Source of the DNA: Silvibacterium sp.
GTDB lineage: Bacteria > Acidobacteriota > Terriglobia > Terriglobales > Acidobacteriaceae
DNA: 64,000 nt
Assembly (NCBI GenBank): GCA_036273415.1
Contig: DASUHR010000001.1
Coordinates: forward strand, 167,496 to 231,495
Reading direction: 5' to 3'
A program made the position numbers and the translations under genes. Shown piece after piece: positions 1 through 64,000 of the stretch. Under the pieces are notes generated by a model. The model was not told the DNA's origin, made no database searches, and saw only the letters and a program-made list of their open reading frames with translations. Numbering within the stretch: position 1 is the stretch's first letter; each line of letters begins with the position of its first letter.

Positions 1-476
1 TGCTGGCAGCAGCCTCAAACGCGATCATCATCGGCTTCAACGTGCGGCCCGAGCGCAAGACCGCCGAGCTTGCCGACCAGGAAGGCGTGGAGATTCGCCT
101 GCACTCGATCATTTACGAGCTGCAGGACGAAATTCGCAAGGCCATGCTCGGTCTGCTGGAGCCGATCTTCAAGGAGAACTACCTCGGACGCGCCGAAGTG
201 CTCAACGTCTTCAAAATTCCGAAGGTGGGTACCATCGCCGGATGCCGCGTTACCGACGGCGTGCTGAAACGCGATGCAGAAATACGGCTCAACCGCGGCG
301 GCGAGCAGGTCTTCAAAGGCAAGCTCACCTCGCTCAAGCGCTTCAAGGACGACGCCCGCGAAGTCACCAATGGCATGGAGTGCGGCGTCGGCCTCAGCTT
401 CGGTGACATCCAGGTAGGCGACACGGTGGAAGCCTTCGTCACGGAAAAGGTCGCGGCGGAATTAACGACCAGCTAG
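1..476 (+). CDS. infB: Translation initiation factor IF-2, C-terminal part (5' end lies outside the window)
   Basis: The frame is open from the window edge. The sequence ...GFNVRPERKTAELADQEGVEIRLHSIIYELQDEIRKAMLGLLEP...VGTIAGCRVTDG...ECGVGL... is the conserved IF-2 C-terminal region. DUF503 and rbfA follow downstream, as in infB operons. Confidence 0.9.
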   Translation, partial: LAAASNAIIIGFNVRPERKTAELADQEGVEIRLHSIIYELQDEIRKAMLGLLEPIFKENYLGRAEVLNVFKIPKVGTIAGCRVTDGVLKRDAEIRLNRGGEQVFKGKLTSLKRFKDDAREVTNGMECGVGLSFGDIQVGDTVEAFVTEKVAAELTTS

Positions 477-589
477 CTGCTCAGCATTCAGCGAAGAAGT
501 GGCCGGCAGATTTGCTGGGCGCTTTTGCTGGTCCGTGGGCCGAGTGAAAACTTCTGCGAGCTTCACCACAAAAAGGTGACATTTCTCAC

Positions 590-1456
590 TTGTCAGCCCC
601 GCCCCGCGCGGCCATGCTGGAGTGCATGGAACCTGCGCTCGCTGCCGCCGGACCGCAGATCGTAGAAAAACAAGCCGCCGCCCTCGACGACTCTGCCACA
701 CTCTGCGCCATCAGCGTTCTCGCGTGCATGCTCTCCACCATGCTGCATGAGGGGCTCGGCCACGCCGCCGTCGCCATAACCACCCTTAATGCGTCGGGCA
801 CGCTCACTTCTCTCGCTTGGTCCAGCACCCAGGACAGCCGCCTGGTTGCCGCGGCTGGAACGCTCGTCAATCTTGCCTCTGCGCTCGTCTTCTGGCTCTT
901 GTTGCGGGCCGCACGCAATGCGAATCCCGCGCTTCGCTTTTTCTTTCTCATCACAATGAGCTTCAACCTGCTCACGGGAACGGGTTACTTTTTCTACTCT
1001 GGAGTCTCCAATTTCGGAGACTGGGCTCAGGTTATCGACGGTCTTCAGCCGCACTGGCTCTGGCGCACGGGACTGATCGTCCTCGGTGTTATCACATATT
1101 ACTTAGCCATCCGGATCATCGGCGGCAGCATTGTCCGATACATGGGCGTACCCCTTAGCAATGCGCGCCGCTTCCGCCGTCTCACATGGCTCCCTTACTT
1201 CTCGGCGATCGTCATCGACGGAGTTGCCGCCCTGTTCAATCCCTTCGGCATGCGCTACGTCTTTCTTTCTGCGCTTGCTGCAACTGCAGGAGGCCATAGT
1301 GGCCTGCTATGGCTCCGTTACTACATTCCTCGAAGCATTCAACCCGGCGGTGATGGCCTGCCGGTTCTGCGAAGTTATGCATGGATTATCGTCGCGGTGA
1401 TCTGTGCCGCCGTCTTCATCGGCGTCTTCGGACCGGGAGTTCACCTCGCCGGTTAA
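590..1456 (+). CDS. Polytopic membrane protein with an HExxH motif; M50B-like metallopeptidase candidate
   Basis: The motif MLHEGLGHAAV sits in the first hydrophobic segment, and about 7 hydrophobic segments follow. The start is uncertain: TTG 590, ATG 614 or ATG 626. Confidence 0.55.
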   Translation: MSAPPRAAMLECMEPALAAAGPQIVEKQAAALDDSATLCAISVLACMLSTMLHEGLGHAAVAITTLNASGTLTSLAWSSTQDSRLVAAAGTLVNLASALVFWLLLRAARNANPALRFFFLITMSFNLLTGTGYFFYSGVSNFGDWAQVIDGLQPHWLWRTGLIVLGVITYYLAIRIIGGSIVRYMGVPLSNARRFRRLTWLPYFSAIVIDGVAALFNPFGMRYVFLSALAATAGGHSGLLWLRYYIPRSIQPGGDGLPVLRSYAWIIVAVICAAVFIGVFGPGVHLAG

Positions 1457-1488
1457 TTGCGCGCGCAATCGCAATTACTATAAAGTCC

Positions 1489-1788
1489 ATGCCCATCGCC
1501 TCCATGACCATTGAGCTGCGCATCGAACACGCGCACTCGCTCAAGGACCGGCGGCAGGTGGTCCGCAGCCTCAAAGAAAAACTTGCGCACGGCTTCAACA
1601 TCTCCATAGCAGAAATGGACGAGGCCGTGACCTGGCAGTCGGCCACCGTCGGAGTGGTCGCGATCTCCGCGTCCAGGGATTATCTCTCCGGGCAGATGCA
1701 GCAGGTTGAGAACGCCGCCAACCGAATCGTCAATGATCTCGGCGCGCAGATCGGGGATGTGTGGTGGCAGTTCGTGGAAGAAAGCTGA
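1489..1788 (+). CDS. DUF503 (YlxP-like) protein
   Basis: MPIASMTIELRIEHAHSLKDRRQVVRSLKEKL...ATVGVVAISASRDY... is a typical DUF503 sequence. Its position between infB and rbfA is also typical. I chose the ATG at 1489 rather than the longer ORF-track start at 1381. Confidence 0.8.
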   Translation: MPIASMTIELRIEHAHSLKDRRQVVRSLKEKLAHGFNISIAEMDEAVTWQSATVGVVAISASRDYLSGQMQQVENAANRIVNDLGAQIGDVWWQFVEES

Positions 1789-1913
1789 TCTCCGCCTGTC
1801 CAAATCCGGACAGCGATTTGCGATTTCGGACATATACGATCGTCTGAGGCAGCCAGGATCGCATCCAGCTAGGCACAAATAAACAAGTTAGGAGCGCTTA
1901 GCCGCCTGCCGTT

Positions 1914-1929
1914 TGGCACTTCTTGTGCA
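1914..1929 (+). promoter_or_regulatory. Sigma54 (-24/-12) type promoter motif upstream of ADOP permease 1
   Basis: TGGCAC-ttctt-GTGCA differs from the consensus TGGCAC-N5-TTGCA at one position, with correct GG/GC spacing. It is intergenic and correctly oriented, and it ends 24 nt before ATG 1953. GGAGA at 1943-1947 is a plausible RBS. Confidence 0.4.
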
Positions 1930-1952
1930 AGAGTAACTTATCGGAGATACAC

Positions 1953-4472
1953 ATGGGAGCCTTGTTTCAGAACATCCGATATGCGCTGCGGCAGTTGCGC
2001 AAGTCGCCGGGATTCACCTTTACCGTGGTGCTCACGCTCGCCCTCGGCATTGGCGCAAATACAGCAGTGTTCACTCTGTTCGATCAGGTATTGCTACGCA
2101 TGCTGCCGGTGGAGCGTCCGCAACAGCTCGTGCGATTCCGTTGGACTGGAACATATAGCGGCTCCGCCAGCAGCTTTGGTGGAGACTTGTACAACTATTT
2201 CTCATACCCCATGTACAAGGACTTGCTCGACAGAAACCAGGTTTTCTCCGGGATTTTGGCGGCGGACCAGGCCAATGTGGGCCTGAGTTGGCGCAACCAG
2301 GCCGAAGACGAGGACGCGGAGATCGTCAGCGGAAACTATTTCCAGGTGCTGGGATTGAAACCGGCGCTGGGCAGGCTGCTCACTCCGCAGGATGATACAC
2401 AGAAGAATGGAAATCCGGTGCTCGTGCTTGGATACGATTACTGGAGGTCGCACTTTGCGGGAATCCGCGATGTGGTAGGTCAGACAGTGCTCATTAACGG
2501 GCATCCGTTCACGGTCCTCGGAGTGGCGCCGCAGAATTTCCAATCCGCAATCGGCGGATACAAACCCGGCGTGTTTCTGCCCATCAGCATGTCCGACATT
2601 GCGATGCCTTCCATGACACCTCGCAATAATCTGTCGAATCACCAATCGCTGTGGCTTACGCTGGTGGCGCGACTCAAACCAGGCGTAGGCCCGGTTCAGG
2701 CGCAGGCTTCGCTGGCGCCGCTATGGCACGCCTTGCGCGCGCAGGAGCTTACGCTCTACAAAACCCGAACGGCGCGGTTCGCAAAGCATTTTCTCGACGA
2801 CTCGCAACTTCAGGTAAAGGACGACTCGCGGGGATTTTCGCCAAACAGATCTGATCTGGAGACGCCGCTGATTATTCTGATGAGCATGGCCGGCCTGCTC
2901 GTGGCAATGTGCGCGATTAACGTGGCCACTCTGTTGCTGCTGCGCGCCGCCGCGCGCGCGCGTGAAATGTCGATGCGCTATGCGCTGGGCGCGAACCGCT
3001 CGCGGATTGTCTCGCAGTTGCTGGTAGAAGGCGGACTGATCGGTCTCGCCGGAGCGCTGGCCGGCATTGCGCTCGCGCCTGCGGTAGCCAATTCGCTGGT
3101 CCACCTGATGGTCCATGCTAACCCCGGCAGCGAGCCCTACTCTGCCACAGTTGACGCGCGCATGCTGCTTTTCACGCTAGCCATTGCCCTGGTGGCAAGC
3201 CTGCTGTTCAGCATTGCGCCGGTGATTCACTTCATGCGTCCCAACCTGGCGGAAACGCTGCGCCAAAACTCCGGCACCGCCTCGAAAGGATCGCAACGTT
3301 TCCGCAAGATCGCCGTGGGCGCGCAGATCGCACTCAGCGTGGTGCTGATGGGAGGCGCGGGATTGTTCGTGCGAACGCTGGATAATCTTCGCAATCAACC
3401 CGTAGGATTTCAGACCGCGAACCTTGCTATCTTTGGGCTCGATCCCACCAACTCCGGTTACGATGAAACTCGCACGCCGCAGGTGATTGTGAGCGCGCTC
3501 GATTCCCTCCGCCGCATTCCCGGAGTCTTCTCCGTCTCTGCAACATCTGACCCTGAACTCCAGGGTGATTCAAACTCCGATGGATTTGAAATCCAGGGAT
3601 ATAAACCGGCGGAGGACGAGAAGATGAATTTCGAAGCGCCGTGGATCATGCCCGGCTATTTCGCAACATTGCGCCAGCCCCTGCTGACCGGCCGCGAGTT
3701 CACCGCGGCTGACGGCAAAGGACAGCCCAAAGTCGCGATCGTAAATCTGGCGGCGGCAAAACGATTTTTTGGATCGCCCCAGAATGCCATTGGCCATCTG
3801 ATTGGAGAGAGTGGCCTGAATGCGCGTCCTGATACCCGCATCATCGGCGTGGTCGGCAACGTAAAACACTTCGATCTGCGCACCGAGGTCGGCCCGGCGG
3901 TCTACCGGCCTTACCTGCAGAACCCGCATCCAGGCGGAGTGGAAGTTTACGTTTTAACCGCGCAGAACCCTGCAATGGCGGAGGCAGCCATTCGGAAGAC
4001 TGTGGACGACATGGATCCCACGCTCGTCGTGGATCAATTAATGACAATGCGCGATCAAATCAACCAGGTTGCCGCCGACGAAAGCGCGCTTGCCATTCTG
4101 GCCACGGGATTTTCCGCGCTGGCAATGGTGCTGGCAGGCGTTGGACTGTACGGCGTTCTCGCCTACTCGACCGAGCAGCGCACGCGAGAGATCGGCGTGC
4201 GGCTTGCGCTGGGTGCGCACCGGAGCGGTGTGGTTCTGGTTGTGGTGCGGGAGATGGTCATCATCGCCGCCATTGCCGTCGCGCTCGCGCTGCCTTCGCT
4301 GGTCGCAGTGGCGCGCCTGTTCAAAAGCCAACTCTATGGAGTAAGCACCTTCGATCCCGTGGCCTTGGCTGTAGCTCTGATCGTGACCGCAGGAATGGTG
4401 GTCCTTGCGGCGGCGCTCCCGGCGCGAAGGGCCGCCGCGGTCGAGCCCATGCAGGCGCTCCGCATCGAATAG
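1953..4472 (+). CDS. ADOP-type duplicated MacB-like permease (two periplasmic-domain plus FtsX halves, no ATPase domain)
   Basis: The N-terminus FQNIRYALRQLRKSPGFTFTVVLTLALGIGANTAVF is characteristic. There are two FtsX-type signatures: REMSMRYALGA mid-protein and REIGVRLALGA near the C-terminus. No Walker motifs are present. Confidence 0.9.
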   Translation: MGALFQNIRYALRQLRKSPGFTFTVVLTLALGIGANTAVFTLFDQVLLRMLPVERPQQLVRFRWTGTYSGSASSFGGDLYNYFSYPMYKDLLDRNQVFSGILAADQANVGLSWRNQAEDEDAEIVSGNYFQVLGLKPALGRLLTPQDDTQKNGNPVLVLGYDYWRSHFAGIRDVVGQTVLINGHPFTVLGVAPQNFQSAIGGYKPGVFLPISMSDIAMPSMTPRNNLSNHQSLWLTLVARLKPGVGPVQAQASLAPLWHALRAQELTLYKTRTARFAKHFLDDSQLQVKDDSRGFSPNRSDLETPLIILMSMAGLLVAMCAINVATLLLLRAAARAREMSMRYALGANRSRIVSQLLVEGGLIGLAGALAGIALAPAVANSLVHLMVHANPGSEPYSATVDARMLLFTLAIALVASLLFSIAPVIHFMRPNLAETLRQNSGTASKGSQRFRKIAVGAQIALSVVLMGGAGLFVRTLDNLRNQPVGFQTANLAIFGLDPTNSGYDETRTPQVIVSALDSLRRIPGVFSVSATSDPELQGDSNSDGFEIQGYKPAEDEKMNFEAPWIMPGYFATLRQPLLTGREFTAADGKGQPKVAIVNLAAAKRFFGSPQNAIGHLIGESGLNARPDTRIIGVVGNVKHFDLRTEVGPAVYRPYLQNPHPGGVEVYVLTAQNPAMAEAAIRKTVDDMDPTLVVDQLMTMRDQINQVAADESALAILATGFSALAMVLAGVGLYGVLAYSTEQRTREIGVRLALGAHRSGVVLVVVREMVIIAAIAVALALPSLVAVARLFKSQLYGVSTFDPVALAVALIVTAGMVVLAAALPARRAAAVEPMQALRIE

Positions 4473-4652
4473 GCCGCGCCTCAGCTCTTAAGCTGTCTTC
4501 CACCCATGCGCGTCTAAAGCCGTGTGGCACAAACTGCTCTGCACCACCGTAACTTTTCAGCATCGCGCATTGCGCAGCCGACGCGTATTCCCCATCGCAA
4601 CCTGCCCGCAATTTTGATATCCTCAACGGTTTACTTCCGAAGGAATCATTCG

Positions 4653-5030
4653 ATGCCGGAGCCCAGGGCACGTCAATATCACCGAGATCGCGTTGCCGGA
4701 ACGCTGCGCGATGAAATCAGCACCATGATCGAGGGCGAGCTGTCTGACCCGCGCATTAGCTTCGCCTATGTGACGCAGGTCGTACTTAATCCCGGTGGAA
4801 AATCTGCGTCGATCTACGTCGCCGTTGAAGGCGCGGAGCAGCAGGAGGCGGACACGCTCGAAGGCCTGATGGCCGCGCGCGGCTACATCCGTCACGAGCT
4901 GCTGGAGCGGATGGGCGTGCGCCACGTCCCTGAACTGACGTTCCACATCGATCGATCGGAAAAGATGAAGGCCCGCATTGACGATCTGCTGGGCCGACAA
5001 CGCAAGCGTCGGAAAGAAGCTCCCCTGTAA
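4653..5030 (+). CDS. rbfA: Ribosome-binding factor A
   Basis: RDRVAGTLRDEISTMIEGELSDPRI...VTQVVLNPGGKSASIYV...GYIRHELLERMGVRHVPELTFHID is a typical RbfA sequence. ATG 4653 was chosen over the longer ORF-track start. Confidence 0.9.
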   Translation: MPEPRARQYHRDRVAGTLRDEISTMIEGELSDPRISFAYVTQVVLNPGGKSASIYVAVEGAEQQEADTLEGLMAARGYIRHELLERMGVRHVPELTFHIDRSEKMKARIDDLLGRQRKRRKEAPL

Positions 5031-5044
5031 CCGGGGGCGACTCT

Positions 5045-6028
5045 ATGCATAAGCCGAACGATATCCGCGCGGTATTGAATGCCATCGAAAATGGCAGCCG
5101 GTTCCTCGTTGCAGCACACGCGCGTCCCGACGGCGACGCCATCGGCTCTATCCTCGCTTGCGGCATGATACTTCAGCAATTGGGCAAGCACGTCGACATG
5201 GTCTCGCGCGACCGCGTGCCCCTCATCTATCGCAGCCTTCCCTGCGCCGAGTCGATCCGGGTGATGGAGAAAGTCGGCGGAGATTACGACTCCGTGATTC
5301 TGCTGGAGTGTGACGGCATTGAGAGAACCGGGCTCGGCGGACTCGAAGGCCGGTCCACCATCAACATCGATCATCACTTCAGCGGCAAAACATTTGCCCA
5401 CGTCAACTGGATCGACAATGACGCCTGCGCCGTTGCTGCCATGGTGTACGAGCTGGCTATGCTTGCCGGTGTCCGCATCACGCCGCAGATGGCCACCTGC
5501 CTTTACACCGCCGTCCTCACCGACACAGGGTCATTTTGCTACTCCGGCACCGACGCCCACACGTTTGAGATTGCCGCCGATCTCGTGCGCCATGGAGCGG
5601 ACCCGTCCATCATCGCGCAGCACACCTACTTCTCCAACCCCACGTCCAAAATGCGCCTGCTTGGCGCCGCGCTCTCCAATCTGCATCGTGAGGGACGGGT
5701 GGCCTGGATGTGGATCACGCATGACGACATGCTGCGCGCGTCGGCCGCCGAAGAGGACTGCGAGGGCCTGGTGAACTACGTCATTGGCATCTCCGGCGTC
5801 GATGTCGCCGTTTTTCTGCGCGAGTTGAGCACTCATCGCGTGCGGCTCTCTCTCCGCAGCAAAGGTAAGATCAACGTGGCCAGCATCGCCGAGCGCCTTG
5901 GCGGAGGAGGCCACAGCCACGCCAGCGGCTGCACCATCGACGGGCCGCTGCCGGCCGCGGCTGAAGGAATTCTGGAGCGGCTGCGCGAGTCCATTCGCAC
6001 GCCGGCTCAGGAGAAGGTGGTTCGCTAA
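5045..6028 (+). CDS. nrnA: DHH/DHHA1 phosphoesterase (NrnA-like oligoribonuclease/pAp phosphatase)
   Basis: It carries HARPDGDAIGS, NIDHH and a C-terminal GGGGHSHASG (the DHHA1 GGGH motif), and lies directly after rbfA. Confidence 0.8.
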   Translation: MHKPNDIRAVLNAIENGSRFLVAAHARPDGDAIGSILACGMILQQLGKHVDMVSRDRVPLIYRSLPCAESIRVMEKVGGDYDSVILLECDGIERTGLGGLEGRSTINIDHHFSGKTFAHVNWIDNDACAVAAMVYELAMLAGVRITPQMATCLYTAVLTDTGSFCYSGTDAHTFEIAADLVRHGADPSIIAQHTYFSNPTSKMRLLGAALSNLHREGRVAWMWITHDDMLRASAAEEDCEGLVNYVIGISGVDVAVFLRELSTHRVRLSLRSKGKINVASIAERLGGGGHSHASGCTIDGPLPAAAEGILERLRESIRTPAQEKVVR

Positions 6029-6088
6029 AGGCCACCTGCTTCATCGCCCCTCCCCTTCTTTGCAACCCGTAGTATTCTGGTCGCAATT

Positions 6089-7186
6089 ATGAAGCAGCCC
6101 GAAGAGCCCTCCTCCACGTTGAATCGAGACCGCCGCGACTTTCTTAAGATCGGCGCTGCATCGCTCGCTCTTGGCCTCACCCAGGCCACAATGCCGGATA
6201 CAGCCCACGCCGACCAGCAATTGACGCCGGCCGAAACCACTCCGCAGAATGCCCGCGCCATTCAGGACATGATGCCGGCCCGCAATCTCGGCAAGACCGG
6301 CTTTCGCACCGGCATCTTCGGCCTTGGTGGACAGGGAGCGCTCGAAAAAGTCAACAACGAAGCGGTCGCCGAACCAATCATCCACAGAGCCCTTGAGTTG
6401 GGTGTCAATTACTTTGACACATCTGCCATCTACGGTGGCCCTGACCGCTGGAGCGAACGCTACCTCGGCAAAGGACTCGCAGGTCATCGTGATCAGGTCT
6501 TTATCGCCAGCAAGAGCAAGGAGCGTACCCGCGACGCGGCCCTCGCGAACCTCGAAGTATCGCTCAAGCTGCTCAACACCGATCATCTCGACAGCTGGCA
6601 ACTCCACGATGTCGGCATTCAGGAAGATGTGGATCAGATCTTCGGTAAGGGCGGAGCTATCGAGGCTTTCACCCAGGCTCGCGACCAGAAGATGGTGCGC
6701 CACCTCGGCGTCACCGGACGCTTCCGCCCCGAGGCGCTGATCGAGTGCATTAACCGCTTCCCATTTGACACGGTTCTGATGGCCGTCAACGCCGCTGACA
6801 AATACTACTATCCGTTCGAGCCGAAGCTGCTTCCGCTCGCGGTCGAGAAGCAGATGGGCATCATCGCCATGAAGGTGATGGCGCGCGGACGCATTCTCTC
6901 CAGTTGGACACCGCCTTCGGTCGAAGCGCAGAAGCACTCATGGGAAGGCACAGGAGCCATCGCGACCACACCCGGCACACTGAGCAAGCGAGAGACATTC
7001 TTCTACAATTTATCGCTGCCCGTCAGCAACGCCATCATCGGCTGCGACAGCGTGGAGCAGGTGGAGGAGTGCGTGCAGCTTGCGCGCGAGTTCACTCCGC
7101 TCAGTGAAAAACAAATGACTGAGCTGGAGGCAAAGACCGAGCCAATCGCAAAGCAGGCACTGTTCTTCCGCCTCATGCCGAGGTGA
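6089..7186 (+). CDS. Aldo/keto reductase with a twin-arginine (Tat) signal peptide
   Basis: The N-terminus has DRRDFLKIGAASLALGL...AHA. The body is AKR-like (LGVNYFDTSAIYGG..SE..LG, DSWQLHD). Confidence 0.8.
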   Translation: MKQPEEPSSTLNRDRRDFLKIGAASLALGLTQATMPDTAHADQQLTPAETTPQNARAIQDMMPARNLGKTGFRTGIFGLGGQGALEKVNNEAVAEPIIHRALELGVNYFDTSAIYGGPDRWSERYLGKGLAGHRDQVFIASKSKERTRDAALANLEVSLKLLNTDHLDSWQLHDVGIQEDVDQIFGKGGAIEAFTQARDQKMVRHLGVTGRFRPEALIECINRFPFDTVLMAVNAADKYYYPFEPKLLPLAVEKQMGIIAMKVMARGRILSSWTPPSVEAQKHSWEGTGAIATTPGTLSKRETFFYNLSLPVSNAIIGCDSVEQVEECVQLAREFTPLSEKQMTELEAKTEPIAKQALFFRLMPR

Positions 7187-7230
7187 ATCGCATTTCGCAA
7201 TCATCCGCCGCGCCGGCTAGGAACTAGAAC

Positions 7231-7467
7231 ATGGATAATCATACTTTTGGCGTTATATCATTTAGCGTGTTCGTAGGCGCCGCTGGTGCTCTTTTAGCGT
7301 TCAAGCCTAGCGCAATATCGCGAATGACGAACGCCTACTACGCGTTGATTCGAATGAAGTCTCGGCTCGCAGAGGACGACTACGACAAAATCGGAGTTCG
7401 TATAGCTGGAGGTTTAATCTTCCTACTTGCTATCTACGTGCTAATCACGCGCGGGCTCTTTCGATGA
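7231..7467 (+). CDS. Small two-TM hypothetical protein (78 aa)
   Basis: An ORF with two hydrophobic segments. Its third codon positions are visibly A/T-rich compared with the neighbouring genes. I recognised no family. Confidence 0.35.
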   Translation: MDNHTFGVISFSVFVGAAGALLAFKPSAISRMTNAYYALIRMKSRLAEDDYDKIGVRIAGGLIFLLAIYVLITRGLFR

Positions 7468-7535
7468 GTTAGCCTCAGCGGCGCGCTCCTCAGCCGCTTC
7501 AATCTGATAGCCTTAAGCCGAATTACTATCAACAC

Positions 7536-9314
7536 GTGAGCATCCCTTCCAGAATCAGAGCGCTGCGGTATGACCCCACAACCCTGACGACGCGCTTCCC
7601 CGCCCTCGGGACAGCGCTCGAAGCCGCGACTCTCTTCATCCTGACAGCATTCTTTCTCTTCTACGGACTCGTACCCATTTTTGGCGGCGACGGACTGGGA
7701 CTAGTGGGCGCCGACGAGCCGCGCTACGCGGAAGTCGCGCGAGAAATGTTCAAGAAGCTGATTCAGGCACATTCGCTGCGTGGACAGTTAATCGCCGGCG
7801 TAACCCCCTACCTGTGGGGCAGGCCATGGCTCGAAAAACCCGCTCTCTACTACTGGCGCGCTATGTTCTCCTTCCGCGAGTTCGGCGTTCACGACTGGTC
7901 CGCGCGCCTGCCCTCCGCCAGCTTCGCCTTCGTTCTCGTCACGCTGATTTATCTGCACATTCGTCGATTTCGCCGCGGAGGCCAACTTGACGCCGCGCTC
8001 ATAACCGCCTCTTGCGCCGGCATTATCGGCTTCGCCCGCGGAGCGTCGACTGACATGCAAATGGCCGCCCCCTTTTGCATCGGCATGCTCGGCTGGTACG
8101 CCTGGTATGAGACGGACAGCAAGTTCTGGCTCTTCGACCTGTATTTCTTCGTCGGGGCGGCCACGCTCGCCAAGGGTCCGGTCGCGCCGTTTATGGCTTT
8201 GGTGATCCTCTTCACCTTCGCCGCGCTGCGACGAGAGTGGTCGATCCTGCGACGAACCATCTGGTGGCCGGGGATTTTTCTCTATCTCGCCATGGTGCTG
8301 CCCTGGTTCATCGCCGTGCAGCGGCGGAATCCGAATTTCTTGCGGGTTTTCTTCCTCCAACACAACCTCGAACGCTTTGCCACCGACCGCTTCCACCACG
8401 AGCACGATTTCTGGTACTACCTGCCCATTGCGCTGCTTGCGCTAACGCCGTGGGCGGTGATCGCGGTCGCCGCATTTATTGACGCAGTGCGCCAGTCCCT
8501 CGCCGAGTGGCGCGCCCGCCGCGCAAAGTTCCACTACATGGGGACATTCCGCGCCGGGGACGCCTTTCCCGAGTTTCTGGTTCTGTGGGCGCTCTTTCCC
8601 ATCATTTTCTTTTCGTTTTCGCAGTCCAAACTGCCCGGCTATATCCTTCCATCCATTCCTCCGCTCACCATCCTCACCGGCGATTACCTCAACCGCCAGC
8701 GCGAGCGCGGCCTCAAGCCCTGGCTGCTGATTCTGCATGCAGTGCTCACCGGCATTCTCATCATGTTTGTAGTGCTGTTGCCTTTGCATTTGCAGAATCC
8801 TGAGGCTATTCCGCCCACGGTGGCCATTGTTGCCGGAAGCATGACCGCCTTTGCCGCCGCAATTTTCATCCTCATCACCGTCTACCGCTTCGGGCTCAAG
8901 CGCCTCCGCATCGCCACCATGACTCCGATGATCATCATGCTTTTCTTCCTCTTTGGCGTTGGTCCGTTTTTTGGATTGCCCGCGATCGCCGGAACGAAGC
9001 GCAATATTCTGCTGATGGATCTGACCTACTCCGCGCGTCCTCTGTCCCGGATCCTGAGCCAGATCGCCGCCCCCGGCGAGCCGGTCGCGGTTTACGACGT
9101 CCGCCGCGACGCCGAATACGGCCTCTCTTTCTATCGCGACCAGCGCGTGCAGGACTATGAAAGAGACGGCGTACCGGCTCAGCGGCACATTCTCATTGCG
9201 CGTGAGTCTTCCGCCGGTAAACTGAGTCAAATACTGAAAGGCAGGACATACGAGCCGCTCTTCAAGTATCCTGCTCAGAATCTGGTTGTCTATTCCGTCT
9301 CTGCGCTTCCATAG
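7536..9314 (+). CDS. GT-C fold membrane glycosyltransferase (ArnT / PMT_2, family 39-like)
   Basis: It has 12 or more hydrophobic segments and the motif GADEPRYAEVAREM in the first loop, which is typical of ArnT-like transferases. It begins with GTG. Confidence 0.75.
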   Translation: MSIPSRIRALRYDPTTLTTRFPALGTALEAATLFILTAFFLFYGLVPIFGGDGLGLVGADEPRYAEVAREMFKKLIQAHSLRGQLIAGVTPYLWGRPWLEKPALYYWRAMFSFREFGVHDWSARLPSASFAFVLVTLIYLHIRRFRRGGQLDAALITASCAGIIGFARGASTDMQMAAPFCIGMLGWYAWYETDSKFWLFDLYFFVGAATLAKGPVAPFMALVILFTFAALRREWSILRRTIWWPGIFLYLAMVLPWFIAVQRRNPNFLRVFFLQHNLERFATDRFHHEHDFWYYLPIALLALTPWAVIAVAAFIDAVRQSLAEWRARRAKFHYMGTFRAGDAFPEFLVLWALFPIIFFSFSQSKLPGYILPSIPPLTILTGDYLNRQRERGLKPWLLILHAVLTGILIMFVVLLPLHLQNPEAIPPTVAIVAGSMTAFAAAIFILITVYRFGLKRLRIATMTPMIIMLFFLFGVGPFFGLPAIAGTKRNILLMDLTYSARPLSRILSQIAAPGEPVAVYDVRRDAEYGLSFYRDQRVQDYERDGVPAQRHILIARESSAGKLSQILKGRTYEPLFKYPAQNLVVYSVSALP

Positions 9315-9387
9315 CGAATCAGACGACAGAATGCAATCTGGCTAGCCGGGTTCTCTTAAAGATGTAGACTGCACGGGGAAAGCAGCC

Positions 9388-10365
9388 ATGACGCCTGCCT
9401 TGCAGCTTGAGATTCTCGATCTTCGGCATTTCTCGGCAGCCAGCCTGCGTCCGCTGCTTGAGGCCGAGGCGCGCGTTTGGGGCGAGCGGCTGGAATGGGA
9501 CTACCGGCCCTCCGCCAATCTTCTGCTGCAATATCTTGATTCGCGCGTTCTCCCCGGGTACGTTGCCGTTGAAAATGGACGCATCTCTGGTTATGTCTTC
9601 TGCGTCTATGAAGACCACAAAGCTGTCATCGGCGATGCCTTCGCCGCTCCGTCGCAGCACTCTGAAACAACTACTTCGGAGATTGAATCGAAGCTGATTG
9701 AAAATCTCATTGAGCTGCTGCAAAACTCTCCCGGCATTAACCGCATCGAATCGCAGCTTCTGCTTCATCCGCACGGGGAACTCACCGCCCCCTTTCAGGA
9801 AGCAGGCTTCGGCATTCATCGGCGGCTCTTCATGAGGCGCGATCTTATGTCGAATGTTCCCGCACTGGCGCCCGTGTTGGCGCCCGAATTCGATCTGCGC
9901 CCCTGGCGCGAAGATGACTTCAACTCTGCCGCTCGCCTCATCTCCGCGGCCTATTCCGGGCACCTCGACAGCTACATCAACGACCAGTACCGCTCTCCGG
10001 CCGGGTCACTCCGCTTTCTCCATAATATTGTCCGTTTCCCCGGATGTGGTCACTTCGACGCCGCCGCCTCGCGCGTGCTGATCCGGCGGGAAACCGCACA
10101 GTTCGCAGGAGCCCTGCTTTGCTCGCGCGTGCGCACAGACGTGGCCCACATCACTCAGCTATGCGTCGCAAGGGAAGAACGGGGCCGCGGACTCGGCCGG
10201 CTCCTGGTAGAAAACTGCGCGGCAAATTTAAAGGCGCAGGGCTTCCGCGCTCTCACTCTTACTGTAACCGCGGGAAATGAGAACGCCATCTCCGTGTATC
10301 ACCGTGCGGATTTTCAGACGACGCACGACTTCGACGCCATGTTGTGGGAGAAGAAACCCAACTGA
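9388..10365 (+). CDS. GNAT family N-acetyltransferase
   Basis: The C-terminal half contains the acetyl-CoA motif REERGRGLGRLLVE...LTVTAGNENAISVYHRADF. Confidence 0.7.
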   Translation: MTPALQLEILDLRHFSAASLRPLLEAEARVWGERLEWDYRPSANLLLQYLDSRVLPGYVAVENGRISGYVFCVYEDHKAVIGDAFAAPSQHSETTTSEIESKLIENLIELLQNSPGINRIESQLLLHPHGELTAPFQEAGFGIHRRLFMRRDLMSNVPALAPVLAPEFDLRPWREDDFNSAARLISAAYSGHLDSYINDQYRSPAGSLRFLHNIVRFPGCGHFDAAASRVLIRRETAQFAGALLCSRVRTDVAHITQLCVAREERGRGLGRLLVENCAANLKAQGFRALTLTVTAGNENAISVYHRADFQTTHDFDAMLWEKKPN

Positions 10366-10420
10366 AGCGGTCTCCGACAAGGTGGTCAGCGAAACCTGCT
10401 GGCTAAGACCTAACCGGATT

Positions 10421-10495
10421 TTAGCTAACCGTTTTTCAGCTAACCGCTTTTCAGCTAACCGCCCTTTAGCTCACCGCTCTTCCGCTCGCCACTAT
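10421..10495. repeat. 15-bp tandem repeat, 4-5 units, degenerating towards the 3' end
   Basis: The units are ttagctaaccgtttt / tcagctaaccgcttt / tcagctaaccgccct / ttagctcaccgctct / tccgctcgccactat. The core TTAGCTAA is self-complementary. The array lies between convergent genes. Confidence 0.8.
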
Positions 10496-10671
10496 CTCTT
10501 GATCAACCACATCACCCAGCTCGCCGCAATCACTACCCCGGCGAACATCACCCAGCAGTACGCCCCGTACCGGACCATCGCCTTCGGAGTAGATCGCTGG
10601 GTGATCCCGAACACCACTGAGGCGAAGGTTGCGAACAGAAGGACCGCTGCGAAGTGAGAGGGCGCGAACAT
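10492..10671 (-). CDS. Small membrane protein, 59 aa (below the ORF-track length cutoff)
   Basis: My own translation is MFAPSHFAAVLLFATFASVVFGITQRSTPKAMVRYGAYCWVMFAGVVIAASWVMWLIKR, with two hydrophobic segments. Its ATG overlaps the TGA of the upstream gene (TGATG). Third codon positions are GC-rich like the neighbours. Confidence 0.45.
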   Translation of the reverse strand: MFAPSHFAAVLLFATFASVVFGITQRSTPKAMVRYGAYCWVMFAGVVIAASWVMWLIKR

Positions 10672-11081
10672 CAGACCTTCCTGCCGATCCGCAGATTGTG
10701 TGCATCCACTGCGGAGATAAAGTTGAGCAGCCCCGCCACTACGATGAACTTCGTTCCGTAATCGGCGGTGGCAAGCTGCACCGCTCCATGGCCCAGATCG
10801 AAAATCCGGCCTAACGCGTAGAACAGCCCGTTGCCCAGATCACCGGCGAAGCCCAGCATGTCCAGCACGTTGCCCGTATTCGGAACATACAGCATGCCTT
10901 GCATGGCGATGCCGAGCCAGAACATGGCCCCGATAGAAACAAAGAGCAGCAGCGCCCGAACCCAGCGCCCGATAATCAAGTGGCCCGCGCCCGGAATCAG
11001 CCAGCCAACAACTAGAGCGGAATACGTGAACCCCGGCGAAGAAGCCTGCGTCTTCGCGGGTACTTGAACTCTTGAGGCCAT
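10671..11081 (-). CDS. Integral membrane protein, function unknown
   Basis: There are 3-4 hydrophobic segments (GWLIPGAGHLIIGRW...). ATG 11081, preceded by AAGAGAG, was chosen over the longer ORF start at 11138. Confidence 0.6.
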   Translation of the reverse strand: MASRVQVPAKTQASSPGFTYSALVVGWLIPGAGHLIIGRWVRALLLFVSIGAMFWLGIAMQGMLYVPNTGNVLDMLGFAGDLGNGLFYALGRIFDLGHGAVQLATADYGTKFIVVAGLLNFISAVDAHNLRIGRKV

Positions 11082-11172
11082 CTCTCTTGATGATATCAGC
11101 GGATTGAGCAGTCCAGGTTGCGAAGCGCGGCGGCCCAAGCAGCCTGCCCTGAGTAAAGCCGACGGGGCCAGC

Positions 11173-12342
11173 CTAGATCCGAACCAGTTCCTGCTGCACG
11201 CGTCCCGTAGTCGCGGCGCGGCCCGCCATCGCCATCACATTCACCTCGCTGCGAATGCCGAACGCGTCGAGATAGATCCCCGGCTCGACAGAAAAGCACG
11301 TGTTCGGCAGAATCAGCCGCTCGTCATGTGTCTCCAGATTGTCCAGGTTCGCGCCGTTCCCATGCAGAATGTTTCCGATATTGTGCCCTGTGCGATGGGT
11401 AAAATACTTGCCGAATCCGGCCCGCGCGATCACCGCCCGCGCCGCATCATCCGCCTCCCAGCCTGCTATGCGCTGACCGTTGCTGAAGGCATCGCTGACC
11501 GCCCTCACCGCTGCATCGCGCGCTGCTTTCACTGTCTCGAACACGCGCTGCTCCCGCTCCGAGGGCTCGCGCCCCACCACGCCCGTCCAGGTAATGTCGT
11601 AGTAGCAAGTCGCGGGACGGTTCTTCCGCGCCCAAATATCGATCAGCACAAAATCGCCCTGGCGAATCTCCTTCGCGCTGCCCGCCTCCGGCTCGTAGTG
11701 CGAGTCGGCGCTGTTTTCGTTCACCGAAACATTCGGCCCGTTTTCCCACACCAGGTCCGCCCGCCGCATCGCCTCCTGGAACCACTGCACCATGTCATAC
11801 TCGGTCACGCGACTGGTCCCCACCCGCCGCCCGATCTCGCGAAAACCCCCCGCCAGAATCTCATCGAGCGCCTGCTGCGCCTCATAATGGCTGGCGATCT
11901 GCTCGTCCGTCAGTACCGCCTCAAACCGGCTCACCAGATCGGCGGAGCTGACAATCGTCTTCTTCAGCCCGCGCAGCACATCCATCGTGCCCGCGTCCAC
12001 GAGCGACACGTACATGATGGCATTGCGCGGCGAGTACTGCATCGCAATTCGCCGGTAGGGAGCCACCAGCGCCGCCAGACCCGACTCAAGCTCCTGCCAT
12101 GACGAGTACATGCCCTTCGATCCGGGAATCGAATCTAGCCGCCCGGCCTCGATGCGATGCACCAGCTTGCGCGGCTCGCCCTGCGCCGGAATCAGGTAGT
12201 ACCAGCGCCGCGTTACATGCGCATTCTCCGGGAGACCCAGGATACGGCTCCCGATGGGATCGCGGTGATGATGATCGTAAAAAAGCCACGCGCCGATGCC
12301 CTGCTCGCGCAGCGCCGACTGAATTGCATCCAGTTGCATCAA
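11173..12342 (-). CDS. M24 family metallopeptidase (Xaa-Pro aminopeptidase-like)
   Basis: The C-terminal pita-bread fold motifs are present: DFVLIDIWA, TGHNIG and EPGIY. Confidence 0.8.
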   Translation of the reverse strand: MMQLDAIQSALREQGIGAWLFYDHHHRDPIGSRILGLPENAHVTRRWYYLIPAQGEPRKLVHRIEAGRLDSIPGSKGMYSSWQELESGLAALVAPYRRIAMQYSPRNAIMYVSLVDAGTMDVLRGLKKTIVSSADLVSRFEAVLTDEQIASHYEAQQALDEILAGGFREIGRRVGTSRVTEYDMVQWFQEAMRRADLVWENGPNVSVNENSADSHYEPEAGSAKEIRQGDFVLIDIWARKNRPATCYYDITWTGVVGREPSEREQRVFETVKAARDAAVRAVSDAFSNGQRIAGWEADDAARAVIARAGFGKYFTHRTGHNIGNILHGNGANLDNLETHDERLILPNTCFSVEPGIYLDAFGIRSEVNVMAMAGRAATTGRVQQELVRI

Positions 12343-12370
12343 ATGACTCCCGATGCCGAAGTCCAGCCAC

Positions 12371-13018
12371 CTACTTCTTCCGGTGGCTCGTCTCGGCGAC
12401 TGCCTGGTCCAGCATCGTGTACAGATTGTTGAAGTCCGTCACTTCGGTGAAGCGCGCAGCCCCGCCGTCACCGTCTGTAACCACCCACGCTGTAGGCGTC
12501 TGATGCACGCCCAGCCGCGTGGCGAGAGAAGCGTCGGCCTGCACCGTCGCCGCCAGCTTGCCCTGCGGATCCATCACAAACGGCAATGCCGTTCCGTGCT
12601 GCTGCGCGAATTTTTCCGTAAACTGCCGCAGGTCGTCCTTGGTCTCAATGCTGGTTTGGTTTGCGAAAACCGCGTCGCGGTATTCATTGCCCAGATGCTG
12701 CGGCTGCTCATCGAACCAGCGCGCGTTCACCGCCGCCTGAAAGCTCCACACATGCATAGGCAGCGGAAAATCATGTCGCAGCCACGGAACATGGTACTTC
12801 GCCGCCGCCTGCTTCAGCACCGGGTTTTCCCGCGCGCACATTGGACACTCCAGATCGGCGAACTCAAAAATCGCGACACGCGCCCCCGCCGGAGGCTTCA
12901 GCACGGCAGCCTTTTGCTGAGCCTGTGCCATGCACACGCCCAGCGAGAGAGAGAAAACGACGAACAATACAGCAGTTTTTCGGTTCATAATGTCTGGTCT
13001 CATCTTATCGTGCTTCAT
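12371..13018 (-). CDS. DsbA-family thiol:disulfide oxidoreductase, secreted
   Basis: A signal peptide (MNRKTAVLFVVFSLSLGVCMAQA) is followed by the thioredoxin-fold active site CPMC. An alternative start exists at 12988. Confidence 0.8.
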   Translation of the reverse strand: MKHDKMRPDIMNRKTAVLFVVFSLSLGVCMAQAQQKAAVLKPPAGARVAIFEFADLECPMCARENPVLKQAAAKYHVPWLRHDFPLPMHVWSFQAAVNARWFDEQPQHLGNEYRDAVFANQTSIETKDDLRQFTEKFAQQHGTALPFVMDPQGKLAATVQADASLATRLGVHQTPTAWVVTDGDGGAARFTEVTDFNNLYTMLDQAVAETSHRKK

Positions 13019-13136
13019 CCTTTTTCCGCACCGGCTCGCGTTACCCCCAAACGGCTATTCCTGCAAGCCTTACACTACTCAATGGACGCCGAACGGTCGA
13101 CCTCGTCACCCGAAATGTCCGGAGGAAAGAAAACCC

Positions 13137-13562
13137 ATGCGCTACGTCATTGCCTCACTTGCCCTCGCCGGCGTCATCGTCTCGGCTCTCGCATTCCAGG
13201 TCCACTATTCGAATGCAGTCCAGCCCTGCGACATCAACGCCCACTGGGACTGCGGCATCGTCAACCACAGCCGCTACTCCATGCTCGGCTTCATGCCCGT
13301 CGCCGCCATCGGAATTGTCGGATACCTCGCCCTTGGCATATTCGCGCTCAAAGGCCGGCGCAGCATCACCCTGCTCGCGTCCTTCATCGGACTCGCCTAC
13401 TCGCTATACCTCACCAGCATTGAGGCTCACAGGCTCGAGGTCTGGTGTCTTTACTGCGTATGCTCGCAGATCATCATTGCCGTCATCACGCTTCTCGCCG
13501 CCTTCTGGGCATTCCTCGGCAAGCCCCACCCTGTAGACACAAAAAAGGCGCCACAGCCATAG
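13137..13562 (+). CDS. Vitamin K epoxide reductase (VKOR) family membrane protein
   Basis: It has 4 hydrophobic segments, loop cysteines (QPCDINAHWDCG) and a CLYC motif in a TM segment. ATG 13137 is preceded by GGAGGAAAG. Confidence 0.8.
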   Translation: MRYVIASLALAGVIVSALAFQVHYSNAVQPCDINAHWDCGIVNHSRYSMLGFMPVAAIGIVGYLALGIFALKGRRSITLLASFIGLAYSLYLTSIEAHRLEVWCLYCVCSQIIIAVITLLAAFWAFLGKPHPVDTKKAPQP

Positions 13563-13574
13563 CCGCGGCGCCTT
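13541..13574 (-). terminator. Candidate rho-independent terminator for the aldolase gene
   Basis: On the minus strand the stem is AAGGCGCC...GGCGCCTT with a 14-nt loop, followed by TTTTTT. It overlaps the 3' end of the VKOR CDS. Confidence 0.45.
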
Positions 13575-13590
13575 CGCTTCAACCAACCCG

Positions 13591-14604
13591 CTAAGCCAGT
13601 ACCGGCTCGCGTGCATCCACCTTGCTGTGCCACGAATGGGCTGCCTTCAGCGCGCGGTTCACGTTGTTGATGTTCTCCACGCCCTTGGTGTTCAGCCATT
13701 CTTCAAACGCCTTCGCACCCTGCTTCGCATACACGGCAATGCCGTCCTTCCAGGTCGCCCGCCCGCACAGCACTCCGTTAAAGCTGGTTCCGCTCTCCGC
13801 CGCCAGCTCCAGCGTCTCAATAAACACTGGATTGCTCACCCCCGCCGACAGATAGATAAACGGCTTGTGTGTTGAAGACGCCGCCACGCGAAAATGCTCC
13901 AGCGCCTCGGTGCGCGTATACGCCTGCTGACCCTTGTAGGCCTTGGTACCCTGCACAAACTCCATCTGCACGGGTGCCTCCACCTTCAGCACGTCAACCG
14001 CGTAGCGCTCCTTGCCGAACTCCTCCATCGATCCGGTCACGATCGCCGGCTTCCGCTTCGCATAGTTCAGGCCCTTCTCGTCCTCGCCATGCACGTCGTA
14101 GCCCACAAACTCCAGGAAGAATGGAATATCGTTCGCGCGGCACTCGTCGCCAATGCGCTCAACCCACGCGTGCTTCAGGTCGTTGATGCCCGACTTCTCA
14201 AACGGCGTGTAGTACAGCAGAATCTTGATGCAGTCCGCGCCCGCTTCCTTCAACCGCCGCACCGACCACAGATCCAGCAGGTCCGGCAGCCGCCCCGGAG
14301 TCGACGAGTCATATCCGGTCTTCTCATACGCCAGCAGCAGACCCTTGCCGTTGCGCCGCTTCGATGCCGGCAGCCCGTACTCGGGATCGAGCAGAATCGC
14401 CGACGCATGCTTCGTCAGCACCTCCGTCACCAGCTCCTTGAACTCGACCAGCGCCGAATCCGGAAGCTCCGCCACGCCCTTCTCTTTCGCCAGCGACTTC
14501 TTCAGCGACCCGCGCTGATCCATAGCCGCCGCCGCAATCACGCCGCGTCCATCGGACACGGCCTTCAACCCGGCCAGCTTGCCGGGAGTAAGCTTCGTAG
14601 ACAT
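13591..14604 (-). CDS. lacD: Tagatose-1,6-bisphosphate aldolase, class I (LacD family)
   Basis: Similarity to LacD, recalled from memory, runs the full length: AAMDQRGSLKK, ILLDPEYGLPAS, LLLAYEKTGYD, DVLKVE.P, YLSAGVS, FNGVLCGRATW. Confidence 0.8.
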   Translation of the reverse strand: MSTKLTPGKLAGLKAVSDGRGVIAAAAMDQRGSLKKSLAKEKGVAELPDSALVEFKELVTEVLTKHASAILLDPEYGLPASKRRNGKGLLLAYEKTGYDSSTPGRLPDLLDLWSVRRLKEAGADCIKILLYYTPFEKSGINDLKHAWVERIGDECRANDIPFFLEFVGYDVHGEDEKGLNYAKRKPAIVTGSMEEFGKERYAVDVLKVEAPVQMEFVQGTKAYKGQQAYTRTEALEHFRVAASSTHKPFIYLSAGVSNPVFIETLELAAESGTSFNGVLCGRATWKDGIAVYAKQGAKAFEEWLNTKGVENINNVNRALKAAHSWHSKVDAREPVLA

Positions 14605-14776
14605 CGTTGATCTCCTGCTTCTTGCCTGCTAACCAGGCGGGGATGGGAAGAAAACTGCGTTCAACACAATTCTAAATGACTGAACGCTGGGTGCCCCATC
14701 TTCGCGCTGCCTTTGCGCGAAGAGCCTGCCCCGAGCTTGTCGAAGAGCTAAGAAGACCGCCAACACCGCCAAACCC

Positions 14777-17335
14777 TCAGGGCGCGGTTACATTGATCCC
14801 GGCAATGAACTGCGAGTTCGCTTCGACGTAGAGGACAGCGCCTACGCGGGTTGCGCCGTTGTAGCTGACGGTAACAGTACATGAAGCTCCGGCCGCCAGC
14901 GTGCCGCAGGTGTTGGAAGAGATAGTGAATCCGGGCGTGCTACGGGTCCCATTCTGGAAGTCGGCAGTGATCGCCTGCGATATCGTCAAGGTGTTTTTGA
15001 TGGTCACCTTTTGCGATCCTGCATTGGTAAAGTTGAGAGCGCCGGGGCTGACGCTGGGCACTGGAACGTTATAGAGTCGCGAAACGCCATAAGGGCTAGT
15101 GAAGACGATGTCCGGCCAGCCGTCCTTGTTGAAGTCGGCGACCGTGGAGTACGGCGTGCTGACGGCGGCGGTGAATGGAGTGCTGAGTTCGCTGAAGCTG
15201 GGGCCGGTGGAAACGTAGAACTTATTTCCGACAGAGAAGCCTATATCTTCATTGCCGTCCTTGTTGAAGTCGGCGATCACAGCGCCATTGGCTCGCGGTC
15301 CTTCACCAGGCTGCAAATAGGGGCCTCCCACAGGACCCGACGAGAAGTTTCCTTTGCCGTCATTGAAAAGCACGAAGAAGCCAGCGTTATTCAGGTTGCC
15401 GTTGCTTGTTGTGCCGTCGCCCGTGAAGACGAGGTCATTGATAGTTCCGCCTTTCAGGTGGCCGGCGGTGATTCCGGTGATGAATTCGAACACATCATTG
15501 CTAAGACCGATCAGGACGTCGGAGAAATTTCCTTTGCCGTCGTTAATCAGCAGGTTTGCCTGCTGATTGTCAGTCGACGGGGGCCATGCAATGGCGATAT
15601 CGGGATGGCCGTCTCCGTTGAAGTCAGCTACGGTGAGGTAGGTTGCTGATGTATAGCCGATCCCGTCTGGAAATGGCGTGAGATTTCCGAATGACCCTTT
15701 TCCATCACCCAGCGCGACTCCGCCGTCTTCAATGAGGTCGAGCTTGCCGTCCCCATTTACGTCAGCGAGAAACGCGTCATTACTGAGTGATCCCAGTTTG
15801 AGATTACGGGCTGAACTAAAGCCGCCGGTCGCGGTGCCGAGCAGAATGCCGACGTCGGCGTCGTCGCCCGCAGTGGCATTGGTGACGACCAGGTCTAGAA
15901 TGCCGTCTCCATTCAGGTCGCCGGCAGCAATGGCGGACCCGTGCATGCCGATGGTGTAGCTCGGTCCGCCGTTGAAGTAGACTCCCTCACCGGGCAACAC
16001 GGTCACGTTTCCGTTGCACGGAGCCGCGCAAGTGGGCGTGTTGACGACTGCCACATCCAGCTTGCCATCACGGTTAAAGTCGCCAGCGACGATGCCATTG
16101 GCGTTGGGCGAATGCGTATTGGGGGCGCCGCGGAACCCTCGATGGCCGAGGTTATAGAGAACGCTGGTCCTGTAAAACGAGGAGGTTATCAGGTCGGGCT
16201 TGCCGTCTCCGTTGACGTCCGCTGCGATCAACGCGCCCCCATCGCTCGCATAGGAGGAGACGGTAAGGAAGGTTCCATTACCTGCTCCCCAAAACAAATC
16301 GACTCCGTTGTTTGCTGAGACGGCGAGATCGAGATTACCGTCCTTATCGAAGTCGACTGGGGCGATGCTCGAGCCCGCACCGAGAGAAGCAATCGGAGTT
16401 TGAAATGAGGTGAACTTCGAGCCGGTGAACTTCCCCGTGCTGCTTCCAAAAAGGATATTGAAGCCGGTTGGCGTCGAAACGGCGATGTCTCCGTAGCCAT
16501 CCTTATTGAAATCCCCCCACGCGGCGGTGATCGGGCTGTCTCCGGCAGAACGCGCTGAGCCTTTGGTGAATTTGCCGTTGCCCTGCGAGATGTAGGGAAC
16601 CGCGGTCCCGGTGACTCCGGTGTAGACCACCGTCACATCGGTTCGGCCGTCGTTGTTGATATCCCCCGCGACGAGGATCGGGTGGTTGTAGCCGCTCGGG
16701 GTCGAGTTCAGAGCATAGGTGGCGGACTGCGTGAGCTTACCGGTTCCATCGTTAAGAAAGATGGTGAGGTTGTTTGGGCCGCCGCCGTTGTTAATCGTAG
16801 CACTGACGAGCACCGCCACATCAATGAGGCCGTTGTGCTCGAAATCGCCCGTCACCGCAGACACAACGAGGCCGCTGGGTACGCTGTAGCTAACGGGATC
16901 CTGGAATGTCCCGTCTCCATTGCTGAGCTGCGTTCTAAACCCATTGTCAGCAAGGTGGTCCACTTCTATCAAATCGGAGTACCCATCGTTGTTAAGGTCG
17001 GCAGTTTGGACCGGGACAGCGTCGAAGTCAACCGAGTGGTCCGGGACGGGGATGTAGAGTCCGTCGCCCGCATTGAGCAACGCGGCGGTAAAGGGGCCGT
17101 TGTTGAACGGATCATTCGAGAAGCAGGAGGTTACAAGATCGGCGTCTGAAGTCTTTTGAAACCTTCCGGCAAGGATGACGTTGCTGCAATTGCTCCCCAG
17201 TGGAATGGGCTGGCTGGATGTGAAGTTGACAGCGCTGTTTTGCGCCTGGGAGGTGAAGCTCGGACCGAGAACCAGGGCGATCACAAGGGCACCCCGAGCG
17301 CAGAGCGCACGCGTGCATGGCAGAGTTGTAAGCAT
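14777..17335 (-). CDS. Secreted FG-GAP/VCBS repeat protein (852 aa)
   Basis: A signal peptide is followed by more than 12 copies of D(F/L)N(G/K/R/N)DG-type motifs (DFNGDGHPD, DFNKDGYGD, DVNGDGKPD and others). It ends in a beta-rich C-terminal domain. Confidence 0.85.
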   Translation of the reverse strand: MLTTLPCTRALCARGALVIALVLGPSFTSQAQNSAVNFTSSQPIPLGSNCSNVILAGRFQKTSDADLVTSCFSNDPFNNGPFTAALLNAGDGLYIPVPDHSVDFDAVPVQTADLNNDGYSDLIEVDHLADNGFRTQLSNGDGTFQDPVSYSVPSGLVVSAVTGDFEHNGLIDVAVLVSATINNGGGPNNLTIFLNDGTGKLTQSATYALNSTPSGYNHPILVAGDINNDGRTDVTVVYTGVTGTAVPYISQGNGKFTKGSARSAGDSPITAAWGDFNKDGYGDIAVSTPTGFNILFGSSTGKFTGSKFTSFQTPIASLGAGSSIAPVDFDKDGNLDLAVSANNGVDLFWGAGNGTFLTVSSYASDGGALIAADVNGDGKPDLITSSFYRTSVLYNLGHRGFRGAPNTHSPNANGIVAGDFNRDGKLDVAVVNTPTCAAPCNGNVTVLPGEGVYFNGGPSYTIGMHGSAIAAGDLNGDGILDLVVTNATAGDDADVGILLGTATGGFSSARNLKLGSLSNDAFLADVNGDGKLDLIEDGGVALGDGKGSFGNLTPFPDGIGYTSATYLTVADFNGDGHPDIAIAWPPSTDNQQANLLINDGKGNFSDVLIGLSNDVFEFITGITAGHLKGGTINDLVFTGDGTTSNGNLNNAGFFVLFNDGKGNFSSGPVGGPYLQPGEGPRANGAVIADFNKDGNEDIGFSVGNKFYVSTGPSFSELSTPFTAAVSTPYSTVADFNKDGWPDIVFTSPYGVSRLYNVPVPSVSPGALNFTNAGSQKVTIKNTLTISQAITADFQNGTRSTPGFTISSNTCGTLAAGASCTVTVSYNGATRVGAVLYVEANSQFIAGINVTAP

Positions 17336-17623
17336 GGTTTTCTCCCTCAGGCGAGTGGGAGGTCAATGAGCGGCCAGTTCCACTTTATGCGTGGCAGAAC
17401 GCGGGACCTGTCTAGGCGCGATGGGATGCCGGCCGGCGAGTTTCTGTTGTATTCGCATACGTGATTTTACGATGATGCAGTAACGGTTTACAGCGGAGCC
17501 AATGCGGCTCCCTCAGCCGCCCGCGAACAATCCGCAAGGGCACGCGGCAATTCACGAAATTTCAGCCGTACTGCAACCTACTTACCCCATGCACCTCCTA
17601 CTCTGGCTCAACTAGGAGGCTCC

Positions 17624-17737
17624 ATGAAAAAAATTCTCTCCGCCCTACTCTCCCTGTGTGTCGCGCTCCTCTGCGTAGTAAGCTTTTCGCAGAATTACTT
17701 GAAAGGCGCAGCTACTCGCTGCGCCTCTTTGTTTTAG
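17624..17737 (+). CDS. Candidate small secreted peptide, 37 aa (not in the ORF track)
   Basis: AGGAGG lies 4 nt upstream of the ATG. The translation is MKKILSALLSLCVALLCVVSFSQNYLKGAATRCASLF, a signal-peptide-like N-terminus. The terminator hairpin overlaps the 3' end. Confidence 0.3.
   Translation: MKKILSALLSLCVALLCVVSFSQNYLKGAATRCASLF
17705..17735 (+). terminator. Rho-independent terminator
   Basis: The stem is GGCGCAGC-tactc-GCTGCGCC, followed by TCTTTGTTTT. Confidence 0.55.
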
Positions 17738-17769
17738 CTCTCAAATTCAAAAGCCGATACCTGCCGCCA

Positions 17770-18003
17770 TCAAGCAGCCACTTCCCTGGCTGATCTGCGC
17801 TGATCGTCTTCGTGGATGAAGCTTTGGAAGCGGGTTCCGAGCGTCACATTGCCGTTGCTGTCAAATACAAAATCGTATGACTCGTGACATTTGCCGCACA
17901 GCCAATAATGTTCAATCTCGGGATCGATCACCCGGACGACACGGCCTTCCCTCAGGTAACGCATCTCCTTGCCGCAAGCGGGATTGAAGCAGCGGTCGAT
18001 CAT
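17770..18003 (-). CDS. Small Cys4 zinc-ribbon-like protein, 77 aa, function unknown
   Basis: CFNPAC (C-x4-C) near the N-terminus pairs with CGKC (CxxC) about 30 residues later. It is divergent from PadR. Confidence 0.55.
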   Translation of the reverse strand: MIDRCFNPACGKEMRYLREGRVVRVIDPEIEHYWLCGKCHESYDFVFDSNGNVTLGTRFQSFIHEDDQRRSAREVAA

Positions 18004-18026
18004 ATCTATTTAGATGCTGGCTCGAT

Positions 18027-18157
18027 GATCTCTGGTGTGCTGCGACGATTTCCATGGCTCCATGAATACGGATCTCCGGTGCGCTGCGACGATTTTCATG
18101 GCCCCATGAATACGGATCTCTGGTGGCTGCGATGATTTCCGCTGTTTCATGAATGCG
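18027..18157. repeat. 3 x 44-bp tandem repeat, each unit carrying a TTCATGG-N2-CCATGAA type palindrome
   Basis: Units are 18027-18070, 18071-18114 and 18115-18157. Units 1 and 2 differ at 4 positions; unit 3 is more diverged with a 1-nt deletion. Unit 2 holds the perfect palindrome TTCATGGCCCCATGAA. Confidence 0.85.
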
Positions 18158-18167
18158 ACCCTACCTT

Positions 18168-18192
18168 GACAAGCTATCCCTAGACAAACTAT
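18168..18192 (+). promoter_or_regulatory. Direct repeat of the GACAANCTAT half-site next to the PadR start (candidate operator)
   Basis: GACAAGCTAT (18168-18177) and GACAAACTAT (18183-18192). The same half-site forms the inverted repeat at the second PadR gene (59456-59488). The first copy overlaps a TTGACA -35-like hexamer. Confidence 0.4.
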
Positions 18193-18202
18193 GGTAAGCA
18201 GC

Positions 18203-18532
18203 ATGGCTAAACGACCTGACCTCATCCCCGGCACTCTCGATATGCTCATCCTCAAGACCCTCAGCCGCGGCTCCATGCACGGCTACGGCATCGCGCTCTC
18301 TATCAAGCGCCTGTCCGAGGAGGTGCTCACCGTGGAAGAAGGCTCTCTCTACCCGGCGCTCCAGCGTCTGCTCGTTCAGGGATGGGTAAGGGCGGAATGG
18401 AAGATGACGGAAACCAATCGCCGCGCCCGCTTCTACACCCTCACCGCCGCAGGTCGCAAGCAACTGGGTGTTGAGCTGTCGCAGTTTGAGCAGATGTTGG
18501 CGGCCATTGGTCGTGTCCTGCAGGACGCATAA
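18203..18532 (+). CDS. PadR family transcriptional regulator
   Basis: GTLDMLILKTLSRGSMHGYGIA...EGSLYPALQRLLVQGWV...RFYTLTAAGRKQL is a typical PadR sequence. ATG 18203 (MAKRPDL) aligns with the start of the second PadR (MAQRED). The ORF track offers 18191. Confidence 0.9.
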   Translation: MAKRPDLIPGTLDMLILKTLSRGSMHGYGIALSIKRLSEEVLTVEEGSLYPALQRLLVQGWVRAEWKMTETNRRARFYTLTAAGRKQLGVELSQFEQMLAAIGRVLQDA

Positions 18533-18556
18533 AAACTACGCAGGAGTAGGGGATCC

Positions 18557-21199
18557 ATGGACTGGCTCGCGCGCACCTTCAGAAAATTCCGGTTTCTTGC
18601 CGGCCGTGAAACGTTCAACAGGGAACTGGAAGAGGAGATGACCTTCCATCGCGCCCAGGCCGAAAAAGAGCTGATTGCCGACGGCATGTCCCCGGAGGAA
18701 GCCCATTTCGCTGCCCAGCGGCAGTTCGGCAACGACGCCCGGCTGCGCGATCATAGCCAGCGGATTACCAGCCTGTGGTTCGAAACCAGCATGCAGGACA
18801 TGCGCTTCGCCATTCGCCAGCTCCGGAAAAATCCCGGCTTTGCCGTGACAGCCATCGTCATCCTTACGCTCGGGATCGCGGCCAGCATCGCCATTTTCAG
18901 CTTTGTCGACGCGGCCCTGATCAAGCCGCTGCCCTATAAAAATCCATCTCGTCTCGCCATCCTGTTCGAAACCACACGGCTCGGCCCGCGTTTCCATCTT
19001 TCCTATCCCGATTATCTCGACTGGAAGCGCGACAACACTGTCTTTGAATCCCTCGATGTCTTCGACCCAAACGGCTTCATCATGCGGTCGCCCGCCGGCC
19101 CGCAAGACGTTGACGGATCCAGCGTGAGCGCCGGCTTCTTCCGCACTCTCGGCGTCACTCCCATTCTGGGCCGTGATTTCCATCCCGACGAAGACCAGCC
19201 CGCTGCGCCGCGCTCCGCGCTCATCAGTTATGCCGCTTGGCAGCGGCGATTCGGCGGACGTAATGATGTCATTGGTCAGTCTGTCAATCTCGATGGCAAC
19301 CCGACAACCATCATCGGCGTGCTGCCGCGCGATTTCCACTTCGCTCCTGCCGAGCCCGTGGACTTCTGGGCAAGTGAGCGCTCGACCGGCGGGTGTGAGA
19401 AGCGGCGGTCCTGCCACAATCTTTTCGGTATCGCCCGGCTCAAACCCGGCGTCACCTTCGCCGCTGCCTTTGCCGATATCAAGACCATCGCGCAGAACCT
19501 CGAACGCCAGTATCCCGAGTCGAATCGCGATCAGCACGCGTTCATGATGTTCCTCACCGACTTCATCGTGGGCGACATTCGACCCATTCTTCTCGTGCTG
19601 CTCTCCGGAGCCGCGTTACTTCTGCTCATTGCCGCCGTTAACGTATCCAGCCTCCTCCTCGTTCGCTCCGAACGTCGCAAACGTGAGATTGCCGTCCGCG
19701 GCGCGCTGGGCGCATCCCGTGCGCGACTCATTCGGCAGTTCATCACCGAAGGCGTCGTGCTCGCCCTCTCAGCCGGCGTGCTCGGCACCGCCCTCGCCTA
19801 TGTCATCATGCAGCTTTTTCTGCGCCTTATCCCCACGGACATGCTGGCGTCCATGCCCTATCTCCATCAAATCGGCTTGACCTTCCGGGTTCTCGTCTTC
19901 GCCGCACTCATCACACTCGCCGCTGGAGTGCTCTTCTCCCTGCTGCCCGCCGTGCGCATTTCTTTGTCGGATCTAAGGGAAGGCCTCTCTGAAAACTCCC
20001 GCTCGTCATCCGGAACCGTTTGGCGTCACTTCGGCGCAAACCTCGTCGTCACTGAACTCACTCTGGCGGTCGTGCTCCTCGTGGGCGCTGGCCTGCTCGG
20101 CAAGAGCTTCTATCGCCTGCTTCATGTCGATACCGGGCTCCAGATCGACCATCTCGCCATCATGCAGATTGCCGCCAGCGGCGACTCCTACAAAAGCGAC
20201 CAGCAACTGATCAATCTTGAGCGAGAGCTTCAGGCGCGCCTCTCTACGCTCCCCGGCGTCAAATCTGTCGCGCTCACCGGCCATCTTCCCCTTGGCGATG
20301 GGGACGGAACCACCGAACTCCGCATCATCGGCCGTGCTTACCACGGCGAGAACAACGAAGTCGCCATCCGAAAAGTGAGCGCCAATTATTTCTCCACGCT
20401 TCAGGCGCGGCTGGTGCGCGGCCGCTACTTTGCTGACGACGAGGACGAATCCAGGCCGAAAGTCGCCATCATCAATCAACAACTCGCCCGCCAGTACTTC
20501 GCCGGTCAGAATCCGCTGGGCATGCAGGTCTCCCTCGGAACGGATGATCCAAAGCCCATGCAAGTCATCGGCGTCATCAACGACATCCAGGAGGGCCAGC
20601 TTGACGCGGCGCCCCGGGCGGCCATATACCCTCCGTTCAACCAGGATCCGCCCAGTTATTTCGGCCTGGTCATGCGCACATCACAGAGAGAAGATTCGCT
20701 CCTCTCATCCGCCGAAGACGTGATTCATCGCATCGGTCCTGCGTTGGCTGTCTCCTATGCCGTCACCATGAAACAGCGCGTTCATGATTCGCCTTCCGCC
20801 TCGCTGCACCGCTCCTCAGCGTGGCTGGTCGGAGGCTTCGCGGCTCTCGCTCTGCTGCTCAGTGTCGTCGGGCTTTATGGCGTTATCGCCTACTCCGTCA
20901 GCCAGCGCACTCGCGAGATCGGTGTGCGCATCGCGCTGGGCGCGCCGCGCAGCTCCGTCTATCGGCTCATCCTGGGCGAGGCCGGCAGGCTCGCAATCGC
21001 CGGAATCGGCGCTGGACTGCTTTGTTCTCTTGCGGCCACAATGCTTATTCGCAAGCTGCTCTTTGATGTACAAGTTTGGGACGTGACAATTCTCGCCTCC
21101 GTCGGTCTGGTTCTTGCCGCTGCGGGACTGCTCGCAAGCTACTTTCCGGCCAGGCGGGCCGCCTCAATTAATCCAACAGAAGCGCTGCATACTGAATGA
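18557..21199 (+). CDS. ADOP-type duplicated MacB-like permease 2
   Basis: DMRFAIRQLRKNPGFAVTAIVILTLGIAASIAIF, with two FtsX signatures (REIAVRGALGA and REIGVRIALGA). It has no NBD and lies 24 nt after PadR. Confidence 0.9.
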   Translation: MDWLARTFRKFRFLAGRETFNRELEEEMTFHRAQAEKELIADGMSPEEAHFAAQRQFGNDARLRDHSQRITSLWFETSMQDMRFAIRQLRKNPGFAVTAIVILTLGIAASIAIFSFVDAALIKPLPYKNPSRLAILFETTRLGPRFHLSYPDYLDWKRDNTVFESLDVFDPNGFIMRSPAGPQDVDGSSVSAGFFRTLGVTPILGRDFHPDEDQPAAPRSALISYAAWQRRFGGRNDVIGQSVNLDGNPTTIIGVLPRDFHFAPAEPVDFWASERSTGGCEKRRSCHNLFGIARLKPGVTFAAAFADIKTIAQNLERQYPESNRDQHAFMMFLTDFIVGDIRPILLVLLSGAALLLLIAAVNVSSLLLVRSERRKREIAVRGALGASRARLIRQFITEGVVLALSAGVLGTALAYVIMQLFLRLIPTDMLASMPYLHQIGLTFRVLVFAALITLAAGVLFSLLPAVRISLSDLREGLSENSRSSSGTVWRHFGANLVVTELTLAVVLLVGAGLLGKSFYRLLHVDTGLQIDHLAIMQIAASGDSYKSDQQLINLERELQARLSTLPGVKSVALTGHLPLGDGDGTTELRIIGRAYHGENNEVAIRKVSANYFSTLQARLVRGRYFADDEDESRPKVAIINQQLARQYFAGQNPLGMQVSLGTDDPKPMQVIGVINDIQEGQLDAAPRAAIYPPFNQDPPSYFGLVMRTSQREDSLLSSAEDVIHRIGPALAVSYAVTMKQRVHDSPSASLHRSSAWLVGGFAALALLLSVVGLYGVIAYSVSQRTREIGVRIALGAPRSSVYRLILGEAGRLAIAGIGAGLLCSLAATMLIRKLLFDVQVWDVTILASVGLVLAAAGLLASYFPARRAASINPTEALHTE

Positions 21200-21439
21200 C
21201 GCCTCGATCCCTGCCCGCTTCATAATAAGTCGTTGAACATCACACAGCCCAACCTGATATAGCGACAGGCGCCTTCTCGCTCTCGCGACCAAACCATCTC
21301 ACCAGCCATTCCCCGCGACATATACAAGTCTCAACCCGAACCACTCGCTCACGTACAATGGCTTTTGTCATTCGTGCAGCTATTTTCGTTCCCCCGGCCT
21401 ATGGCTCAGAAGCGCGGAATTCCCAGGAGACACTGCGGC

Positions 21440-23458
21440 ATGCAATCCCCGCCGCGGCGAGCGAAGCGCATCCCGTGCGCTGCTCTCGCCGTCATGTTGC
21501 TTGCGGCGGCGCTGGCCGCGGGTGGGACCCGATCGACCTTTTTACCCCCGCAAAATCCAGGCTCGCCACAGCAGTTGAAGAGCATGACGCTCGAGCAATT
21601 GGGCAACATCCAGGTGGTCACTTATAACAAGACGCCCAGCCGGCTGCTGAAGACGCCTGCCGCTCTTTACGTGATCACTAGTGAGGACATTCTGCGCTCC
21701 GGCGCGACCAGCATTGCCGATGCGCTTAGGCTGGCACCCGGCGTCGAAGTGGGGCGAATGGATTCGGACACCTGGGCGGTCGGGATTCGCGGCCTGCAAA
21801 ATAATTTCTCAAAATCGGTGCTGGTGCTTATCGATGGCCGCAACGTATACACCCCTCTCTTTGCCGGCGTGTATTGGGATGTGCTGGATCTGCCGCTTGA
21901 GGACATCGATCGTATTGAGGTGATTCGCGGCCCGGGCGGCACCATCTGGGGACCCAATGCCGGTAACGGCGTGATCAACATCATCACCAGGAAGGCCAGC
22001 GACACGCAGGGAGTGAGCGGCAGCGCTCTCGCCGGCACGGAAGACCACACCATCGACGATCTGCAATTCGGCTCCAGAATAAGCAAACAACTTACGTATC
22101 GCTTTTTCGGCCGCGGGTTCCAGCGCGCCCACGAGTATCACACCGACCGCATCAACGAAGACGCCTGGCACCAGGAGCGCGTGGGTTTTCGCGCCGATTA
22201 CGCGGCGGGCCGCGACGAGTTTATGCTAAAAGGGCAGGCCTACCGGGGAGATTCTCCGCGCATTGTAGGAACGGCTCCTCTCGACGATAAGGTATCGGGC
22301 GGCGACATTAATATGCGCTGGGAAAGAACGATGAAGAGCGGTGCCGGGTTTTACGTGCAGGCATACTTCGACCGCACCCTTCGTACCAATCCAGCGTTCC
22401 TGGGCGAGTCAAGGAACACCATTGACTTTGACTTCCTCCATCACTTCAGCCTATCCGCCCATCAGCAGTTTTCCTACGGAGGCGGCCTTCGCTGGAGCCC
22501 TTATCTGACCATCTCCGCTCTTCCGTCGGACGGCTTTGTGCCCGCCGGCGGCACCGATCATGTTCACACCGCGTTTGTGCAGGACGAGATTCGGATTGCG
22601 GACAATTTCTCGCTGACGGTGGGCACAAAAGTCCAGCACAACAACTTCAGCGGATTCGATCTTCAGCCCTCCGCACGCGTGCTCTGGTCTCCCAGCGATC
22701 GCCAGTCGCTCTGGGGCGGCGTCACCAGGGCTGTGACCACGCCGTCCGATCTTGAGGAAAATTTTCACCTGCAAGGCGGGGGGCCGCAGGTATTCGTTCA
22801 GGTCCTGGGCAATAAGCATTTCAAGTCGGAAGACGTTATCGGCTACGAGGCCGGATACCGGATTCAAGGCAGTAAAAGATTCTATGTTGACCTGTCCACC
22901 TTCTGGAATGAATACAGCCGGCTGCAGAGTTTCAGCGCGCCGGCCATTTCAACTTCGGACGGCAGCACCTTCATCACCATCACCTATGAAAACCAGATCG
23001 CCGGCCACACAAACGGATTTGAGTTCGCGCCCACCATAGCCATCGAGCCGTGGTGGCGAGTCAACATGAGCTACTCCTACGTGAGCTCGGACTTCGACGC
23101 CCATGGTCCGACCTCCGATATCAGCTCCTCCGGGTCAGTGAATACCTACCAGAACTCCAGCCCGAAGCACGAGGTTGTTCTGCAGTCCAGGGTGGACCTG
23201 CCCTGCCGCTTTCAGTTCGATCAGATGTACCGCTACGTCAGTGCTCTGCCCGCGCAAAAGGTGAAGGCATACCAGACTGCCGACCTGCGCCTCGCCCGGC
23301 CCCTCGGTCGGGACCTGCTATTGGAAGTGGTCGGCCAGAATCTTTTCCAGGATCACCACAATGAATGGGGAACCGGGGACCCCAATCAGCCGCCGGTCGG
23401 CATATATCGCGCGGCGTACATAAAGCTGTCATTCCATCGCGATCCGAAGTCGCACTAA
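21440..23458 (+). CDS. TonB-dependent receptor (plug plus beta-barrel)
   Basis: A signal peptide starts at M 21440, with AGGAGA 9 nt upstream. Plug motifs are present: ITSEDILRSGATSIADALRLAPGV and IDRIEVIRGPGGTIWGPNAGNGVINIITR. Alternative starts exist at 21365 and 21401. Confidence 0.85.
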   Translation: MQSPPRRAKRIPCAALAVMLLAAALAAGGTRSTFLPPQNPGSPQQLKSMTLEQLGNIQVVTYNKTPSRLLKTPAALYVITSEDILRSGATSIADALRLAPGVEVGRMDSDTWAVGIRGLQNNFSKSVLVLIDGRNVYTPLFAGVYWDVLDLPLEDIDRIEVIRGPGGTIWGPNAGNGVINIITRKASDTQGVSGSALAGTEDHTIDDLQFGSRISKQLTYRFFGRGFQRAHEYHTDRINEDAWHQERVGFRADYAAGRDEFMLKGQAYRGDSPRIVGTAPLDDKVSGGDINMRWERTMKSGAGFYVQAYFDRTLRTNPAFLGESRNTIDFDFLHHFSLSAHQQFSYGGGLRWSPYLTISALPSDGFVPAGGTDHVHTAFVQDEIRIADNFSLTVGTKVQHNNFSGFDLQPSARVLWSPSDRQSLWGGVTRAVTTPSDLEENFHLQGGGPQVFVQVLGNKHFKSEDVIGYEAGYRIQGSKRFYVDLSTFWNEYSRLQSFSAPAISTSDGSTFITITYENQIAGHTNGFEFAPTIAIEPWWRVNMSYSYVSSDFDAHGPTSDISSSGSVNTYQNSSPKHEVVLQSRVDLPCRFQFDQMYRYVSALPAQKVKAYQTADLRLARPLGRDLLLEVVGQNLFQDHHNEWGTGDPNQPPVGIYRAAYIKLSFHRDPKSH

Positions 23459-23475
23459 ACGCGGTCGGTTGCCGA

Positions 23476-24225
23476 CTATACGCCCGCAATCGCTGCGCGT
23501 TGCGCCGCCAGCAGCTCTTTAATCCCATCCTCTGCCAGGTCCATCATCTCCAGCATCCGGCTCCGTGGAAAGGCCGCCCTCTCTGCCGTCGCCTGAACTT
23601 CGACCAGGCCCCCGTCCTCCGTCATGACGACATTCATGTCAACCTCGGCTTGCGAGTCCTCCTCATACGCCAAGTCGAGCAGCATCGTGTCCTCCACAAT
23701 GCCCACGCTGGTTGCCGCCACCAGCTGCTTCAGCGGATTTTTCTTCAGCGCGCCTGATGCCGTCATCCGCTCGAACGCGATTGCCAGCGCCGCGCATGCG
23801 CCCGTGATGGCAGCAGTCCTGGTTCCGCCATCGGCCTGGAGCACGTCGCAGTCGAGGATCACGGTCCGTTCGCCCAGCGCGGCCATATCCACCACTCCGC
23901 GCAAGGACCGCCCGATCAGCCGCTGAATCTCATGCGTCCGTCCGCCCACCTTGCCGCGCTCCGACTCGCGCGCCGTTCGCGTCAGCGTTGCGCGGGGCAG
24001 CATCCCATACTCCGCCGTCACCCAGCCGCGTCCGCTGTTCCGCATCCACCCGGGAACGCCCTGCTCCAACGTGGCGTTGCAGAGCACTCGCGTGTTGCCG
24101 ACCTCGATCAGCACCGATCCCTCTGCAGTGGCCACAAAGTTTGGAGTAAGCCGGACGGGGCGCATCGCCGAAGTCGCGCGGTTCCCCGCGCGAAAGAATT
24201 GTTTTGAACTGCTCATTTCTGGCAT
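23476..24225 (-). CDS. rph: Ribonuclease PH
   Basis: [29 protein letters not shown]...[16 protein letters not shown]...[15 protein letters not shown]...[19 protein letters not shown] matches RNase PH. Confidence 0.9.
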
Positions 24226-24277
24226 TGTACGGGTTTCGGAAAGGGAGCATTGCCGGCGGGAAACGCGTCCCGATCTG

Positions 24278-24302
24278 GATCTGCCCCGAAATGGGACAGA
24301 TC
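24278..24302. promoter_or_regulatory. Inverted repeat, possible enhancer (UAS) for the downstream sigma54 promoter
   Basis: GATCTGCCCC-gaaat-GGGACAGATC has 10-bp arms with one mismatch. It lies about 170 bp upstream of the -24/-12 motif, in the divergent spacer between rph and the kinase gene. Confidence 0.25.
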
Positions 24303-24456
24303 TGCTAACGCGGCCATAAGCTACTACGAAATAGACACTTACCCTGTGGGGCGAACCCGCAGCTGTTCCATCCCCGGAAAATCCCGGCTCTACCCCGCGG
24401 TCGCCCTTTTTACCACTACAACCACCTTTTCAGCGAGTTACGTTGCCATTCCGATT

Positions 24457-24472
24457 TGGCACCCCGGCTGCA
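24457..24472 (+). promoter_or_regulatory. Sigma54 (-24/-12) promoter
   Basis: TGGCAC-cccgg-CTGCA has one mismatch to TGGCAC-N5-TTGCA. It is intergenic, oriented toward the kinase/activator operon, and 66-84 nt upstream of the candidate starts. Confidence 0.55.
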
Positions 24473-24537
24473 CTTAGAAGTGGCAAGGAAGCTGGCCTGG
24501 CGATCAATCGAGGGTCGCACCCGGCTTCCGAGTTCCG

Positions 24538-25557
24538 GTGAAAGGAATGCCTAAAATGCCCGCTCTTGCGAAACCTCCGGCCGTTCTTCCCCGCTTCGTC
24601 CCCCATACGAACAACGGAGCGCTTGCAGGAGCGGGATCACTTTCGACACCAGATTCCGTCAGCCTCGCAAAAACTCATCCTTCATCGCTGCAACCAGAAA
24701 GTCTCGCCGGCCGCGAAGAGATCGACCGCTTGGCCCACGACGCGCGCAACATCCTCTCCGGGCTGATGCTCTACTGCGAACTGCTGGGCGGCCCCGGAGT
24801 CTTAACTGCGCAAAACGGTCATTATGCCGGCGAACTCGCAGCCATCGTCCAGTCCACAGCGCAGATCGTCGAGCGCATGGCCGCAGCACAGAGCGCGCCC
24901 GCTGCCATGCTGAAACAAACCCGGTCCCTCCTCCCCGGCAAAAATCAGCATGCCGTTCCCGTAACCGACGCCGCCCGGAACCTGCGCGACTTGCAACCGC
25001 TGCTGGGCGCCATCGCCGGGCCGGCCATCCCGGTTTCGGTTGCGATCATGCCATGCGCCGGGCGCATCGCCCTCGCCTCCGAAGACCTCACCCGCATTCT
25101 CGTCAACCTGGTTCGCAACGCTGCGGACGCCATGCCCTCTGGCGGACACATACGCATCACCGCGCAATATGCTGAGGGCTTCAGCTTTCTCGCAGCCATC
25201 AGCGACCTTCCCGCGCCCGCGTCCTCGCAGCCGTACAGCATTCTTCTCACCGTCACCGACGACGGTCCCGGCATCCCCGAGTCGCTGCGCGCGCAGGTCT
25301 TCGAACCTGGGTTCACCACGCGCACCGGTCATGAACACACTCACAGCAAAGCCGCGCACTGGCCTGTTCCTTCCCGTCGCGGTCTCGGGCTCAGCATCGT
25401 GCGCAATCTGGTTGAGACCGCTGGAGGTGCGGTGCGCGCGACCTCCGCGCCAGGACGCGGCGCGCGCTTTGAGATCACCCTTCCTCTCATTGAAAGCATT
25501 ACTTCCGATACCTGCGCCGCACCCCCAAACAGCGCATTCCTGCTGACTACCCGATGA
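24538..25557 (+). CDS. Soluble histidine kinase (DHp plus HATPase_c only, no recognisable sensor or TM domain)
   Basis: H-box EIDRLAHDARNILSGL, N-box LVNLVRNAADAM, G-boxes DDGPGIP and GLGLSIV. The start is uncertain: GTG 24538, ATG 24547 or ATG 24556. Confidence 0.8.
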   Translation: MKGMPKMPALAKPPAVLPRFVPHTNNGALAGAGSLSTPDSVSLAKTHPSSLQPESLAGREEIDRLAHDARNILSGLMLYCELLGGPGVLTAQNGHYAGELAAIVQSTAQIVERMAAAQSAPAAMLKQTRSLLPGKNQHAVPVTDAARNLRDLQPLLGAIAGPAIPVSVAIMPCAGRIALASEDLTRILVNLVRNAADAMPSGGHIRITAQYAEGFSFLAAISDLPAPASSQPYSILLTVTDDGPGIPESLRAQVFEPGFTTRTGHEHTHSKAAHWPVPSRRGLGLSIVRNLVETAGGAVRATSAPGRGARFEITLPLIESITSDTCAAPPNSAFLLTTR

Positions 25558-27035
25558 AAGCCTGCATAGAATTCGATTACCGTCAGCCAAACGGAATACA
25601 TATGAGTGAAAAAACTGCCTTCCCCCCGCGTTCCGGCCGGATGCACGTTCTTGTCGTCGATGAAGACGATGCCGTGCGCTCCGCCTGTTGTGAAATTGCC
25701 ACCTCCCGCGGCTGTGTACCTCATGCCATCGACAACCTTGCCGACGCGCGCACCCTGCTGCGCGGCAACAGCATCGATATCCTCGTTCTGGATTTGAAAT
25801 CGCCGGCGGGAGCCGGCCTCGAGTTGCTGGAAGAGGTCAAGCTGCTCCATCCCGACGTCGCCGTCATCGTGATGACCGCCTTTGCCACCGTCACCTCCGC
25901 GGTCGAGGCCATGCGCAACGGGGCCAACGACTATCTCACTAAACCCTTCTCAGTAGATGACCTTGCCACCGTGCTCGACCGTGCCGCCGAACGCCGCAAC
26001 GTGGATTCGGCCAACCGGGTGCTGCGCGACAAACTTCGCTCCGAGCAGGGGCTTGGAACGCTCATCGGAAGCAGCCCGGAGATGGAGAAGATATACCGCA
26101 TCCTCTCCAAAGTCTCGCAGACCACCCATCCTGTCCTCATCCTGGGCGAAAGCGGAACCGGCAAGGAGTTGATCGCCCGTTCCATCCATTCCAACGGCCC
26201 GAATGCCTCAAAGCCGTTTCTGCCGGTCGATTGCGGGTCCCTGGTTCCCACACTGGTCGAAAGCGAGCTCTTCGGCTACGTCAAAGGTGCCTTCACCGGC
26301 GCAACCCGCAACAAGGAAGGCCTGCTGGCCTCCGCCGAAGGCGGCACTGTTTTCCTCGATGAGATCGGCGAGATGCCTCTCGACCTCCAGGCCAAGCTGC
26401 TGCGCGCTCTGCAGGAAAAAGAGATTCGCCCGGTGGGCGCAACCCACCGCGTGCCCATCAACGTTCGTATTCTCGCCGCCACCAACCGCGATTTGGCAGC
26501 GATGGTCGAGCAGGGCCGCTTCCGCAAGGACCTTTATTACCGTCTGAATGTGGTGGCGCTGCGCCTTCCTCCGCTGCGCGATCGCCGTGATGATATTCCG
26601 CTGCTGGCCGCGCACTTCCTCAATCGCGTGAACCGCAGTCGCGGCTCCAAATACGTGTTCTCCGACGACGCACTCCGCACCATCAGCGAGTTCGCATGGC
26701 CGGGTAACGTGCGCGAGCTTGAAAATTCCATTGAGCGCGCATGTGCCCTATGCACCGGTCCGGTGCTGCGCCTCGGCGACCTGCCCACGCAGCTTCAGGA
26801 TTTTCACCTGCACACCTGGCGAACGCCGGCATCTCAGGCTACCGATAAAGCCGCCGGCATCTCCGTTGCCGAGGTCACCCCGCTGGCGGCGCTTGAGCGC
26901 CAGGCCATTCTCACCACGCTGCGCCAGCTGAACGGCGACAAGCTCACCGCCGCCCGCCTGCTCGGAATAGGTAAGACCACCCTTTACCGCAAGCTGAAGG
27001 AATACGGCATCGGCGACGCCGCCGCCAGCCTGTAA
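25554..27035 (+). CDS. Sigma54-dependent response regulator (NtrC family bEBP: REC, AAA+, Fis-type HTH)
   Basis: REC domain (VLVVDEDD...LVLDLK...KPF), Walker A GESGTGKE, the GAFTGA motif in VKGAFTGA, and C-terminal AARLLGIGKTTLYRKLKEYGI. Its ATG overlaps the kinase stop (ATGA). An alternative start exists at 25602. Confidence 0.9.
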   Translation: MKACIEFDYRQPNGIHMSEKTAFPPRSGRMHVLVVDEDDAVRSACCEIATSRGCVPHAIDNLADARTLLRGNSIDILVLDLKSPAGAGLELLEEVKLLHPDVAVIVMTAFATVTSAVEAMRNGANDYLTKPFSVDDLATVLDRAAERRNVDSANRVLRDKLRSEQGLGTLIGSSPEMEKIYRILSKVSQTTHPVLILGESGTGKELIARSIHSNGPNASKPFLPVDCGSLVPTLVESELFGYVKGAFTGATRNKEGLLASAEGGTVFLDEIGEMPLDLQAKLLRALQEKEIRPVGATHRVPINVRILAATNRDLAAMVEQGRFRKDLYYRLNVVALRLPPLRDRRDDIPLLAAHFLNRVNRSRGSKYVFSDDALRTISEFAWPGNVRELENSIERACALCTGPVLRLGDLPTQLQDFHLHTWRTPASQATDKAAGISVAEVTPLAALERQAILTTLRQLNGDKLTAARLLGIGKTTLYRKLKEYGIGDAAASL

Positions 27036-27050
27036 CACTGAGGAATTCTC

Positions 27051-27557
27051 ATGCCCGAACAGGTTCTGCTCGTCACCGCCATCGCCGAAGCGGAGAACTG
27101 CGCCGCCATCGTCTCCAAGCAATTCGGCCTCGCGGTCCAGACCGCTTCCAGCCGCAAAGAAGCCTTTACCGCGCTCCGCCGCAACACTTACGCCATCGTG
27201 GTGCTCGACAGCTCGCTGCTTGAGGTTGCGCAGGATGATTCCGACTCCCTGTTCAAGCACTCCGGACTCGCCATTCCGCTCGAAGTCAACTTTGCCATCT
27301 CCGGATGCGGCCGTCTCGTCCGCGAAATTCGCGCGGCCCTCGGTCGCCGGCAACTGGAGCAGGCGGTCGCCGCGCGCGCCGCAGCCACCACGCTCGAAAC
27401 CAGTCTGCGCGATACTGTCGCCGGACTCCTGCTGCAATCGCAGCTCGCGCTTGCCGAGCCCGCAATTCCGCCGCAACTTGCAGGCAAACTAAAGCTGATG
27501 GCCGAGCTGGCGGGGGACCTCCGGCAGAAACTCAATCAGCCTGGGGCCCCTCTATAA
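27051..27557 (+). CDS. Receiver-like protein with a degenerate acidic pocket plus a helical C-terminal region
   Basis: The layout is REC-like (VLLVTAIAE..., AIVVLDSSL) but the N-terminal DD pair is replaced. It lies 15 nt after the bEBP gene. Confidence 0.45.
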   Translation: MPEQVLLVTAIAEAENCAAIVSKQFGLAVQTASSRKEAFTALRRNTYAIVVLDSSLLEVAQDDSDSLFKHSGLAIPLEVNFAISGCGRLVREIRAALGRRQLEQAVAARAAATTLETSLRDTVAGLLLQSQLALAEPAIPPQLAGKLKLMAELAGDLRQKLNQPGAPL

Positions 27558-27566
27558 GCCTCTGCC

Positions 27567-28416
27567 TCATCGATTTTCAGCAGTCGAAAGCCACCAGCCA
27601 TTCCCAGAGAACCAGCAGCTTTCATCAGGCGGGGTTCCGCGCCGCAAGGACCGCACCTTATTGGAGTCTCCGCGCTCGAACGCCTCGGCCAGCCTCTGCC
27701 CCGTCTCAGCGTCACGCGCTCCGCTGCAGGGAACGAACATCGTTGGACAAAGAAAACGCGCGTTGAATTTATCCTCCGCAACGCGGGTTACCAGCAACAT
27801 GCCTCCCGCTCCCGGCGCACCTCCGGGGCCATTAGGAGTAAGCGGGAAGGCCAGTCGTCCCCGATGGGCGCAGGGCATCAAGCCAGATGTCTAACGGCGC
27901 TGTGGCTCCGGCATTCACGTAGACAACGTCGCATGAGGGCAGCGGGTCCGCCGCTCCTGAACGCGCAATCACCGTCACGTTTGGCAGAGCGCCCAGATTT
28001 TCGGCGGCCCTCTTAGCCAGACTTTCCTCGATCTCATAGGCAAAGATGGATCCCGACGTACCGGTAAGCTCGGCCAGTATTGCAGTGTAATAACCGGTGC
28101 CGGCGCCAATATGGACGACGACATTGCCTTCCTTTATATCCAGCGCGGCGAGGCAGAGCGCATGCAGCGCGGGTTGGCCGTTGTTGATTTTGCGCTTCTC
28201 ATCCAGAGAGAACAGAAGGTTCTGATACAGAAATGCTGGATCATCAGATGGAGTCTGTACAAATCCTCGTCCGGTGAATACTTTCCAGGGACCGGGTCCG
28301 AGATAATGCTCCCGGGGCACTTTCGCAAAGGCGGATGTAATTCTGGTGTCTGTTACTCCTGCGCTCATCGTGATCAGATCCGCGAAGAATCGTTGATGAG
28401 CTTCCAGTGTGGCCAC
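27567..28416 (-). pseudogene. Protein-L-isoaspartate O-methyltransferase (PCMT)-like gene split by a 1-nt frameshift
   Basis: The N-terminal ORF (27832-28416) has the SAM motif VVHIGAGTGYYT and ends ...LDALRPSGTTGLPAYS*. The second ORF continues in the +1 frame with GRLAFPLTPNGPGG...MLLVTR. Removing one G from GGGG (CCCC at 27859-27862 on the plus strand) restores one 282-aa frame. Confidence 0.7.
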
Positions 28417-28526
28417 TTCTCCTCCTATATATCCTGAAGAAATCTCTCCTCATTCATCACCGCAGCACAAAGTGACGGCTCATGCGGGGATACTACTCGT
28501 TCCGCATCTTCGTTAACATTGAACCC

Positions 28527-29219
28527 ATGTCCGCCGTCCGACCGCGCGCAGTCGTCAGCCTCTCCGGAGGTATGGACTCAGCCGTCTGCGCCGCGCTCGC
28601 CGCCCGTGATTACGACGCCTACGCACTCCATTTCAGCTATGGGCAGCGCACCGAGGCGCGCGAGCTTGATTCCGCTCGCGCCGTCGCCGAAACTCTCGGC
28701 TTCCGCGATTTTCTGCACCTTAATCTTGACCTCTTCCGCCGCATCGGAGGCTCCGCTCTCACTGACCCGCGCATCGCCGTCCCCAAAGCCTCCCAGCACG
28801 AGCCTATCGGCGAATCGGTTCCCCTCACCTACGTCCCCTTTCGCAATGCCCACTTCCTGTCCGCCGCCGTAAGCTGGGCGGAAGTGCTGGGCGCCCAGAC
28901 GATCTTTATCGGTGCGGTCGAGCAGGACAGCTCCGGGTACCCCGACTGCCGCCCCGTTTACTACCAGGCTTTTCAGCAGATCATTCGCACCGGGACACGC
29001 GAGGGAAGCATCGAAATTTCCACGCCGCTCATCCATCTCCGCAAGAAGGAAATTGTGGCGCTCGGCCTTGAACTGCGCGCGCCCTTCCATTTAACTTGGT
29101 CGTGCTATTCAGGTTCGGAGGCGGCCTGCGGTGAATGTGAAAGCTGTGTGCTCCGCCTGCGCGCGTTTCGCGAGGCGGGTACGCGCGATCCCATTCCCTA
29201 TGCACGCGCGATTTCCTGA
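28527..29219 (+). CDS. queC: 7-cyano-7-deazaguanine synthase
   Basis: VVSLSGGMDSAVCAA, FVPFRN, and the C-terminal Cys cluster SCY...CGECESCVLR. Confidence 0.9.
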   Translation: MSAVRPRAVVSLSGGMDSAVCAALAARDYDAYALHFSYGQRTEARELDSARAVAETLGFRDFLHLNLDLFRRIGGSALTDPRIAVPKASQHEPIGESVPLTYVPFRNAHFLSAAVSWAEVLGAQTIFIGAVEQDSSGYPDCRPVYYQAFQQIIRTGTREGSIEISTPLIHLRKKEIVALGLELRAPFHLTWSCYSGSEAACGECESCVLRLRAFREAGTRDPIPYARAIS

Positions 29220-29279
29220 CCGGGGACGACCTCAGCCGAAGGCGTCCGGGGAATAAGATTGTTGAAGGAGAGAAAAACC

Positions 29280-30356
29280 ATGCGTAAGACAAAACTCTGG
29301 CCGGCGTCGCTCTTAGCGGCCCTGCTCGTCATCGCCGCCGCACCATCGCTTTTCGCCCAGGAGACGGGCAAGATCCACGGTCATGTGCAGGACCCGCTCG
29401 GCATCGCAATCGTCGGCGCACAGGTTCAGCTGAGCTCGGACGGTGGCCAGACCGCCAAGTTCACTTTTACCACCGACGCAAATGGCGACTATAAGGGCGA
29501 TGGCGTAGCCGTGGGAACTTACACTGCGACCCTTGTAACCACCGACAAGAAGACCGCGGACCGCTTCAATGATGTAAAGATCACCGCCGGAGCCGACACA
29601 GCCCAGGACTTCGACCTCTCGCGCGCCGACTATATCGCAAAGATGACTCCCGAGCAAAAGAAGCAGCTTGAGGAAATTAAGGCGAAGAACGCCACCATCA
29701 ATAAAGAGAACGCAACCATCAAGAATTTGAATGCCGATCTGCTCCAGGCGCGCAAAAGCAACGACGCCAAGAATTACACCGACGCGGACGCCCTGATGAC
29801 CAAAGACCTTGCCGCGAAGCCCGACGAGGCGCTGCTGTGGGTCGAGTTGGGCAAGGCGCAGCAGGGCGAAAAGAAATACGACCAGGCCGCAACCTCGTTG
29901 AAGAAGGCCGTCGATCTCGACGCCGCTTCAAAGAAACCGCATCCCGACGTTGAAGCCGCCGCCGACAATACCCTTGGAGAGGTTCTGGCAAGTGAGAGCA
30001 AAATCCCCGAGTCCCAGGCCGCGTATGAGGACGCCGCCAAGCTGGACCCGAAGGGCGCCTCCATGTACTACGGCAACGAAGCGATCATGATGGACCGGGC
30101 CAACAATGTAGATGCAACCGTTGCTGCTGCCGAAAAAGCCATTGCAGCTGACCCGAACAAGCCGATTCCCTATTATCTGAAAGGAAAGGCGCTCATCAGT
30201 AAAGCCACGATGGACAAAGCGGGCAAGATTGTCGCACCACCGGGATGCGCCGAGGCTTATAAGAAATATCTCCAACTCGCCCCCAACGGGCAATTCGCAG
30301 CCGACGCCAAATCAATCCTGGCCGAGCTGTCGACGACTAAGGGTGGTAAGTCGTAG
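29280..30356 (+). CDS. Secreted protein with a carboxypeptidase-regulatory-like N-terminal domain and TPR-like repeats
   Basis: A signal peptide is followed by GKIHGHVQDPLGIAIVGAQVQL...DANGDY. The rest is Ala/Lys-rich helical repeats. Confidence 0.65.
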   Translation: MRKTKLWPASLLAALLVIAAAPSLFAQETGKIHGHVQDPLGIAIVGAQVQLSSDGGQTAKFTFTTDANGDYKGDGVAVGTYTATLVTTDKKTADRFNDVKITAGADTAQDFDLSRADYIAKMTPEQKKQLEEIKAKNATINKENATIKNLNADLLQARKSNDAKNYTDADALMTKDLAAKPDEALLWVELGKAQQGEKKYDQAATSLKKAVDLDAASKKPHPDVEAAADNTLGEVLASESKIPESQAAYEDAAKLDPKGASMYYGNEAIMMDRANNVDATVAAAEKAIAADPNKPIPYYLKGKALISKATMDKAGKIVAPPGCAEAYKKYLQLAPNGQFAADAKSILAELSTTKGGKS

Positions 30357-30377
30357 CTCCATCCCTTCCCACCTGAG

Positions 30378-30409
30378 AGGACGCTCCGTGTGAGCGTCCT
30401 TTCTCTTTC
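30378..30409 (+). terminator. Rho-independent terminator
   Basis: The stem is AGGACGCTC-cgtgt-GAGCGTCCT, followed by TTCTCTTTC. Confidence 0.6.
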
Positions 30410-30424
30410 GCATACAATTCGCCT

Positions 30425-31654
30425 GTGAACTCTGCCGCCGAAAATAATCGGGTGCTCGCCTATGAAGAGGCAGCGCGCACTGTGCGTCAACACGCAGCCG
30501 ACCTGCGCTCCTCCGGCGCCGAGGCCGTTCCTCTGCTTGACAGCCTCGATCGTGTTCTCGCACTTCCTGTCGTCGCCGACCGTGACCAGCCTCCGTTCGC
30601 CCGCTCCACGCGCGACGGATTCGCGTGCCGCTCCGCCGATCTTTCAGTGTCGCAGCCGCTCGCGATCGCCGGCCATCTGCGCGCGGGCGAGGCATGGGCC
30701 GGCCCCGCACTCCAGCCCCGACAGTGCATCGAAATCATGACCGGCGCGCCCGTTCCGCAAGGCGCAGACTGCGTGCTGATGGTCGAGCACGCCAGCGTGG
30801 AATCCGACCGCATCGCTCCATCGCGAAAACTCGATCCCGGCGACAACATCGTCCCTGCAGGAGCCGAAGCCCGCTCCGGTGAAATCCTCATCCAGCCCGG
30901 CACGCGCATTCGCCCGCAGCACATTGCGCTAGCCGCGGCCTGCGGGTATGAAAGCCTCTCCGTCTCTCATCGCCCGCGCGTCGCCATTCTGGCCACGGGA
31001 GACGAACTTGTCCCGCTCGGCCAGCAGCCAATGCCGCATCAGATTCGCAATTCCAACACCTACTCGCTCGCCGCACAGGTCACGCGCCACGGAGGCCATC
31101 CACTACTCCATCCCGTCGTGCCCGACAGCCTTGCAGCAAGCGGGGCAGCAATTCGCGCCGCGCTCCACTGCGACTTGCTGCTCCTCTCCGGTGGAGTCTC
31201 CATGGGCAAGTACGATTTTGTCGAGCAGGCGCTTGCAAATCTGAATGCAGACTTTTTCTTCACCGGAGCGCGCATCCAGCCCGGCAAGCCCGTCGTCTTC
31301 GGACGCCTGCCGAAAAACAATCTCTACTTCTTCGGTCTTCCCGGCAACCCTGTCTCCACGCTCGTGACCTTCACATTATTCGCTTCTCCGCTGCTGGCAG
31401 CGCTCGCAGGACAAACAGAGCTTGGCCCACATTTCGCGCAGGCAAGGCTCACGCAGACCGTCGAAGGCAGGCCCAATCTCACCCGCTTTCTGCCCGCTCA
31501 TGTCGAATCGAGCGCCGCCGGAGCAACCATCCGGCCCATACCCTGGCAAGGCTCCGGCGACCAGTCCGCCGCCGCAAAAACAGAAAGCTTCCTCGTCGTC
31601 CCCGAGTACACCACACTCAACTCTGGAGAGGCAGCAACCTTCGTCTATCTCTAG
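30425..31654 (+). CDS. moeA: Molybdopterin molybdotransferase
   Basis: The domain order and length match MoeA. Motifs: IMTGAPVP.GADCV, RVAILATGDEL, IRNSN, LLLSGGVSMGKYD and GLPGNPVS. It begins with GTG. Confidence 0.85.
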   Translation: MNSAAENNRVLAYEEAARTVRQHAADLRSSGAEAVPLLDSLDRVLALPVVADRDQPPFARSTRDGFACRSADLSVSQPLAIAGHLRAGEAWAGPALQPRQCIEIMTGAPVPQGADCVLMVEHASVESDRIAPSRKLDPGDNIVPAGAEARSGEILIQPGTRIRPQHIALAAACGYESLSVSHRPRVAILATGDELVPLGQQPMPHQIRNSNTYSLAAQVTRHGGHPLLHPVVPDSLAASGAAIRAALHCDLLLLSGGVSMGKYDFVEQALANLNADFFFTGARIQPGKPVVFGRLPKNNLYFFGLPGNPVSTLVTFTLFASPLLAALAGQTELGPHFAQARLTQTVEGRPNLTRFLPAHVESSAAGATIRPIPWQGSGDQSAAAKTESFLVVPEYTTLNSGEAATFVYL

Positions 31655-31688
31655 AGCACCCCCTCGTACCAGAGCACCCCCCTGTACC
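31653..31688. repeat. 2 x 18-bp tandem repeat in the moeA-moaC spacer
   Basis: The units are agagcaccccctcgtacc and agagcacccccctgtacc. Confidence 0.7.
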
Positions 31689-31718
31689 CTGTGCCCTTTC
31701 CCCTATACCCTTTCTTGT

Positions 31719-32192
31719 ATGCCTCTCTCGCACTACGACAGTGAAGGCCGCGTACGGATGGTCGACGTTAGCGATAAACCGCAAACGCGTCGCACCGCGG
31801 AAGCCGTCGCGTTCGTCGGCATGTCACCGGAGGTGCTGCAGGCGCTCCCGCAGAATCCAAAGGGCAATCCATTGGAGATCGCACGCTTCGCCGGAATCCA
31901 GGCCGCCAAACGAACCGCGGAGCTCATCCCCATGTGCCATCCGCTTCCGCTGACGCACGTTGACGTGACCACAAAAATTGTGAACGGTGGAATCGAAATT
32001 CTCGCAATGGCGGCAACCACTGGGCCCACAGGCGTCGAGATGGAAGCGCTCACCGCCGCCTCCATTGCCGCCCTCACGGTCTACGACATGTGCAAGGCGC
32101 TGGACAAGGGTATCGTGATCCGCGACATCCATCTCCGGGAAAAAACCGGAGGCAAAAGCGGAGATTATCTTCGAGCAACATCGAATCCCTGA
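31719..32192 (+). CDS. moaC: Cyclic pyranopterin monophosphate synthase MoaC
   Basis: MVDVSDKP.T.R.A, KGN.LE.ARFAGI.AAKRT.ELIPMCHPLPL, GVEMEALTAAS.AALTVYDMCKA. ATG 31719 was chosen; the longer ORF-track start overlaps moeA. Confidence 0.9.
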   Translation: MPLSHYDSEGRVRMVDVSDKPQTRRTAEAVAFVGMSPEVLQALPQNPKGNPLEIARFAGIQAAKRTAELIPMCHPLPLTHVDVTTKIVNGGIEILAMAATTGPTGVEMEALTAASIAALTVYDMCKALDKGIVIRDIHLREKTGGKSGDYLRATSNP

Positions 32193-32208
32193 TGGCCGGC
32201 AGCTAGGA

Positions 32209-33186
32209 CTAGCAACTAGTAGCTAAATAAACCCCAAACCATTCGCGCTCGTCAGTCCACGAATGCGTCACTCTGAAACCGGCCCGGCTCATGATTGACG
32301 CAATGCTATCCGCTGAAAACTTATAGCTGTTTTCCGTGTGAATCGTCTCGCCGCGCGCGAACCGCACCTGAAGCTCAAGAGCTGCGACCGTCACCTGCTG
32401 CGCGATCAGGCTCTCCAGATGCATTTCAATGCGAGACCGCTCCGCATTCCACCGTGCGCGATGCCGAAACAGCCGCGTATTGAAATTTCCTCCCAGCTCG
32501 CGATTGATGCGCACCAGCAAGTTCTTGTTGAAGTCCGCTGTAACTCCGGCCGCATCGTCATAGGCGCGCACCAGAGTCTCGCGCTCCTTCACATGGTCCG
32601 CGCCAATCAGCAGCAGGTCTCCTGGAGATAGGCTGCGCCGCACCTCGCGCAACACCTGGACCGCATCCGCAGCCTCAAAGTTTCCAATGCTCGACCCGAT
32701 ATACAAGACCATCCGACGCCGCCCAGCCGCTGGTGTTTCTCCGATGCCCTGCGTGTAATCGGCCACGCGCGAGCTCACGCGAACACCCGGAATATCCGAT
32801 TGAATGTGGTTGTTGGCCTCTGCCAGTGCGCTCTCTGAAACATCGATCGGCACATAATCGACAGTGCTCTGCCTGCGCACCGCCGCTCGCAACAATAACC
32901 CCGTCTTTGCCGCCGTGCCCGCTCCCAGTTCAATCATCGTCAGCGGACGATGACCGCCGGCTTCCAGAATCTCATCCGCATATCGCGCAAAGATGCCGCG
33001 CTCGGTGCGCGTCAGGTAATACTCCGGAAGGCGGGTGATCGCCTCGAACAGACGCGACCCGGCCTCGTCATAAAACAGCCAGGGTGCAAGCGTCTTCGGC
33101 CGCGCCGTGAGGCCGCGATAAACCTGCGAGCCTACTGGCGTGTATGCCGCCTCGGGCAAGGCAACAACTGGAGAGATTGTGTGCAT
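32209..33186 (-). CDS. egtD: L-histidine N-alpha-methyltransferase (ergothioneine pathway)
   Basis: PKTLAPWLFYDEAGSRLFEAITRLPEYYLTRTE, ELGAGTAAKT, the DYVPIDVS block and FLGSSIGNF-type motifs (YIGSSIGNF). Confidence 0.85.
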   Translation of the reverse strand: MHTISPVVALPEAAYTPVGSQVYRGLTARPKTLAPWLFYDEAGSRLFEAITRLPEYYLTRTERGIFARYADEILEAGGHRPLTMIELGAGTAAKTGLLLRAAVRRQSTVDYVPIDVSESALAEANNHIQSDIPGVRVSSRVADYTQGIGETPAAGRRRMVLYIGSSIGNFEAADAVQVLREVRRSLSPGDLLLIGADHVKERETLVRAYDDAAGVTADFNKNLLVRINRELGGNFNTRLFRHRARWNAERSRIEMHLESLIAQQVTVAALELQVRFARGETIHTENSYKFSADSIASIMSRAGFRVTHSWTDEREWFGVYLATSC

Positions 33187-33197
33187 GAGGGTCCCGT

Positions 33198-34463
33198 CTA
33201 CTCCTGACGTTTGGCCAGGCGCACACCGCTGAACTGCCAGCGCGACGCAGGCGGGAAAAAATTCCTATATGTGCTGCGAATGTGTGATGCCGGAGTCACC
33301 GCCGACCCACCCCGCAATACCATTTGATTGCTCATGAATTTACCGTTGTACTCGCCCAGCGCGCCGGGCAGCGACGCATAGCCCGGATAACCCAGGTACG
33401 CGCTCGCCGTCCACTCCCATGCGTCTCCAAACATTTGCTGCAATCCGCTCCCAGCCTGTGCTGCCATAGGATGCAAATTTCCCGACTCCAGCAAGTTGCC
33501 CTCGATCGGAACACCCTCAGCCGCAATCTCCCACTCAGCCTCGGTCGGCAAACGCGCCCCCATCCAGCGTGCAAAAGCATCCGCCTCGAAATAGCTCACA
33601 TGACAAACCGGAGCAGCCAGCATTGCCCGCAAGTCAACCGGCCCGCGCAGGGTAAATACCCGCCATTCGCCTTCAGACTCGAACCAGTACGGCGGAGCGT
33701 GCCACCCCTGCGTCTTCACCAGCTCCCATCCTTCCGACAGCCAAAGGTCCGCGCGCTCGTACCCGCCCCCACGCATAAAGTCGAGATACTCGGCACATGT
33801 CGCCATCCGCGACGCCAGCGCAAACGGCTCAAGATAGACCTTATGCCGCGGCTGCTCATTGTCGAAGCAGAAGCCTTCCCCGTCGTGGCCAATTTCCACT
33901 AGGCCACCCTCGTGCCTGATCCACGAAACAGGCTGCGCCGCGTCCGCCTCTGGCAACGCGCCTGCGCGATACACCGGATGCAGCGGATTTGACCAGAAGG
34001 CGTTCTTGATGTCGTAGGCCAGCAGCTCCTGATGCTGCTGCTCGTGGTGCAGCCCCAGCGTAATGCGGCGCTCCACCTCTCCCGCGACGCCGGCCCGTAT
34101 CCACCGCGCCATCGCTGCGTCAACATGGCTGCGGTATTCAAGAATCTCCTCAAGTGAGGGCCTCGAAAACGAAGCGCGCAGTTTTTTAACCGGCTGGTCG
34201 GAAACCGCGTTGTAGTAGCTGTTGAAGAGCCAGTGAAAATCTGGGTCAAAGGGCTTGTATCCGGGCAGGAATTCCGACAGCAGAAATGTCTCGAAGAACC
34301 ACGTCGTATGCGCCAGGTGCCACTTCGCCGGACTCGCTTCCTCGCATGATTGCACCATCATGTCTTCCGGAGTGAGCGGGTCGCAATGCGCCTCCGTCTG
34401 CCGCCGCACGCTGCAGAAGCGCTGCCCGAGTTCCGCGCCCTCGTCCAACACTGTCTTTCTCAA
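33198..34463 (-). CDS. egtB: Ergothioneine biosynthesis sulfoxide synthase EgtB (DinB_2 plus FGE-sulfatase domains)
   Basis: KWHLAHTTWFFETF, HHEQQHQELL, GDAWEWTAS.Y.GYPG, VLRGGS. It lies 11 nt upstream of egtD. Confidence 0.85.
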   Translation of the reverse strand: MRKTVLDEGAELGQRFCSVRRQTEAHCDPLTPEDMMVQSCEEASPAKWHLAHTTWFFETFLLSEFLPGYKPFDPDFHWLFNSYYNAVSDQPVKKLRASFSRPSLEEILEYRSHVDAAMARWIRAGVAGEVERRITLGLHHEQQHQELLAYDIKNAFWSNPLHPVYRAGALPEADAAQPVSWIRHEGGLVEIGHDGEGFCFDNEQPRHKVYLEPFALASRMATCAEYLDFMRGGGYERADLWLSEGWELVKTQGWHAPPYWFESEGEWRVFTLRGPVDLRAMLAAPVCHVSYFEADAFARWMGARLPTEAEWEIAAEGVPIEGNLLESGNLHPMAAQAGSGLQQMFGDAWEWTASAYLGYPGYASLPGALGEYNGKFMSNQMVLRGGSAVTPASHIRSTYRNFFPPASRWQFSGVRLAKRQE

Positions 34464-34636
34464 ACGTGACTCCTCCCTGCGTTAGAGACTCGTCCACCGC
34501 AGAAGCAGTGCAACGCGCCCAACGAGAAAACCAACCCTGGTTCTCTATCGGATGTACAAATGCTCCAATAAGTTACACAAATGGGATGAGAAATTTGCCG
34601 ACTGGCAGAAGCAGAGAACCACCTTGTCCCTCCACC

Positions 34637-34819
34637 TCACCTGCCATTTTCATTTGATTCTTCAGAACCCTGCGCGTCCGCCCGCCAGGGACAATTCCGG
34701 CACCCCGACTGGCAGCAATACCCGCGCTTCAGATGGTAAGCCGCGGTAAATACCATGAACGGCCCCTCCATCACGTAATCCTCGCCCTCAATGAGCGGCG
34801 GCGGATCAGGCAAGCGCAC
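34637..34819 (-). CDS. Small Cys-rich protein, DUF5522-like (60 aa)
   Basis: EGEDYVMEGPFMVFTAAYHLKRGYCCQSGCRNCPW. The family name is from memory and needs confirmation. Its start overlaps the lhr stop by 14 nt. Confidence 0.5.
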   Translation of the reverse strand: MRLPDPPPLIEGEDYVMEGPFMVFTAAYHLKRGYCCQSGCRNCPWRADAQGSEESNENGR

Positions 34820-37800
34820 CGCCCTCGATCGCCGCAGAAAACGGCAGCGCTCCCGGCGATGGGATCGCAGGTTCGGCTTCTGTTTGCACAGACATATTCA
34901 TAATTGGATAAGTGACAAGTCGTCCAGGAATCGCAGCCTCGCGCTCGCCCGGTATCACAATGCCAACCAGATTCATCGGATCAGCCGCCGAATACGTAAT
35001 CGCAGCAGATACGTTCTCGCGCTTACGCAACATCCTCAACGACTCCAAAGCCTCCGGCAACGCAAACTGCTCACCCCCAAATCCGGAAACAAAACGTCCG
35101 CCGCGCACCGTCCCACGTGCCTCCATCCGCCGAAATATTCCCAGCAGCTCTCGCCACCGCGGCATCGCCGTCTCCCGCTCCATCAAATCGCGGAACACCA
35201 CGCCGTACCGTCGCAGCAGCACGCCGCACGCCGACTCCACCGCCGCCTCACGCCACGCCGCGCTCTGCTCCGCAGCATCCGGTCCGCGCATCATGCACCA
35301 TCGTCCCGCCGAAGGCCGCGCCGGTCTCTTGATCCCCGCGGGCGTTGCAAACATCTGTTTCCGGCGTGGATCAACCAGCGCCCGCAAGCTGTCGAATCCG
35401 TCCGCAGTCACCAGCCCCGCGGCCACCAGCTCCCATAACGCGCGACTCACATCTTCTGCCGAGGCCCCGAGCGCACGCGCCAGATCCCCCGGAAACATCG
35501 CGCCCCGCTCGCCCAGATAACTCCGCGCGCGGTTCGCCAAGTCGCTCAGCGTCGACGACAAATTCATCTCCGGGATCTCCCGCTGCGCCAGGCAAAGGTC
35601 CATCCAGAGCGCCTCTTCGCGCACGAAAAACGTAATCGGAGCCATTCCCGTCGGCACAATTCGCTTCGGCCCGCCGCTCTCGATCGCTGCAAACGCCGGA
35701 TGCGGCGAAATCCTTCCCCACCCCACAATGCCCGTCAACGTCAGCGCATCCAGCCAGCGCGGATCGTAATTCGCCACGCGCTGCGGCAACAGCGACCGCT
35801 CCCACTCGACCGCCGGAGCCTCAAATCCCTCAAGCCCGCGCAACGCTTCGAGCAATCCCTGCTCGCCGGTAAGCTGCCGTTGCGCTCCCAGGTGCTGCCA
35901 CTCTAGAGCAAACCGCATATGGATCGCCGGAGTTACCGGTTCCACCTGCTTCCGCAATGAATGCAGCGTCAGTTTATGGATACGCTGCAACAACCGCCTC
36001 TCGCACCATTCCACATCTCCATCCGCAAGTGCCGCCGCACTCGGCGCAATCTCAAAGGCGCCGCGCAAAATCGTTCCCGCCATCTCCAGCCGCAGCATCT
36101 GCTTCCATACATCGCCCGCGCTGACGCCCAACTGCTCCGCGAGTCCGCGCGATGTCACCGGTCCCAGCACTGCCATCCAGCCCTGCACCGCCTTCCGCAA
36201 AACATCTTCGGCGGAGGTAAAACCTGCCGGAACCCGCACCACCTCCGACGCAAACACAACCTCAGGCCTCAGCAGCCGGACGTCCTCCGCGCGCTCCGCC
36301 GCCACCCAGTAATTCCGTCCGCCGATCGAAGCCACCACCGCCCGACCGCGCAGGGCCAGCAACTCAAACCACGCCGCCCACTGCGCCTCCGCCGGAGCCA
36401 GCACCAGCGAGCACAGCAGATCATGCAGCTCGTGCTCGTCGCGCACATCGGGCCACACTTGCGTGCGCACCTCGGCAATTGCCTCCGGAGAGAGTCGCCC
36501 CGCTTCGCCCAGCGACGCCTCCGGCAACCTTCCCCGCATTGCCACCGCGCGCGCTCGTCGCTCCTCCAGCGGCGCGTCATCGAGAAACGCGTACGGATTG
36601 GCGTTTAGAATCTCGTGGGCAAACACTGAGGGCGTCGTCGTATCCACCGCAACGCAGCAAATGCGCCCGTCATCCATCCCCGCCAGCACATCCTTCAAGC
36701 CCGGAAGGTCCATCGCTTCCGTCAGAACGTCCTTCATCACCTCGCGAATCAGCGGATGATCCGGAATCTCAATATCGCCCTCAACATTTTCCTGGCAGGC
36801 CGCCACCTGCGGAAAAACGCTCGCCAGCAGATCGTCCGACCGCGTGCGCTGAATCTGCGGCGCAACCTTCTTGCCCTTCTGGAAGCGCAGCAATTGCAGC
36901 GCGCGCCCCGCGTCCCAACGCCAGCGCGCCTTAAAAATCGGAGAAGCCAGGGACGCCTGCTCCAGCAGCTCCGTCACCGTCTGCGTGGTCAAAAACTGAA
37001 ACACGTCACTCAACGGAAAGCTATGCTGCTCCGCCAGCGAAATGTTCAACCCGTTGTCTGTAGCCGCCGCCTGCAATTCAAAATTGAATCCGCGGCAAAA
37101 ACGTTTCCGCAACGCCAGCCCCCAGGCCTTGTTCACGCGCCCGCCGAACGGTGCATGCAGGATCAACTGCATCCCTCCGCCTTCATCGAAAAACCGCTCG
37201 GCCACAATTGTTGAAACGGACGGAACCGTTCCCAGCACCGCGCGCCCGGCGACTACATATGCAATCATCTGCTCCGCGCCCGCGTCGTTCACCGCGCACT
37301 CGTGCTTCAGCCAAGCCACCGTCTCCGCAACCGACGCGTTAGTCTGGCTCACAAACCCCGGGGCAACCTCGCGTGTCCGCGCGTCAATTTCCAATCTCAA
37401 ATCCGACACAAACTCCGACAGCTCCCGCGTCCGCTGCGGAGCCTCGCCCGTCCAGAACGGCAGAGTTGGGGGCTGCCCCTGCGCATCTTCCACCAGCACC
37501 CGCCCGGACGGTTCGATCTTCTGGATGCGCCAACTCGTGTTTCCCAGCAGAATCACATCGCCCGGCGACGAATCCACCGCGAAGTGTTCATCGAGCGTCG
37601 CAATCTGCACCCCGTCCGGCTGCATGATCACCGGAAAAAGGGGAGTATCCGGAATGGTCCCCCCGTTCGTCACCGCCGTGATTCGTGCGCCGCGCCGTCC
37701 CTGGATGCGCCCATGCACACGGTCCCGCAGCAGGTACGCGCCGAATCGCCCGCGGCTCGATTCAATTCCGTCCGCCAGCAGGCACAGCGCCTCCTCGAAT

Positions 37801-39212
37801 TCCGCCCACGTGAGCTCGCAATATGGTTGCGCTCGCCGCAGCACTTCGAACAGTTGCCGCTCTTCCCACGGTTCTGCTGCGCACGCCGCCACAATCTGTT
37901 GCATCAGCACATCAATCGGCTTCGCGGGAATCTCCAGCTTGTCCAGCACTCCGCTCCGCATCGCGCGCAACGCTGCAGCATTCTCAATCAGGTCATCGCG
38001 GGTCGTTACAAAAAACCTGCCCCTTGGAATAGCCCCTCGCCAATGCCCCGCCCGGCCCACACGCTGCATCGCAACGGCGATTGCGCGCGGCGAATTCACC
38101 TGGCAAACCAGATCGATAAACCCAATGTCGATTCCCAGTTCCAGCGAAGCCGTCGCTACCAGCATCCGAATCTCGCCGTCCTTCAGCCGCCGCTCCGCCT
38201 CCAGCCGCAGCTTCCGCGAGAGTGATCCGTGATGCGCCGCTACATGCTCTGCGCCCAGCCGCTCCCCCAGCGCAAATGCCAGCCGCTCCGCCATACGCCG
38301 CGTGTTCACAAACACCAATGTCGAACGATGCTCCATCGCGAGCTCTGCCAGCCGCGCATACACGCTCTCCCACACGGCGAACGTGGCCACGCCGCCTAGT
38401 TCATCGTTCGGCACCTCAATCGCTAGGTCCAGATCGCGCCGCTGCCCCGCCTGCACAATTTGCACCTCCGGCGCTCGTTCGCCGCCCAGGAATTCCGCAA
38501 CCAGCTCAATCGGATTTTGCGTCGCCGACAACCCAATCCGCTGCGGAGCCGCATGCCCCATAATCAAATCTGCCGCGTTCATCCGGTTTTCGCCGCGCAC
38601 CAGCGCGTCCAGCCGCTCCAGAGTCAATGCCAGATGCGACCCGCGCTTGTCGTCCGCGATTGCGTGAATCTCATCCACGATGACCGTCCTCACCCGCCGC
38701 AGATTCTGCCTGCTCTTTTCTGAAGTCAGCAGAATGTACAACGACTCCGGGGTCGTTACCAGAATGTGGGGCGGATGCTTGAGCATTGCAGCCCGTTCGC
38801 GCGGTAACGTGTCCCCAGTCCGCACTGCCGCTCGAATCTGCGGACATAAATAGCCCCGCTCCAGCGCCAGCCCCTGAATCTCACGCAGCGGCGTCTCTAA
38901 ATTCTTCTGGATATCGTTCGAGAGCGCCTTCAGTGGCGAAACATAAACCACCTCAGTCGCGCATTCCAACCGGCCCTCAATCGCCTGACGCAGCAGCGCA
39001 TCAATCGCAATCAAGAAAGCCGCCAACGTCTTGCCCGAGCCCGTGGGCGCCGAGATCAGCGCCGGCCGCCCCGCCAGAATATGCGGCCAGCCCAGCTCCT
39101 GCGGCTCGGTAGGCGTGACAAACCGCCGCACAAACCACTCCTGCACCACCGGATGCGCCCAGCGCAAACTCTCTGGAACAACCTCGGCAACAGGAATCAC
39201 AGGAGACAGCAT
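34806..39212 (-). CDS. lhr: ATP-dependent helicase Lhr (large helicase-related, long form)
   Basis: 1468 aa, with Walker A APTGSGKTLAAF, DEIH, SATQ and HHGSLS motifs and a long C-terminal extension. Confidence 0.9.
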   Translation of the reverse strand: MLSPVIPVAEVVPESLRWAHPVVQEWFVRRFVTPTEPQELGWPHILAGRPALISAPTGSGKTLAAFLIAIDALLRQAIEGRLECATEVVYVSPLKALSNDIQKNLETPLREIQGLALERGYLCPQIRAAVRTGDTLPRERAAMLKHPPHILVTTPESLYILLTSEKSRQNLRRVRTVIVDEIHAIADDKRGSHLALTLERLDALVRGENRMNAADLIMGHAAPQRIGLSATQNPIELVAEFLGGERAPEVQIVQAGQRRDLDLAIEVPNDELGGVATFAVWESVYARLAELAMEHRSTLVFVNTRRMAERLAFALGERLGAEHVAAHHGSLSRKLRLEAERRLKDGEIRMLVATASLELGIDIGFIDLVCQVNSPRAIAVAMQRVGRAGHWRGAIPRGRFFVTTRDDLIENAAALRAMRSGVLDKLEIPAKPIDVLMQQIVAACAAEPWEERQLFEVLRRAQPYCELTWAEFEEALCLLADGIESSRGRFGAYLLRDRVHGRIQGRRGARITAVTNGGTIPDTPLFPVIMQPDGVQIATLDEHFAVDSSPGDVILLGNTSWRIQKIEPSGRVLVEDAQGQPPTLPFWTGEAPQRTRELSEFVSDLRLEIDARTREVAPGFVSQTNASVAETVAWLKHECAVNDAGAEQMIAYVVAGRAVLGTVPSVSTIVAERFFDEGGGMQLILHAPFGGRVNKAWGLALRKRFCRGFNFELQAAATDNGLNISLAEQHSFPLSDVFQFLTTQTVTELLEQASLASPIFKARWRWDAGRALQLLRFQKGKKVAPQIQRTRSDDLLASVFPQVAACQENVEGDIEIPDHPLIREVMKDVLTEAMDLPGLKDVLAGMDDGRICCVAVDTTTPSVFAHEILNANPYAFLDDAPLEERRARAVAMRGRLPEASLGEAGRLSPEAIAEVRTQVWPDVRDEHELHDLLCSLVLAPAEAQWAAWFELLALRGRAVVASIGGRNYWVAAERAEDVRLLRPEVVFASEVVRVPAGFTSAEDVLRKAVQGWMAVLGPVTSRGLAEQLGVSAGDVWKQMLRLEMAGTILRGAFEIAPSAAALADGDVEWCERRLLQRIHKLTLHSLRKQVEPVTPAIHMRFALEWQHLGAQRQLTGEQGLLEALRGLEGFEAPAVEWERSLLPQRVANYDPRWLDALTLTGIVGWGRISPHPAFAAIESGGPKRIVPTGMAPITFFVREEALWMDLCLAQREIPEMNLSSTLSDLANRARSYLGERGAMFPGDLARALGASAEDVSRALWELVAAGLVTADGFDSLRALVDPRRKQMFATPAGIKRPARPSAGRWCMMRGPDAAEQSAAWREAAVESACGVLLRRYGVVFRDLMERETAMPRWRELLGIFRRMEARGTVRGGRFVSGFGGEQFALPEALESLRMLRKRENVSAAITYSAADPMNLVGIVIPGEREAAIPGRLVTYPIMNMSVQTEAEPAIPSPGALPFSAAIEGGALA

Positions 39213-39416
39213 TCCGATATTCTAAGCCCGCCTTCGCCTCCTCTTTGCCCTGAAACATTTCCCTTCCAACTTTGGTAAAGGTGGGCCTCTTCCTGCTCCC
39301 CGGTAAAATATGCGAATACCTGCAAGGAACAGCCGCTGCTCATCACCCGCACCAGTCCGCCAGATATAGCCACGCCCCCGGCCGCCACCGGTTCGCGAAT
39401 CTTTGCCGCGCCACGC

Positions 39417-40676
39417 ATGATCTTTTGGGCGGGGCTCATCGTCCGCGTCCTCTACATCACCATCGCGCACACCTACCGCATCAACCCCGTTCAGGACCAC
39501 TTCGACTTTGGCTATGAAATGGGCCGCGTTGCCCGCGCGCTGGTCACCGGCTACGGCTACGCCGACCCCTTCAACGGTCACAGCGGCCCCACCGCCTGGG
39601 TTCCGCCGCTCTATCCGCTGCTTCTCGCTGCTGTGTTCAAGCTCTTCGGTGTCTACACCGCCCTCTCGGCTTGGGTCATTCTCACCCTGAACAGCGTCTT
39701 CTCCGCAGCTACGTCGATCTTCGTTTTTAAAATCGCCGCGCGCTGCTACAACCGCAAGGTCGCCCTTTGGTCTGCCTGGATATGGGCGCTCTATCCCGCC
39801 GCCATGCAGTACGCCACGCGTTGGATATGGGAGATGGCACTCACTGCAATGCTCTTTACCGCGGTCTTCGCGCTCTCGCTCAGAATGCGCGGAATCACGC
39901 CCCGCGGACAAGGCGCAATGGACGAACCACGCGACGAAAAATCGCAGCAAACCACAAAACAATGGCTGCTCTTTGCACTGCTCTGGGCGCTTATTAGCCT
40001 ATCCAACTCAACCCTGCTCCTCTTTTTACCCGCGTGCGGAATCTGGATTCTCGCCGGCGCTCGCAATAAAGCTCCCGCCGTTCGCCGCGCCTTCGCATCG
40101 GGACTTGTATTTCTCGCCGTCGTCTCGCCCTGGATGATCCGCAATTACCGCGTCTTCCACGAATTTGTTCCCTTCCGCAGCAACTTCGGCGCGGAACTTT
40201 ATATGGGCAACAACCCTGCCGCCGACGGCATGCCGTGGGGAAAAACGGTCAACGGAGAGTACCAGGTCAGACGCTATACCCAGATGGGTGAAGTTGCTTA
40301 CGCAAACGAACAGGGCTCGCTTGCCAAGAGCTGGATCGCCCGCCATCCCACCCGCTTCCTCGAGCTTTCGCTCAAGCGCTTCTACTGCTTCTGGAGCGCC
40401 GTCCCGCACGCCGAAACCAGGCACACGTTTCTTGTGCTTGTGCGCAACATCAACTTCTGCGTTCCCAACATTCTTGCCATCCTCGGCCTCGCGCTCTCGC
40501 TCAAACGCCGCACTCCCGCCGCCGCGCTTTTTCTCTGGGCTTTCATCCTGCTGCCGTTCACTTATTACTTCATAACCCCCGGGGCACGCTTCCGCCATCC
40601 CTTGGAACCGCTCATCGTTATTCTCAGCGTCTTCCTCATCCAATCCGCGCAGCCCAGAAAGGCCCGTTCTTCTTAA
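39417..40676 (+). CDS. GT-C/PMT_2-like polytopic membrane protein, paralogue A
   Basis: It has 10 or more hydrophobic segments. Its N-terminal 160 aa are nearly colinear with 41791..43131: RVLYIT.AHTYRI...GYGYADPF.GH.GPTAWVPPL.PL.LA.VFKLFGVYTALSAWVIL. Confidence 0.65.
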   Translation: MIFWAGLIVRVLYITIAHTYRINPVQDHFDFGYEMGRVARALVTGYGYADPFNGHSGPTAWVPPLYPLLLAAVFKLFGVYTALSAWVILTLNSVFSAATSIFVFKIAARCYNRKVALWSAWIWALYPAAMQYATRWIWEMALTAMLFTAVFALSLRMRGITPRGQGAMDEPRDEKSQQTTKQWLLFALLWALISLSNSTLLLFLPACGIWILAGARNKAPAVRRAFASGLVFLAVVSPWMIRNYRVFHEFVPFRSNFGAELYMGNNPAADGMPWGKTVNGEYQVRRYTQMGEVAYANEQGSLAKSWIARHPTRFLELSLKRFYCFWSAVPHAETRHTFLVLVRNINFCVPNILAILGLALSLKRRTPAAALFLWAFILLPFTYYFITPGARFRHPLEPLIVILSVFLIQSAQPRKARSS

Positions 40677-40765
40677 ATGAATCATGTGCAGTGTGGTTTC
40701 GCGCTTTACGAAATCGTGAGAAGCAGCATTGCGCGTTCCACTTCCCTTCACTACGCTTGAACCAC

Positions 40766-41803
40766 ATGTCCAGCATCCTCATCACTGGCGGCTCCGGCTT
40801 CTTTGGCGGAATCCTCAAACGCCGTCTTCTGGCTGACGGCTTCTCCTGCATCAACATTGACCTTGTCCCTGACTCCGACCGGGATCCGCAGCTCATCAGC
40901 ATCAAGGGCGATCTCCGAGACAAAAATCTGCTTGCCACGCTCTTCCGCGAGCACTCCATCTCGACCGTCATGCACTGCGCTGCGCTGCTCGCGCACGGCT
41001 CCGTCGATGAAAAAGACCTCTGGACTTCGAATGTAGATGGAACCCGCAACCTCGTCGACGCCTGCCGCCAATCCGGAGTTCGCAAGTTGGTCTTCATCTC
41101 GTCCAATTGTCTATGGGCATCGAACCTTGGTCGCCCCGTCCGCGAAGACGATCCGCCAGCCCCGATCGAAACCTATGGCCGCTCTAAGCTCGCGGGCGAG
41201 CAGCTCCTGGCCGACTACACCGATGCGCTCCAGATCGTGATTCTCCGCTGCCCCACCATCATCGACAGCGGGCGCCTCGGCCTGCTCGCAATCCTCTTCG
41301 AATTCATTCAGGAAGGGAAAAAAATCTGGGTCGTGGGCGATGGCAGCAACCGCTACCAGTTCGTTTATGCCCAGGACCTTGCTACCGCCTGTATTCTTTC
41401 CATGCGATACGACGGCTCCGGCGTCTTCCACGTCGGCTCAGACCACGTGCGCCCTCTCCGCGAAATCTACCAGGCCGTCATTGACGCCGCGCACAGCCGC
41501 TCGCATGTCGCCTCTCTGCCTAAAGGTCCCGCCATCTCCGCCATGCGGCTCGCGCACACCCTCAGGATTTCGCCGCTCGGCCCCTACCACTACCGCATGA
41601 TTGCTGAAGATTTTTCCTTCGATACCACAAAAATTCGAGACACCCTCGGCTGGCGGCCCACGCTCTCCAACGAAGAGATGCTCATCCGCGCCTACAGCTA
41701 CTATGCGCAGCAGCGGCAGGAAATTCACGAGCGCAAGAATGTCTCCGCTCATTCCATGCCTGCGGCAATGGGCGCCATTCGCCTTCTCAAATGGCTCTCG
41801 TGA
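40766..41803 (+). CDS. NAD-dependent epimerase/dehydratase (extended SDR)
   Basis: ILITGGSGFFGG Rossmann motif and YGRSK catalytic motif. ATG 40766 was chosen. Confidence 0.85.
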   Translation: MSSILITGGSGFFGGILKRRLLADGFSCINIDLVPDSDRDPQLISIKGDLRDKNLLATLFREHSISTVMHCAALLAHGSVDEKDLWTSNVDGTRNLVDACRQSGVRKLVFISSNCLWASNLGRPVREDDPPAPIETYGRSKLAGEQLLADYTDALQIVILRCPTIIDSGRLGLLAILFEFIQEGKKIWVVGDGSNRYQFVYAQDLATACILSMRYDGSGVFHVGSDHVRPLREIYQAVIDAAHSRSHVASLPKGPAISAMRLAHTLRISPLGPYHYRMIAEDFSFDTTKIRDTLGWRPTLSNEEMLIRAYSYYAQQRQEIHERKNVSAHSMPAAMGAIRLLKWLS

Positions 41804-43131
41804 ACGAAAAGCTGGTCGGCCGTAACGCCGCATCATCTGGCCGGCACGGCTTCGCAGCTCACAACCCGTGGCTCATCTTCTGGGCTGCATTCCTCGTGCG
41901 CGTGCTCTACATTACTCTCGCGCACACGTATCGCATCCGTCTCGCGCAGGATCATTTCCAATTCGGATGGGAGATGGGCCGCGTCGCCCGCGCGCTCGCC
42001 ACCGGCTACGGATACGCCGATCCCTTCGTCGGCCACACCGGCCCGACCGCCTGGGTTCCGCCGCTCTTTCCGCTCATGCTCGCGGGCGTATTCAAACTCT
42101 TCGGCGTGTATACGGCGCTCTCCGCGTGGGTCATCCTTGTCGTCGACAGCTTTTTTTCCGCCGCCACCGCACTCTTCATTTACCAGATAGCCGCGCGCTG
42201 CTACAGCCGCAGAGTTGCCGTGTGGTCTGCATGGCTTTGGGCACTCTACCCCGCCGCCATGCAGTATGCCGTCCACTGGGTGTGGGAGATGTCCCTCACC
42301 TCCTTCCTCTTCACTTGGACACTCGCCCTCGCCCTAAAAATGCGCGGCATCCAACCCATCGAAGCCGGTCCGGAGCAAACCCGGCAGACAACCCGCCAAT
42401 GGTTGCTCTTCGGACTTCTCTGGGGACTCATCGCTCTCTCCAACAGCACGCTGCTCCTGTTTCTCCCCGTCTGCGGAATCTGGCTTCTCCTTGCCGCGCC
42501 CTTCCGCCCCGCAAGTCTTCGCAACGCCGCTCTCGCCGCGCTCCTCTTCCTCGCCATCCTCGCACCCTGGACCGTCCGAAACTTCCGCGCCTTCCACACC
42601 TTCGTTCCTCTGCGCGATAACCTCGGGCCGGAGCTTGAGGCCAGCAGCGGCCCGGGCTCCAATGGATTCCCCGTCATCGCAACACTGCCGCTGGTCGCGC
42701 GCGAACCACACACCATGCTCTACAAATCGCTCGGCGAAATAAGGTATGTAAGGCTCCAGGGCGCAATGGCGAAAACATTCATCGCGGCGCACCCCGGGCA
42801 CTACGCGCGCATTACGCTCAAGCGCTTTTATTTTTTTTGGGCAAGCGTTCCGCACCCGGTCGAGCGCTCCGCCGCCACTGAGTTCTTCCGCGAGCTCAGC
42901 TACTGTTTCCTCAGCATCACCGGTGTTCTTGGGCTCCTGCTCTCACTCAAGAATCGCGCGCCTGCCGCCGGACTCTTCGCCTGGGCCTTCCTGCTATTGC
43001 CGCTCACCTACTACTTCACCACGGTCAACGCGCGCTTCCGCCATCCCCTCGAGCCGCTCATCGCCATCGTTTCTGTCTATCTCTTTCAGTCCGCGTCCAG
43101 GCGAAAATCCGCGCGCACCGTTACAGCTTGA
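41791..43131 (+). CDS. GT-C/PMT_2-like polytopic membrane protein, paralogue B
   Basis: See paralogue A. It overlaps the epimerase stop by 13 nt. Confidence 0.65.
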   Translation: MALVNEKLVGRNAASSGRHGFAAHNPWLIFWAAFLVRVLYITLAHTYRIRLAQDHFQFGWEMGRVARALATGYGYADPFVGHTGPTAWVPPLFPLMLAGVFKLFGVYTALSAWVILVVDSFFSAATALFIYQIAARCYSRRVAVWSAWLWALYPAAMQYAVHWVWEMSLTSFLFTWTLALALKMRGIQPIEAGPEQTRQTTRQWLLFGLLWGLIALSNSTLLLFLPVCGIWLLLAAPFRPASLRNAALAALLFLAILAPWTVRNFRAFHTFVPLRDNLGPELEASSGPGSNGFPVIATLPLVAREPHTMLYKSLGEIRYVRLQGAMAKTFIAAHPGHYARITLKRFYFFWASVPHPVERSAATEFFRELSYCFLSITGVLGLLLSLKNRAPAAGLFAWAFLLLPLTYYFTTVNARFRHPLEPLIAIVSVYLFQSASRRKSARTVTA

Positions 43132-43912
43132 AGAGCTCGCGCAGCCGCTTCGTCTGCGCCCGGCTCACTGGAATCTCCGTCTGTTTCTTATCCGCCATCC
43201 TGAGTTGATAGCTGCTCTTGAACCATGGCACCACTTCTTTGATGTGGTTGATGTTCACCACGTATGACCGGTGCGCGCGCCAGAATACACTCGGGTTCAG
43301 CAGCTCCAGCAGTTCCTCCAGCGTGCGGCACTTCGACTGGCCCTCCAGCGTCGGCGTCACCACTGAAATCACGCCGTCGTCAATTGACGCAAAGCAGATG
43401 TCCTTCTGATCCGCGAGCAGCAAGCGGCCATTGGCCTGCAAAACAATCTTCGCGCTCTGCGGACGAGGCGATTGCTGTTGCTCAATCAGCCGCAGCAGCG
43501 CGTCCACTTTAATCTCCGCCGCGCGCGGACCCTCCGTCAGCGCCGTCTCCTGCAGCCGCAGCCGCGCCCGGTCGAGCGCCTGCATCACCCTACTTTTGTC
43601 GAACGGCTTCAGCAAATAATCAATCGCGTTCACATCGAACGCCCGCACGGCATACTGGTCAAACGCCGTAGCGAAGATAATTTGCGGCAGTTCGTCATGA
43701 TGCTCGATCAGCTTTTTGAGCACCGTAAATCCGTCGAGCCCCGGCATCTGCACATCCAGAAACACGACATCCGGCTGGTATTCGCGGATCAGCTCCACCG
43801 CTTCCACGCCGTTCTTCCCCTCCGCCAGCACATCTACGCCGCCAACTGAATCCAGCAGATATTTCAGCTCTTCGCGCGCAAGCTGCTCGTCGTCAACAAT
43901 AAGCGCGGTCAT
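43121..43912 (-). CDS. LytTR-family two-component response regulator
   Basis: REC domain (ALIVDDE...VVFLDVQMPGLDG...KPF) plus C-terminal LytTR (FWRAHRSYVVNINHIKEV). ATG 43912 was chosen. There is no adjacent kinase gene. Confidence 0.85.
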   Translation of the reverse strand: MTALIVDDEQLAREELKYLLDSVGGVDVLAEGKNGVEAVELIREYQPDVVFLDVQMPGLDGFTVLKKLIEHHDELPQIIFATAFDQYAVRAFDVNAIDYLLKPFDKSRVMQALDRARLRLQETALTEGPRAAEIKVDALLRLIEQQQSPRPQSAKIVLQANGRLLLADQKDICFASIDDGVISVVTPTLEGQSKCRTLEELLELLNPSVFWRAHRSYVVNINHIKEVVPWFKSSYQLRMADKKQTEIPVSRAQTKRLRELFKL

Positions 43913-44168
43913 GGCAGGGCTCGCTGTCAAGCCTTGAGTATAGGGAGCGGCAGAAAGCGGGGTCAACCGCGGGTAGGAGTTAGGAAGCGGGAAAGGTGCA
44001 ACCGCTCGCTCGGGCTCCTCAAGTGGTAACCCGCCGACCGGGCAGCAAACAATGGGTGGAGGCACAGGATTCCCGGCCCTGATCTAGAAGTCATGTGAAA
44101 TCTGCATATTTTAGTACCACTTCCGCAGTACGCAATTTATACTTCGGCCAAAACAACCAAGGCCCCGA

Positions 44169-46928
44169 ATGCTCTCGAACTTCGTTCTCACGCTGCGCTT
44201 CGCTCTCGTTTGCACATTATCGCTGGTCGCCACCGCGACCTTGGCGCAGACAACGATCCACGTTGGCCCCGGCCAGACCTACACTACCATCCAGTCCGGC
44301 ATCGACGCGGCCAATAATGGCGACACGGTTCTCGTCGCCCCCGGCACTTACAACGAAAACGTCAACTTCAATGGCAAAGCTATCACGGTCACCAGTTCCG
44401 GTGGCGCTGCCAGCACCATTATCGACGGAGGCAACAAGGCTGGAGTAGCCACAGTTGTCTTCGCCACCGGGGAAACGAGGACCAGCATTATTTCAGGGTT
44501 TACGATCCGAGGCGGCGGCGACACTATCTTCTCCGGGACGAGCGACGGTGGTATCTATGTCGGCGGCGCATCGCCAACCATCCAGGGCAATATTGTCACC
44601 GACAACTATTGCCATAACATCGACGTGGAATTTGGAGACGCAACGATCCTGAATAACGAAGTCTCGGGAGTCCTGCAAAGTAGCGGACAATTCGGCCCCG
44701 ATGAGAGCTATTGCACCTTTGGAAGTGGAATCCACCTGCAAGGCACGGATTATTTATTAAATAACCTGGGCTCTACCATTATTAGCAACACCATTGAGAA
44801 CAACCTGACGGGATCGGGGATCAACATATGGGCGGCGCAAAATGTGCTCATCATGAACAACACCATTCGAAACAATAACTCTCCTGACCCCGGGAGCGCC
44901 TTCACCTCCGCGAACAGTGAAGGCACCGTTATCGTCCAGAACCTGATCTACGACAATACCTCTACCTGCGGTGGCGCACTCGGATTTGAAGATGCAGGTT
45001 TGGCGGGGGGCACTCCGCTCGTCCTCATCGGCAACAACACGATTGTCGATAACGTGACGCCAAAGGCCTCTGGCGGTTCAGAGTGCACCGCGATCGCGCA
45101 GATATATCCTGGGCCTTATTCCTATGGATCGAGTGGTCCCGGCGTCCTCATTCTCAACAACGTTGTCAGTGGCTCGACCTCCTATCCGGCTGTCAATTGC
45201 TCCTGGTACGACCCGCCCAGCGAGACGGATCAGCCTACATTTCAGAACAACATCCTCTACAACGCCGGAGGCCCGTTCTTTGGATCCTACTGTGTGGATG
45301 TTTCGGGCAAATACAACAACATCGCCGCCGATCCACAGTTTGTCAGTTCCTCGACGCATGCCTACCGCCTGAAAGAAACATCGCCAGCAATCGATAGCGG
45401 TCAAAACAACATCCAGCAAATCTTCAAGACTATGACCGGGCTGGATTTTACGCAGGACTTTGATGGCAACCCCCGCGTGCAGGATGCCACCGGCGCCGGT
45501 TGCATCATCGACATGGGAGCCTACGAATACCCTGGCGCAGCCAGCAATTGCGGAACCTCAGAGACGCTGACCAGTTCCCTCAACCCTTCCGCGGTTGGAC
45601 AGAGTGTCACCTTTACAGCCCAACTAACTACAAATTCAGGCATACCGACAGGCAGCATTCAGTTTCTGGATGGGACCACTCCTCTCTCGACCCAGACGGT
45701 TTCGAGTACTGGATCGTCCAGCTTCAGCACAAGTTCGCTTGCGATCGGCAGTCACAACATCAGTGCGAACTATGAACCTACAGGAAGCTTTAGCGCGGGC
45801 ACGGCTTCGCTGACTCAGGTGGTCAATGGGTACGCGACCACCACCACCCTTTCATGTCTGCCGACCCCGATCGACGTATACAAAACCAGCGTGTTTACCG
45901 CCACCGTTACGTCTGCCAACGGCACGCCCACGGGTGCCATCACGTTTACCGACAACGGAGCCGCACTTGCAACAGAAGTTCTTCTCAACGGCGCAACCGG
46001 ATTCAACTACACCGGCTCGGTCGCCGGGACACATACCGTTATAGCGACCTACACGCCGACCGGACCCTTTGCCGCGAGCTCGGCAACCTGCTCCGAAGTT
46101 GTCAACCCCCTTCCGACAACCTCTGTCCTGACCGTCACTCCGGCAGTTTCTACCTACGGTTCCCCGGTCGCGCTCTCTGCAACCGTCTCCCCCGCCACGC
46201 TGCCCGGTCCCAGCACTCCCACTGGCGTTGTCACTTTCTACAACGGCGCTTCTGCCGTCGGCACCGCCACACTCGTAAACGGAATTGCAAGCCTGACTCC
46301 AGCCTCCCTTCCCGACGGAAGCTATAACCTCACCTGCATATATAGTGGAAGCTCCATCTACTCTGTAAGCAATTGCAATCTGGTTCCGGTCGTCATCCAG
46401 GCTCCTCCAGTCACGGGGGATTTTACGATTAACGTGAAGCCGGGATCGGTTTCTGTCTATCCCGGAGATAAAGCTAAGACGAAAGTGAATGTGGCTAGCT
46501 CGGGGGGCTTCAGTGAACAGCTTGCACTGAGCTGTACGGGACTTCCTGCGGAGACATCTTGCCAGTTCAGTCCAGATTCCATGACGAACGGGCAGGGAGA
46601 GTCCGCGCTTGTGATTCAGACGACGCCTCCACATAGGCTTCCGGCCAGCGCAGCGGCTGGGATCGCACGGATACCTGGAGTGCTGGCATTTGTCATCATG
46701 CTCGGTTGGCGTCGGCGGCGGGGCTTGCTGGCGAAGATGCTAATTGTATTTCTGGCTGCCAACGTCTTGTTTGCGGCCGCTGGAATGCTAGCCGGATGCG
46801 GATCCCCACCCGGAGCCACTGGCGGTACCCCAACCGGCGTGTATCAGGTTTTAGTGACGGCGACGACAGGAAGTGGCACGGCTCTTACGCACTCAGCTCC
46901 CGTTACCCTAACCGTGAAGTCATATTGA
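44169..46928 (+). CDS. Secreted right-handed beta-helix (NosD/pectate-lyase-like) protein with Ig-like repeats and C-terminal hydrophobic segments
   Basis: A signal peptide is followed by TIHVGPGQTYTTIQSGIDAANNGDTVLVAPGTYNENV and repeated ...N.I.NN... beta-helix rungs. Four Ig-like modules follow (LTSSLNPSAVGQSVTFTA and similar). Near the C-terminus there are two hydrophobic helices. Confidence 0.8.
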   Translation: MLSNFVLTLRFALVCTLSLVATATLAQTTIHVGPGQTYTTIQSGIDAANNGDTVLVAPGTYNENVNFNGKAITVTSSGGAASTIIDGGNKAGVATVVFATGETRTSIISGFTIRGGGDTIFSGTSDGGIYVGGASPTIQGNIVTDNYCHNIDVEFGDATILNNEVSGVLQSSGQFGPDESYCTFGSGIHLQGTDYLLNNLGSTIISNTIENNLTGSGINIWAAQNVLIMNNTIRNNNSPDPGSAFTSANSEGTVIVQNLIYDNTSTCGGALGFEDAGLAGGTPLVLIGNNTIVDNVTPKASGGSECTAIAQIYPGPYSYGSSGPGVLILNNVVSGSTSYPAVNCSWYDPPSETDQPTFQNNILYNAGGPFFGSYCVDVSGKYNNIAADPQFVSSSTHAYRLKETSPAIDSGQNNIQQIFKTMTGLDFTQDFDGNPRVQDATGAGCIIDMGAYEYPGAASNCGTSETLTSSLNPSAVGQSVTFTAQLTTNSGIPTGSIQFLDGTTPLSTQTVSSTGSSSFSTSSLAIGSHNISANYEPTGSFSAGTASLTQVVNGYATTTTLSCLPTPIDVYKTSVFTATVTSANGTPTGAITFTDNGAALATEVLLNGATGFNYTGSVAGTHTVIATYTPTGPFAASSATCSEVVNPLPTTSVLTVTPAVSTYGSPVALSATVSPATLPGPSTPTGVVTFYNGASAVGTATLVNGIASLTPASLPDGSYNLTCIYSGSSIYSVSNCNLVPVVIQAPPVTGDFTINVKPGSVSVYPGDKAKTKVNVASSGGFSEQLALSCTGLPAETSCQFSPDSMTNGQGESALVIQTTPPHRLPASAAAGIARIPGVLAFVIMLGWRRRRGLLAKMLIVFLAANVLFAAAGMLAGCGSPPGATGGTPTGVYQVLVTATTGSGTALTHSAPVTLTVKSY

Positions 46929-47153
46929 GACAGGGAATTGCATGTGACTCTACTGCTGTAATTCTTTTGCGTTGTGATCTTGAATTTCTTTCCGGTATAT
47001 TGATCGACCCACGACATCACTATCCAAGTGTTGGAACTCAATTCAAACGGCGCAATTAGATGAAAATTCTCCGGATTTGAGCCGATAGGATGCCCGAGTG
47101 GGCTGACATGGCATGTCAGAAGAAAATTAAACGGCTTGATCTGTCGCATGCAC

Positions 47154-47690
47154 CTAATTGCTGAAGACGTGCAGCCGTGCCGGAGGATGATCGGCTGCAA
47201 GTTCATGTCCGCAGTGAACGCAGAAAATATCTGTAATGCGCGCGCTTCGGTGGCAGTTGCCGCAGCACGCCGTCATCTGGTACGCGCACTGAGGACAATA
47301 GTGGTAATCGCCTTCAATATGCGCCCCGCAAGCCGGACAAGAGGCCAGAATCGGTTGTCTCAACAGAAAATACAGCGCCGCTCCAATGCCGCCTGGAATG
47401 ATCACGCAGATCATCCATAGCCGCGCGCTCATTCCGCGCCGCGGAGCGTCCTTGCTGATGTAGCCGATCACCAGCATCGAGAACGCCGCCAGCGCTCCCC
47501 ACGAAATCAGGAGATAGAACCTCAGAGCAAACGGCAGCCGGCTCGGATGACCGCTGTGAGACGGCAGCACGACCCAGAAATAGTATTCGACCAGCGCGAA
47601 CGCGAGCAGGGCGCCCAAAATCGCCCAATGCGGAATCAGCCGCAGCTCGTCGGAGAACCGGTTTTCGTCTCTCTTCCAGGGATCGCCCAT
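47154..47690 (-). CDS. Membrane protein with a C-terminal double zinc-ribbon
   Basis: It has 4 hydrophobic segments, then CPACGAHIEGDYHYCPQC...CCGNCHRSARITDIFCVHCG. Confidence 0.6.
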   Translation of the reverse strand: MGDPWKRDENRFSDELRLIPHWAILGALLAFALVEYYFWVVLPSHSGHPSRLPFALRFYLLISWGALAAFSMLVIGYISKDAPRRGMSARLWMICVIIPGGIGAALYFLLRQPILASCPACGAHIEGDYHYCPQCAYQMTACCGNCHRSARITDIFCVHCGHELAADHPPARLHVFSN

Positions 47691-47713
47691 ATCACTCGTT
47701 AGCCTTCAAAAAA

Positions 47714-48064
47714 TTACGCGCGCTCGCCGCTCGAGCGGCCATTCCACTGCGCCAGCACCACTGCAAAAATCGTTGAAAGCGTGGTTGCCACCAGGAGCGC
47801 CGTCAATGCCGGAGTGTCCATCCACAACTCGCCGCTGAACAGGTCTTCCGCCAACACCCACAGCGTCGGAGTCAGAAGCATCAGCAGCACGCCCAATGCC
47901 AGCAGCACTAGGCCGATCTGGTAGCGTCCACGCCGTTGCGCCTCGCGCATCTGGCTAGCCGCTTCCATTACCGCGCGCCGCGTGCGCTGCACCACCATCA
48001 TGTCCGACTGGGCGTCAAGTCCGGCCAGCGCGTCCAGCAATTTCGGATCGGGAGTCTCGCTCAC
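47714..48064 (-). CDS. Putative anti-sigma factor (single/double-pass membrane protein)
   Basis: Its start overlaps the ECF sigma stop by 4 nt. It has a short cytoplasmic N-terminus followed by hydrophobic segments. The call is positional. Confidence 0.5.
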   Translation of the reverse strand: MSETPDPKLLDALAGLDAQSDMMVVQRTRRAVMEAASQMREAQRRGRYQIGLVLLALGVLLMLLTPTLWVLAEDLFSGELWMDTPALTALLVATTLSTIFAVVLAQWNGRSSGERA

Positions 48065-48672
48065 TGCGCTCTCCCCTCCAGATGCGGCTTCAGCGCCGCC
48101 AATCCGCGATAAAGACGCGACTTCACCGTCGACAGCGGCGACCGCGTCACCATAGCTATTTCCTCCAGCGAAAGCTCCTCATGAAAGCGCAGCGTCAGCA
48201 CCTCGCGATGCAGGGGATCGAGTGCCAGCATTGCGGCCGCAACGTCGCGTGCCTCTTCCTGGCTCCTGTACCGGTCAAACGGATTCGGCCCCTGGCTCGC
48301 AATCTCAAATGTAAAATCTTCGCCCTCCACCGTGCACAGGTCTTCCAGGCTCACCATCGTTCGCCTGCGACGAAGGTCGATCAGCATGTTCCGCGCTACG
48401 GTGAACAACCAGGTATCGAAGCGCGCCGCACCGTTGTACTGCGCCCCGCGCGTCAGCACGCGCATCCACGTCTCCTGGAAAAGATCATCCGCCGTCTCGC
48501 GGTCGCCGGTGAGGAACAGCAGATACCGCAGTAGCCGATGCTGATACTGCACGATCAGCCGGTCCACCAGTTCCGCATCGTGGCGCTTCAATCCCCGCGC
48601 CACCGCCAGGTTTTCTGCGCGCGCCTGGTCAGCCAATGCCCGGTCCATCACTCGTAGCGCCGACGTGCTCAT
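48061..48672 (-). CDS. ECF-type RNA polymerase sigma-70 family factor
   Basis: Region 2 (DDLFQETWMRV...FDTWLFTVARN) and region 4 (LSLEEIAMVTRSPLSTVKSRLYRG). ATG 48672 was chosen over the longer ORF. Confidence 0.85.
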   Translation of the reverse strand: MSTSALRVMDRALADQARAENLAVARGLKRHDAELVDRLIVQYQHRLLRYLLFLTGDRETADDLFQETWMRVLTRGAQYNGAARFDTWLFTVARNMLIDLRRRRTMVSLEDLCTVEGEDFTFEIASQGPNPFDRYRSQEEARDVAAAMLALDPLHREVLTLRFHEELSLEEIAMVTRSPLSTVKSRLYRGLAALKPHLEGRAQ

Positions 48673-48938
48673 CTCGTCTTCAGAGACGGACAGAGCGCGC
48701 GGAAAGACGCTCCGGGCAACTAGATTTTCGAGTTTGCGGGAAATTCCCACGCATTTCTCCTCAATGTCCTGCGAGGTGCGGCCGCAACCGAGCGGCTCGC
48801 TCTTACTCGCTAACCCTTCAATGATGAAGCAGATGACCGGCCGCGCGCAATAGCCGATTCTGGGACGTCGCCACACCGATAAAGCCTTGCCACGATCATT
48901 CGCGATGTCTTTTCTCCCTAACAATTTAAGCTAGACAA

Positions 48939-49733
48939 ATGGAGATTCTCTACGGGCTGCACCCGGTCGAGGAGGCTTTGCGCTCCGGTAGCAGGAAATT
49001 TGACCACCTCTGCGTCGCCCGCGAGCGTCACGACCAGCGCCTTCAGAAAGTCATTGACGCAGCACGCGAATCCGGCCTTCGCCTACGCTTCGAGCCCAAA
49101 GAAGAGCTCACCCGTCTGGCGAAAACCACCGCCCACCAGGGAATCGTAGCCGTCGTCCGCACCCGCGAGTTCCTCGATCTCGAAGACCTGCTCGCGCCGC
49201 CCGAAAGTAGTTCCGAACCCCGCCTGCTGCTCGCCCTGGACGGGATCGAAGATCCCCAGAACCTCGGCGCGCTCCTCCGCACCGCCGACGCCTCCGGAAT
49301 CGACGGCGTCCTGCTCACCGAGCGCCGCGCCGCCCCGCTTAGCCCTGTCGCCGTCAAAGCCTCCGCCGGAGCCGCCGAGCACGTCCGCATCGCCCGCGTC
49401 GTCAACCTCGTCCGCGCTCTCGAAGAACTGAAGCAGCGCAACATCTGGTGCGTCGGCCTCGACGAGCGCGGCGCCACCAGTTACGACGAGTACGACTTCA
49501 CGTCCAACACAGTAATCGTCCTCGGACGTGAAGGCGACGGCCTGCACGAACTGGTCCGCCGCACCTGCGATCACCTGCTGCGCATCCCTATGGCTGGAGC
49601 CGTCTCCTCGCTCAACGTATCCGCCGCCGGCGCCGTCGTCATGTTCGAGGCCGCACGCCAGCGCCGCGCCCCATCTCATGCAAAGCCCGCAGAGGCCGCA
49701 CCCCGAAAGAAACAAAAAGGTCTGGGTTCCTGA
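48939..49733 (+). CDS. rlmB: 23S rRNA (guanosine-2'-O)-methyltransferase RlmB (SpoU/TrmH family)
   Basis: LYGLHPVEEAL, HQGIVA, DPQNLGALLRTADA.G, GREG.GL, IPM.G...SLNVS.A. Confidence 0.85.
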   Translation: MEILYGLHPVEEALRSGSRKFDHLCVARERHDQRLQKVIDAARESGLRLRFEPKEELTRLAKTTAHQGIVAVVRTREFLDLEDLLAPPESSSEPRLLLALDGIEDPQNLGALLRTADASGIDGVLLTERRAAPLSPVAVKASAGAAEHVRIARVVNLVRALEELKQRNIWCVGLDERGATSYDEYDFTSNTVIVLGREGDGLHELVRRTCDHLLRIPMAGAVSSLNVSAAGAVVMFEAARQRRAPSHAKPAEAAPRKKQKGLGS

Positions 49734-51584
49734 ATGAAGTTGAATTACTTTGCCGCACTCGTTCTTTGCGGCACCCTGTGCATCGCGGCGGCCCAGCAGC
49801 AAACCACGCCCGCAAATCCCAACGCCAAAGTCATTTATTCAAGGTCCGATGACCAGACATCTGCGCAAACCGTCACTCCGCCGCCTGCAAAGGTCACCGA
49901 CAAAGTTACAGATGCCCAGCGATCCGCCATTGTATTCACTGCCTATGACCTCGACCTCCACCTCGTCCCCCGCGACCACACCCTCTCCGCCCGCGCCCAA
50001 CTCCAGATCCGCAACGACGCTGCTCAGCCGCTCACCATCATCCCGCTGCAACTCTCCTCCTCCCTCAACTTCGAAGGAGTCAGCCTCAACGGTCAACGTC
50101 TGCCATTCACCCGGTTCATCCTCAACAGCGACACCGACCACACCGGGCTCCTTCACGAAGCGGCCATTAAACTATCCACGCCGCTCGCGCCCAAGGCCTC
50201 AGTCAATCTCGTTGTCGTCTACAGCGGAATCATCGACACCGACGCACGCCGCCTCGTCCAGCTCGGCACGCCCGATGACGCAGCCCTCTACTCCGACTGG
50301 GACCGCATCTCCGAGGACTTCACCGGAATCCGTGGCTTCGGCAACGTCGTATGGTATCCCGTCGCTTCCATCCCCGCTCTCTTCGGCGACGGAGACAAGG
50401 TCTTCGCCGAAATCGGCAAGCAGAAACTCCGCGACGAAGACGCCACCGTCTCCCTGCGCCTCACCATCGAGTACTACCTCGCGCCACCTACCGCCATCGT
50501 CCTCGACGGCAACTCCGTCTCTGTCCCTAAACCAACCGTCACCCCGACGCAGCAGTACCCGGGAATCATCACCGTCGCGCTTTCGCCAACAAAAATAGGC
50601 TTCGGCGCGCCCTCGCTCTTCCTCACCAGCGCCGCCCTGTCGGAAAGCAATGGACTCCGTATCTACGCCCGCCCGGAAGACCAGGCCAACGCTCCGGGGC
50701 TCATGACTGCCGCAACTCAGGTGCAGCCGGTCATCACGCAATGGCTCGGAGCAAAACCAAAATCGCCGCTCACTATCATTGACCTTCCCGAGCCGCAGGA
50801 CCTCCCCTGGCAGCACGGCCCGCTTCTCGTCACCGGAATCTACGACCAGCCCGCCGCCACCAACAACACCATGATGGCCGACGCGCTCGCCCACGCATAC
50901 TTTCAGTCGCCGCGTGAATGGCTCAGCGAAGGTGTTCCAAATTTTCTCGAGACACTCTGGATCGAACACACCTCCGACCGCACCCACGCGCTCGAGCAGC
51001 TCGAGTCCCAGCGCAGCGCCCTCGCTCTCGCCGAACCGGCCACGCCCGGCAACGCCCCTGGCGAGGACCTGCTTCACGCCTCAGCTCCGATTTACTACCG
51101 CGCCAAAGCGACTTTCGTTTTGTGGATGCTTCGCGACCTGGTCGGAGAAAAAGCGCTTGCCGCCGCCCTCCAGACCTACGATTCCGTCGCCGACACCACG
51201 CCTGACTATTTCCAAAAACTAGTCGAGCGCGCATCTGGACCCGCTGCGAAAAAGGACCTGCAATGGTTCTTCGATAACTGGGTCTACAACGATCGCGGCC
51301 TCCCCGATCTCTCCATCGCCGCCTTCCACTCCACCCCGACCTCGCATCAGGGGCTGTACCTCGCCGCTATCGACATCATGAACGACGGTTTCGCCGAAAC
51401 CGAAGTCCCCGTCACCGTCCGTTCGGGAAGCAACACCCTCACCGAGCGTGTCCTGCTGCCCGGCAAAACCAGAACCGTGCATCGCATGTTAGTCCAGGGC
51501 CAGCCCGACCAGGTCATCGTCAACGACGGAACCGTCCCCGAAGTCCAGGCCGACATCCATCAGCGCAATATCACCGAGCAATAA
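49734..51584 (+). CDS. Secreted M1/gluzincin-like protein with a degenerate zinc motif
   Basis: A signal peptide is present. MMADALAHAYF...WLSEGVPNFLE aligns by eye with the M1 motifs HELAHQWF...WLNEGFA, but the first His and the catalytic Glu are replaced (D, A). Confidence 0.55.
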   Translation: MKLNYFAALVLCGTLCIAAAQQQTTPANPNAKVIYSRSDDQTSAQTVTPPPAKVTDKVTDAQRSAIVFTAYDLDLHLVPRDHTLSARAQLQIRNDAAQPLTIIPLQLSSSLNFEGVSLNGQRLPFTRFILNSDTDHTGLLHEAAIKLSTPLAPKASVNLVVVYSGIIDTDARRLVQLGTPDDAALYSDWDRISEDFTGIRGFGNVVWYPVASIPALFGDGDKVFAEIGKQKLRDEDATVSLRLTIEYYLAPPTAIVLDGNSVSVPKPTVTPTQQYPGIITVALSPTKIGFGAPSLFLTSAALSESNGLRIYARPEDQANAPGLMTAATQVQPVITQWLGAKPKSPLTIIDLPEPQDLPWQHGPLLVTGIYDQPAATNNTMMADALAHAYFQSPREWLSEGVPNFLETLWIEHTSDRTHALEQLESQRSALALAEPATPGNAPGEDLLHASAPIYYRAKATFVLWMLRDLVGEKALAAALQTYDSVADTTPDYFQKLVERASGPAAKKDLQWFFDNWVYNDRGLPDLSIAAFHSTPTSHQGLYLAAIDIMNDGFAETEVPVTVRSGSNTLTERVLLPGKTRTVHRMLVQGQPDQVIVNDGTVPEVQADIHQRNITEQ

Positions 51585-51646
51585 CGACGCAAAGGACCTT
51601 TGAGAATAAGTATGATGTTGCCGACCGGCGCGAAGCGCGTGTGCCC

Positions 51647-53161
51647 CTAAACCTCCAGCCTCCCTGACGCCGCGACCCTCCCGTACCAATGTCCCGAATC
51701 CTTCACCGTGCGTCGCTGATCGCGAAAATCTACATACGTCAGCCCAAACCGCTGGCTGTAACCCTCGGCCCACTCGAAATTATCCAGCAAACTCCACGCA
51801 TGGTAGCCGCGCACGTCCGCTCCGTCTTTGATCGCGCGTGCCAGCTCCGCCAGATGCCCCTTATAAAACTCCGTCCGCCTGGGATCCGGAACTTTCTCCA
51901 TATCCTCCGGCAGCGGCCCATCCGCATACGAACAGCCGTTCTCCGTAATCTCGATAATCGGCCGGTTGTACTCCTTCGAAATCTTTGTCACGATGTCGTA
52001 AATTCCGCGCGGCCACACCTCCCAGCCGTTGTACGTGATCGGTCCTACTGCCGGCATCCACTCATTAAAGTGCCCCACCGGTTCGCCGCCCTGCCCTGCG
52101 TCCGACACTATATGGCGGTTGTAATAATTAATTCCAATCCAGTCCAGCGGAGCCTGCATGATCCTGTCATCGCCCGCCCGCATGCCCATAGTCTCGAACG
52201 GAGCCTTGCTGCCCTCAAACGCATCGGGATACCGCCCCCTGAGCGCCGTCTCCAGAAAGAAAATATTGTTGATCGCGTGGAACCGCTCCGCCGCCGCCTT
52301 GTCCCCCGCGCTGTCCGTCGCCGGAGACCCCGGCGACATGCTGTACGCCGTCCCAATCTTCGCCTGCCCCGACGCCGCCTTCATGGCACGAAATGCCTCG
52401 CCCTGCGCCAGGTTCACGGTGTGCGCGGCCTTGAGGAACAAGTTCATATCGCTTTTGCCCGGCGCGTGCACGCCTGTCCCATAGCCCAGCATGGTGAACA
52501 CCCACGGCTCATTAAAAATCGCCCACGTCTTTACGCGATCGCCCAGCGACTTCGCCACAATCCCGGAATAGTCCGCGAAGTATTTATACAAATCCCGATT
52601 CGGCCACCCGCCCTGCTCTTCCAGCGCCTGCGGCAGGTCCCAATGGAATACCGTGCACAACGGGCGAATCCCAGCAGCCAGCAGCTCGTCCACATAGCGG
52701 CTGTAAAAATCGATGCCCGCTTGATTCACCGCTCCCGTGCCCCTCGGCTGGATGCGCGTCCATGCCACGGAAAACCGGCAGCTCTTCATGTTGAGCTGCT
52801 TCATGATCGCAATGTCTTCCTTGTAGCGATGATAGGAATCGCATGCCACGTCGCCCGTGTCTCCACCCTTTACCTTGCCCGTCGTATGTGCAAAGCGGTC
52901 CCAGATAGACTCGCCCTTGCCGTCCTCCTTCCACGCGCCCTCCACCTGGTACGACGCCGTCGCCGTGCCAAAAAGAAAGTGCTCGGGAAAACGCGCTCCC
53001 GCAATATCCAGCGGCGGAATGCTCGAGTCCTGGGGCATGAAATATGGGTTGGCGGCAAGGGAATAGCGCGACAAGCTGGCCATTCCTGCAACAGCGGCGG
53101 CATAATTCAAGAACTGGCGGCGATTGATCAAAGCGAAGGTACCTCCTCGAAGCAGGAACAT
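51647..53161 (-). CDS. GH1 beta-glucosidase with a Tat-type signal peptide
   Basis: INRRQFLNYAAAVAGMASL at the N-terminus; FLFGTATASYQVEGA; NEP acid/base site; ITENG nucleophile. Confidence 0.9.
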   Translation of the reverse strand: MFLLRGGTFALINRRQFLNYAAAVAGMASLSRYSLAANPYFMPQDSSIPPLDIAGARFPEHFLFGTATASYQVEGAWKEDGKGESIWDRFAHTTGKVKGGDTGDVACDSYHRYKEDIAIMKQLNMKSCRFSVAWTRIQPRGTGAVNQAGIDFYSRYVDELLAAGIRPLCTVFHWDLPQALEEQGGWPNRDLYKYFADYSGIVAKSLGDRVKTWAIFNEPWVFTMLGYGTGVHAPGKSDMNLFLKAAHTVNLAQGEAFRAMKAASGQAKIGTAYSMSPGSPATDSAGDKAAAERFHAINNIFFLETALRGRYPDAFEGSKAPFETMGMRAGDDRIMQAPLDWIGINYYNRHIVSDAGQGGEPVGHFNEWMPAVGPITYNGWEVWPRGIYDIVTKISKEYNRPIIEITENGCSYADGPLPEDMEKVPDPRRTEFYKGHLAELARAIKDGADVRGYHAWSLLDNFEWAEGYSQRFGLTYVDFRDQRRTVKDSGHWYGRVAASGRLEV

Positions 53162-53197
53162 CCTAGCATCGGGAGGCGATATTAGTAAAACGATTAA

Positions 53198-54364
53198 TTA
53201 CTGATTAAAATTGCCTCTCCCCCGGCTCATTGCAGCATCGGCTGCCACGCAGATGACGATACCGCCCAGCGCGCCCAGGGGAGCCCAGAACGCCTCGCGC
53301 AGGCCGCCTCCATACTGTGAAACCACCCCCGTAATCCACGGAACCACCGCCCCGCCCGATCCACAGATCGCGAAAATCCATCCCGCGTGCCGCGTTCGCC
53401 CGGTCCGGCTCAGCATCCGCGCCACCAGCAAAGGAAACACCGGCGCAAATCCCAACCCCGCCACTACGACCAGGGCAATCGTCGCCGCCGGCGCATGCGG
53501 CAACAGCAGCGTCGCAACACCGGCCATTGCCACCGCCAGTCCGCTCATCAATACCACTCGTTCCGCAAATACGCGCAGCAGCAGAACCACCGCCACCCGG
53601 CCCGCCACCACCGCCAGCCAGAACGCCGAGGCAAACAGGCTCGCCTGCTCCACATTTAGGCCGCCAAGCCGATGCGCATACGTTGCGATCCATCCCGCGA
53701 CCGCCGTCTCCGCGCCCACATACAAGAACAGCACCGCACTGAACAGCAGAAACACTCCCAAATCAAAACGCGTCCCTGAATCCAGTCCGCTGCGTTCGCG
53801 CAAATCATCTCCGCCCTGCGGCCGCCGCAAAAACGGCGCGAAAGCCGCAAGCAATATCAGCGCGCACGCCGCCAGCAGCAGCAGAAAAATCCGCAGCGCG
53901 CCTTCCCGCACAGCCAGAGCCACCAGGCCTGCCGCCAGCACCGCGCCCGCGCCCCAGCACAGATTCACCGCTGTCAACAGCGCGCCGCGCCGCTCCGGAT
54001 ACTCCGTCCCAAAGATCAGGTTTGTCGCGCTCACCGCCGCGCCCAGCCCCGCCCCTATCAGCCCAAACGCCAGCAGAGCCGCGCCGTAATGCGCGCTCGC
54101 CAGCAGCGCCATGCCTGCGGCGATTGCCGCAAACCCCAGCGCCACACTTCGCCGCGGAGAGTACGAAGAAACAATCGCGCCGAGCGTCGAAGCCGCAAAC
54201 TGTGCGGCAAACAGCCATCCGCCTTGGGTGTCGCTCAGCGACCACCGCGCGCTCAACACCGGAAGCACTGGCCCCAGCAGGCACGTAGCCAGCCCGCTCA
54301 GCGCCAGCCCGAAATAAAAGGGCATCGCCGGCAGCGACTCAAACCTTCGCCCCTGCGCAGGCAT
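53198..54364 (-). CDS. MFS transporter
   Basis: About 12 hydrophobic segments of Gly/Ala/Leu-rich composition. It sits between LacI and GH1. An alternative start exists at 54325. Confidence 0.75.
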   Translation of the reverse strand: MPAQGRRFESLPAMPFYFGLALSGLATCLLGPVLPVLSARWSLSDTQGGWLFAAQFAASTLGAIVSSYSPRRSVALGFAAIAAGMALLASAHYGAALLAFGLIGAGLGAAVSATNLIFGTEYPERRGALLTAVNLCWGAGAVLAAGLVALAVREGALRIFLLLLAACALILLAAFAPFLRRPQGGDDLRERSGLDSGTRFDLGVFLLFSAVLFLYVGAETAVAGWIATYAHRLGGLNVEQASLFASAFWLAVVAGRVAVVLLLRVFAERVVLMSGLAVAMAGVATLLLPHAPAATIALVVVAGLGFAPVFPLLVARMLSRTGRTRHAGWIFAICGSGGAVVPWITGVVSQYGGGLREAFWAPLGALGGIVICVAADAAMSRGRGNFNQ

Positions 54365-54368
54365 CGCC

Positions 54369-55451
54369 TCAGCCGTGGCGCGCCGTCCGCTTCGGATTTG
54401 GCGGCATCGTCGACTCGCGAATAATCAGCTCCGGAACAATCGCCACCTGCTCCGGATAATCCTTCTTCCCGCGCAGCCGGTCGAGCAAAATCTTTGCCGA
54501 CGTCGTTCCCATGTTGTGTAGGGGCTGGCGTATCGTCGTCAAACTGGGATTGTGAAACGCCGCGCCCTGAATATCGTCGAAGCCCACCACCGATACATCC
54601 TCCGGCACGCGAATATTCTTGTCGCGGAATGCGCGAATCGCCCCGATCGCCGCAATGTCATTGAACGAAACCAGCGCTGTGAAGGGACGCTTCTGCGCCA
54701 GCAACTGCTGCACCACTGGATACCCCAGCTCCGGTGACGAAAGATTCTGCTCCAGCTGAATCACCAGCTCCGGCTGCACGTGCAGCCCAAGCTCCTTCGC
54801 CACGCCCATAAAACTCTGCCAGCGATCCTCCGAGTCGGAGCTGAATGTCTGCCCCCGCATAAACGCAATTTGCCTGTGCCCAAGCTGGTAAAGATGCCGC
54901 AGCGCCAGTTCCGCCGCCCGCCTGTGGTCCAGCAGAATGCTGGTCACGCCTTCGATTTTCCTGTGCCCTGAAACCGCCACCACCGGCAGCGGCAGCGGGT
55001 GCTGCAGTGCGGTGTCGATCGCAATAAATCCTTCCACCGACCGGTCCATCAGCAGCCGCGGATACTCCTCAATCAGGTCTGCCTTGCGACGATGGCTCGC
55101 CGTCAGGTAGAAATACCCCTCCTCGATCAGCACCTCCTCGATGCCGTTCACCACCAGCACCGAGTAGCCGTCGCTCAACTCTGGAACCAGCACGCCGACG
55201 GAAAAACTCTGCCGCCGCCGCAGCGACCGAGCATAAAAACTTGGCCGATAGTCAAACTTCTTTGCCGCCGCCAGCACCCGGTCGCGCGTCTCCTGCGGAA
55301 TCGACCGTACCCCCGGGGCATTGTTCAGCACCAGCGAAATCGTTGCCGGCGAAAGATCAAGATAATCGCCAAGCACCTTCAAACTGATTGGCCGCCCCGG
55401 CAGAAACGGACTCGGCTCCGTCCCGGAATTCACTTCTTTCCGTCTAGGCAT
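54369..55451 (-). CDS. LacI family transcriptional regulator
   Basis: An HTH (LKVLGDYLDLSPATISLVLNNAPGVRSIPQETRDRVLAAAKKFDYRPS) plus a periplasmic-binding-fold domain. ATG 55451 was chosen. Confidence 0.85.
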   Translation of the reverse strand: MPRRKEVNSGTEPSPFLPGRPISLKVLGDYLDLSPATISLVLNNAPGVRSIPQETRDRVLAAAKKFDYRPSFYARSLRRRQSFSVGVLVPELSDGYSVLVVNGIEEVLIEEGYFYLTASHRRKADLIEEYPRLLMDRSVEGFIAIDTALQHPLPLPVVAVSGHRKIEGVTSILLDHRRAAELALRHLYQLGHRQIAFMRGQTFSSDSEDRWQSFMGVAKELGLHVQPELVIQLEQNLSSPELGYPVVQQLLAQKRPFTALVSFNDIAAIGAIRAFRDKNIRVPEDVSVVGFDDIQGAAFHNPSLTTIRQPLHNMGTTSAKILLDRLRGKKDYPEQVAIVPELIIRESTMPPNPKRTARHG

Positions 55452-55563
55452 AACAGCCTTTGTAGCCCCTGCGCGCAAAATGCACAACTCAAAAAATTCG
55501 GCGCGCAATCCAGCAATTGAATTCGCCCAAAAGCATCGGTACTCCGGTCTGGGGAGTACATTC

Positions 55564-56307
55564 ATGTGCATGGGGCGGTCATTTTTGCGACTACTGGTGT
55601 TCGTCGTCACTTTCTTTGTAGGCAGCACTGGTTGTCTGTGTTCGCAGAACACAGCTTCGCGTGAATGCAGGGCGCCGATGGAATTTGCTCCGCTGCTCGT
55701 CAATAACGCTGGCTCGACGGTCACATTCAAATGCGCTCATGCCACTCCCCTGGATTTAATTCGCGCTACCGGTCAGCAGACCCGGTTTCCAATAGGCGTC
55801 GTGCTGGGAGAAGACCTCGACGCGCTCTCGAAACCTGTGCGCTCCTACGACCTGGAAAACGTCAACGCAAGAGATGCATTGCTGGAAGCGATTCAAGGAA
55901 CCACCTTCTCACTCAGGGAAGAAAATCATGTGGCAATTTTGTTTGGTGGAGATATAACGAGGCGGCAGCAGCAGCTGCTAATGCATCGATATGCGTACTT
56001 CAACCCTTCGCAAGGCGCGACAACCGTGGAATTGGGAGCTTACCTGAACGAATGGATGTGGGCCGCGATTAATCCAGCGCAAGGTTCTTTAAGTAGCATC
56101 GGGGGATCGCTGAACGATGAGCGATTCACATTGACGCCTATGAAGGAAGCAACCACTGAGGAGATCGCGAATAGGATTGTCTCTCTGGGCTCAAAGGGAA
56201 TGTGGATATTTCGAGTAGCGGCATTTCACCCCACGGACGCCTCGGCCGATCAAATTGAGGTCGAGTCATATCAACATTATTCGAATCGGCCGTACATTGA
56301 GCATTGA
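55564..56307 (+). CDS. Hypothetical secreted protein or lipoprotein
   Basis: A signal-like N-terminus (FLRLLVFVVTFFVGSTGC). GC is visibly lower than the surroundings. I recognised no motifs. Confidence 0.45.
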   Translation: MCMGRSFLRLLVFVVTFFVGSTGCLCSQNTASRECRAPMEFAPLLVNNAGSTVTFKCAHATPLDLIRATGQQTRFPIGVVLGEDLDALSKPVRSYDLENVNARDALLEAIQGTTFSLREENHVAILFGGDITRRQQQLLMHRYAYFNPSQGATTVELGAYLNEWMWAAINPAQGSLSSIGGSLNDERFTLTPMKEATTEEIANRIVSLGSKGMWIFRVAAFHPTDASADQIEVESYQHYSNRPYIEH

Positions 56308-56380
56308 ACTGGCGAATTCCCGGATGGGACTAGCGCGTACCCTTTAGACGGACGGGAAATGCACACCCAAAAGTCCTCCC

Positions 56381-59074
56381 CTATTCAGCGCGGAGGGCCT
56401 CGACCGGGTTGACTTGCGCTGCGCGGCGGGCGGGCAGGTATGCCGCGACGGCCCCGCTTGCCAGCAGCACAAGAGCCACAGCGGCGAGCGTCCATGCATC
56501 GTGGGCGGAGACGCCGTAAAGATAGCTGCGGATGAAGCGAGTAGAGACGAAGGCGAGCACCAGTCCAAGAGCGACTCCAGTGATCACAAGCGTCCCGGCG
56601 TGGCGCAGGATCAGCCAGATGACGTCTTCACGCTGCGCCCCCAGCGCGAAGCGAACGCCCATTTCGCGGGTGCGCTGGCTCACAACATAAGCGAGCAGGC
56701 CATAAAGTCCGGCAACGCATAGCAGCAGAGCACATCCGGCAAAGATCTCCAGCAGCCTCGCGGCCAGCATCTGGCTGCCGTAAGAGTCCTCGACGATCTG
56801 GTCCATGGTGGTCATGTTTGAGTTCGCCAGCTCTGGGCTCGCTTGGCGAAGCGCGGCGCGGATCTCGGGAATCGCCACGCTGAGCGGCCGCTGCGTGCGC
56901 ACCGCCAGGTCCATGGCGATCCCTTCGAGCACGGTGTAAAAGCCGCTGGTTGGGGTGATTTGAGGCAGGTTCACTTCGATCTCAGGCGTAGCGGCCTGAC
57001 TGACGGAGGCCTGACGGAAATCATCGAGAATTCCGATGATGGTTCCGGATTTACTTTCCTTGCCCTTACCCAATTTTATGAGTTGCATACCGAGAACTTT
57101 GCTGAGGTTCTGCTGGTCGGGCGCATAGGCCCGTGCGAAAGCCTGATTGACAACGACAACAGGATCACTGGAGGCTGTGTCCTGCGCGTTGAAGTATCGC
57201 CCGGCTAGCATGTGAAAACCAAAAACGGATTGGAGATTGGGACTGACCGCTTTGAAGTTGGACTGGACGGTGGAATGGCCCGACTTGGCATCGCCATAAA
57301 GGGAGAGCGTCATTCTGAACGTATGGCCAAGTGGAACCTCCGTCATGAGGCCAGCGCCGTCGATTCCGGGCATGTGCTGAATGCGCTCAAGCAAGGGTTC
57401 GTAAAGGTCGGAGTCCGCATTGATACGGGTGAAGCGGTAGGTCGGAATTTGGAGATTGGCGACGATGATGTGATCGGTGCGGAACCCGAGCGGGACATGG
57501 CGGAGCGCATAAATGGTGCGCAGAAGGAGCCCGCAGGCGGCAAGCAGCGTCAGGGACATTGCAATTTCAGCGATCACAAGACCGCCGCGCAGGCGGTGAT
57601 GCGCGCGTGACGTTCCACTCTGCTGGCCGCCTTGGCGAAGTCCAGGTTCGATGGGAGCGTGTGACGCGATCCATGCCGGCCATGCCGCTGCAAGTACTGC
57701 CGAGACGAGCGTAAGAACAATGAGACCGGCGAGCACGGGAAGATTAAGTAAGACCGGAACGTCAAAGGGCAGATGGCTTTTAAGCGCATGATGAAAGAGC
57801 AAAATCAGCGCCGACCCCATCCCCGCTCCTATAAGTGCGGCGGTGCCGCTCAATAGGAAGCCTTCCACGATAAGCTGCTGTGTGACGCGCCAGCGGCTGG
57901 CGCCCAGGGCGCTGCGCATCGCCGTTTCGCGCTGGCGGGCCATGGCCCGGGCGAGCAGCAGGTTTGTGGCATTCACACATGCAATCAGCCAGAGTAGGAG
58001 GGCCGCGGAGAGCAGAGCGTAAAGCGCGCGTGCGGTAGATTGTTCCACGAGACCTGCGGAATAGGGTGCCATCTGCACGTGGCTGGCGAAGGAACGCGCA
58101 TCGGGGTCGGTGTAGTTTTGCACGATGCGCTTTTGCAAAATGTTGAGTTCGGCCAGCGCGCTCGCCAGCTTTACACCGGGCCGAAGACGTGCGATTACGC
58201 TATACATGGATGAGTCACTCTTGCGGACCTGATCTTTTTGGCTGAGCAGGAGTGGCGACCACGCCTCGGGTGCATGTGAGTCGTAAGGGAAGTTGAAACC
58301 CCGCGGCATAACTCCGGCGACGGTATAGGGCTGGTCGTTGACCTCGACGGACTTCCCAACGATGTTGCGATCGGCGGCGAAAATCGTACGCCATGCAGTG
58401 TCACTGAGAACAATGGTGTTGGCGGCTGCAGATTTCGCAAAGCTTTCCGGCGCCCGGGGAAGTCCCGGGCCGAGTTGCGGTCCGACTGCGAGCGCCTGAA
58501 AAAAGTTTGAACTCACGTGGACAAAGGAGATTTCCGTAGATGCGGTGGTGCCTCCGAGGAAGCTGCGGCCAGTGCTAAATGTGTAGTAGGCGATCTGGGC
58601 GAAACTTTTCGATTGACTTCGCCATGCGGCCAGATCGAGATAGGGAACGCCGTACCAGAATGCATTGCCGCCTGGTTCGCCTTCACTTACATCTACAAGC
58701 TGCGACGGATGTGGGTAGGGCAATGGCCGCAGCAGCACGCGATCAACCACAGTAAACATCGCCGTAGCCGCGCCAATCCCCAGAGCCAGAGTCCCAACCA
58801 CGGCGGCAGCGAACCCGGGTGATCTGCGCATCTGGCGCGCCGCATAGCGCAGATCCTGCAGGAGCCGCTCCAGCCACAGCCATCCCCAGCTCTCGCGGGT
58901 CACGTCTTTCACGAGCGCCGCATTTCCGAATTCGCGCCGGGCTTCCTGCTCGGCCGTCTCCGCATCGGCTCCTCGGTCGCGCTTTTCGGCGGCGGCCATC
59001 GCAAGATGTGCTGTGATCTCTTCGTCTAGCTCGGATTTCTTATCATCTGCGCGAAATAGCTTCGAGAAACGCAT
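56381..59074 (-). CDS. ADOP-type duplicated MacB-like permease 3
   Basis: LQDLRYAARQMRRSPGFAAAVVGTLALGIGAATAMF, with two FtsX signatures (RETAMRSALGA and REMGVRFALGA). ATG 59074 was chosen; the upstream part of the 1026-aa ORF is an out-of-frame shadow of PadR. Confidence 0.9.
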   Translation of the reverse strand: MRFSKLFRADDKKSELDEEITAHLAMAAAEKRDRGADAETAEQEARREFGNAALVKDVTRESWGWLWLERLLQDLRYAARQMRRSPGFAAAVVGTLALGIGAATAMFTVVDRVLLRPLPYPHPSQLVDVSEGEPGGNAFWYGVPYLDLAAWRSQSKSFAQIAYYTFSTGRSFLGGTTASTEISFVHVSSNFFQALAVGPQLGPGLPRAPESFAKSAAANTIVLSDTAWRTIFAADRNIVGKSVEVNDQPYTVAGVMPRGFNFPYDSHAPEAWSPLLLSQKDQVRKSDSSMYSVIARLRPGVKLASALAELNILQKRIVQNYTDPDARSFASHVQMAPYSAGLVEQSTARALYALLSAALLLWLIACVNATNLLLARAMARQRETAMRSALGASRWRVTQQLIVEGFLLSGTAALIGAGMGSALILLFHHALKSHLPFDVPVLLNLPVLAGLIVLTLVSAVLAAAWPAWIASHAPIEPGLRQGGQQSGTSRAHHRLRGGLVIAEIAMSLTLLAACGLLLRTIYALRHVPLGFRTDHIIVANLQIPTYRFTRINADSDLYEPLLERIQHMPGIDGAGLMTEVPLGHTFRMTLSLYGDAKSGHSTVQSNFKAVSPNLQSVFGFHMLAGRYFNAQDTASSDPVVVVNQAFARAYAPDQQNLSKVLGMQLIKLGKGKESKSGTIIGILDDFRQASVSQAATPEIEVNLPQITPTSGFYTVLEGIAMDLAVRTQRPLSVAIPEIRAALRQASPELANSNMTTMDQIVEDSYGSQMLAARLLEIFAGCALLLCVAGLYGLLAYVVSQRTREMGVRFALGAQREDVIWLILRHAGTLVITGVALGLVLAFVSTRFIRSYLYGVSAHDAWTLAAVALVLLASGAVAAYLPARRAAQVNPVEALRAE

Positions 59075-59093
59075 GGCGGTGCTCCTTCGCCTT

Positions 59094-59450
59094 TCAGTTT
59101 TCCATCTGCGGATTGAGGACTCCGCCAATAGCGCCCACCATCGCTTCCCACTTGGTGCGCCCAAGCGCGAGCTGCTTTCGGCCCTCTTTGGTGAGCTTGT
59201 AGAATTTGGCGCGCTGGTTCTGGTCGGTGGTTCGCCATTCGCTGGCAATCCACTTCTGGCGCTCCATGCGGTGCAGCGCGGGATAAAGCGATCCAGTTTC
59301 GACTTGGAGAATTTCTCCCGAGCGGGCGCGGATGGCCTGACTAATTGCATAACCATGCTGCGCCCCCCAACGGAGAGTTTCGAGAATAAGCAGATCGAGC
59401 GTGCCTTGCAGCAGCTCAATTTTGTTGCGATAGTCTTCGCGCTGAGCCAT
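59094..59450 (-). CDS. PadR family transcriptional regulator
   Basis: GTLDLLILETLRWGAQHGYAI...TGSLYPALHRMERQKWI...KFYKLTKEGRKQL. It lies 19 nt upstream of ADOP 3. Confidence 0.9.
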   Translation of the reverse strand: MAQREDYRNKIELLQGTLDLLILETLRWGAQHGYAISQAIRARSGEILQVETGSLYPALHRMERQKWIASEWRTTDQNQRAKFYKLTKEGRKQLALGRTKWEAMVGAIGGVLNPQMEN

Positions 59451-59455
59451 GATGC

Positions 59456-59488
59456 AGACAATCTACATCCTGTGGCTGTAGATTGTCT
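59456..59488. promoter_or_regulatory. Perfect 12-bp inverted repeat, candidate PadR operator
   Basis: AGACAATCTACA-tcctgtggc-TGTAGATTGTCT, located 6-38 nt upstream of the PadR ATG. Confidence 0.5.
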
Positions 59489-59516
59489 ACTGCGTAGGAA
59501 GCTGCCCTAATCGCGA

Positions 59517-59543
59517 ATAGAAAAGGCCTCCGCGTCGGAGGCC
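59517..59543 (-). terminator. Rho-independent terminator after the pirin gene
   Basis: On the minus strand the stem is GGCCTCCG-acg-CGGAGGCC, followed by TTTTCT. Confidence 0.6.
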
Positions 59544-59594
59544 CTCCTTGCACCCAAATCCAGCTACAACAAATTCCGGTGAGCAGTCAAAGGA

Positions 59595-60479
59595 TTAGCC
59601 CAGTCTACCCATCTTCCCTCTGCGATAATCCTCGACCGCCTGCGCCAACTCCTCCCGCGTGTTCATCACAAACGGACCGTAGCTCGCCACCGGCTCGTCG
59701 ATAGGTTCGCCGCTCAGCACCAGCAGCGTCGAATCCTCGCTCGCGTCCACGCTCACTGCCTCGCCTTCGCGATCCAGCACCGCAATCAGCGCCTCGCCCT
59801 CCAGCGGAGTCGCCCCATTCAGCCTCACGCTTCCCTTCAGCAAAACCACCGCCGCATTCTGTCCTGCAGGCAATGCTAGCTCGAACCGCTCTCCCGCCTT
59901 CGCACGCACATCAAACAGATCCACTGGAGTAAACGTCTTCGCCGGCCCGCGCACCCCGTTCAGCTCGCCCGCAATCACCCGTGCGTAGCTGCCCGCCCCA
60001 AGCTTCACCGAAGGAATCTGCTCCTTCGTAATCGCCTGGTATCGCGGAGCAGACATCTTCTGCGCCGCTGGCAGATTCACCCAGAGTTGCACCATCTCGA
60101 ACACGCCGCCCTTTTCCGCGAACGCACGCTCGTGCTTCTCCTCATGCACCACGCCGCTGGCCGCCGTCATCCACTGCACATCTCCCGGGAAAATCGTCCC
60201 CGCATTGCCCGCCGAGTCGCGATGATCCACCGCGCCCTGGTACGCAATCGTCACCGTCTCAAATCCGCGGTGCGGATGCTCTCCCACTCCCTGCCGCTGC
60301 TGCGTCGGCTTGAATTCCAGCGGCCCCGCATAGTCCAGCATCAAAAACGGATTCACCTGCGCATCAATCCCATTCGAAGGAAAAAGGTTCCGCACCGGAA
60401 ACCCGTCCCCCACCCAATGGTTCGATCCCGCTCCCCGGACCTCCACTACAGCCTTGGTCCTCACATCAGTCGTATTCAT
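59595..60479 (-). CDS. Pirin family protein
   Basis: The cupin motif HPHRGFETVTI..G....DS.GN.G....GDVQWMTA..G..H.E is present, and the protein has the bicupin length. Confidence 0.9.
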   Translation of the reverse strand: MNTTDVRTKAVVEVRGAGSNHWVGDGFPVRNLFPSNGIDAQVNPFLMLDYAGPLEFKPTQQRQGVGEHPHRGFETVTIAYQGAVDHRDSAGNAGTIFPGDVQWMTAASGVVHEEKHERAFAEKGGVFEMVQLWVNLPAAQKMSAPRYQAITKEQIPSVKLGAGSYARVIAGELNGVRGPAKTFTPVDLFDVRAKAGERFELALPAGQNAAVVLLKGSVRLNGATPLEGEALIAVLDREGEAVSVDASEDSTLLVLSGEPIDEPVASYGPFVMNTREELAQAVEDYRRGKMGRLG

Positions 60480-60712
60480 ATATATAGATCCTCGTTTCGT
60501 CGGCTATAAAGATGCGGAATTACTTGAAAAGATTCGGCCGCGCTGCCCCCGAACCCTTCGCAGAAACCACCGCAAAGCGCATATCGCCGCCTGCCCTGCC
60601 GTTGTCCATTTCCGGACACCAAATTCCAAAAACGGTCACTTCCAGCCCCGCCCGTGCCCGCCTTCCTGCGTTCAACCATCATTTTTACATATACTTAACG
60701 CACGAACCCGCT

Positions 60713-60728
60713 TGGCAGAGCACTTGCA
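60713..60728 (+). promoter_or_regulatory. Sigma54 (-24/-12) type promoter motif upstream of the adaptor/ATPase/TolC operon
   Basis: TGGCAG-agcac-TTGCA has one mismatch to the consensus. It ends 14 nt before ATG 60743, which has no Shine-Dalgarno motif. Confidence 0.4.
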
Positions 60729-60742
60729 ACAATAGAACCGTA

Positions 60743-62008
60743 ATGGACATAACCCGGCCCGACATTAAGAAGAAGAAACTTCGCCGCAACATAATATGGG
60801 GAGCCGTCGCGGTCGTTGTCCTGGCCGGCGCCGCCGTCGGCGTCTACCGCCTCAAGCCTGCCATTCCCACGGTCGACGCAAGCACCGTCTGGCCTGATAC
60901 CGTTAAGCGCGGCAACATGGTCCGTCAGGTCCGCGGCCTCGGCACCCTGGTTCCCCGCGAAGATTCCATCGAGCTCATCCCCGCGCAGACTGACGCCACC
61001 ATCGTCCGCATTCGCGTTCTCCCCGGCTCAAAGGTCACGCCCGATACCGTCCTCATGGACCTCGCCGACCCACAACTCCAACAGGAGTTGCTCACCGCGC
61101 AGTTGCAGCTCAAGCAGGCCGAGGCCGACTACAAGAGCCAGCAGGCCACCCTGCAAAGCACGCTGATGGACAAAAAGACCGCTGCCGCCGAAGTCAACGC
61201 CAACTACGCCCAGGACCAGCTTCAGGCCCAAACCGACAAGCAGCTCTACGACCTCGGCGTCATGTCCGGCATCGCTTACGCCAAATCCAAGGGCACCGCC
61301 GACCAGCTCACTACGCAGCACCAGCTCAGCCAGCAGCAGCTTGACGTCAACCAGCAGGCCATCGAGGTGCAGTTAGCCTCTTCGCAGACCAAAATCGATC
61401 AGGCCAAGGCCCTCCTCGACCTCTATCAAAAGCAGAAGGACGCCCTTCAGGTCCGGGCCGGCATCTCTGGCGTTCTTAACCCGCTCGCCACTCCGCTCCA
61501 GGTCGGCCAGCATGTCACCGCCGGCACATCTCTGGCCGAAGTCGTCGAGCCGGACAAGCTCAAGGCTGCCCTGCAGATCGCCGAAACCCAGGCGCACGAC
61601 ATCGAGCTCGGCCAGCCCGCCGAAGTTGACACCCACAACGGCATCGTTCCCGGCCACGTCACCAGAATTGATCCTGCGGTAGTGAACGGAACCCGCACCG
61701 TTGACGTAACACTCGATGGAGCCCTGCCCTCGGGCGCGGTTCCGCAGTTGAGCGTAGACGGCACCATCGACCTCCAGCGCCTGCAAGATGTGCTGTACGT
61801 CGGCCGTCCCGCCTTCGGCAATGAAAATTCGACCATCAGCCTGTTCCGCTACGACCCCGACGGCAAAACCGCCACCAGGGTCCAGGTTCAGGTGGGCAGA
61901 GCATCGGTTACGCAGATTCAAATCCTCGGCGGACTGAAAGAAGGCGACCGCGTCATTCTTTCCGACATGTCGAGATATGACAACACGGACAAAGTCCGTC
62001 TCGAATAA
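60743..62008 (+). CDS. Periplasmic adaptor (HlyD/MacA-type membrane fusion protein)
   Basis: An N-terminal TM anchor is followed by a long coiled-coil region (LTAQLQLKQAEADYKSQQATLQS...) and a beta-barrel/MP domain. ATG 60743 was chosen. Confidence 0.85.
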   Translation: MDITRPDIKKKKLRRNIIWGAVAVVVLAGAAVGVYRLKPAIPTVDASTVWPDTVKRGNMVRQVRGLGTLVPREDSIELIPAQTDATIVRIRVLPGSKVTPDTVLMDLADPQLQQELLTAQLQLKQAEADYKSQQATLQSTLMDKKTAAAEVNANYAQDQLQAQTDKQLYDLGVMSGIAYAKSKGTADQLTTQHQLSQQQLDVNQQAIEVQLASSQTKIDQAKALLDLYQKQKDALQVRAGISGVLNPLATPLQVGQHVTAGTSLAEVVEPDKLKAALQIAETQAHDIELGQPAEVDTHNGIVPGHVTRIDPAVVNGTRTVDVTLDGALPSGAVPQLSVDGTIDLQRLQDVLYVGRPAFGNENSTISLFRYDPDGKTATRVQVQVGRASVTQIQILGGLKEGDRVILSDMSRYDNTDKVRLE

Positions 62009-62031
62009 CGCAGCACCAGGAGGGCATGTAT

Positions 62032-62751
62032 ATGGAAACAAGACAATCGCTGATTGAGATTGAGGGCCTCACCAAGGTCTTCTACACCGACGAGATCGAG
62101 ACCCACGCGCTCTCCGGCATCCATCTCACCATCTCTAAAGGTGAGTACGTCGCTATGTCCGGCCCTTCAGGCTGCGGCAAGTCGACGCTGCTCTCCATCG
62201 TCGGCCTGCTCGACACGCCCACCTCAGGCAAGTACCTGCTCAACGGCCACGCCGTCGAAAACCTGAACTTCGCCCAGCGCTCGCGCATCCGCAATCAGGA
62301 AATTGGATTCATCTTCCAGAGCTTCAACCTCATCGGCGACCTCACCGTCTACGAGAACGTCGAGCTGCCGCTCACGTATCGCACCGGCATGTCGTCGGTC
62401 GAGCGCAAGCGCCGGGTTCAGGAATCGCTCGAGCGCGTCAGCATGGCGCACCGTATGAAGCACTACCCCTCGCAGCTCTCAGGCGGTCAGCAGCAGCGCG
62501 TCGCCGTGGCCCGCGCCCTCGCCGGCTCGCCCTCCATTCTGCTCGCCGACGAGCCTACCGGAAACCTCGACTCACGCAACGGCGAAGCCGTGATGGAGCT
62601 GCTCCAGAACCTGCACCGTGAAGGCGCAACCATCTGCATGGTGACGCACGACCCCCGCTTCGCCCGCCACGCCGAGCGCCAGGTCCACCTCTTCGACGGC
62701 AAAGTTGTCGCCGAAGGAGACGCCCTCGAACAGGTGCTCGAGTCGAGATAA
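62032..62751 (+). CDS. ABC transporter ATP-binding protein (MacB/LolD-type NBD), copy 1
   Basis: Walker A GPSGCGKST, signature LSGGQQQRV, Walker B ILLADEPTGNLD, H-loop VTHD. AGGAGG lies 8 nt before ATG 62032; the ORF-track start is 62026. Confidence 0.9.
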   Translation: METRQSLIEIEGLTKVFYTDEIETHALSGIHLTISKGEYVAMSGPSGCGKSTLLSIVGLLDTPTSGKYLLNGHAVENLNFAQRSRIRNQEIGFIFQSFNLIGDLTVYENVELPLTYRTGMSSVERKRRVQESLERVSMAHRMKHYPSQLSGGQQQRVAVARALAGSPSILLADEPTGNLDSRNGEAVMELLQNLHREGATICMVTHDPRFARHAERQVHLFDGKVVAEGDALEQVLESR

Positions 62752-62826
62752 AAGAGCCGTTGCCGTTGCCGGTCCCCAGTCGTTGGTCAACTCTTGGTTG
62801 GCTGAACGAACTCCTCTGCCCGAATA

Positions 62827-62854
62827 TGGCAACTGAGAACTGGCAACTGAAAAC
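62827..62854. repeat. 2 x 14-bp tandem repeat between the two ATPase genes
   Basis: tggcaactgagaac / tggcaactgaaaac, with a related gcgaactgtgaactga at 62869-62884. Confidence 0.7.
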
Positions 62855-62885
62855 CGGGGATTCCCAATGCGAACTGTGAACTGAC

Positions 62886-63593
62886 ATGATTCAGCTAAAA
62901 AATATCGAGCGAAGCTACAAGACCGGCCCCACCCAGACCTGGGTCCTCCGCCGCATCAATCTTGACATCCGCGAGGGCGAGTTCGTCACCATCATGGGCC
63001 CTTCCGGAGCCGGAAAATCCTCGCTCCTCAACATTCTCGCCCTGCTCGACGACCAGTGGATCGGCGAATACTGGTTCAATGACGAGCCCATCCACAAAAT
63101 GAACCGCAAGCAACGCGCCGATCTCGCCCGCCGCAACATCGGCATGGTCTTCCAGAGCTATCACCTTCTTGACGACCTCACCGTAGCAGAAAACATTGAC
63201 CTGCCGCTCTCCTACAAAAACATGCCCCGTGCCGAGCGCCAGGGACTCGTCGCCGACACCCTCGACCGATTCAATATTGTCGGCAAGAAAGACCTGTACC
63301 CATCGCAACTCTCCGGCGGACAACAGCAGCTCGTCGGTATCGCCCGCGCCGTCATTCACAAGCCTTCTCTGTTGCTCGCCGACGAGCCCACCGGAAACCT
63401 TCATTCCAGCCAGGCCAAAGAGATCATGGAGCTCTTCCGCGAGCTCAACAACGAGGGAACCACCATCGTCCAGGTCACGCACTCTGACGTGAACGCCGGC
63501 TACGGCACTCGCATTATTGAGGTCCGCGACGGCTGGATGACCCACGATTCCGCCCACCCCGAAATGGCGCAGGCCACGCCGGGGCTTATCTAG
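62886..63593 (+). CDS. ABC transporter ATP-binding protein (MacB/LolD-type NBD), copy 2
   Basis: Walker A GPSGAGKSS, signature LSGGQQQLV, Walker B LLLADEPTGNLH, H-loop VTHS. It is clearly diverged from copy 1. Confidence 0.9.
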   Translation: MIQLKNIERSYKTGPTQTWVLRRINLDIREGEFVTIMGPSGAGKSSLLNILALLDDQWIGEYWFNDEPIHKMNRKQRADLARRNIGMVFQSYHLLDDLTVAENIDLPLSYKNMPRAERQGLVADTLDRFNIVGKKDLYPSQLSGGQQQLVGIARAVIHKPSLLLADEPTGNLHSSQAKEIMELFRELNNEGTTIVQVTHSDVNAGYGTRIIEVRDGWMTHDSAHPEMAQATPGLI

Positions 63594-63601
63594 GAGCACG
63601 T

Positions 63602-64000
63602 ATGGATTTTCGCTGGTGTAAGAAGCTGAGCGCTGCCGCCCTCTCCGTTCTCATCGCCCCATGCGGCCTCGCGCAGCAGACGAATCAGCCTCCGAATGCT
63701 CCCACTCAACAATCCGCGCCGCCGCCGCAAACCCCCTCGCAAACCCCGACGCAAACGATAGCCCAGCAGGCCAACGCCGCTCAGCAGGTGCAGCCCGTCA
63801 CCGCCGGACCTCAGCAGCCATTTCACATCCGGCTGCCCCACTCTCGTAACCCGTTCGCCGCTTACCTGGCCAGCACCGTCCCGCCCGTCAATCTCACCAA
63901 TTCACCGCGCCTTCAGAACCTCGAGCGTGACGGCAAGCTCTACATCTCTCTTCAGGATGCCATCGCCCTCGCACTTGAAAACAATCTGGACATCGCTCGG
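63602..64000 (+). CDS. TolC-family outer membrane efflux protein (3' end lies outside the window)
   Basis: My own translation from ATG 63602, with AGGAG 5 nt upstream: a signal peptide, a Gln/Pro-rich linker, then LSLQDAIALALENNLDIAR, a typical OEP N-terminal motif. The frame stays open to the window end. Confidence 0.8.
   Translation, partial: MDFRWCKKLSAAALSVLIAPCGLAQQTNQPPNAPTQQSAPPPQTPSQTPTQTIAQQANAAQQVQPVTAGPQQPFHIRLPHSRNPFAAYLASTVPPVNLTNSPRLQNLERDGKLYISLQDAIALALENNLDIAR

Follow-up and report, generated by a model that had tools for sequence, protein, structure and literature searches.

Which inner-membrane permease works with an operon that encodes an adaptor, two ATPases and an outer-membrane channel? 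The question is raised by four co-oriented genes at positions 60743-64000 of a 64,000-nucleotide stretch of DNA from Silvibacterium sp. (the window), which encode a HlyD-type adaptor, two MacB/LolD-type ATPases and the 5' part of a TolC-like protein; no permease gene was found within these positions. The initial annotation proposed that the locus is a shared chassis for individually regulated permeases of the ADOP type encoded elsewhere in the window. The explanation that we favour, and consider probable, is that the locus belongs to a sigma54/two-component-controlled tripartite type VII (MacB-type) ABC pump, the permease gene of which moved off and stayed in the regulon. Gene content, synteny, orthology, purifying selection and motif conservation were observed directly.

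The chassis operon and its two ATPases

The adaptor (60743-62008, on the forward strand, as is the whole operon) is a periplasmic protein of the HlyD/MFP family with an N-terminal membrane anchor; it matches Pfam HlyD_D23 and HlyD_3, and scores 96.5 bits against TIGR01730 (cutoff 94.9). The locus had been taken to start at 60713, but translation does not begin there: a sigma54-type -24/-12 element opens at that base, and the adaptor ATG lies at 60743. There follow NBD1 (62026-62751), a stand-alone MacB/LolD-type ABC ATPase, and NBD2 (62886-63593), a second, different ABC ATPase, with ABC_tran matches at E-values of 1e-34 and 2e-32; the closest named models to both are DarD, the MacB NBD, LolD and FtsE. 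A tblastn search of the 64 kb found no further NBD1/NBD2-like ATPase gene. The TolC-like gene (63602-64000), which is cut by the window end, encodes a signal peptide and a Q/P-rich N-terminal region; its 133 visible residues by themselves have no Pfam match, and they align at 74% identity with the N-terminus of a 662-residue ortholog (L013) that matches Pfam OEP. The intergenic gaps are 17, 134 and 8 nt, in order, and contain neither an ORF nor an ADOP remnant. The description of the locus as permease-less is correct in this respect.

The two ATPases had been described as diverged and intact, and this is borne out. They are 43% identical, and both retain Walker A, the Q-loop, LSGGQ, the Walker B D-E and the H-loop. 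NBD1 has the canonical D-loop GNLD and the signature LSGGQQQR, and its motifs are invariant among 76 orthologs. NBD2 has GNLH and LSGGQQQL; the D-loop His, kept in at least 90% of 56 orthologs, and the Leu that replaces Arg after the signature are conserved asymmetries. Both genes are retained at every locus showing the region, single-ADOP operons included, a pattern that fits one fused permease served by two unlike NBDs, and we infer an NBD1/NBD2 heterodimer. It is unlikely, in our judgement, that NBD1 and NBD2 instead form separate homodimers, serving different ADOPs or conditions. Each ATPase is catalytically complete, and the characterised fused type VII permeases do take an NBD homodimer, YbbAP having two YbbA per YbbP (PMC12646458); however, both genes are present even where there is one ADOP, they bracket the ADOP array in an order that does not vary, and each NBD has conserved deviations of its own, those of NBD2 being the His and Leu just described.

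Permease genes in orthologous operons

Orthologous loci were compared from 80 species, 74 of which are informative on what comes after NBD1. Since one locus was taken per genome, the loci compared are orthologs and not paralogous systems. NBD1 and NBD2 are adjacent, as in the window, in 46 of the 74 species, and are followed by TolC, a sigma54 response regulator and a histidine kinase. ADOP genes come after NBD1 in 27 of the 74 related species (soil acidobacteria, Acidobacteriaceae); ten have the order NBD1-ADOP(1-3)-NBD2-TolC, and 17 have NBD1 and then one to at least five ADOP genes up to the point where the locus ends. One species (L079) has just an ADOP fragment after NBD1, and L076, which is counted as adjacent, has a gap of about 665 nt between NBD1 and NBD2 with an ADOP remnant like that of L079; these N-terminal remnants mark deletion scars. 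All ten inserted operon genes tested against TIGR03434 pass the cutoff. Fifteen metagenome contigs reach from NBD1 through to NBD2, with two to five ADOPs inside; a contrary case is contig L134, with the odd gene order ADOPa-NBD2-ORF-NBD1-ADOP. Arrays of two to five ADOPs beside a single NBD pair imply, as far as gene arrangement can tell, that permeases share one chassis, a point on which the initial annotation finds support.

The response regulator and kinase were observed in the orthologous loci; the window ends inside the TolC-like gene, and the gene content 3' of TolC in the source genome is extrapolated from the 46 orthologous loci. The kinase beside the chassis in the orthologs has two TM helices with hardly any periplasmic loop between them. 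It had been suggested that FtsX permease genes immediately after TolC might account for the NBDs, and these are absent there in all 46 relatives with the same layout. A partner of another kind, a non-ADOP permease of FtsX/MacB type encoded outside the window, with the ADOP neighbourhood elsewhere incidental, seems to us very improbable. The gene survey of the source genome was confined to the 64-kb window, but ADOPs are the sole permease genes inside the operon in those related species that carry any, 47 metagenome contigs likewise have ADOPs as their sole in-operon permeases, and the activator site of the chassis is otherwise found only ahead of orthologs of ADOPa, the permease described below.

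Still less credible is the suggestion that the permease-less operon is a decaying, non-functional remnant. ADOP genes were indeed deleted from the operon, with the scars in L076 and L079; nevertheless, the ADOP-less layout is maintained in 46 species, the catalytic motifs are invariant, and the promoter and activator site are conserved. Against ADOP-less relatives, dN/dS is 0.07-0.13 for the adaptor, 0.03-0.09 for NBD1 and 0.04-0.10 for NBD2. Values of 0.03-0.13 for these genes among ADOP-less species mean that the chassis is in use.

The ADOP permeases and their regulatory signals

The three ADOP-type proteins lacking an NBD that had been noted in the window are confirmed by TIGR03434 (cutoff 622 bits): ADOPa (1953-4472, forward strand) scores 825 bits, ADOPb (18557-21199, forward) 868 and ADOPc (56381-59074, reverse) 764. 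Each contains MacB_PCD plus FtsX twice, and no NBD was found in any of the three; a G-x4-GKS string in ADOPb is a chance occurrence with no LSGG partner. ADOPa is a duplicated MacB-type permease without an N-terminal prefix domain, and is predicted to have eight TM helices and two periplasmic domains. Its AF2 model (pLDDT 75) consists of two four-helix MacB units, and a fold search of the PDB places YbbP and MacB on top, YbbP being best. The gene lies 57 kb from the chassis, as an insertion that separates a DUF503 gene from rbfA. ADOPa falls in the same 50%-identity cluster as the in-operon ADOPs of five of the orthologous loci (L028, L043, L055, L067 and L080), and 62 of 80 metagenomic orthologs (65-76% identity) lie in ADOP arrays or adjoin NBD1/NBD2, with an NBD in cis in 47.

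ADOPa also shares its upstream signals with the chassis. A putative upstream activator site, the palindrome TGTCCATTTCCGGACA (60603-60618), lies 110 nt 5' of the -24 element of the chassis, the sigma54-type -24/-12 sequence TGGCAGAGCACTTGCA (60713-60728, forward strand), itself 30 nt 5' of the adaptor ATG. A second exact copy, TGTCCAAATCCGGACA (1797-1812), lies 117 nt 5' of the -24 element of ADOPa, within TGGCACTTCTTGTGCA (1914-1929, forward strand), which is 39 nt 5' of the ADOPa ATG with a GGAG Shine-Dalgarno in between. The window has no exact TGTCC-N6-GGACA site besides these two, against an expectation of 0.03. In 86 of 89 orthologous chassis loci, the palindrome is found 140 or 116 nt ahead of the adaptor ATG (background 0.018 per 300 nt), and of the 79 exact copies in 2.36 Mb of loci, 68 precede adaptors and 11 precede solo ADOPa orthologs. 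Those 11 orthologs, on metagenome contigs, and the ortholog L161 (80%), whose genomic context is different, have the exact palindrome 86-120 nt before a GG-N10-GC element; the equivalent of the -24/-12 element is present in 12 of 13 solo ADOPa orthologs, and L161 too carries both palindrome and sigma54 element.

It should be noted that matches to the sigma54 consensus by itself are no more frequent in the window than expected (five against 5.7); the weight of the element comes from its position and cross-species conservation, not from window frequency. Of 79 orthologous loci, 64 carry TGGC-N8-[TC]GC[AT] about 30 nt (-28 to -32) before the adaptor ATG, within divergent flanks, and the remaining 15 have TGGT or TGGA variants at that position. 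A point against the reading is the unusually short leader, about 5 nt, that the predicted transcription start leaves ahead of the adaptor ATG. We propose, from position and conservation, that the palindrome may be bound by the NtrC-type response regulator whose gene follows TolC in orthologous operons.

Because the operons of relatives hold ADOP genes, and because ADOPa shares the regulatory signals, ADOPa is very likely the missing membrane part of the window chassis. The proposed partnership of chassis and ADOPs thus gains strong support for ADOPa, on the strength of the in-operon ADOPs, orthology and the common promoter and activator signals, whereas individual regulation does not: the best-linked ADOP has the same activator site and sigma54 promoter as the chassis.

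Whether this extends to every ADOP of the genome, with ADOPb and ADOPc also using the one NBD1/NBD2-adaptor-TolC module, is doubtful, although less so than the alternatives above. There are three ADOPs to one NBD pair in the 64 kb, sharing is seen in the arrays of two to five ADOPs per pair, and ADOPb and ADOPc retain the N-terminal helix, coupling-helix and C-tail motifs of the in-operon ADOPs. In 61 ADOP paralogs (about 30-35% identical to the window ADOPs), the best conserved parts are indeed four cytoplasmic elements, namely the N-terminal helix, two coupling helices and the C-tail. Such motifs are, however, largely common to the whole FtsX/MacB family and therefore do not discriminate for chassis use, and the NBD and ADOP counts cover the 64-kb window. 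Moreover, ADOPb, with an N-terminal 'permease prefix domain 1', lies behind a PadR gene (18191-18532; the pair spans 18191-21199), and ADOPc, also with a prefix domain, behind another (59094-59450; the pair, on the reverse strand, spans 56381-59450 and is separated from the chassis operon by a pirin gene). Neither has an activator palindrome nearby or a sigma54 element, which leaves their expression unlinked to that of the sigma54-controlled chassis. Neither groups with any in-operon ADOP at 50% identity or above, ADOPb being at most 36% identical to these. Generic conservation of cytoplasmic docking elements is the sole tie of ADOPb and ADOPc to the chassis.

A proposed pump and its relation to known systems

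Returning to ADOPa as the permease, for physical assembly, NBD pairing, regulator-site pairing and substrate we infer the following. The locus would contribute ATPases, adaptor and outer-membrane channel to a tripartite efflux machine whose inner-membrane permease is an ADOP, a single chain of two fused MacB-like halves. The ancestral operon may have been UAS - sigma54 promoter - adaptor - NBD1 - ADOP(n) - NBD2 - TolC-like - response regulator (NtrC-type) - histidine kinase. In the Silvibacterium-like lineage of the window, ADOP genes would have been lost from the NBD1-NBD2 interval, one of them being ADOPa, relocated 57 kb off and acting in trans; having kept the activator site and sigma54 promoter, it would be switched on with the chassis. 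A histidine kinase of the intramembrane-sensing type would phosphorylate the sigma54 activator, which would bind TGTCC-N6-GGACA about 110 bp 5' of both promoters. The NBD1/NBD2 heterodimer might then dock on ADOPa via the two coupling helices, N-terminal helix and C-terminal tail, and the adaptor and TolC-like channel would complete a MacAB-TolC-like pump, expelling a toxic periplasmic or membrane-borne compound by mechanotransmission.

MacAB-TolC of E. coli (PDB 5NIK) likewise has an HlyD-family adaptor, a TolC-type outer-membrane factor, a MacB-type NBD and a permease of 4-TM units in which a large periplasmic domain separates TM1 from TM2; the two pumps probably also share a mechanism, mechanotransmission with expulsion out of the periplasm. 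MacB is the best PDB sequence match for ADOPa and is among the top matches for the window NBDs. However, MacB forms a homodimer and carries the NBD as an N-terminal fusion, whereas in the window system the permease halves form one chain, the NBDs are two separate, unlike genes, the permease gene lies outside the operon, and control is by sigma54 and a two-component system. E. coli YbbAP-TesA, a type VII ABC system (PDB 9GE6-9GE8; PMC12646458), resembles the window system in its single pseudo-symmetric permease with two periplasmic domains and in its separate NBDs. Over its full length, the ADOPa model matches the fold of YbbP best (TM-score 0.52, E 5e-18), but YbbP has 10 TM helices, with two linker helices, against the eight predicted for ADOPa. 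YbbAP uses two copies of one NBD, its partner is the periplasmic hydrolase TesA instead of an adaptor and TolC, and NF041854 gives 22-24 bits against a cutoff of 999.

The darobactin exporter DarBCD (NCBIfam NF038007, NF038008, NF038010) comprises a double-FtsX permease, DarB (model length 777 positions), an adaptor, DarC, and a stand-alone NBD, DarD, which is the top-scoring named model for both window NBDs (246-250 bits); every score against the DarBCD models is far under the equivalog cutoffs (375, 700 and 450). The exporter has a single NBD gene, against two in the window system, and sits in a biosynthetic cluster, of which the window has none. The bacitracin-sensing BceAB-BceRS modules (PDB 7TCG, 8G4C) share genetic coupling to a two-component system, and their kinase, which has two TM helices and lacks a sensing loop, shows the topology of the chassis-linked ortholog kinase. 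BceB, on the other hand, combines 10 TM helices with a single extracellular domain, BceA forms a homodimer, the regulator BceR is of the OmpR type and not a sigma54 activator, and these Gram-positive modules lack adaptor and TolC.

Group II ECF transporters have an EcfA-EcfA'-EcfT module with two different NBDs and dispersed S components, and MsiK and MsmK are importer ATPases shared among transporters. In both, an energising module at one locus serves membrane specificity modules encoded, and sometimes regulated, elsewhere. The folds are unrelated, and these are importers without adaptor or outer-membrane channel; the likeness is an analogy of logic and not homology. The working principle nevertheless matches that of the window system, and ECF transporters and MsiK-type importers are established examples of dispersed membrane modules that share one ATPase module.

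The chassis operon and the three permeases

The window has a G+C content of ~60%, and its proteins are 80-100% identical to Silvibacterium and other Acidobacteriaceae MAG proteins. At its 3' end lies the permease-less operon referred to here as the chassis, all four genes of which are on the + strand: an HlyD/MFP adaptor (ATG at 60743, ending at 62008), the MacB/LolD/FtsE-type ATPases NBD1 (62026-62751) and NBD2 (62886-63593), and the first 133 codons of a TolC-like gene (63602-64000), which runs off the window end. The adaptor matches the Pfam families HlyD_D23 and HlyD_3 and lies barely over the cutoff of TIGR01730. The 133-residue TolC-like fragment alone gives no Pfam match; its orthologs, 662-665 aa long and with an N-terminus to which it is 74% identical, match the OEP (TolC) family, PF02321. 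With the outer membrane factor assigned from these full-length orthologs, an adaptor and a TolC-family protein are found within one operon, as expected for MacAB-TolC. The TolC-like protein (63602-64000; full length at L013 12877-14865) is unusually long, at 662-665 aa, and has a Q/P-rich low-complexity stretch behind the signal peptide as well as a Gly/Ser-rich insertion.

NBD1 and NBD2 are 43% identical to each other; NBD2 homologs occur under the species names Silvibacterium acidisoli and S. dinghuense. In both NBDs, Walker A, the Q-loop, LSGGQ, Walker B D-E and the H-loop are intact, and both are MacB/LolD/FtsE-type NBDs with the complete catalytic motifs of type VII ABC transporters; these motifs are invariant in 76 NBD1 and 56 NBD2 orthologs. 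NBD2 has conserved deviations of its own, namely a D-loop His (GNLH vs GNLD) and a Leu replacing the Arg behind the signature. The adaptor and the two NBD genes show dN/dS values of 0.03-0.13 among species whose operon lacks an ADOP (duplicated MacB-like permease) gene, which argues that the ADOP-less chassis is not decaying.

No permease remnant or ORF was found between the four chassis genes, and no further NBD1/NBD2-like ATPase gene was detected within the 64 kb. The initial annotation described an adaptor/NBD1/NBD2/TolC-like locus without a permease gene, beside three ADOPs that have no NBD, and the window indeed contains this arrangement. The 134-nt spacer between NBD1 and NBD2 was searched for an ADOP scar, with no tblastn match. 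Nor does it appear to hold a conserved element: the spacer is unalignable among close relatives, and a short direct repeat within it, CTGGCAACTGA(G/A)AA (two copies, 62826-62853), is not conserved and so is probably without function.

The three permeases are ADOPa (1953-4472), ADOPb (18557-21199) and ADOPc (56381-59074, minus strand). Their TIGR03434 scores are 825, 868 and 764 bits, respectively, against a curated whole-protein HMM cutoff of 622.3 bits. Each contains PF12704 (MacB_PCD) twice and PF02687 (FtsX) twice, and in none of them was a Walker A and signature pair found; all three thus show the internal duplication without an ATP-binding cassette that defines the family. ADOPs are described as 'orphan' since no ABC ATPase gene is fused or adjacent to them. 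No ATPase gene adjoins ADOPa, ADOPb or ADOPc; in related genomes, orthologs and paralogs sit between NBD1 and NBD2. Three large genes are also found in the window, coding for an 852-aa FG-GAP repeat protein (14777-17335), a 1468-aa ORF (34806-39212) and a 919-aa protein with three Big_3_5 Ig-like domains (44169-46928).

Hydropathy and an AlphaFold2 model of ADOPa (pLDDT 75, pTM 0.59) give eight transmembrane helices, arranged as two MacB-type four-helix units, both of which have a periplasmic domain as well as a short coupling helix (residues 336-344 and 744-752). The first unit comprises TM1 (19-47), TM2 (299-334), the coupling helix 336-344, TM3 (349-387) and TM4 (402-428), a layout repeated in the second; the other cytoplasmic elements are helices at the N-terminus (2-17) and the C-terminus (832-838). 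According to Pfam and this moderate-confidence model, ADOPa has the features of a type VII transporter, namely a four-TM unit in which a periplasmic Porter/Sabre domain separates TM1 from TM2 and a coupling helix connects TM2 to TM3. The best fold match in the PDB is YbbP (9GE6, 9GE7), followed by MacB, Spr0695, LolC/E and BceB. Among 61 ADOP paralogs, conservation is highest in four cytoplasmic elements, which are the N-terminal helix, the two coupling helices and the C-tail. The N-terminal helix and C-tail are conserved far more than the corresponding segments where the two halves join, and the cytoplasmic face is therefore asymmetric. These features fit the docking of NBDs and speak against ATPase-independent function of ADOPs. 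The motifs are, for the most part, common to the whole family, so that they cannot prove which NBD is used.

Operon layouts in related species

The chassis was surveyed in one genome per species, giving 80 orthologous loci, one per genome, with adaptors that are 67-88% identical; gene content beyond TolC is taken from these loci. In the 46 that have the window's layout, a response regulator (RR) gene and then a histidine kinase (HK) gene directly follow TolC. FtsX permease genes behind TolC that might account for the NBDs, the outcome that the initial annotation set against its own proposal, were looked for in the same 46 loci and occur in none. In the orthologous loci, the RR is of the NtrC type (REC, Sigma54_activat and HTH_8 domains). 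In the HK, only a few residues link the two TM helices, and these are followed by a HAMP-like linker (recognized by eye, with no Pfam match) and a weak PAS match, a predicted topology of the intramembrane-sensing type.

A permease is present within the operon of other species. The order NBD1-ADOP(1-3)-NBD2-TolC-RR-HK is found in 10 of the 74 loci that are informative beyond NBD1, including the operon of Tunturiibacter lichenicola MP8S11 (L078; complete chromosome, NZ_CP132944.1), which holds one ADOP. In 17 of the 74, NBD1 is followed by one to at least five ADOP genes up to the end of the locus DNA, as in Terracidiphilus gabretensis S55 (L046) and Acidicapsa dinghuensis (L037). All ten inserted genes tested score over the ADOP cutoff. 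Two Granulicella-type loci (L076 and L079) have an NBD1-NBD2 spacer of 586-665 nt that codes for ~45 residues of an ADOP N-terminus; these spacers, the only ones with such remnants, are scars left when a permease gene was deleted from the operon. Given the in-operon ADOPs elsewhere and these scars, the operon with a permease is probably the older state and the window's layout derived. One locus (L134 1734-9237) has an atypical order, with an ADOPa ortholog, NBD2, an unassigned 256-aa ORF, NBD1 and an ADOP, and no TolC behind NBD2.

Evidence as to which ADOP belongs to the chassis comes from clustering 61 full-length ADOPs at ≥50% identity. ADOPa clusters with in-operon ADOPs of five loci (L028, L043, L055, L067 and L080); ADOPb and ADOPc share no cluster with any in-operon ADOP in this set. 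A metagenome scan with ADOPa gave 80 orthologs (65-76% identity), of which 62 lie in ADOP arrays or adjoin NBD1/NBD2 and 47 have an NBD in cis; 13 are solo genes outside a chassis operon, as in the window. Fifteen metagenome contigs span NBD1 to NBD2 with two to five ADOPs inside. As such arrays hold a single NBD pair, one adaptor and one channel, they imply that alternative permeases use one chassis in common. The idea, put forward from the initial reading of the window, that the chassis is the partner of ADOPs is well supported for ADOPa and for permease sharing in general.

The operon layouts also bear on how the two ATPases might be paired. Both NBD genes are always retained, even with a single ADOP, their order around the ADOP array does not vary, and NBD1 and NBD2 differ in the conserved deviations that they carry; for these reasons an NBD1/NBD2 heterodimer is favoured. 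Alternatively, NBD1 and NBD2 might act as separate homodimers, for which there is a precedent in YbbAP, which works with two identical YbbA subunits (PMC12646458). We consider this less favoured than the heterodimer.

ADOPb and ADOPc differ from ADOPa in several respects. Each is preceded by a PadR gene (18191-18532 for ADOPb; 59094-59450, minus strand, for ADOPc), and each has an N-terminal cytoplasmic extension of ~60-70 residues, the 'permease prefix domain 1' (NCBIfam NF038403). The prefix domain is absent from ADOPa. Most in-operon ADOPs are too short at the N-terminus to hold it, according to a regex census that missed 90 sequences and is indicative only. Neither ADOPb nor ADOPc has the TGTCC-N6-GGACA palindrome described below. 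ADOPs that combine a prefix domain with a PadR gene seem to form a regulatory subclass of their own, and one possibility is that the prefix domain contacts PadR.

The sigma54-type promoter and putative activator site

A sigma54-type element, TGGC-N8-[TC]GC[AT], is found ~30 nt upstream of the adaptor ATG in 64 of 79 loci, with TGGT or TGGA variants in the other 15. That of the window's chassis is TGGCAGAGCACTTGCA (60713-60728). ADOPa has its own, TGGCACTTCTTGTGCA (1914-1929), followed by GGAG and the ATG at 1953, and an equivalent is present in 12 of 13 solo ADOPa orthologs. The sigma54 consensus is not above chance in its number of occurrences in the window, and its meaning comes from position and conservation alone. 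In nearly all species, the distance from the -24/-12 element to the adaptor ATG hardly departs from 30 nt (window 60713-60745; L001-L080), which leaves the predicted adaptor transcript a leader of only ~5 nt and no Shine-Dalgarno sequence; the leaders of solo ADOPa genes are longer and contain GGAG.

Approximately 110 nt upstream of the chassis and ADOPa promoters are TGTCC-N6-GGACA palindromes (60603-60618 and 1797-1812), the only exact copies in the 64 kb, where 0.03 would be expected. Of 89 chassis loci, 86 have the palindrome, at position -140 or -116 relative to the adaptor ATG, against a background of 0.018 per 300 nt. Of the 79 exact palindromes in 2.36 Mb of loci, 68 lie upstream of adaptors and the remaining 11 upstream of solo ADOPa orthologs; most of these 11 have a GG-N10-GC element 86-109 nt downstream of the palindrome. 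Some loci (L059 and L113) have two copies of the palindrome 21 bp apart, and paired sites of this kind are typical of bEBP binding. The features of a sigma54/NtrC-type two-component operon are thus present: a GG-N10-GC promoter, an activator site ~100 bp upstream and, as seen in the orthologs, an RR and an HK. The RR encoded behind TolC is the obvious candidate to bind the palindrome.

Because palindrome and promoter stand before chassis and solo ADOPa genes alike, ADOPa, on leaving the operon, keeps the operon's control region. An 80% ADOPa ortholog in another genomic context (L161) carries both, and the occurrence of solo orthologs in unrelated contexts such as this suggests that the ADOPa cassette has been relocated repeatedly. 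In the window, ADOPa is inserted together with its activator site and sigma54 promoter; a DUF503 (YlxP-like) gene (1489-1788) flanks this unit on one side and rbfA (about 4650-5030) on the other, the whole spanning 1489-5030 with the 3' end of infB (42-476) just upstream. The unit interrupts a normally compact housekeeping cluster.

Further candidate members of the regulon were considered. One-mismatch palindromes at 25133 and 52312 have neither an ADOP nor a chassis gene behind them, and such near-matches are about as frequent as chance would give. An ADOP gene behind the kinase in L001 was rejected, as a membrane-protein gene intervenes and there is no activator site. The equivalent kinase-following gene of L013, a genome with an ADOP-less operon, has a one-mismatch palindrome, TGTCCACTTTCGAACA, with a GG-N10-GC element ~99 nt downstream (17919-18057), and this ADOP, of a different group, may be a second relocated member of the regulon. 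The window also encodes a second sigma54-type activator (25554-27035), ~40% identical to the chassis-linked RR over 435 residues, and has a TGGCAC-N5-CTGC element (24457-24471) upstream of an ORF at 24538-25557; this sigma54 circuit (24457-27035) is probably unrelated to the chassis.

Proposed mechanism and relation to known transporters

Gene content, orthology, synteny, selection and motif conservation are observed; from them we infer the steps from kinase to pump. The loop-less kinase would activate the sigma54 RR, which would bind the palindrome and switch on both the chassis operon and ADOPa. ADOPa would then take one NBD1 and one NBD2, and the adaptor and TolC-like channel would complete a MacAB-TolC-like pump, through which a periplasmic or membrane-borne toxic compound might be expelled. 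The chassis and ADOP system is real and conserved, and it is probably functional.

In group II ECF transporters and MsiK-type importers, a common energising module serves dispersed membrane modules. A tentative and rather doubtful extension of our scheme is that one sigma54-run chassis energises a whole library of interchangeable ADOPs, including the scattered PadR-controlled 'orphans', with the HK sensing substrate load via the transporter. If true, this would be the exporter counterpart of group II ECF transporters, and the loop-less kinase would, like BceS, sense through the transporter at work.

In Acidobacteria, one of the dominant soil phyla, ADOP permeases occur as large families of paralogs, and they take their name from the lack of a partner ATPase. 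The family now gains a concrete partner in the chassis, with its two unlike NBDs, adaptor and TolC-like channel, and a regulator circuit in which a loop-less kinase and a sigma54 activator go with a defined DNA site. There is also a genomic rule, in that the palindrome plus the -24/-12 element finds the system's permeases even after relocation. The function of a large 'unknown' transporter family thereby becomes directly testable.

In the literature searched, only two papers use the ADOP family name and neither assigns a partner, and none is described there in work on ADOP, on Acidobacteria with MacB/FtsX or on YbbAP, save for a remark in a 2014 paper that a Psychroflexus ADOP cluster sits among transporter genes with ATP-binding regions (PMC3914696). 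A 2018 review of the MacB family describes fused permeases only with two linker helices, a separately encoded NBD and a homodimeric NBD arrangement (PMC5985334). The system does not fall within MacB in the strict sense, which has an N-terminally fused NBD and is a homodimer, as its NBDs are of two kinds and encoded by genes of their own; against the MacB equivalog model the score is 203-224 bits, for the NBD part only, against a cutoff of 966. The system is neither YbbAP nor DarBCD. The YbbAP model NF041854 scores 22-24 bits (cutoff 999), and there are two different NBD genes; YbbAP combines a 10-TM permease with a YbbA homodimer, whereas eight TM helices are predicted here. DarBCD equivalog scores also fall short (DarD 246-250 vs 375, DarB 24-58 vs 700, DarC 53 vs 450). 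The predicted way of working is the same as in MacAB-TolC, although here the NBDs are unfused and of two kinds and the permease halves are joined in one chain. Neither an 8-TM fused permease with two unlike NBDs nor several alternative permeases sharing one ATPase/adaptor/channel set, as the gene arrangement suggests, was found described for type VII ABC transporters. The chassis with ADOP is a variant of the type VII ABC tripartite pump, and ends the 'orphan' status of a large acidobacterial family.
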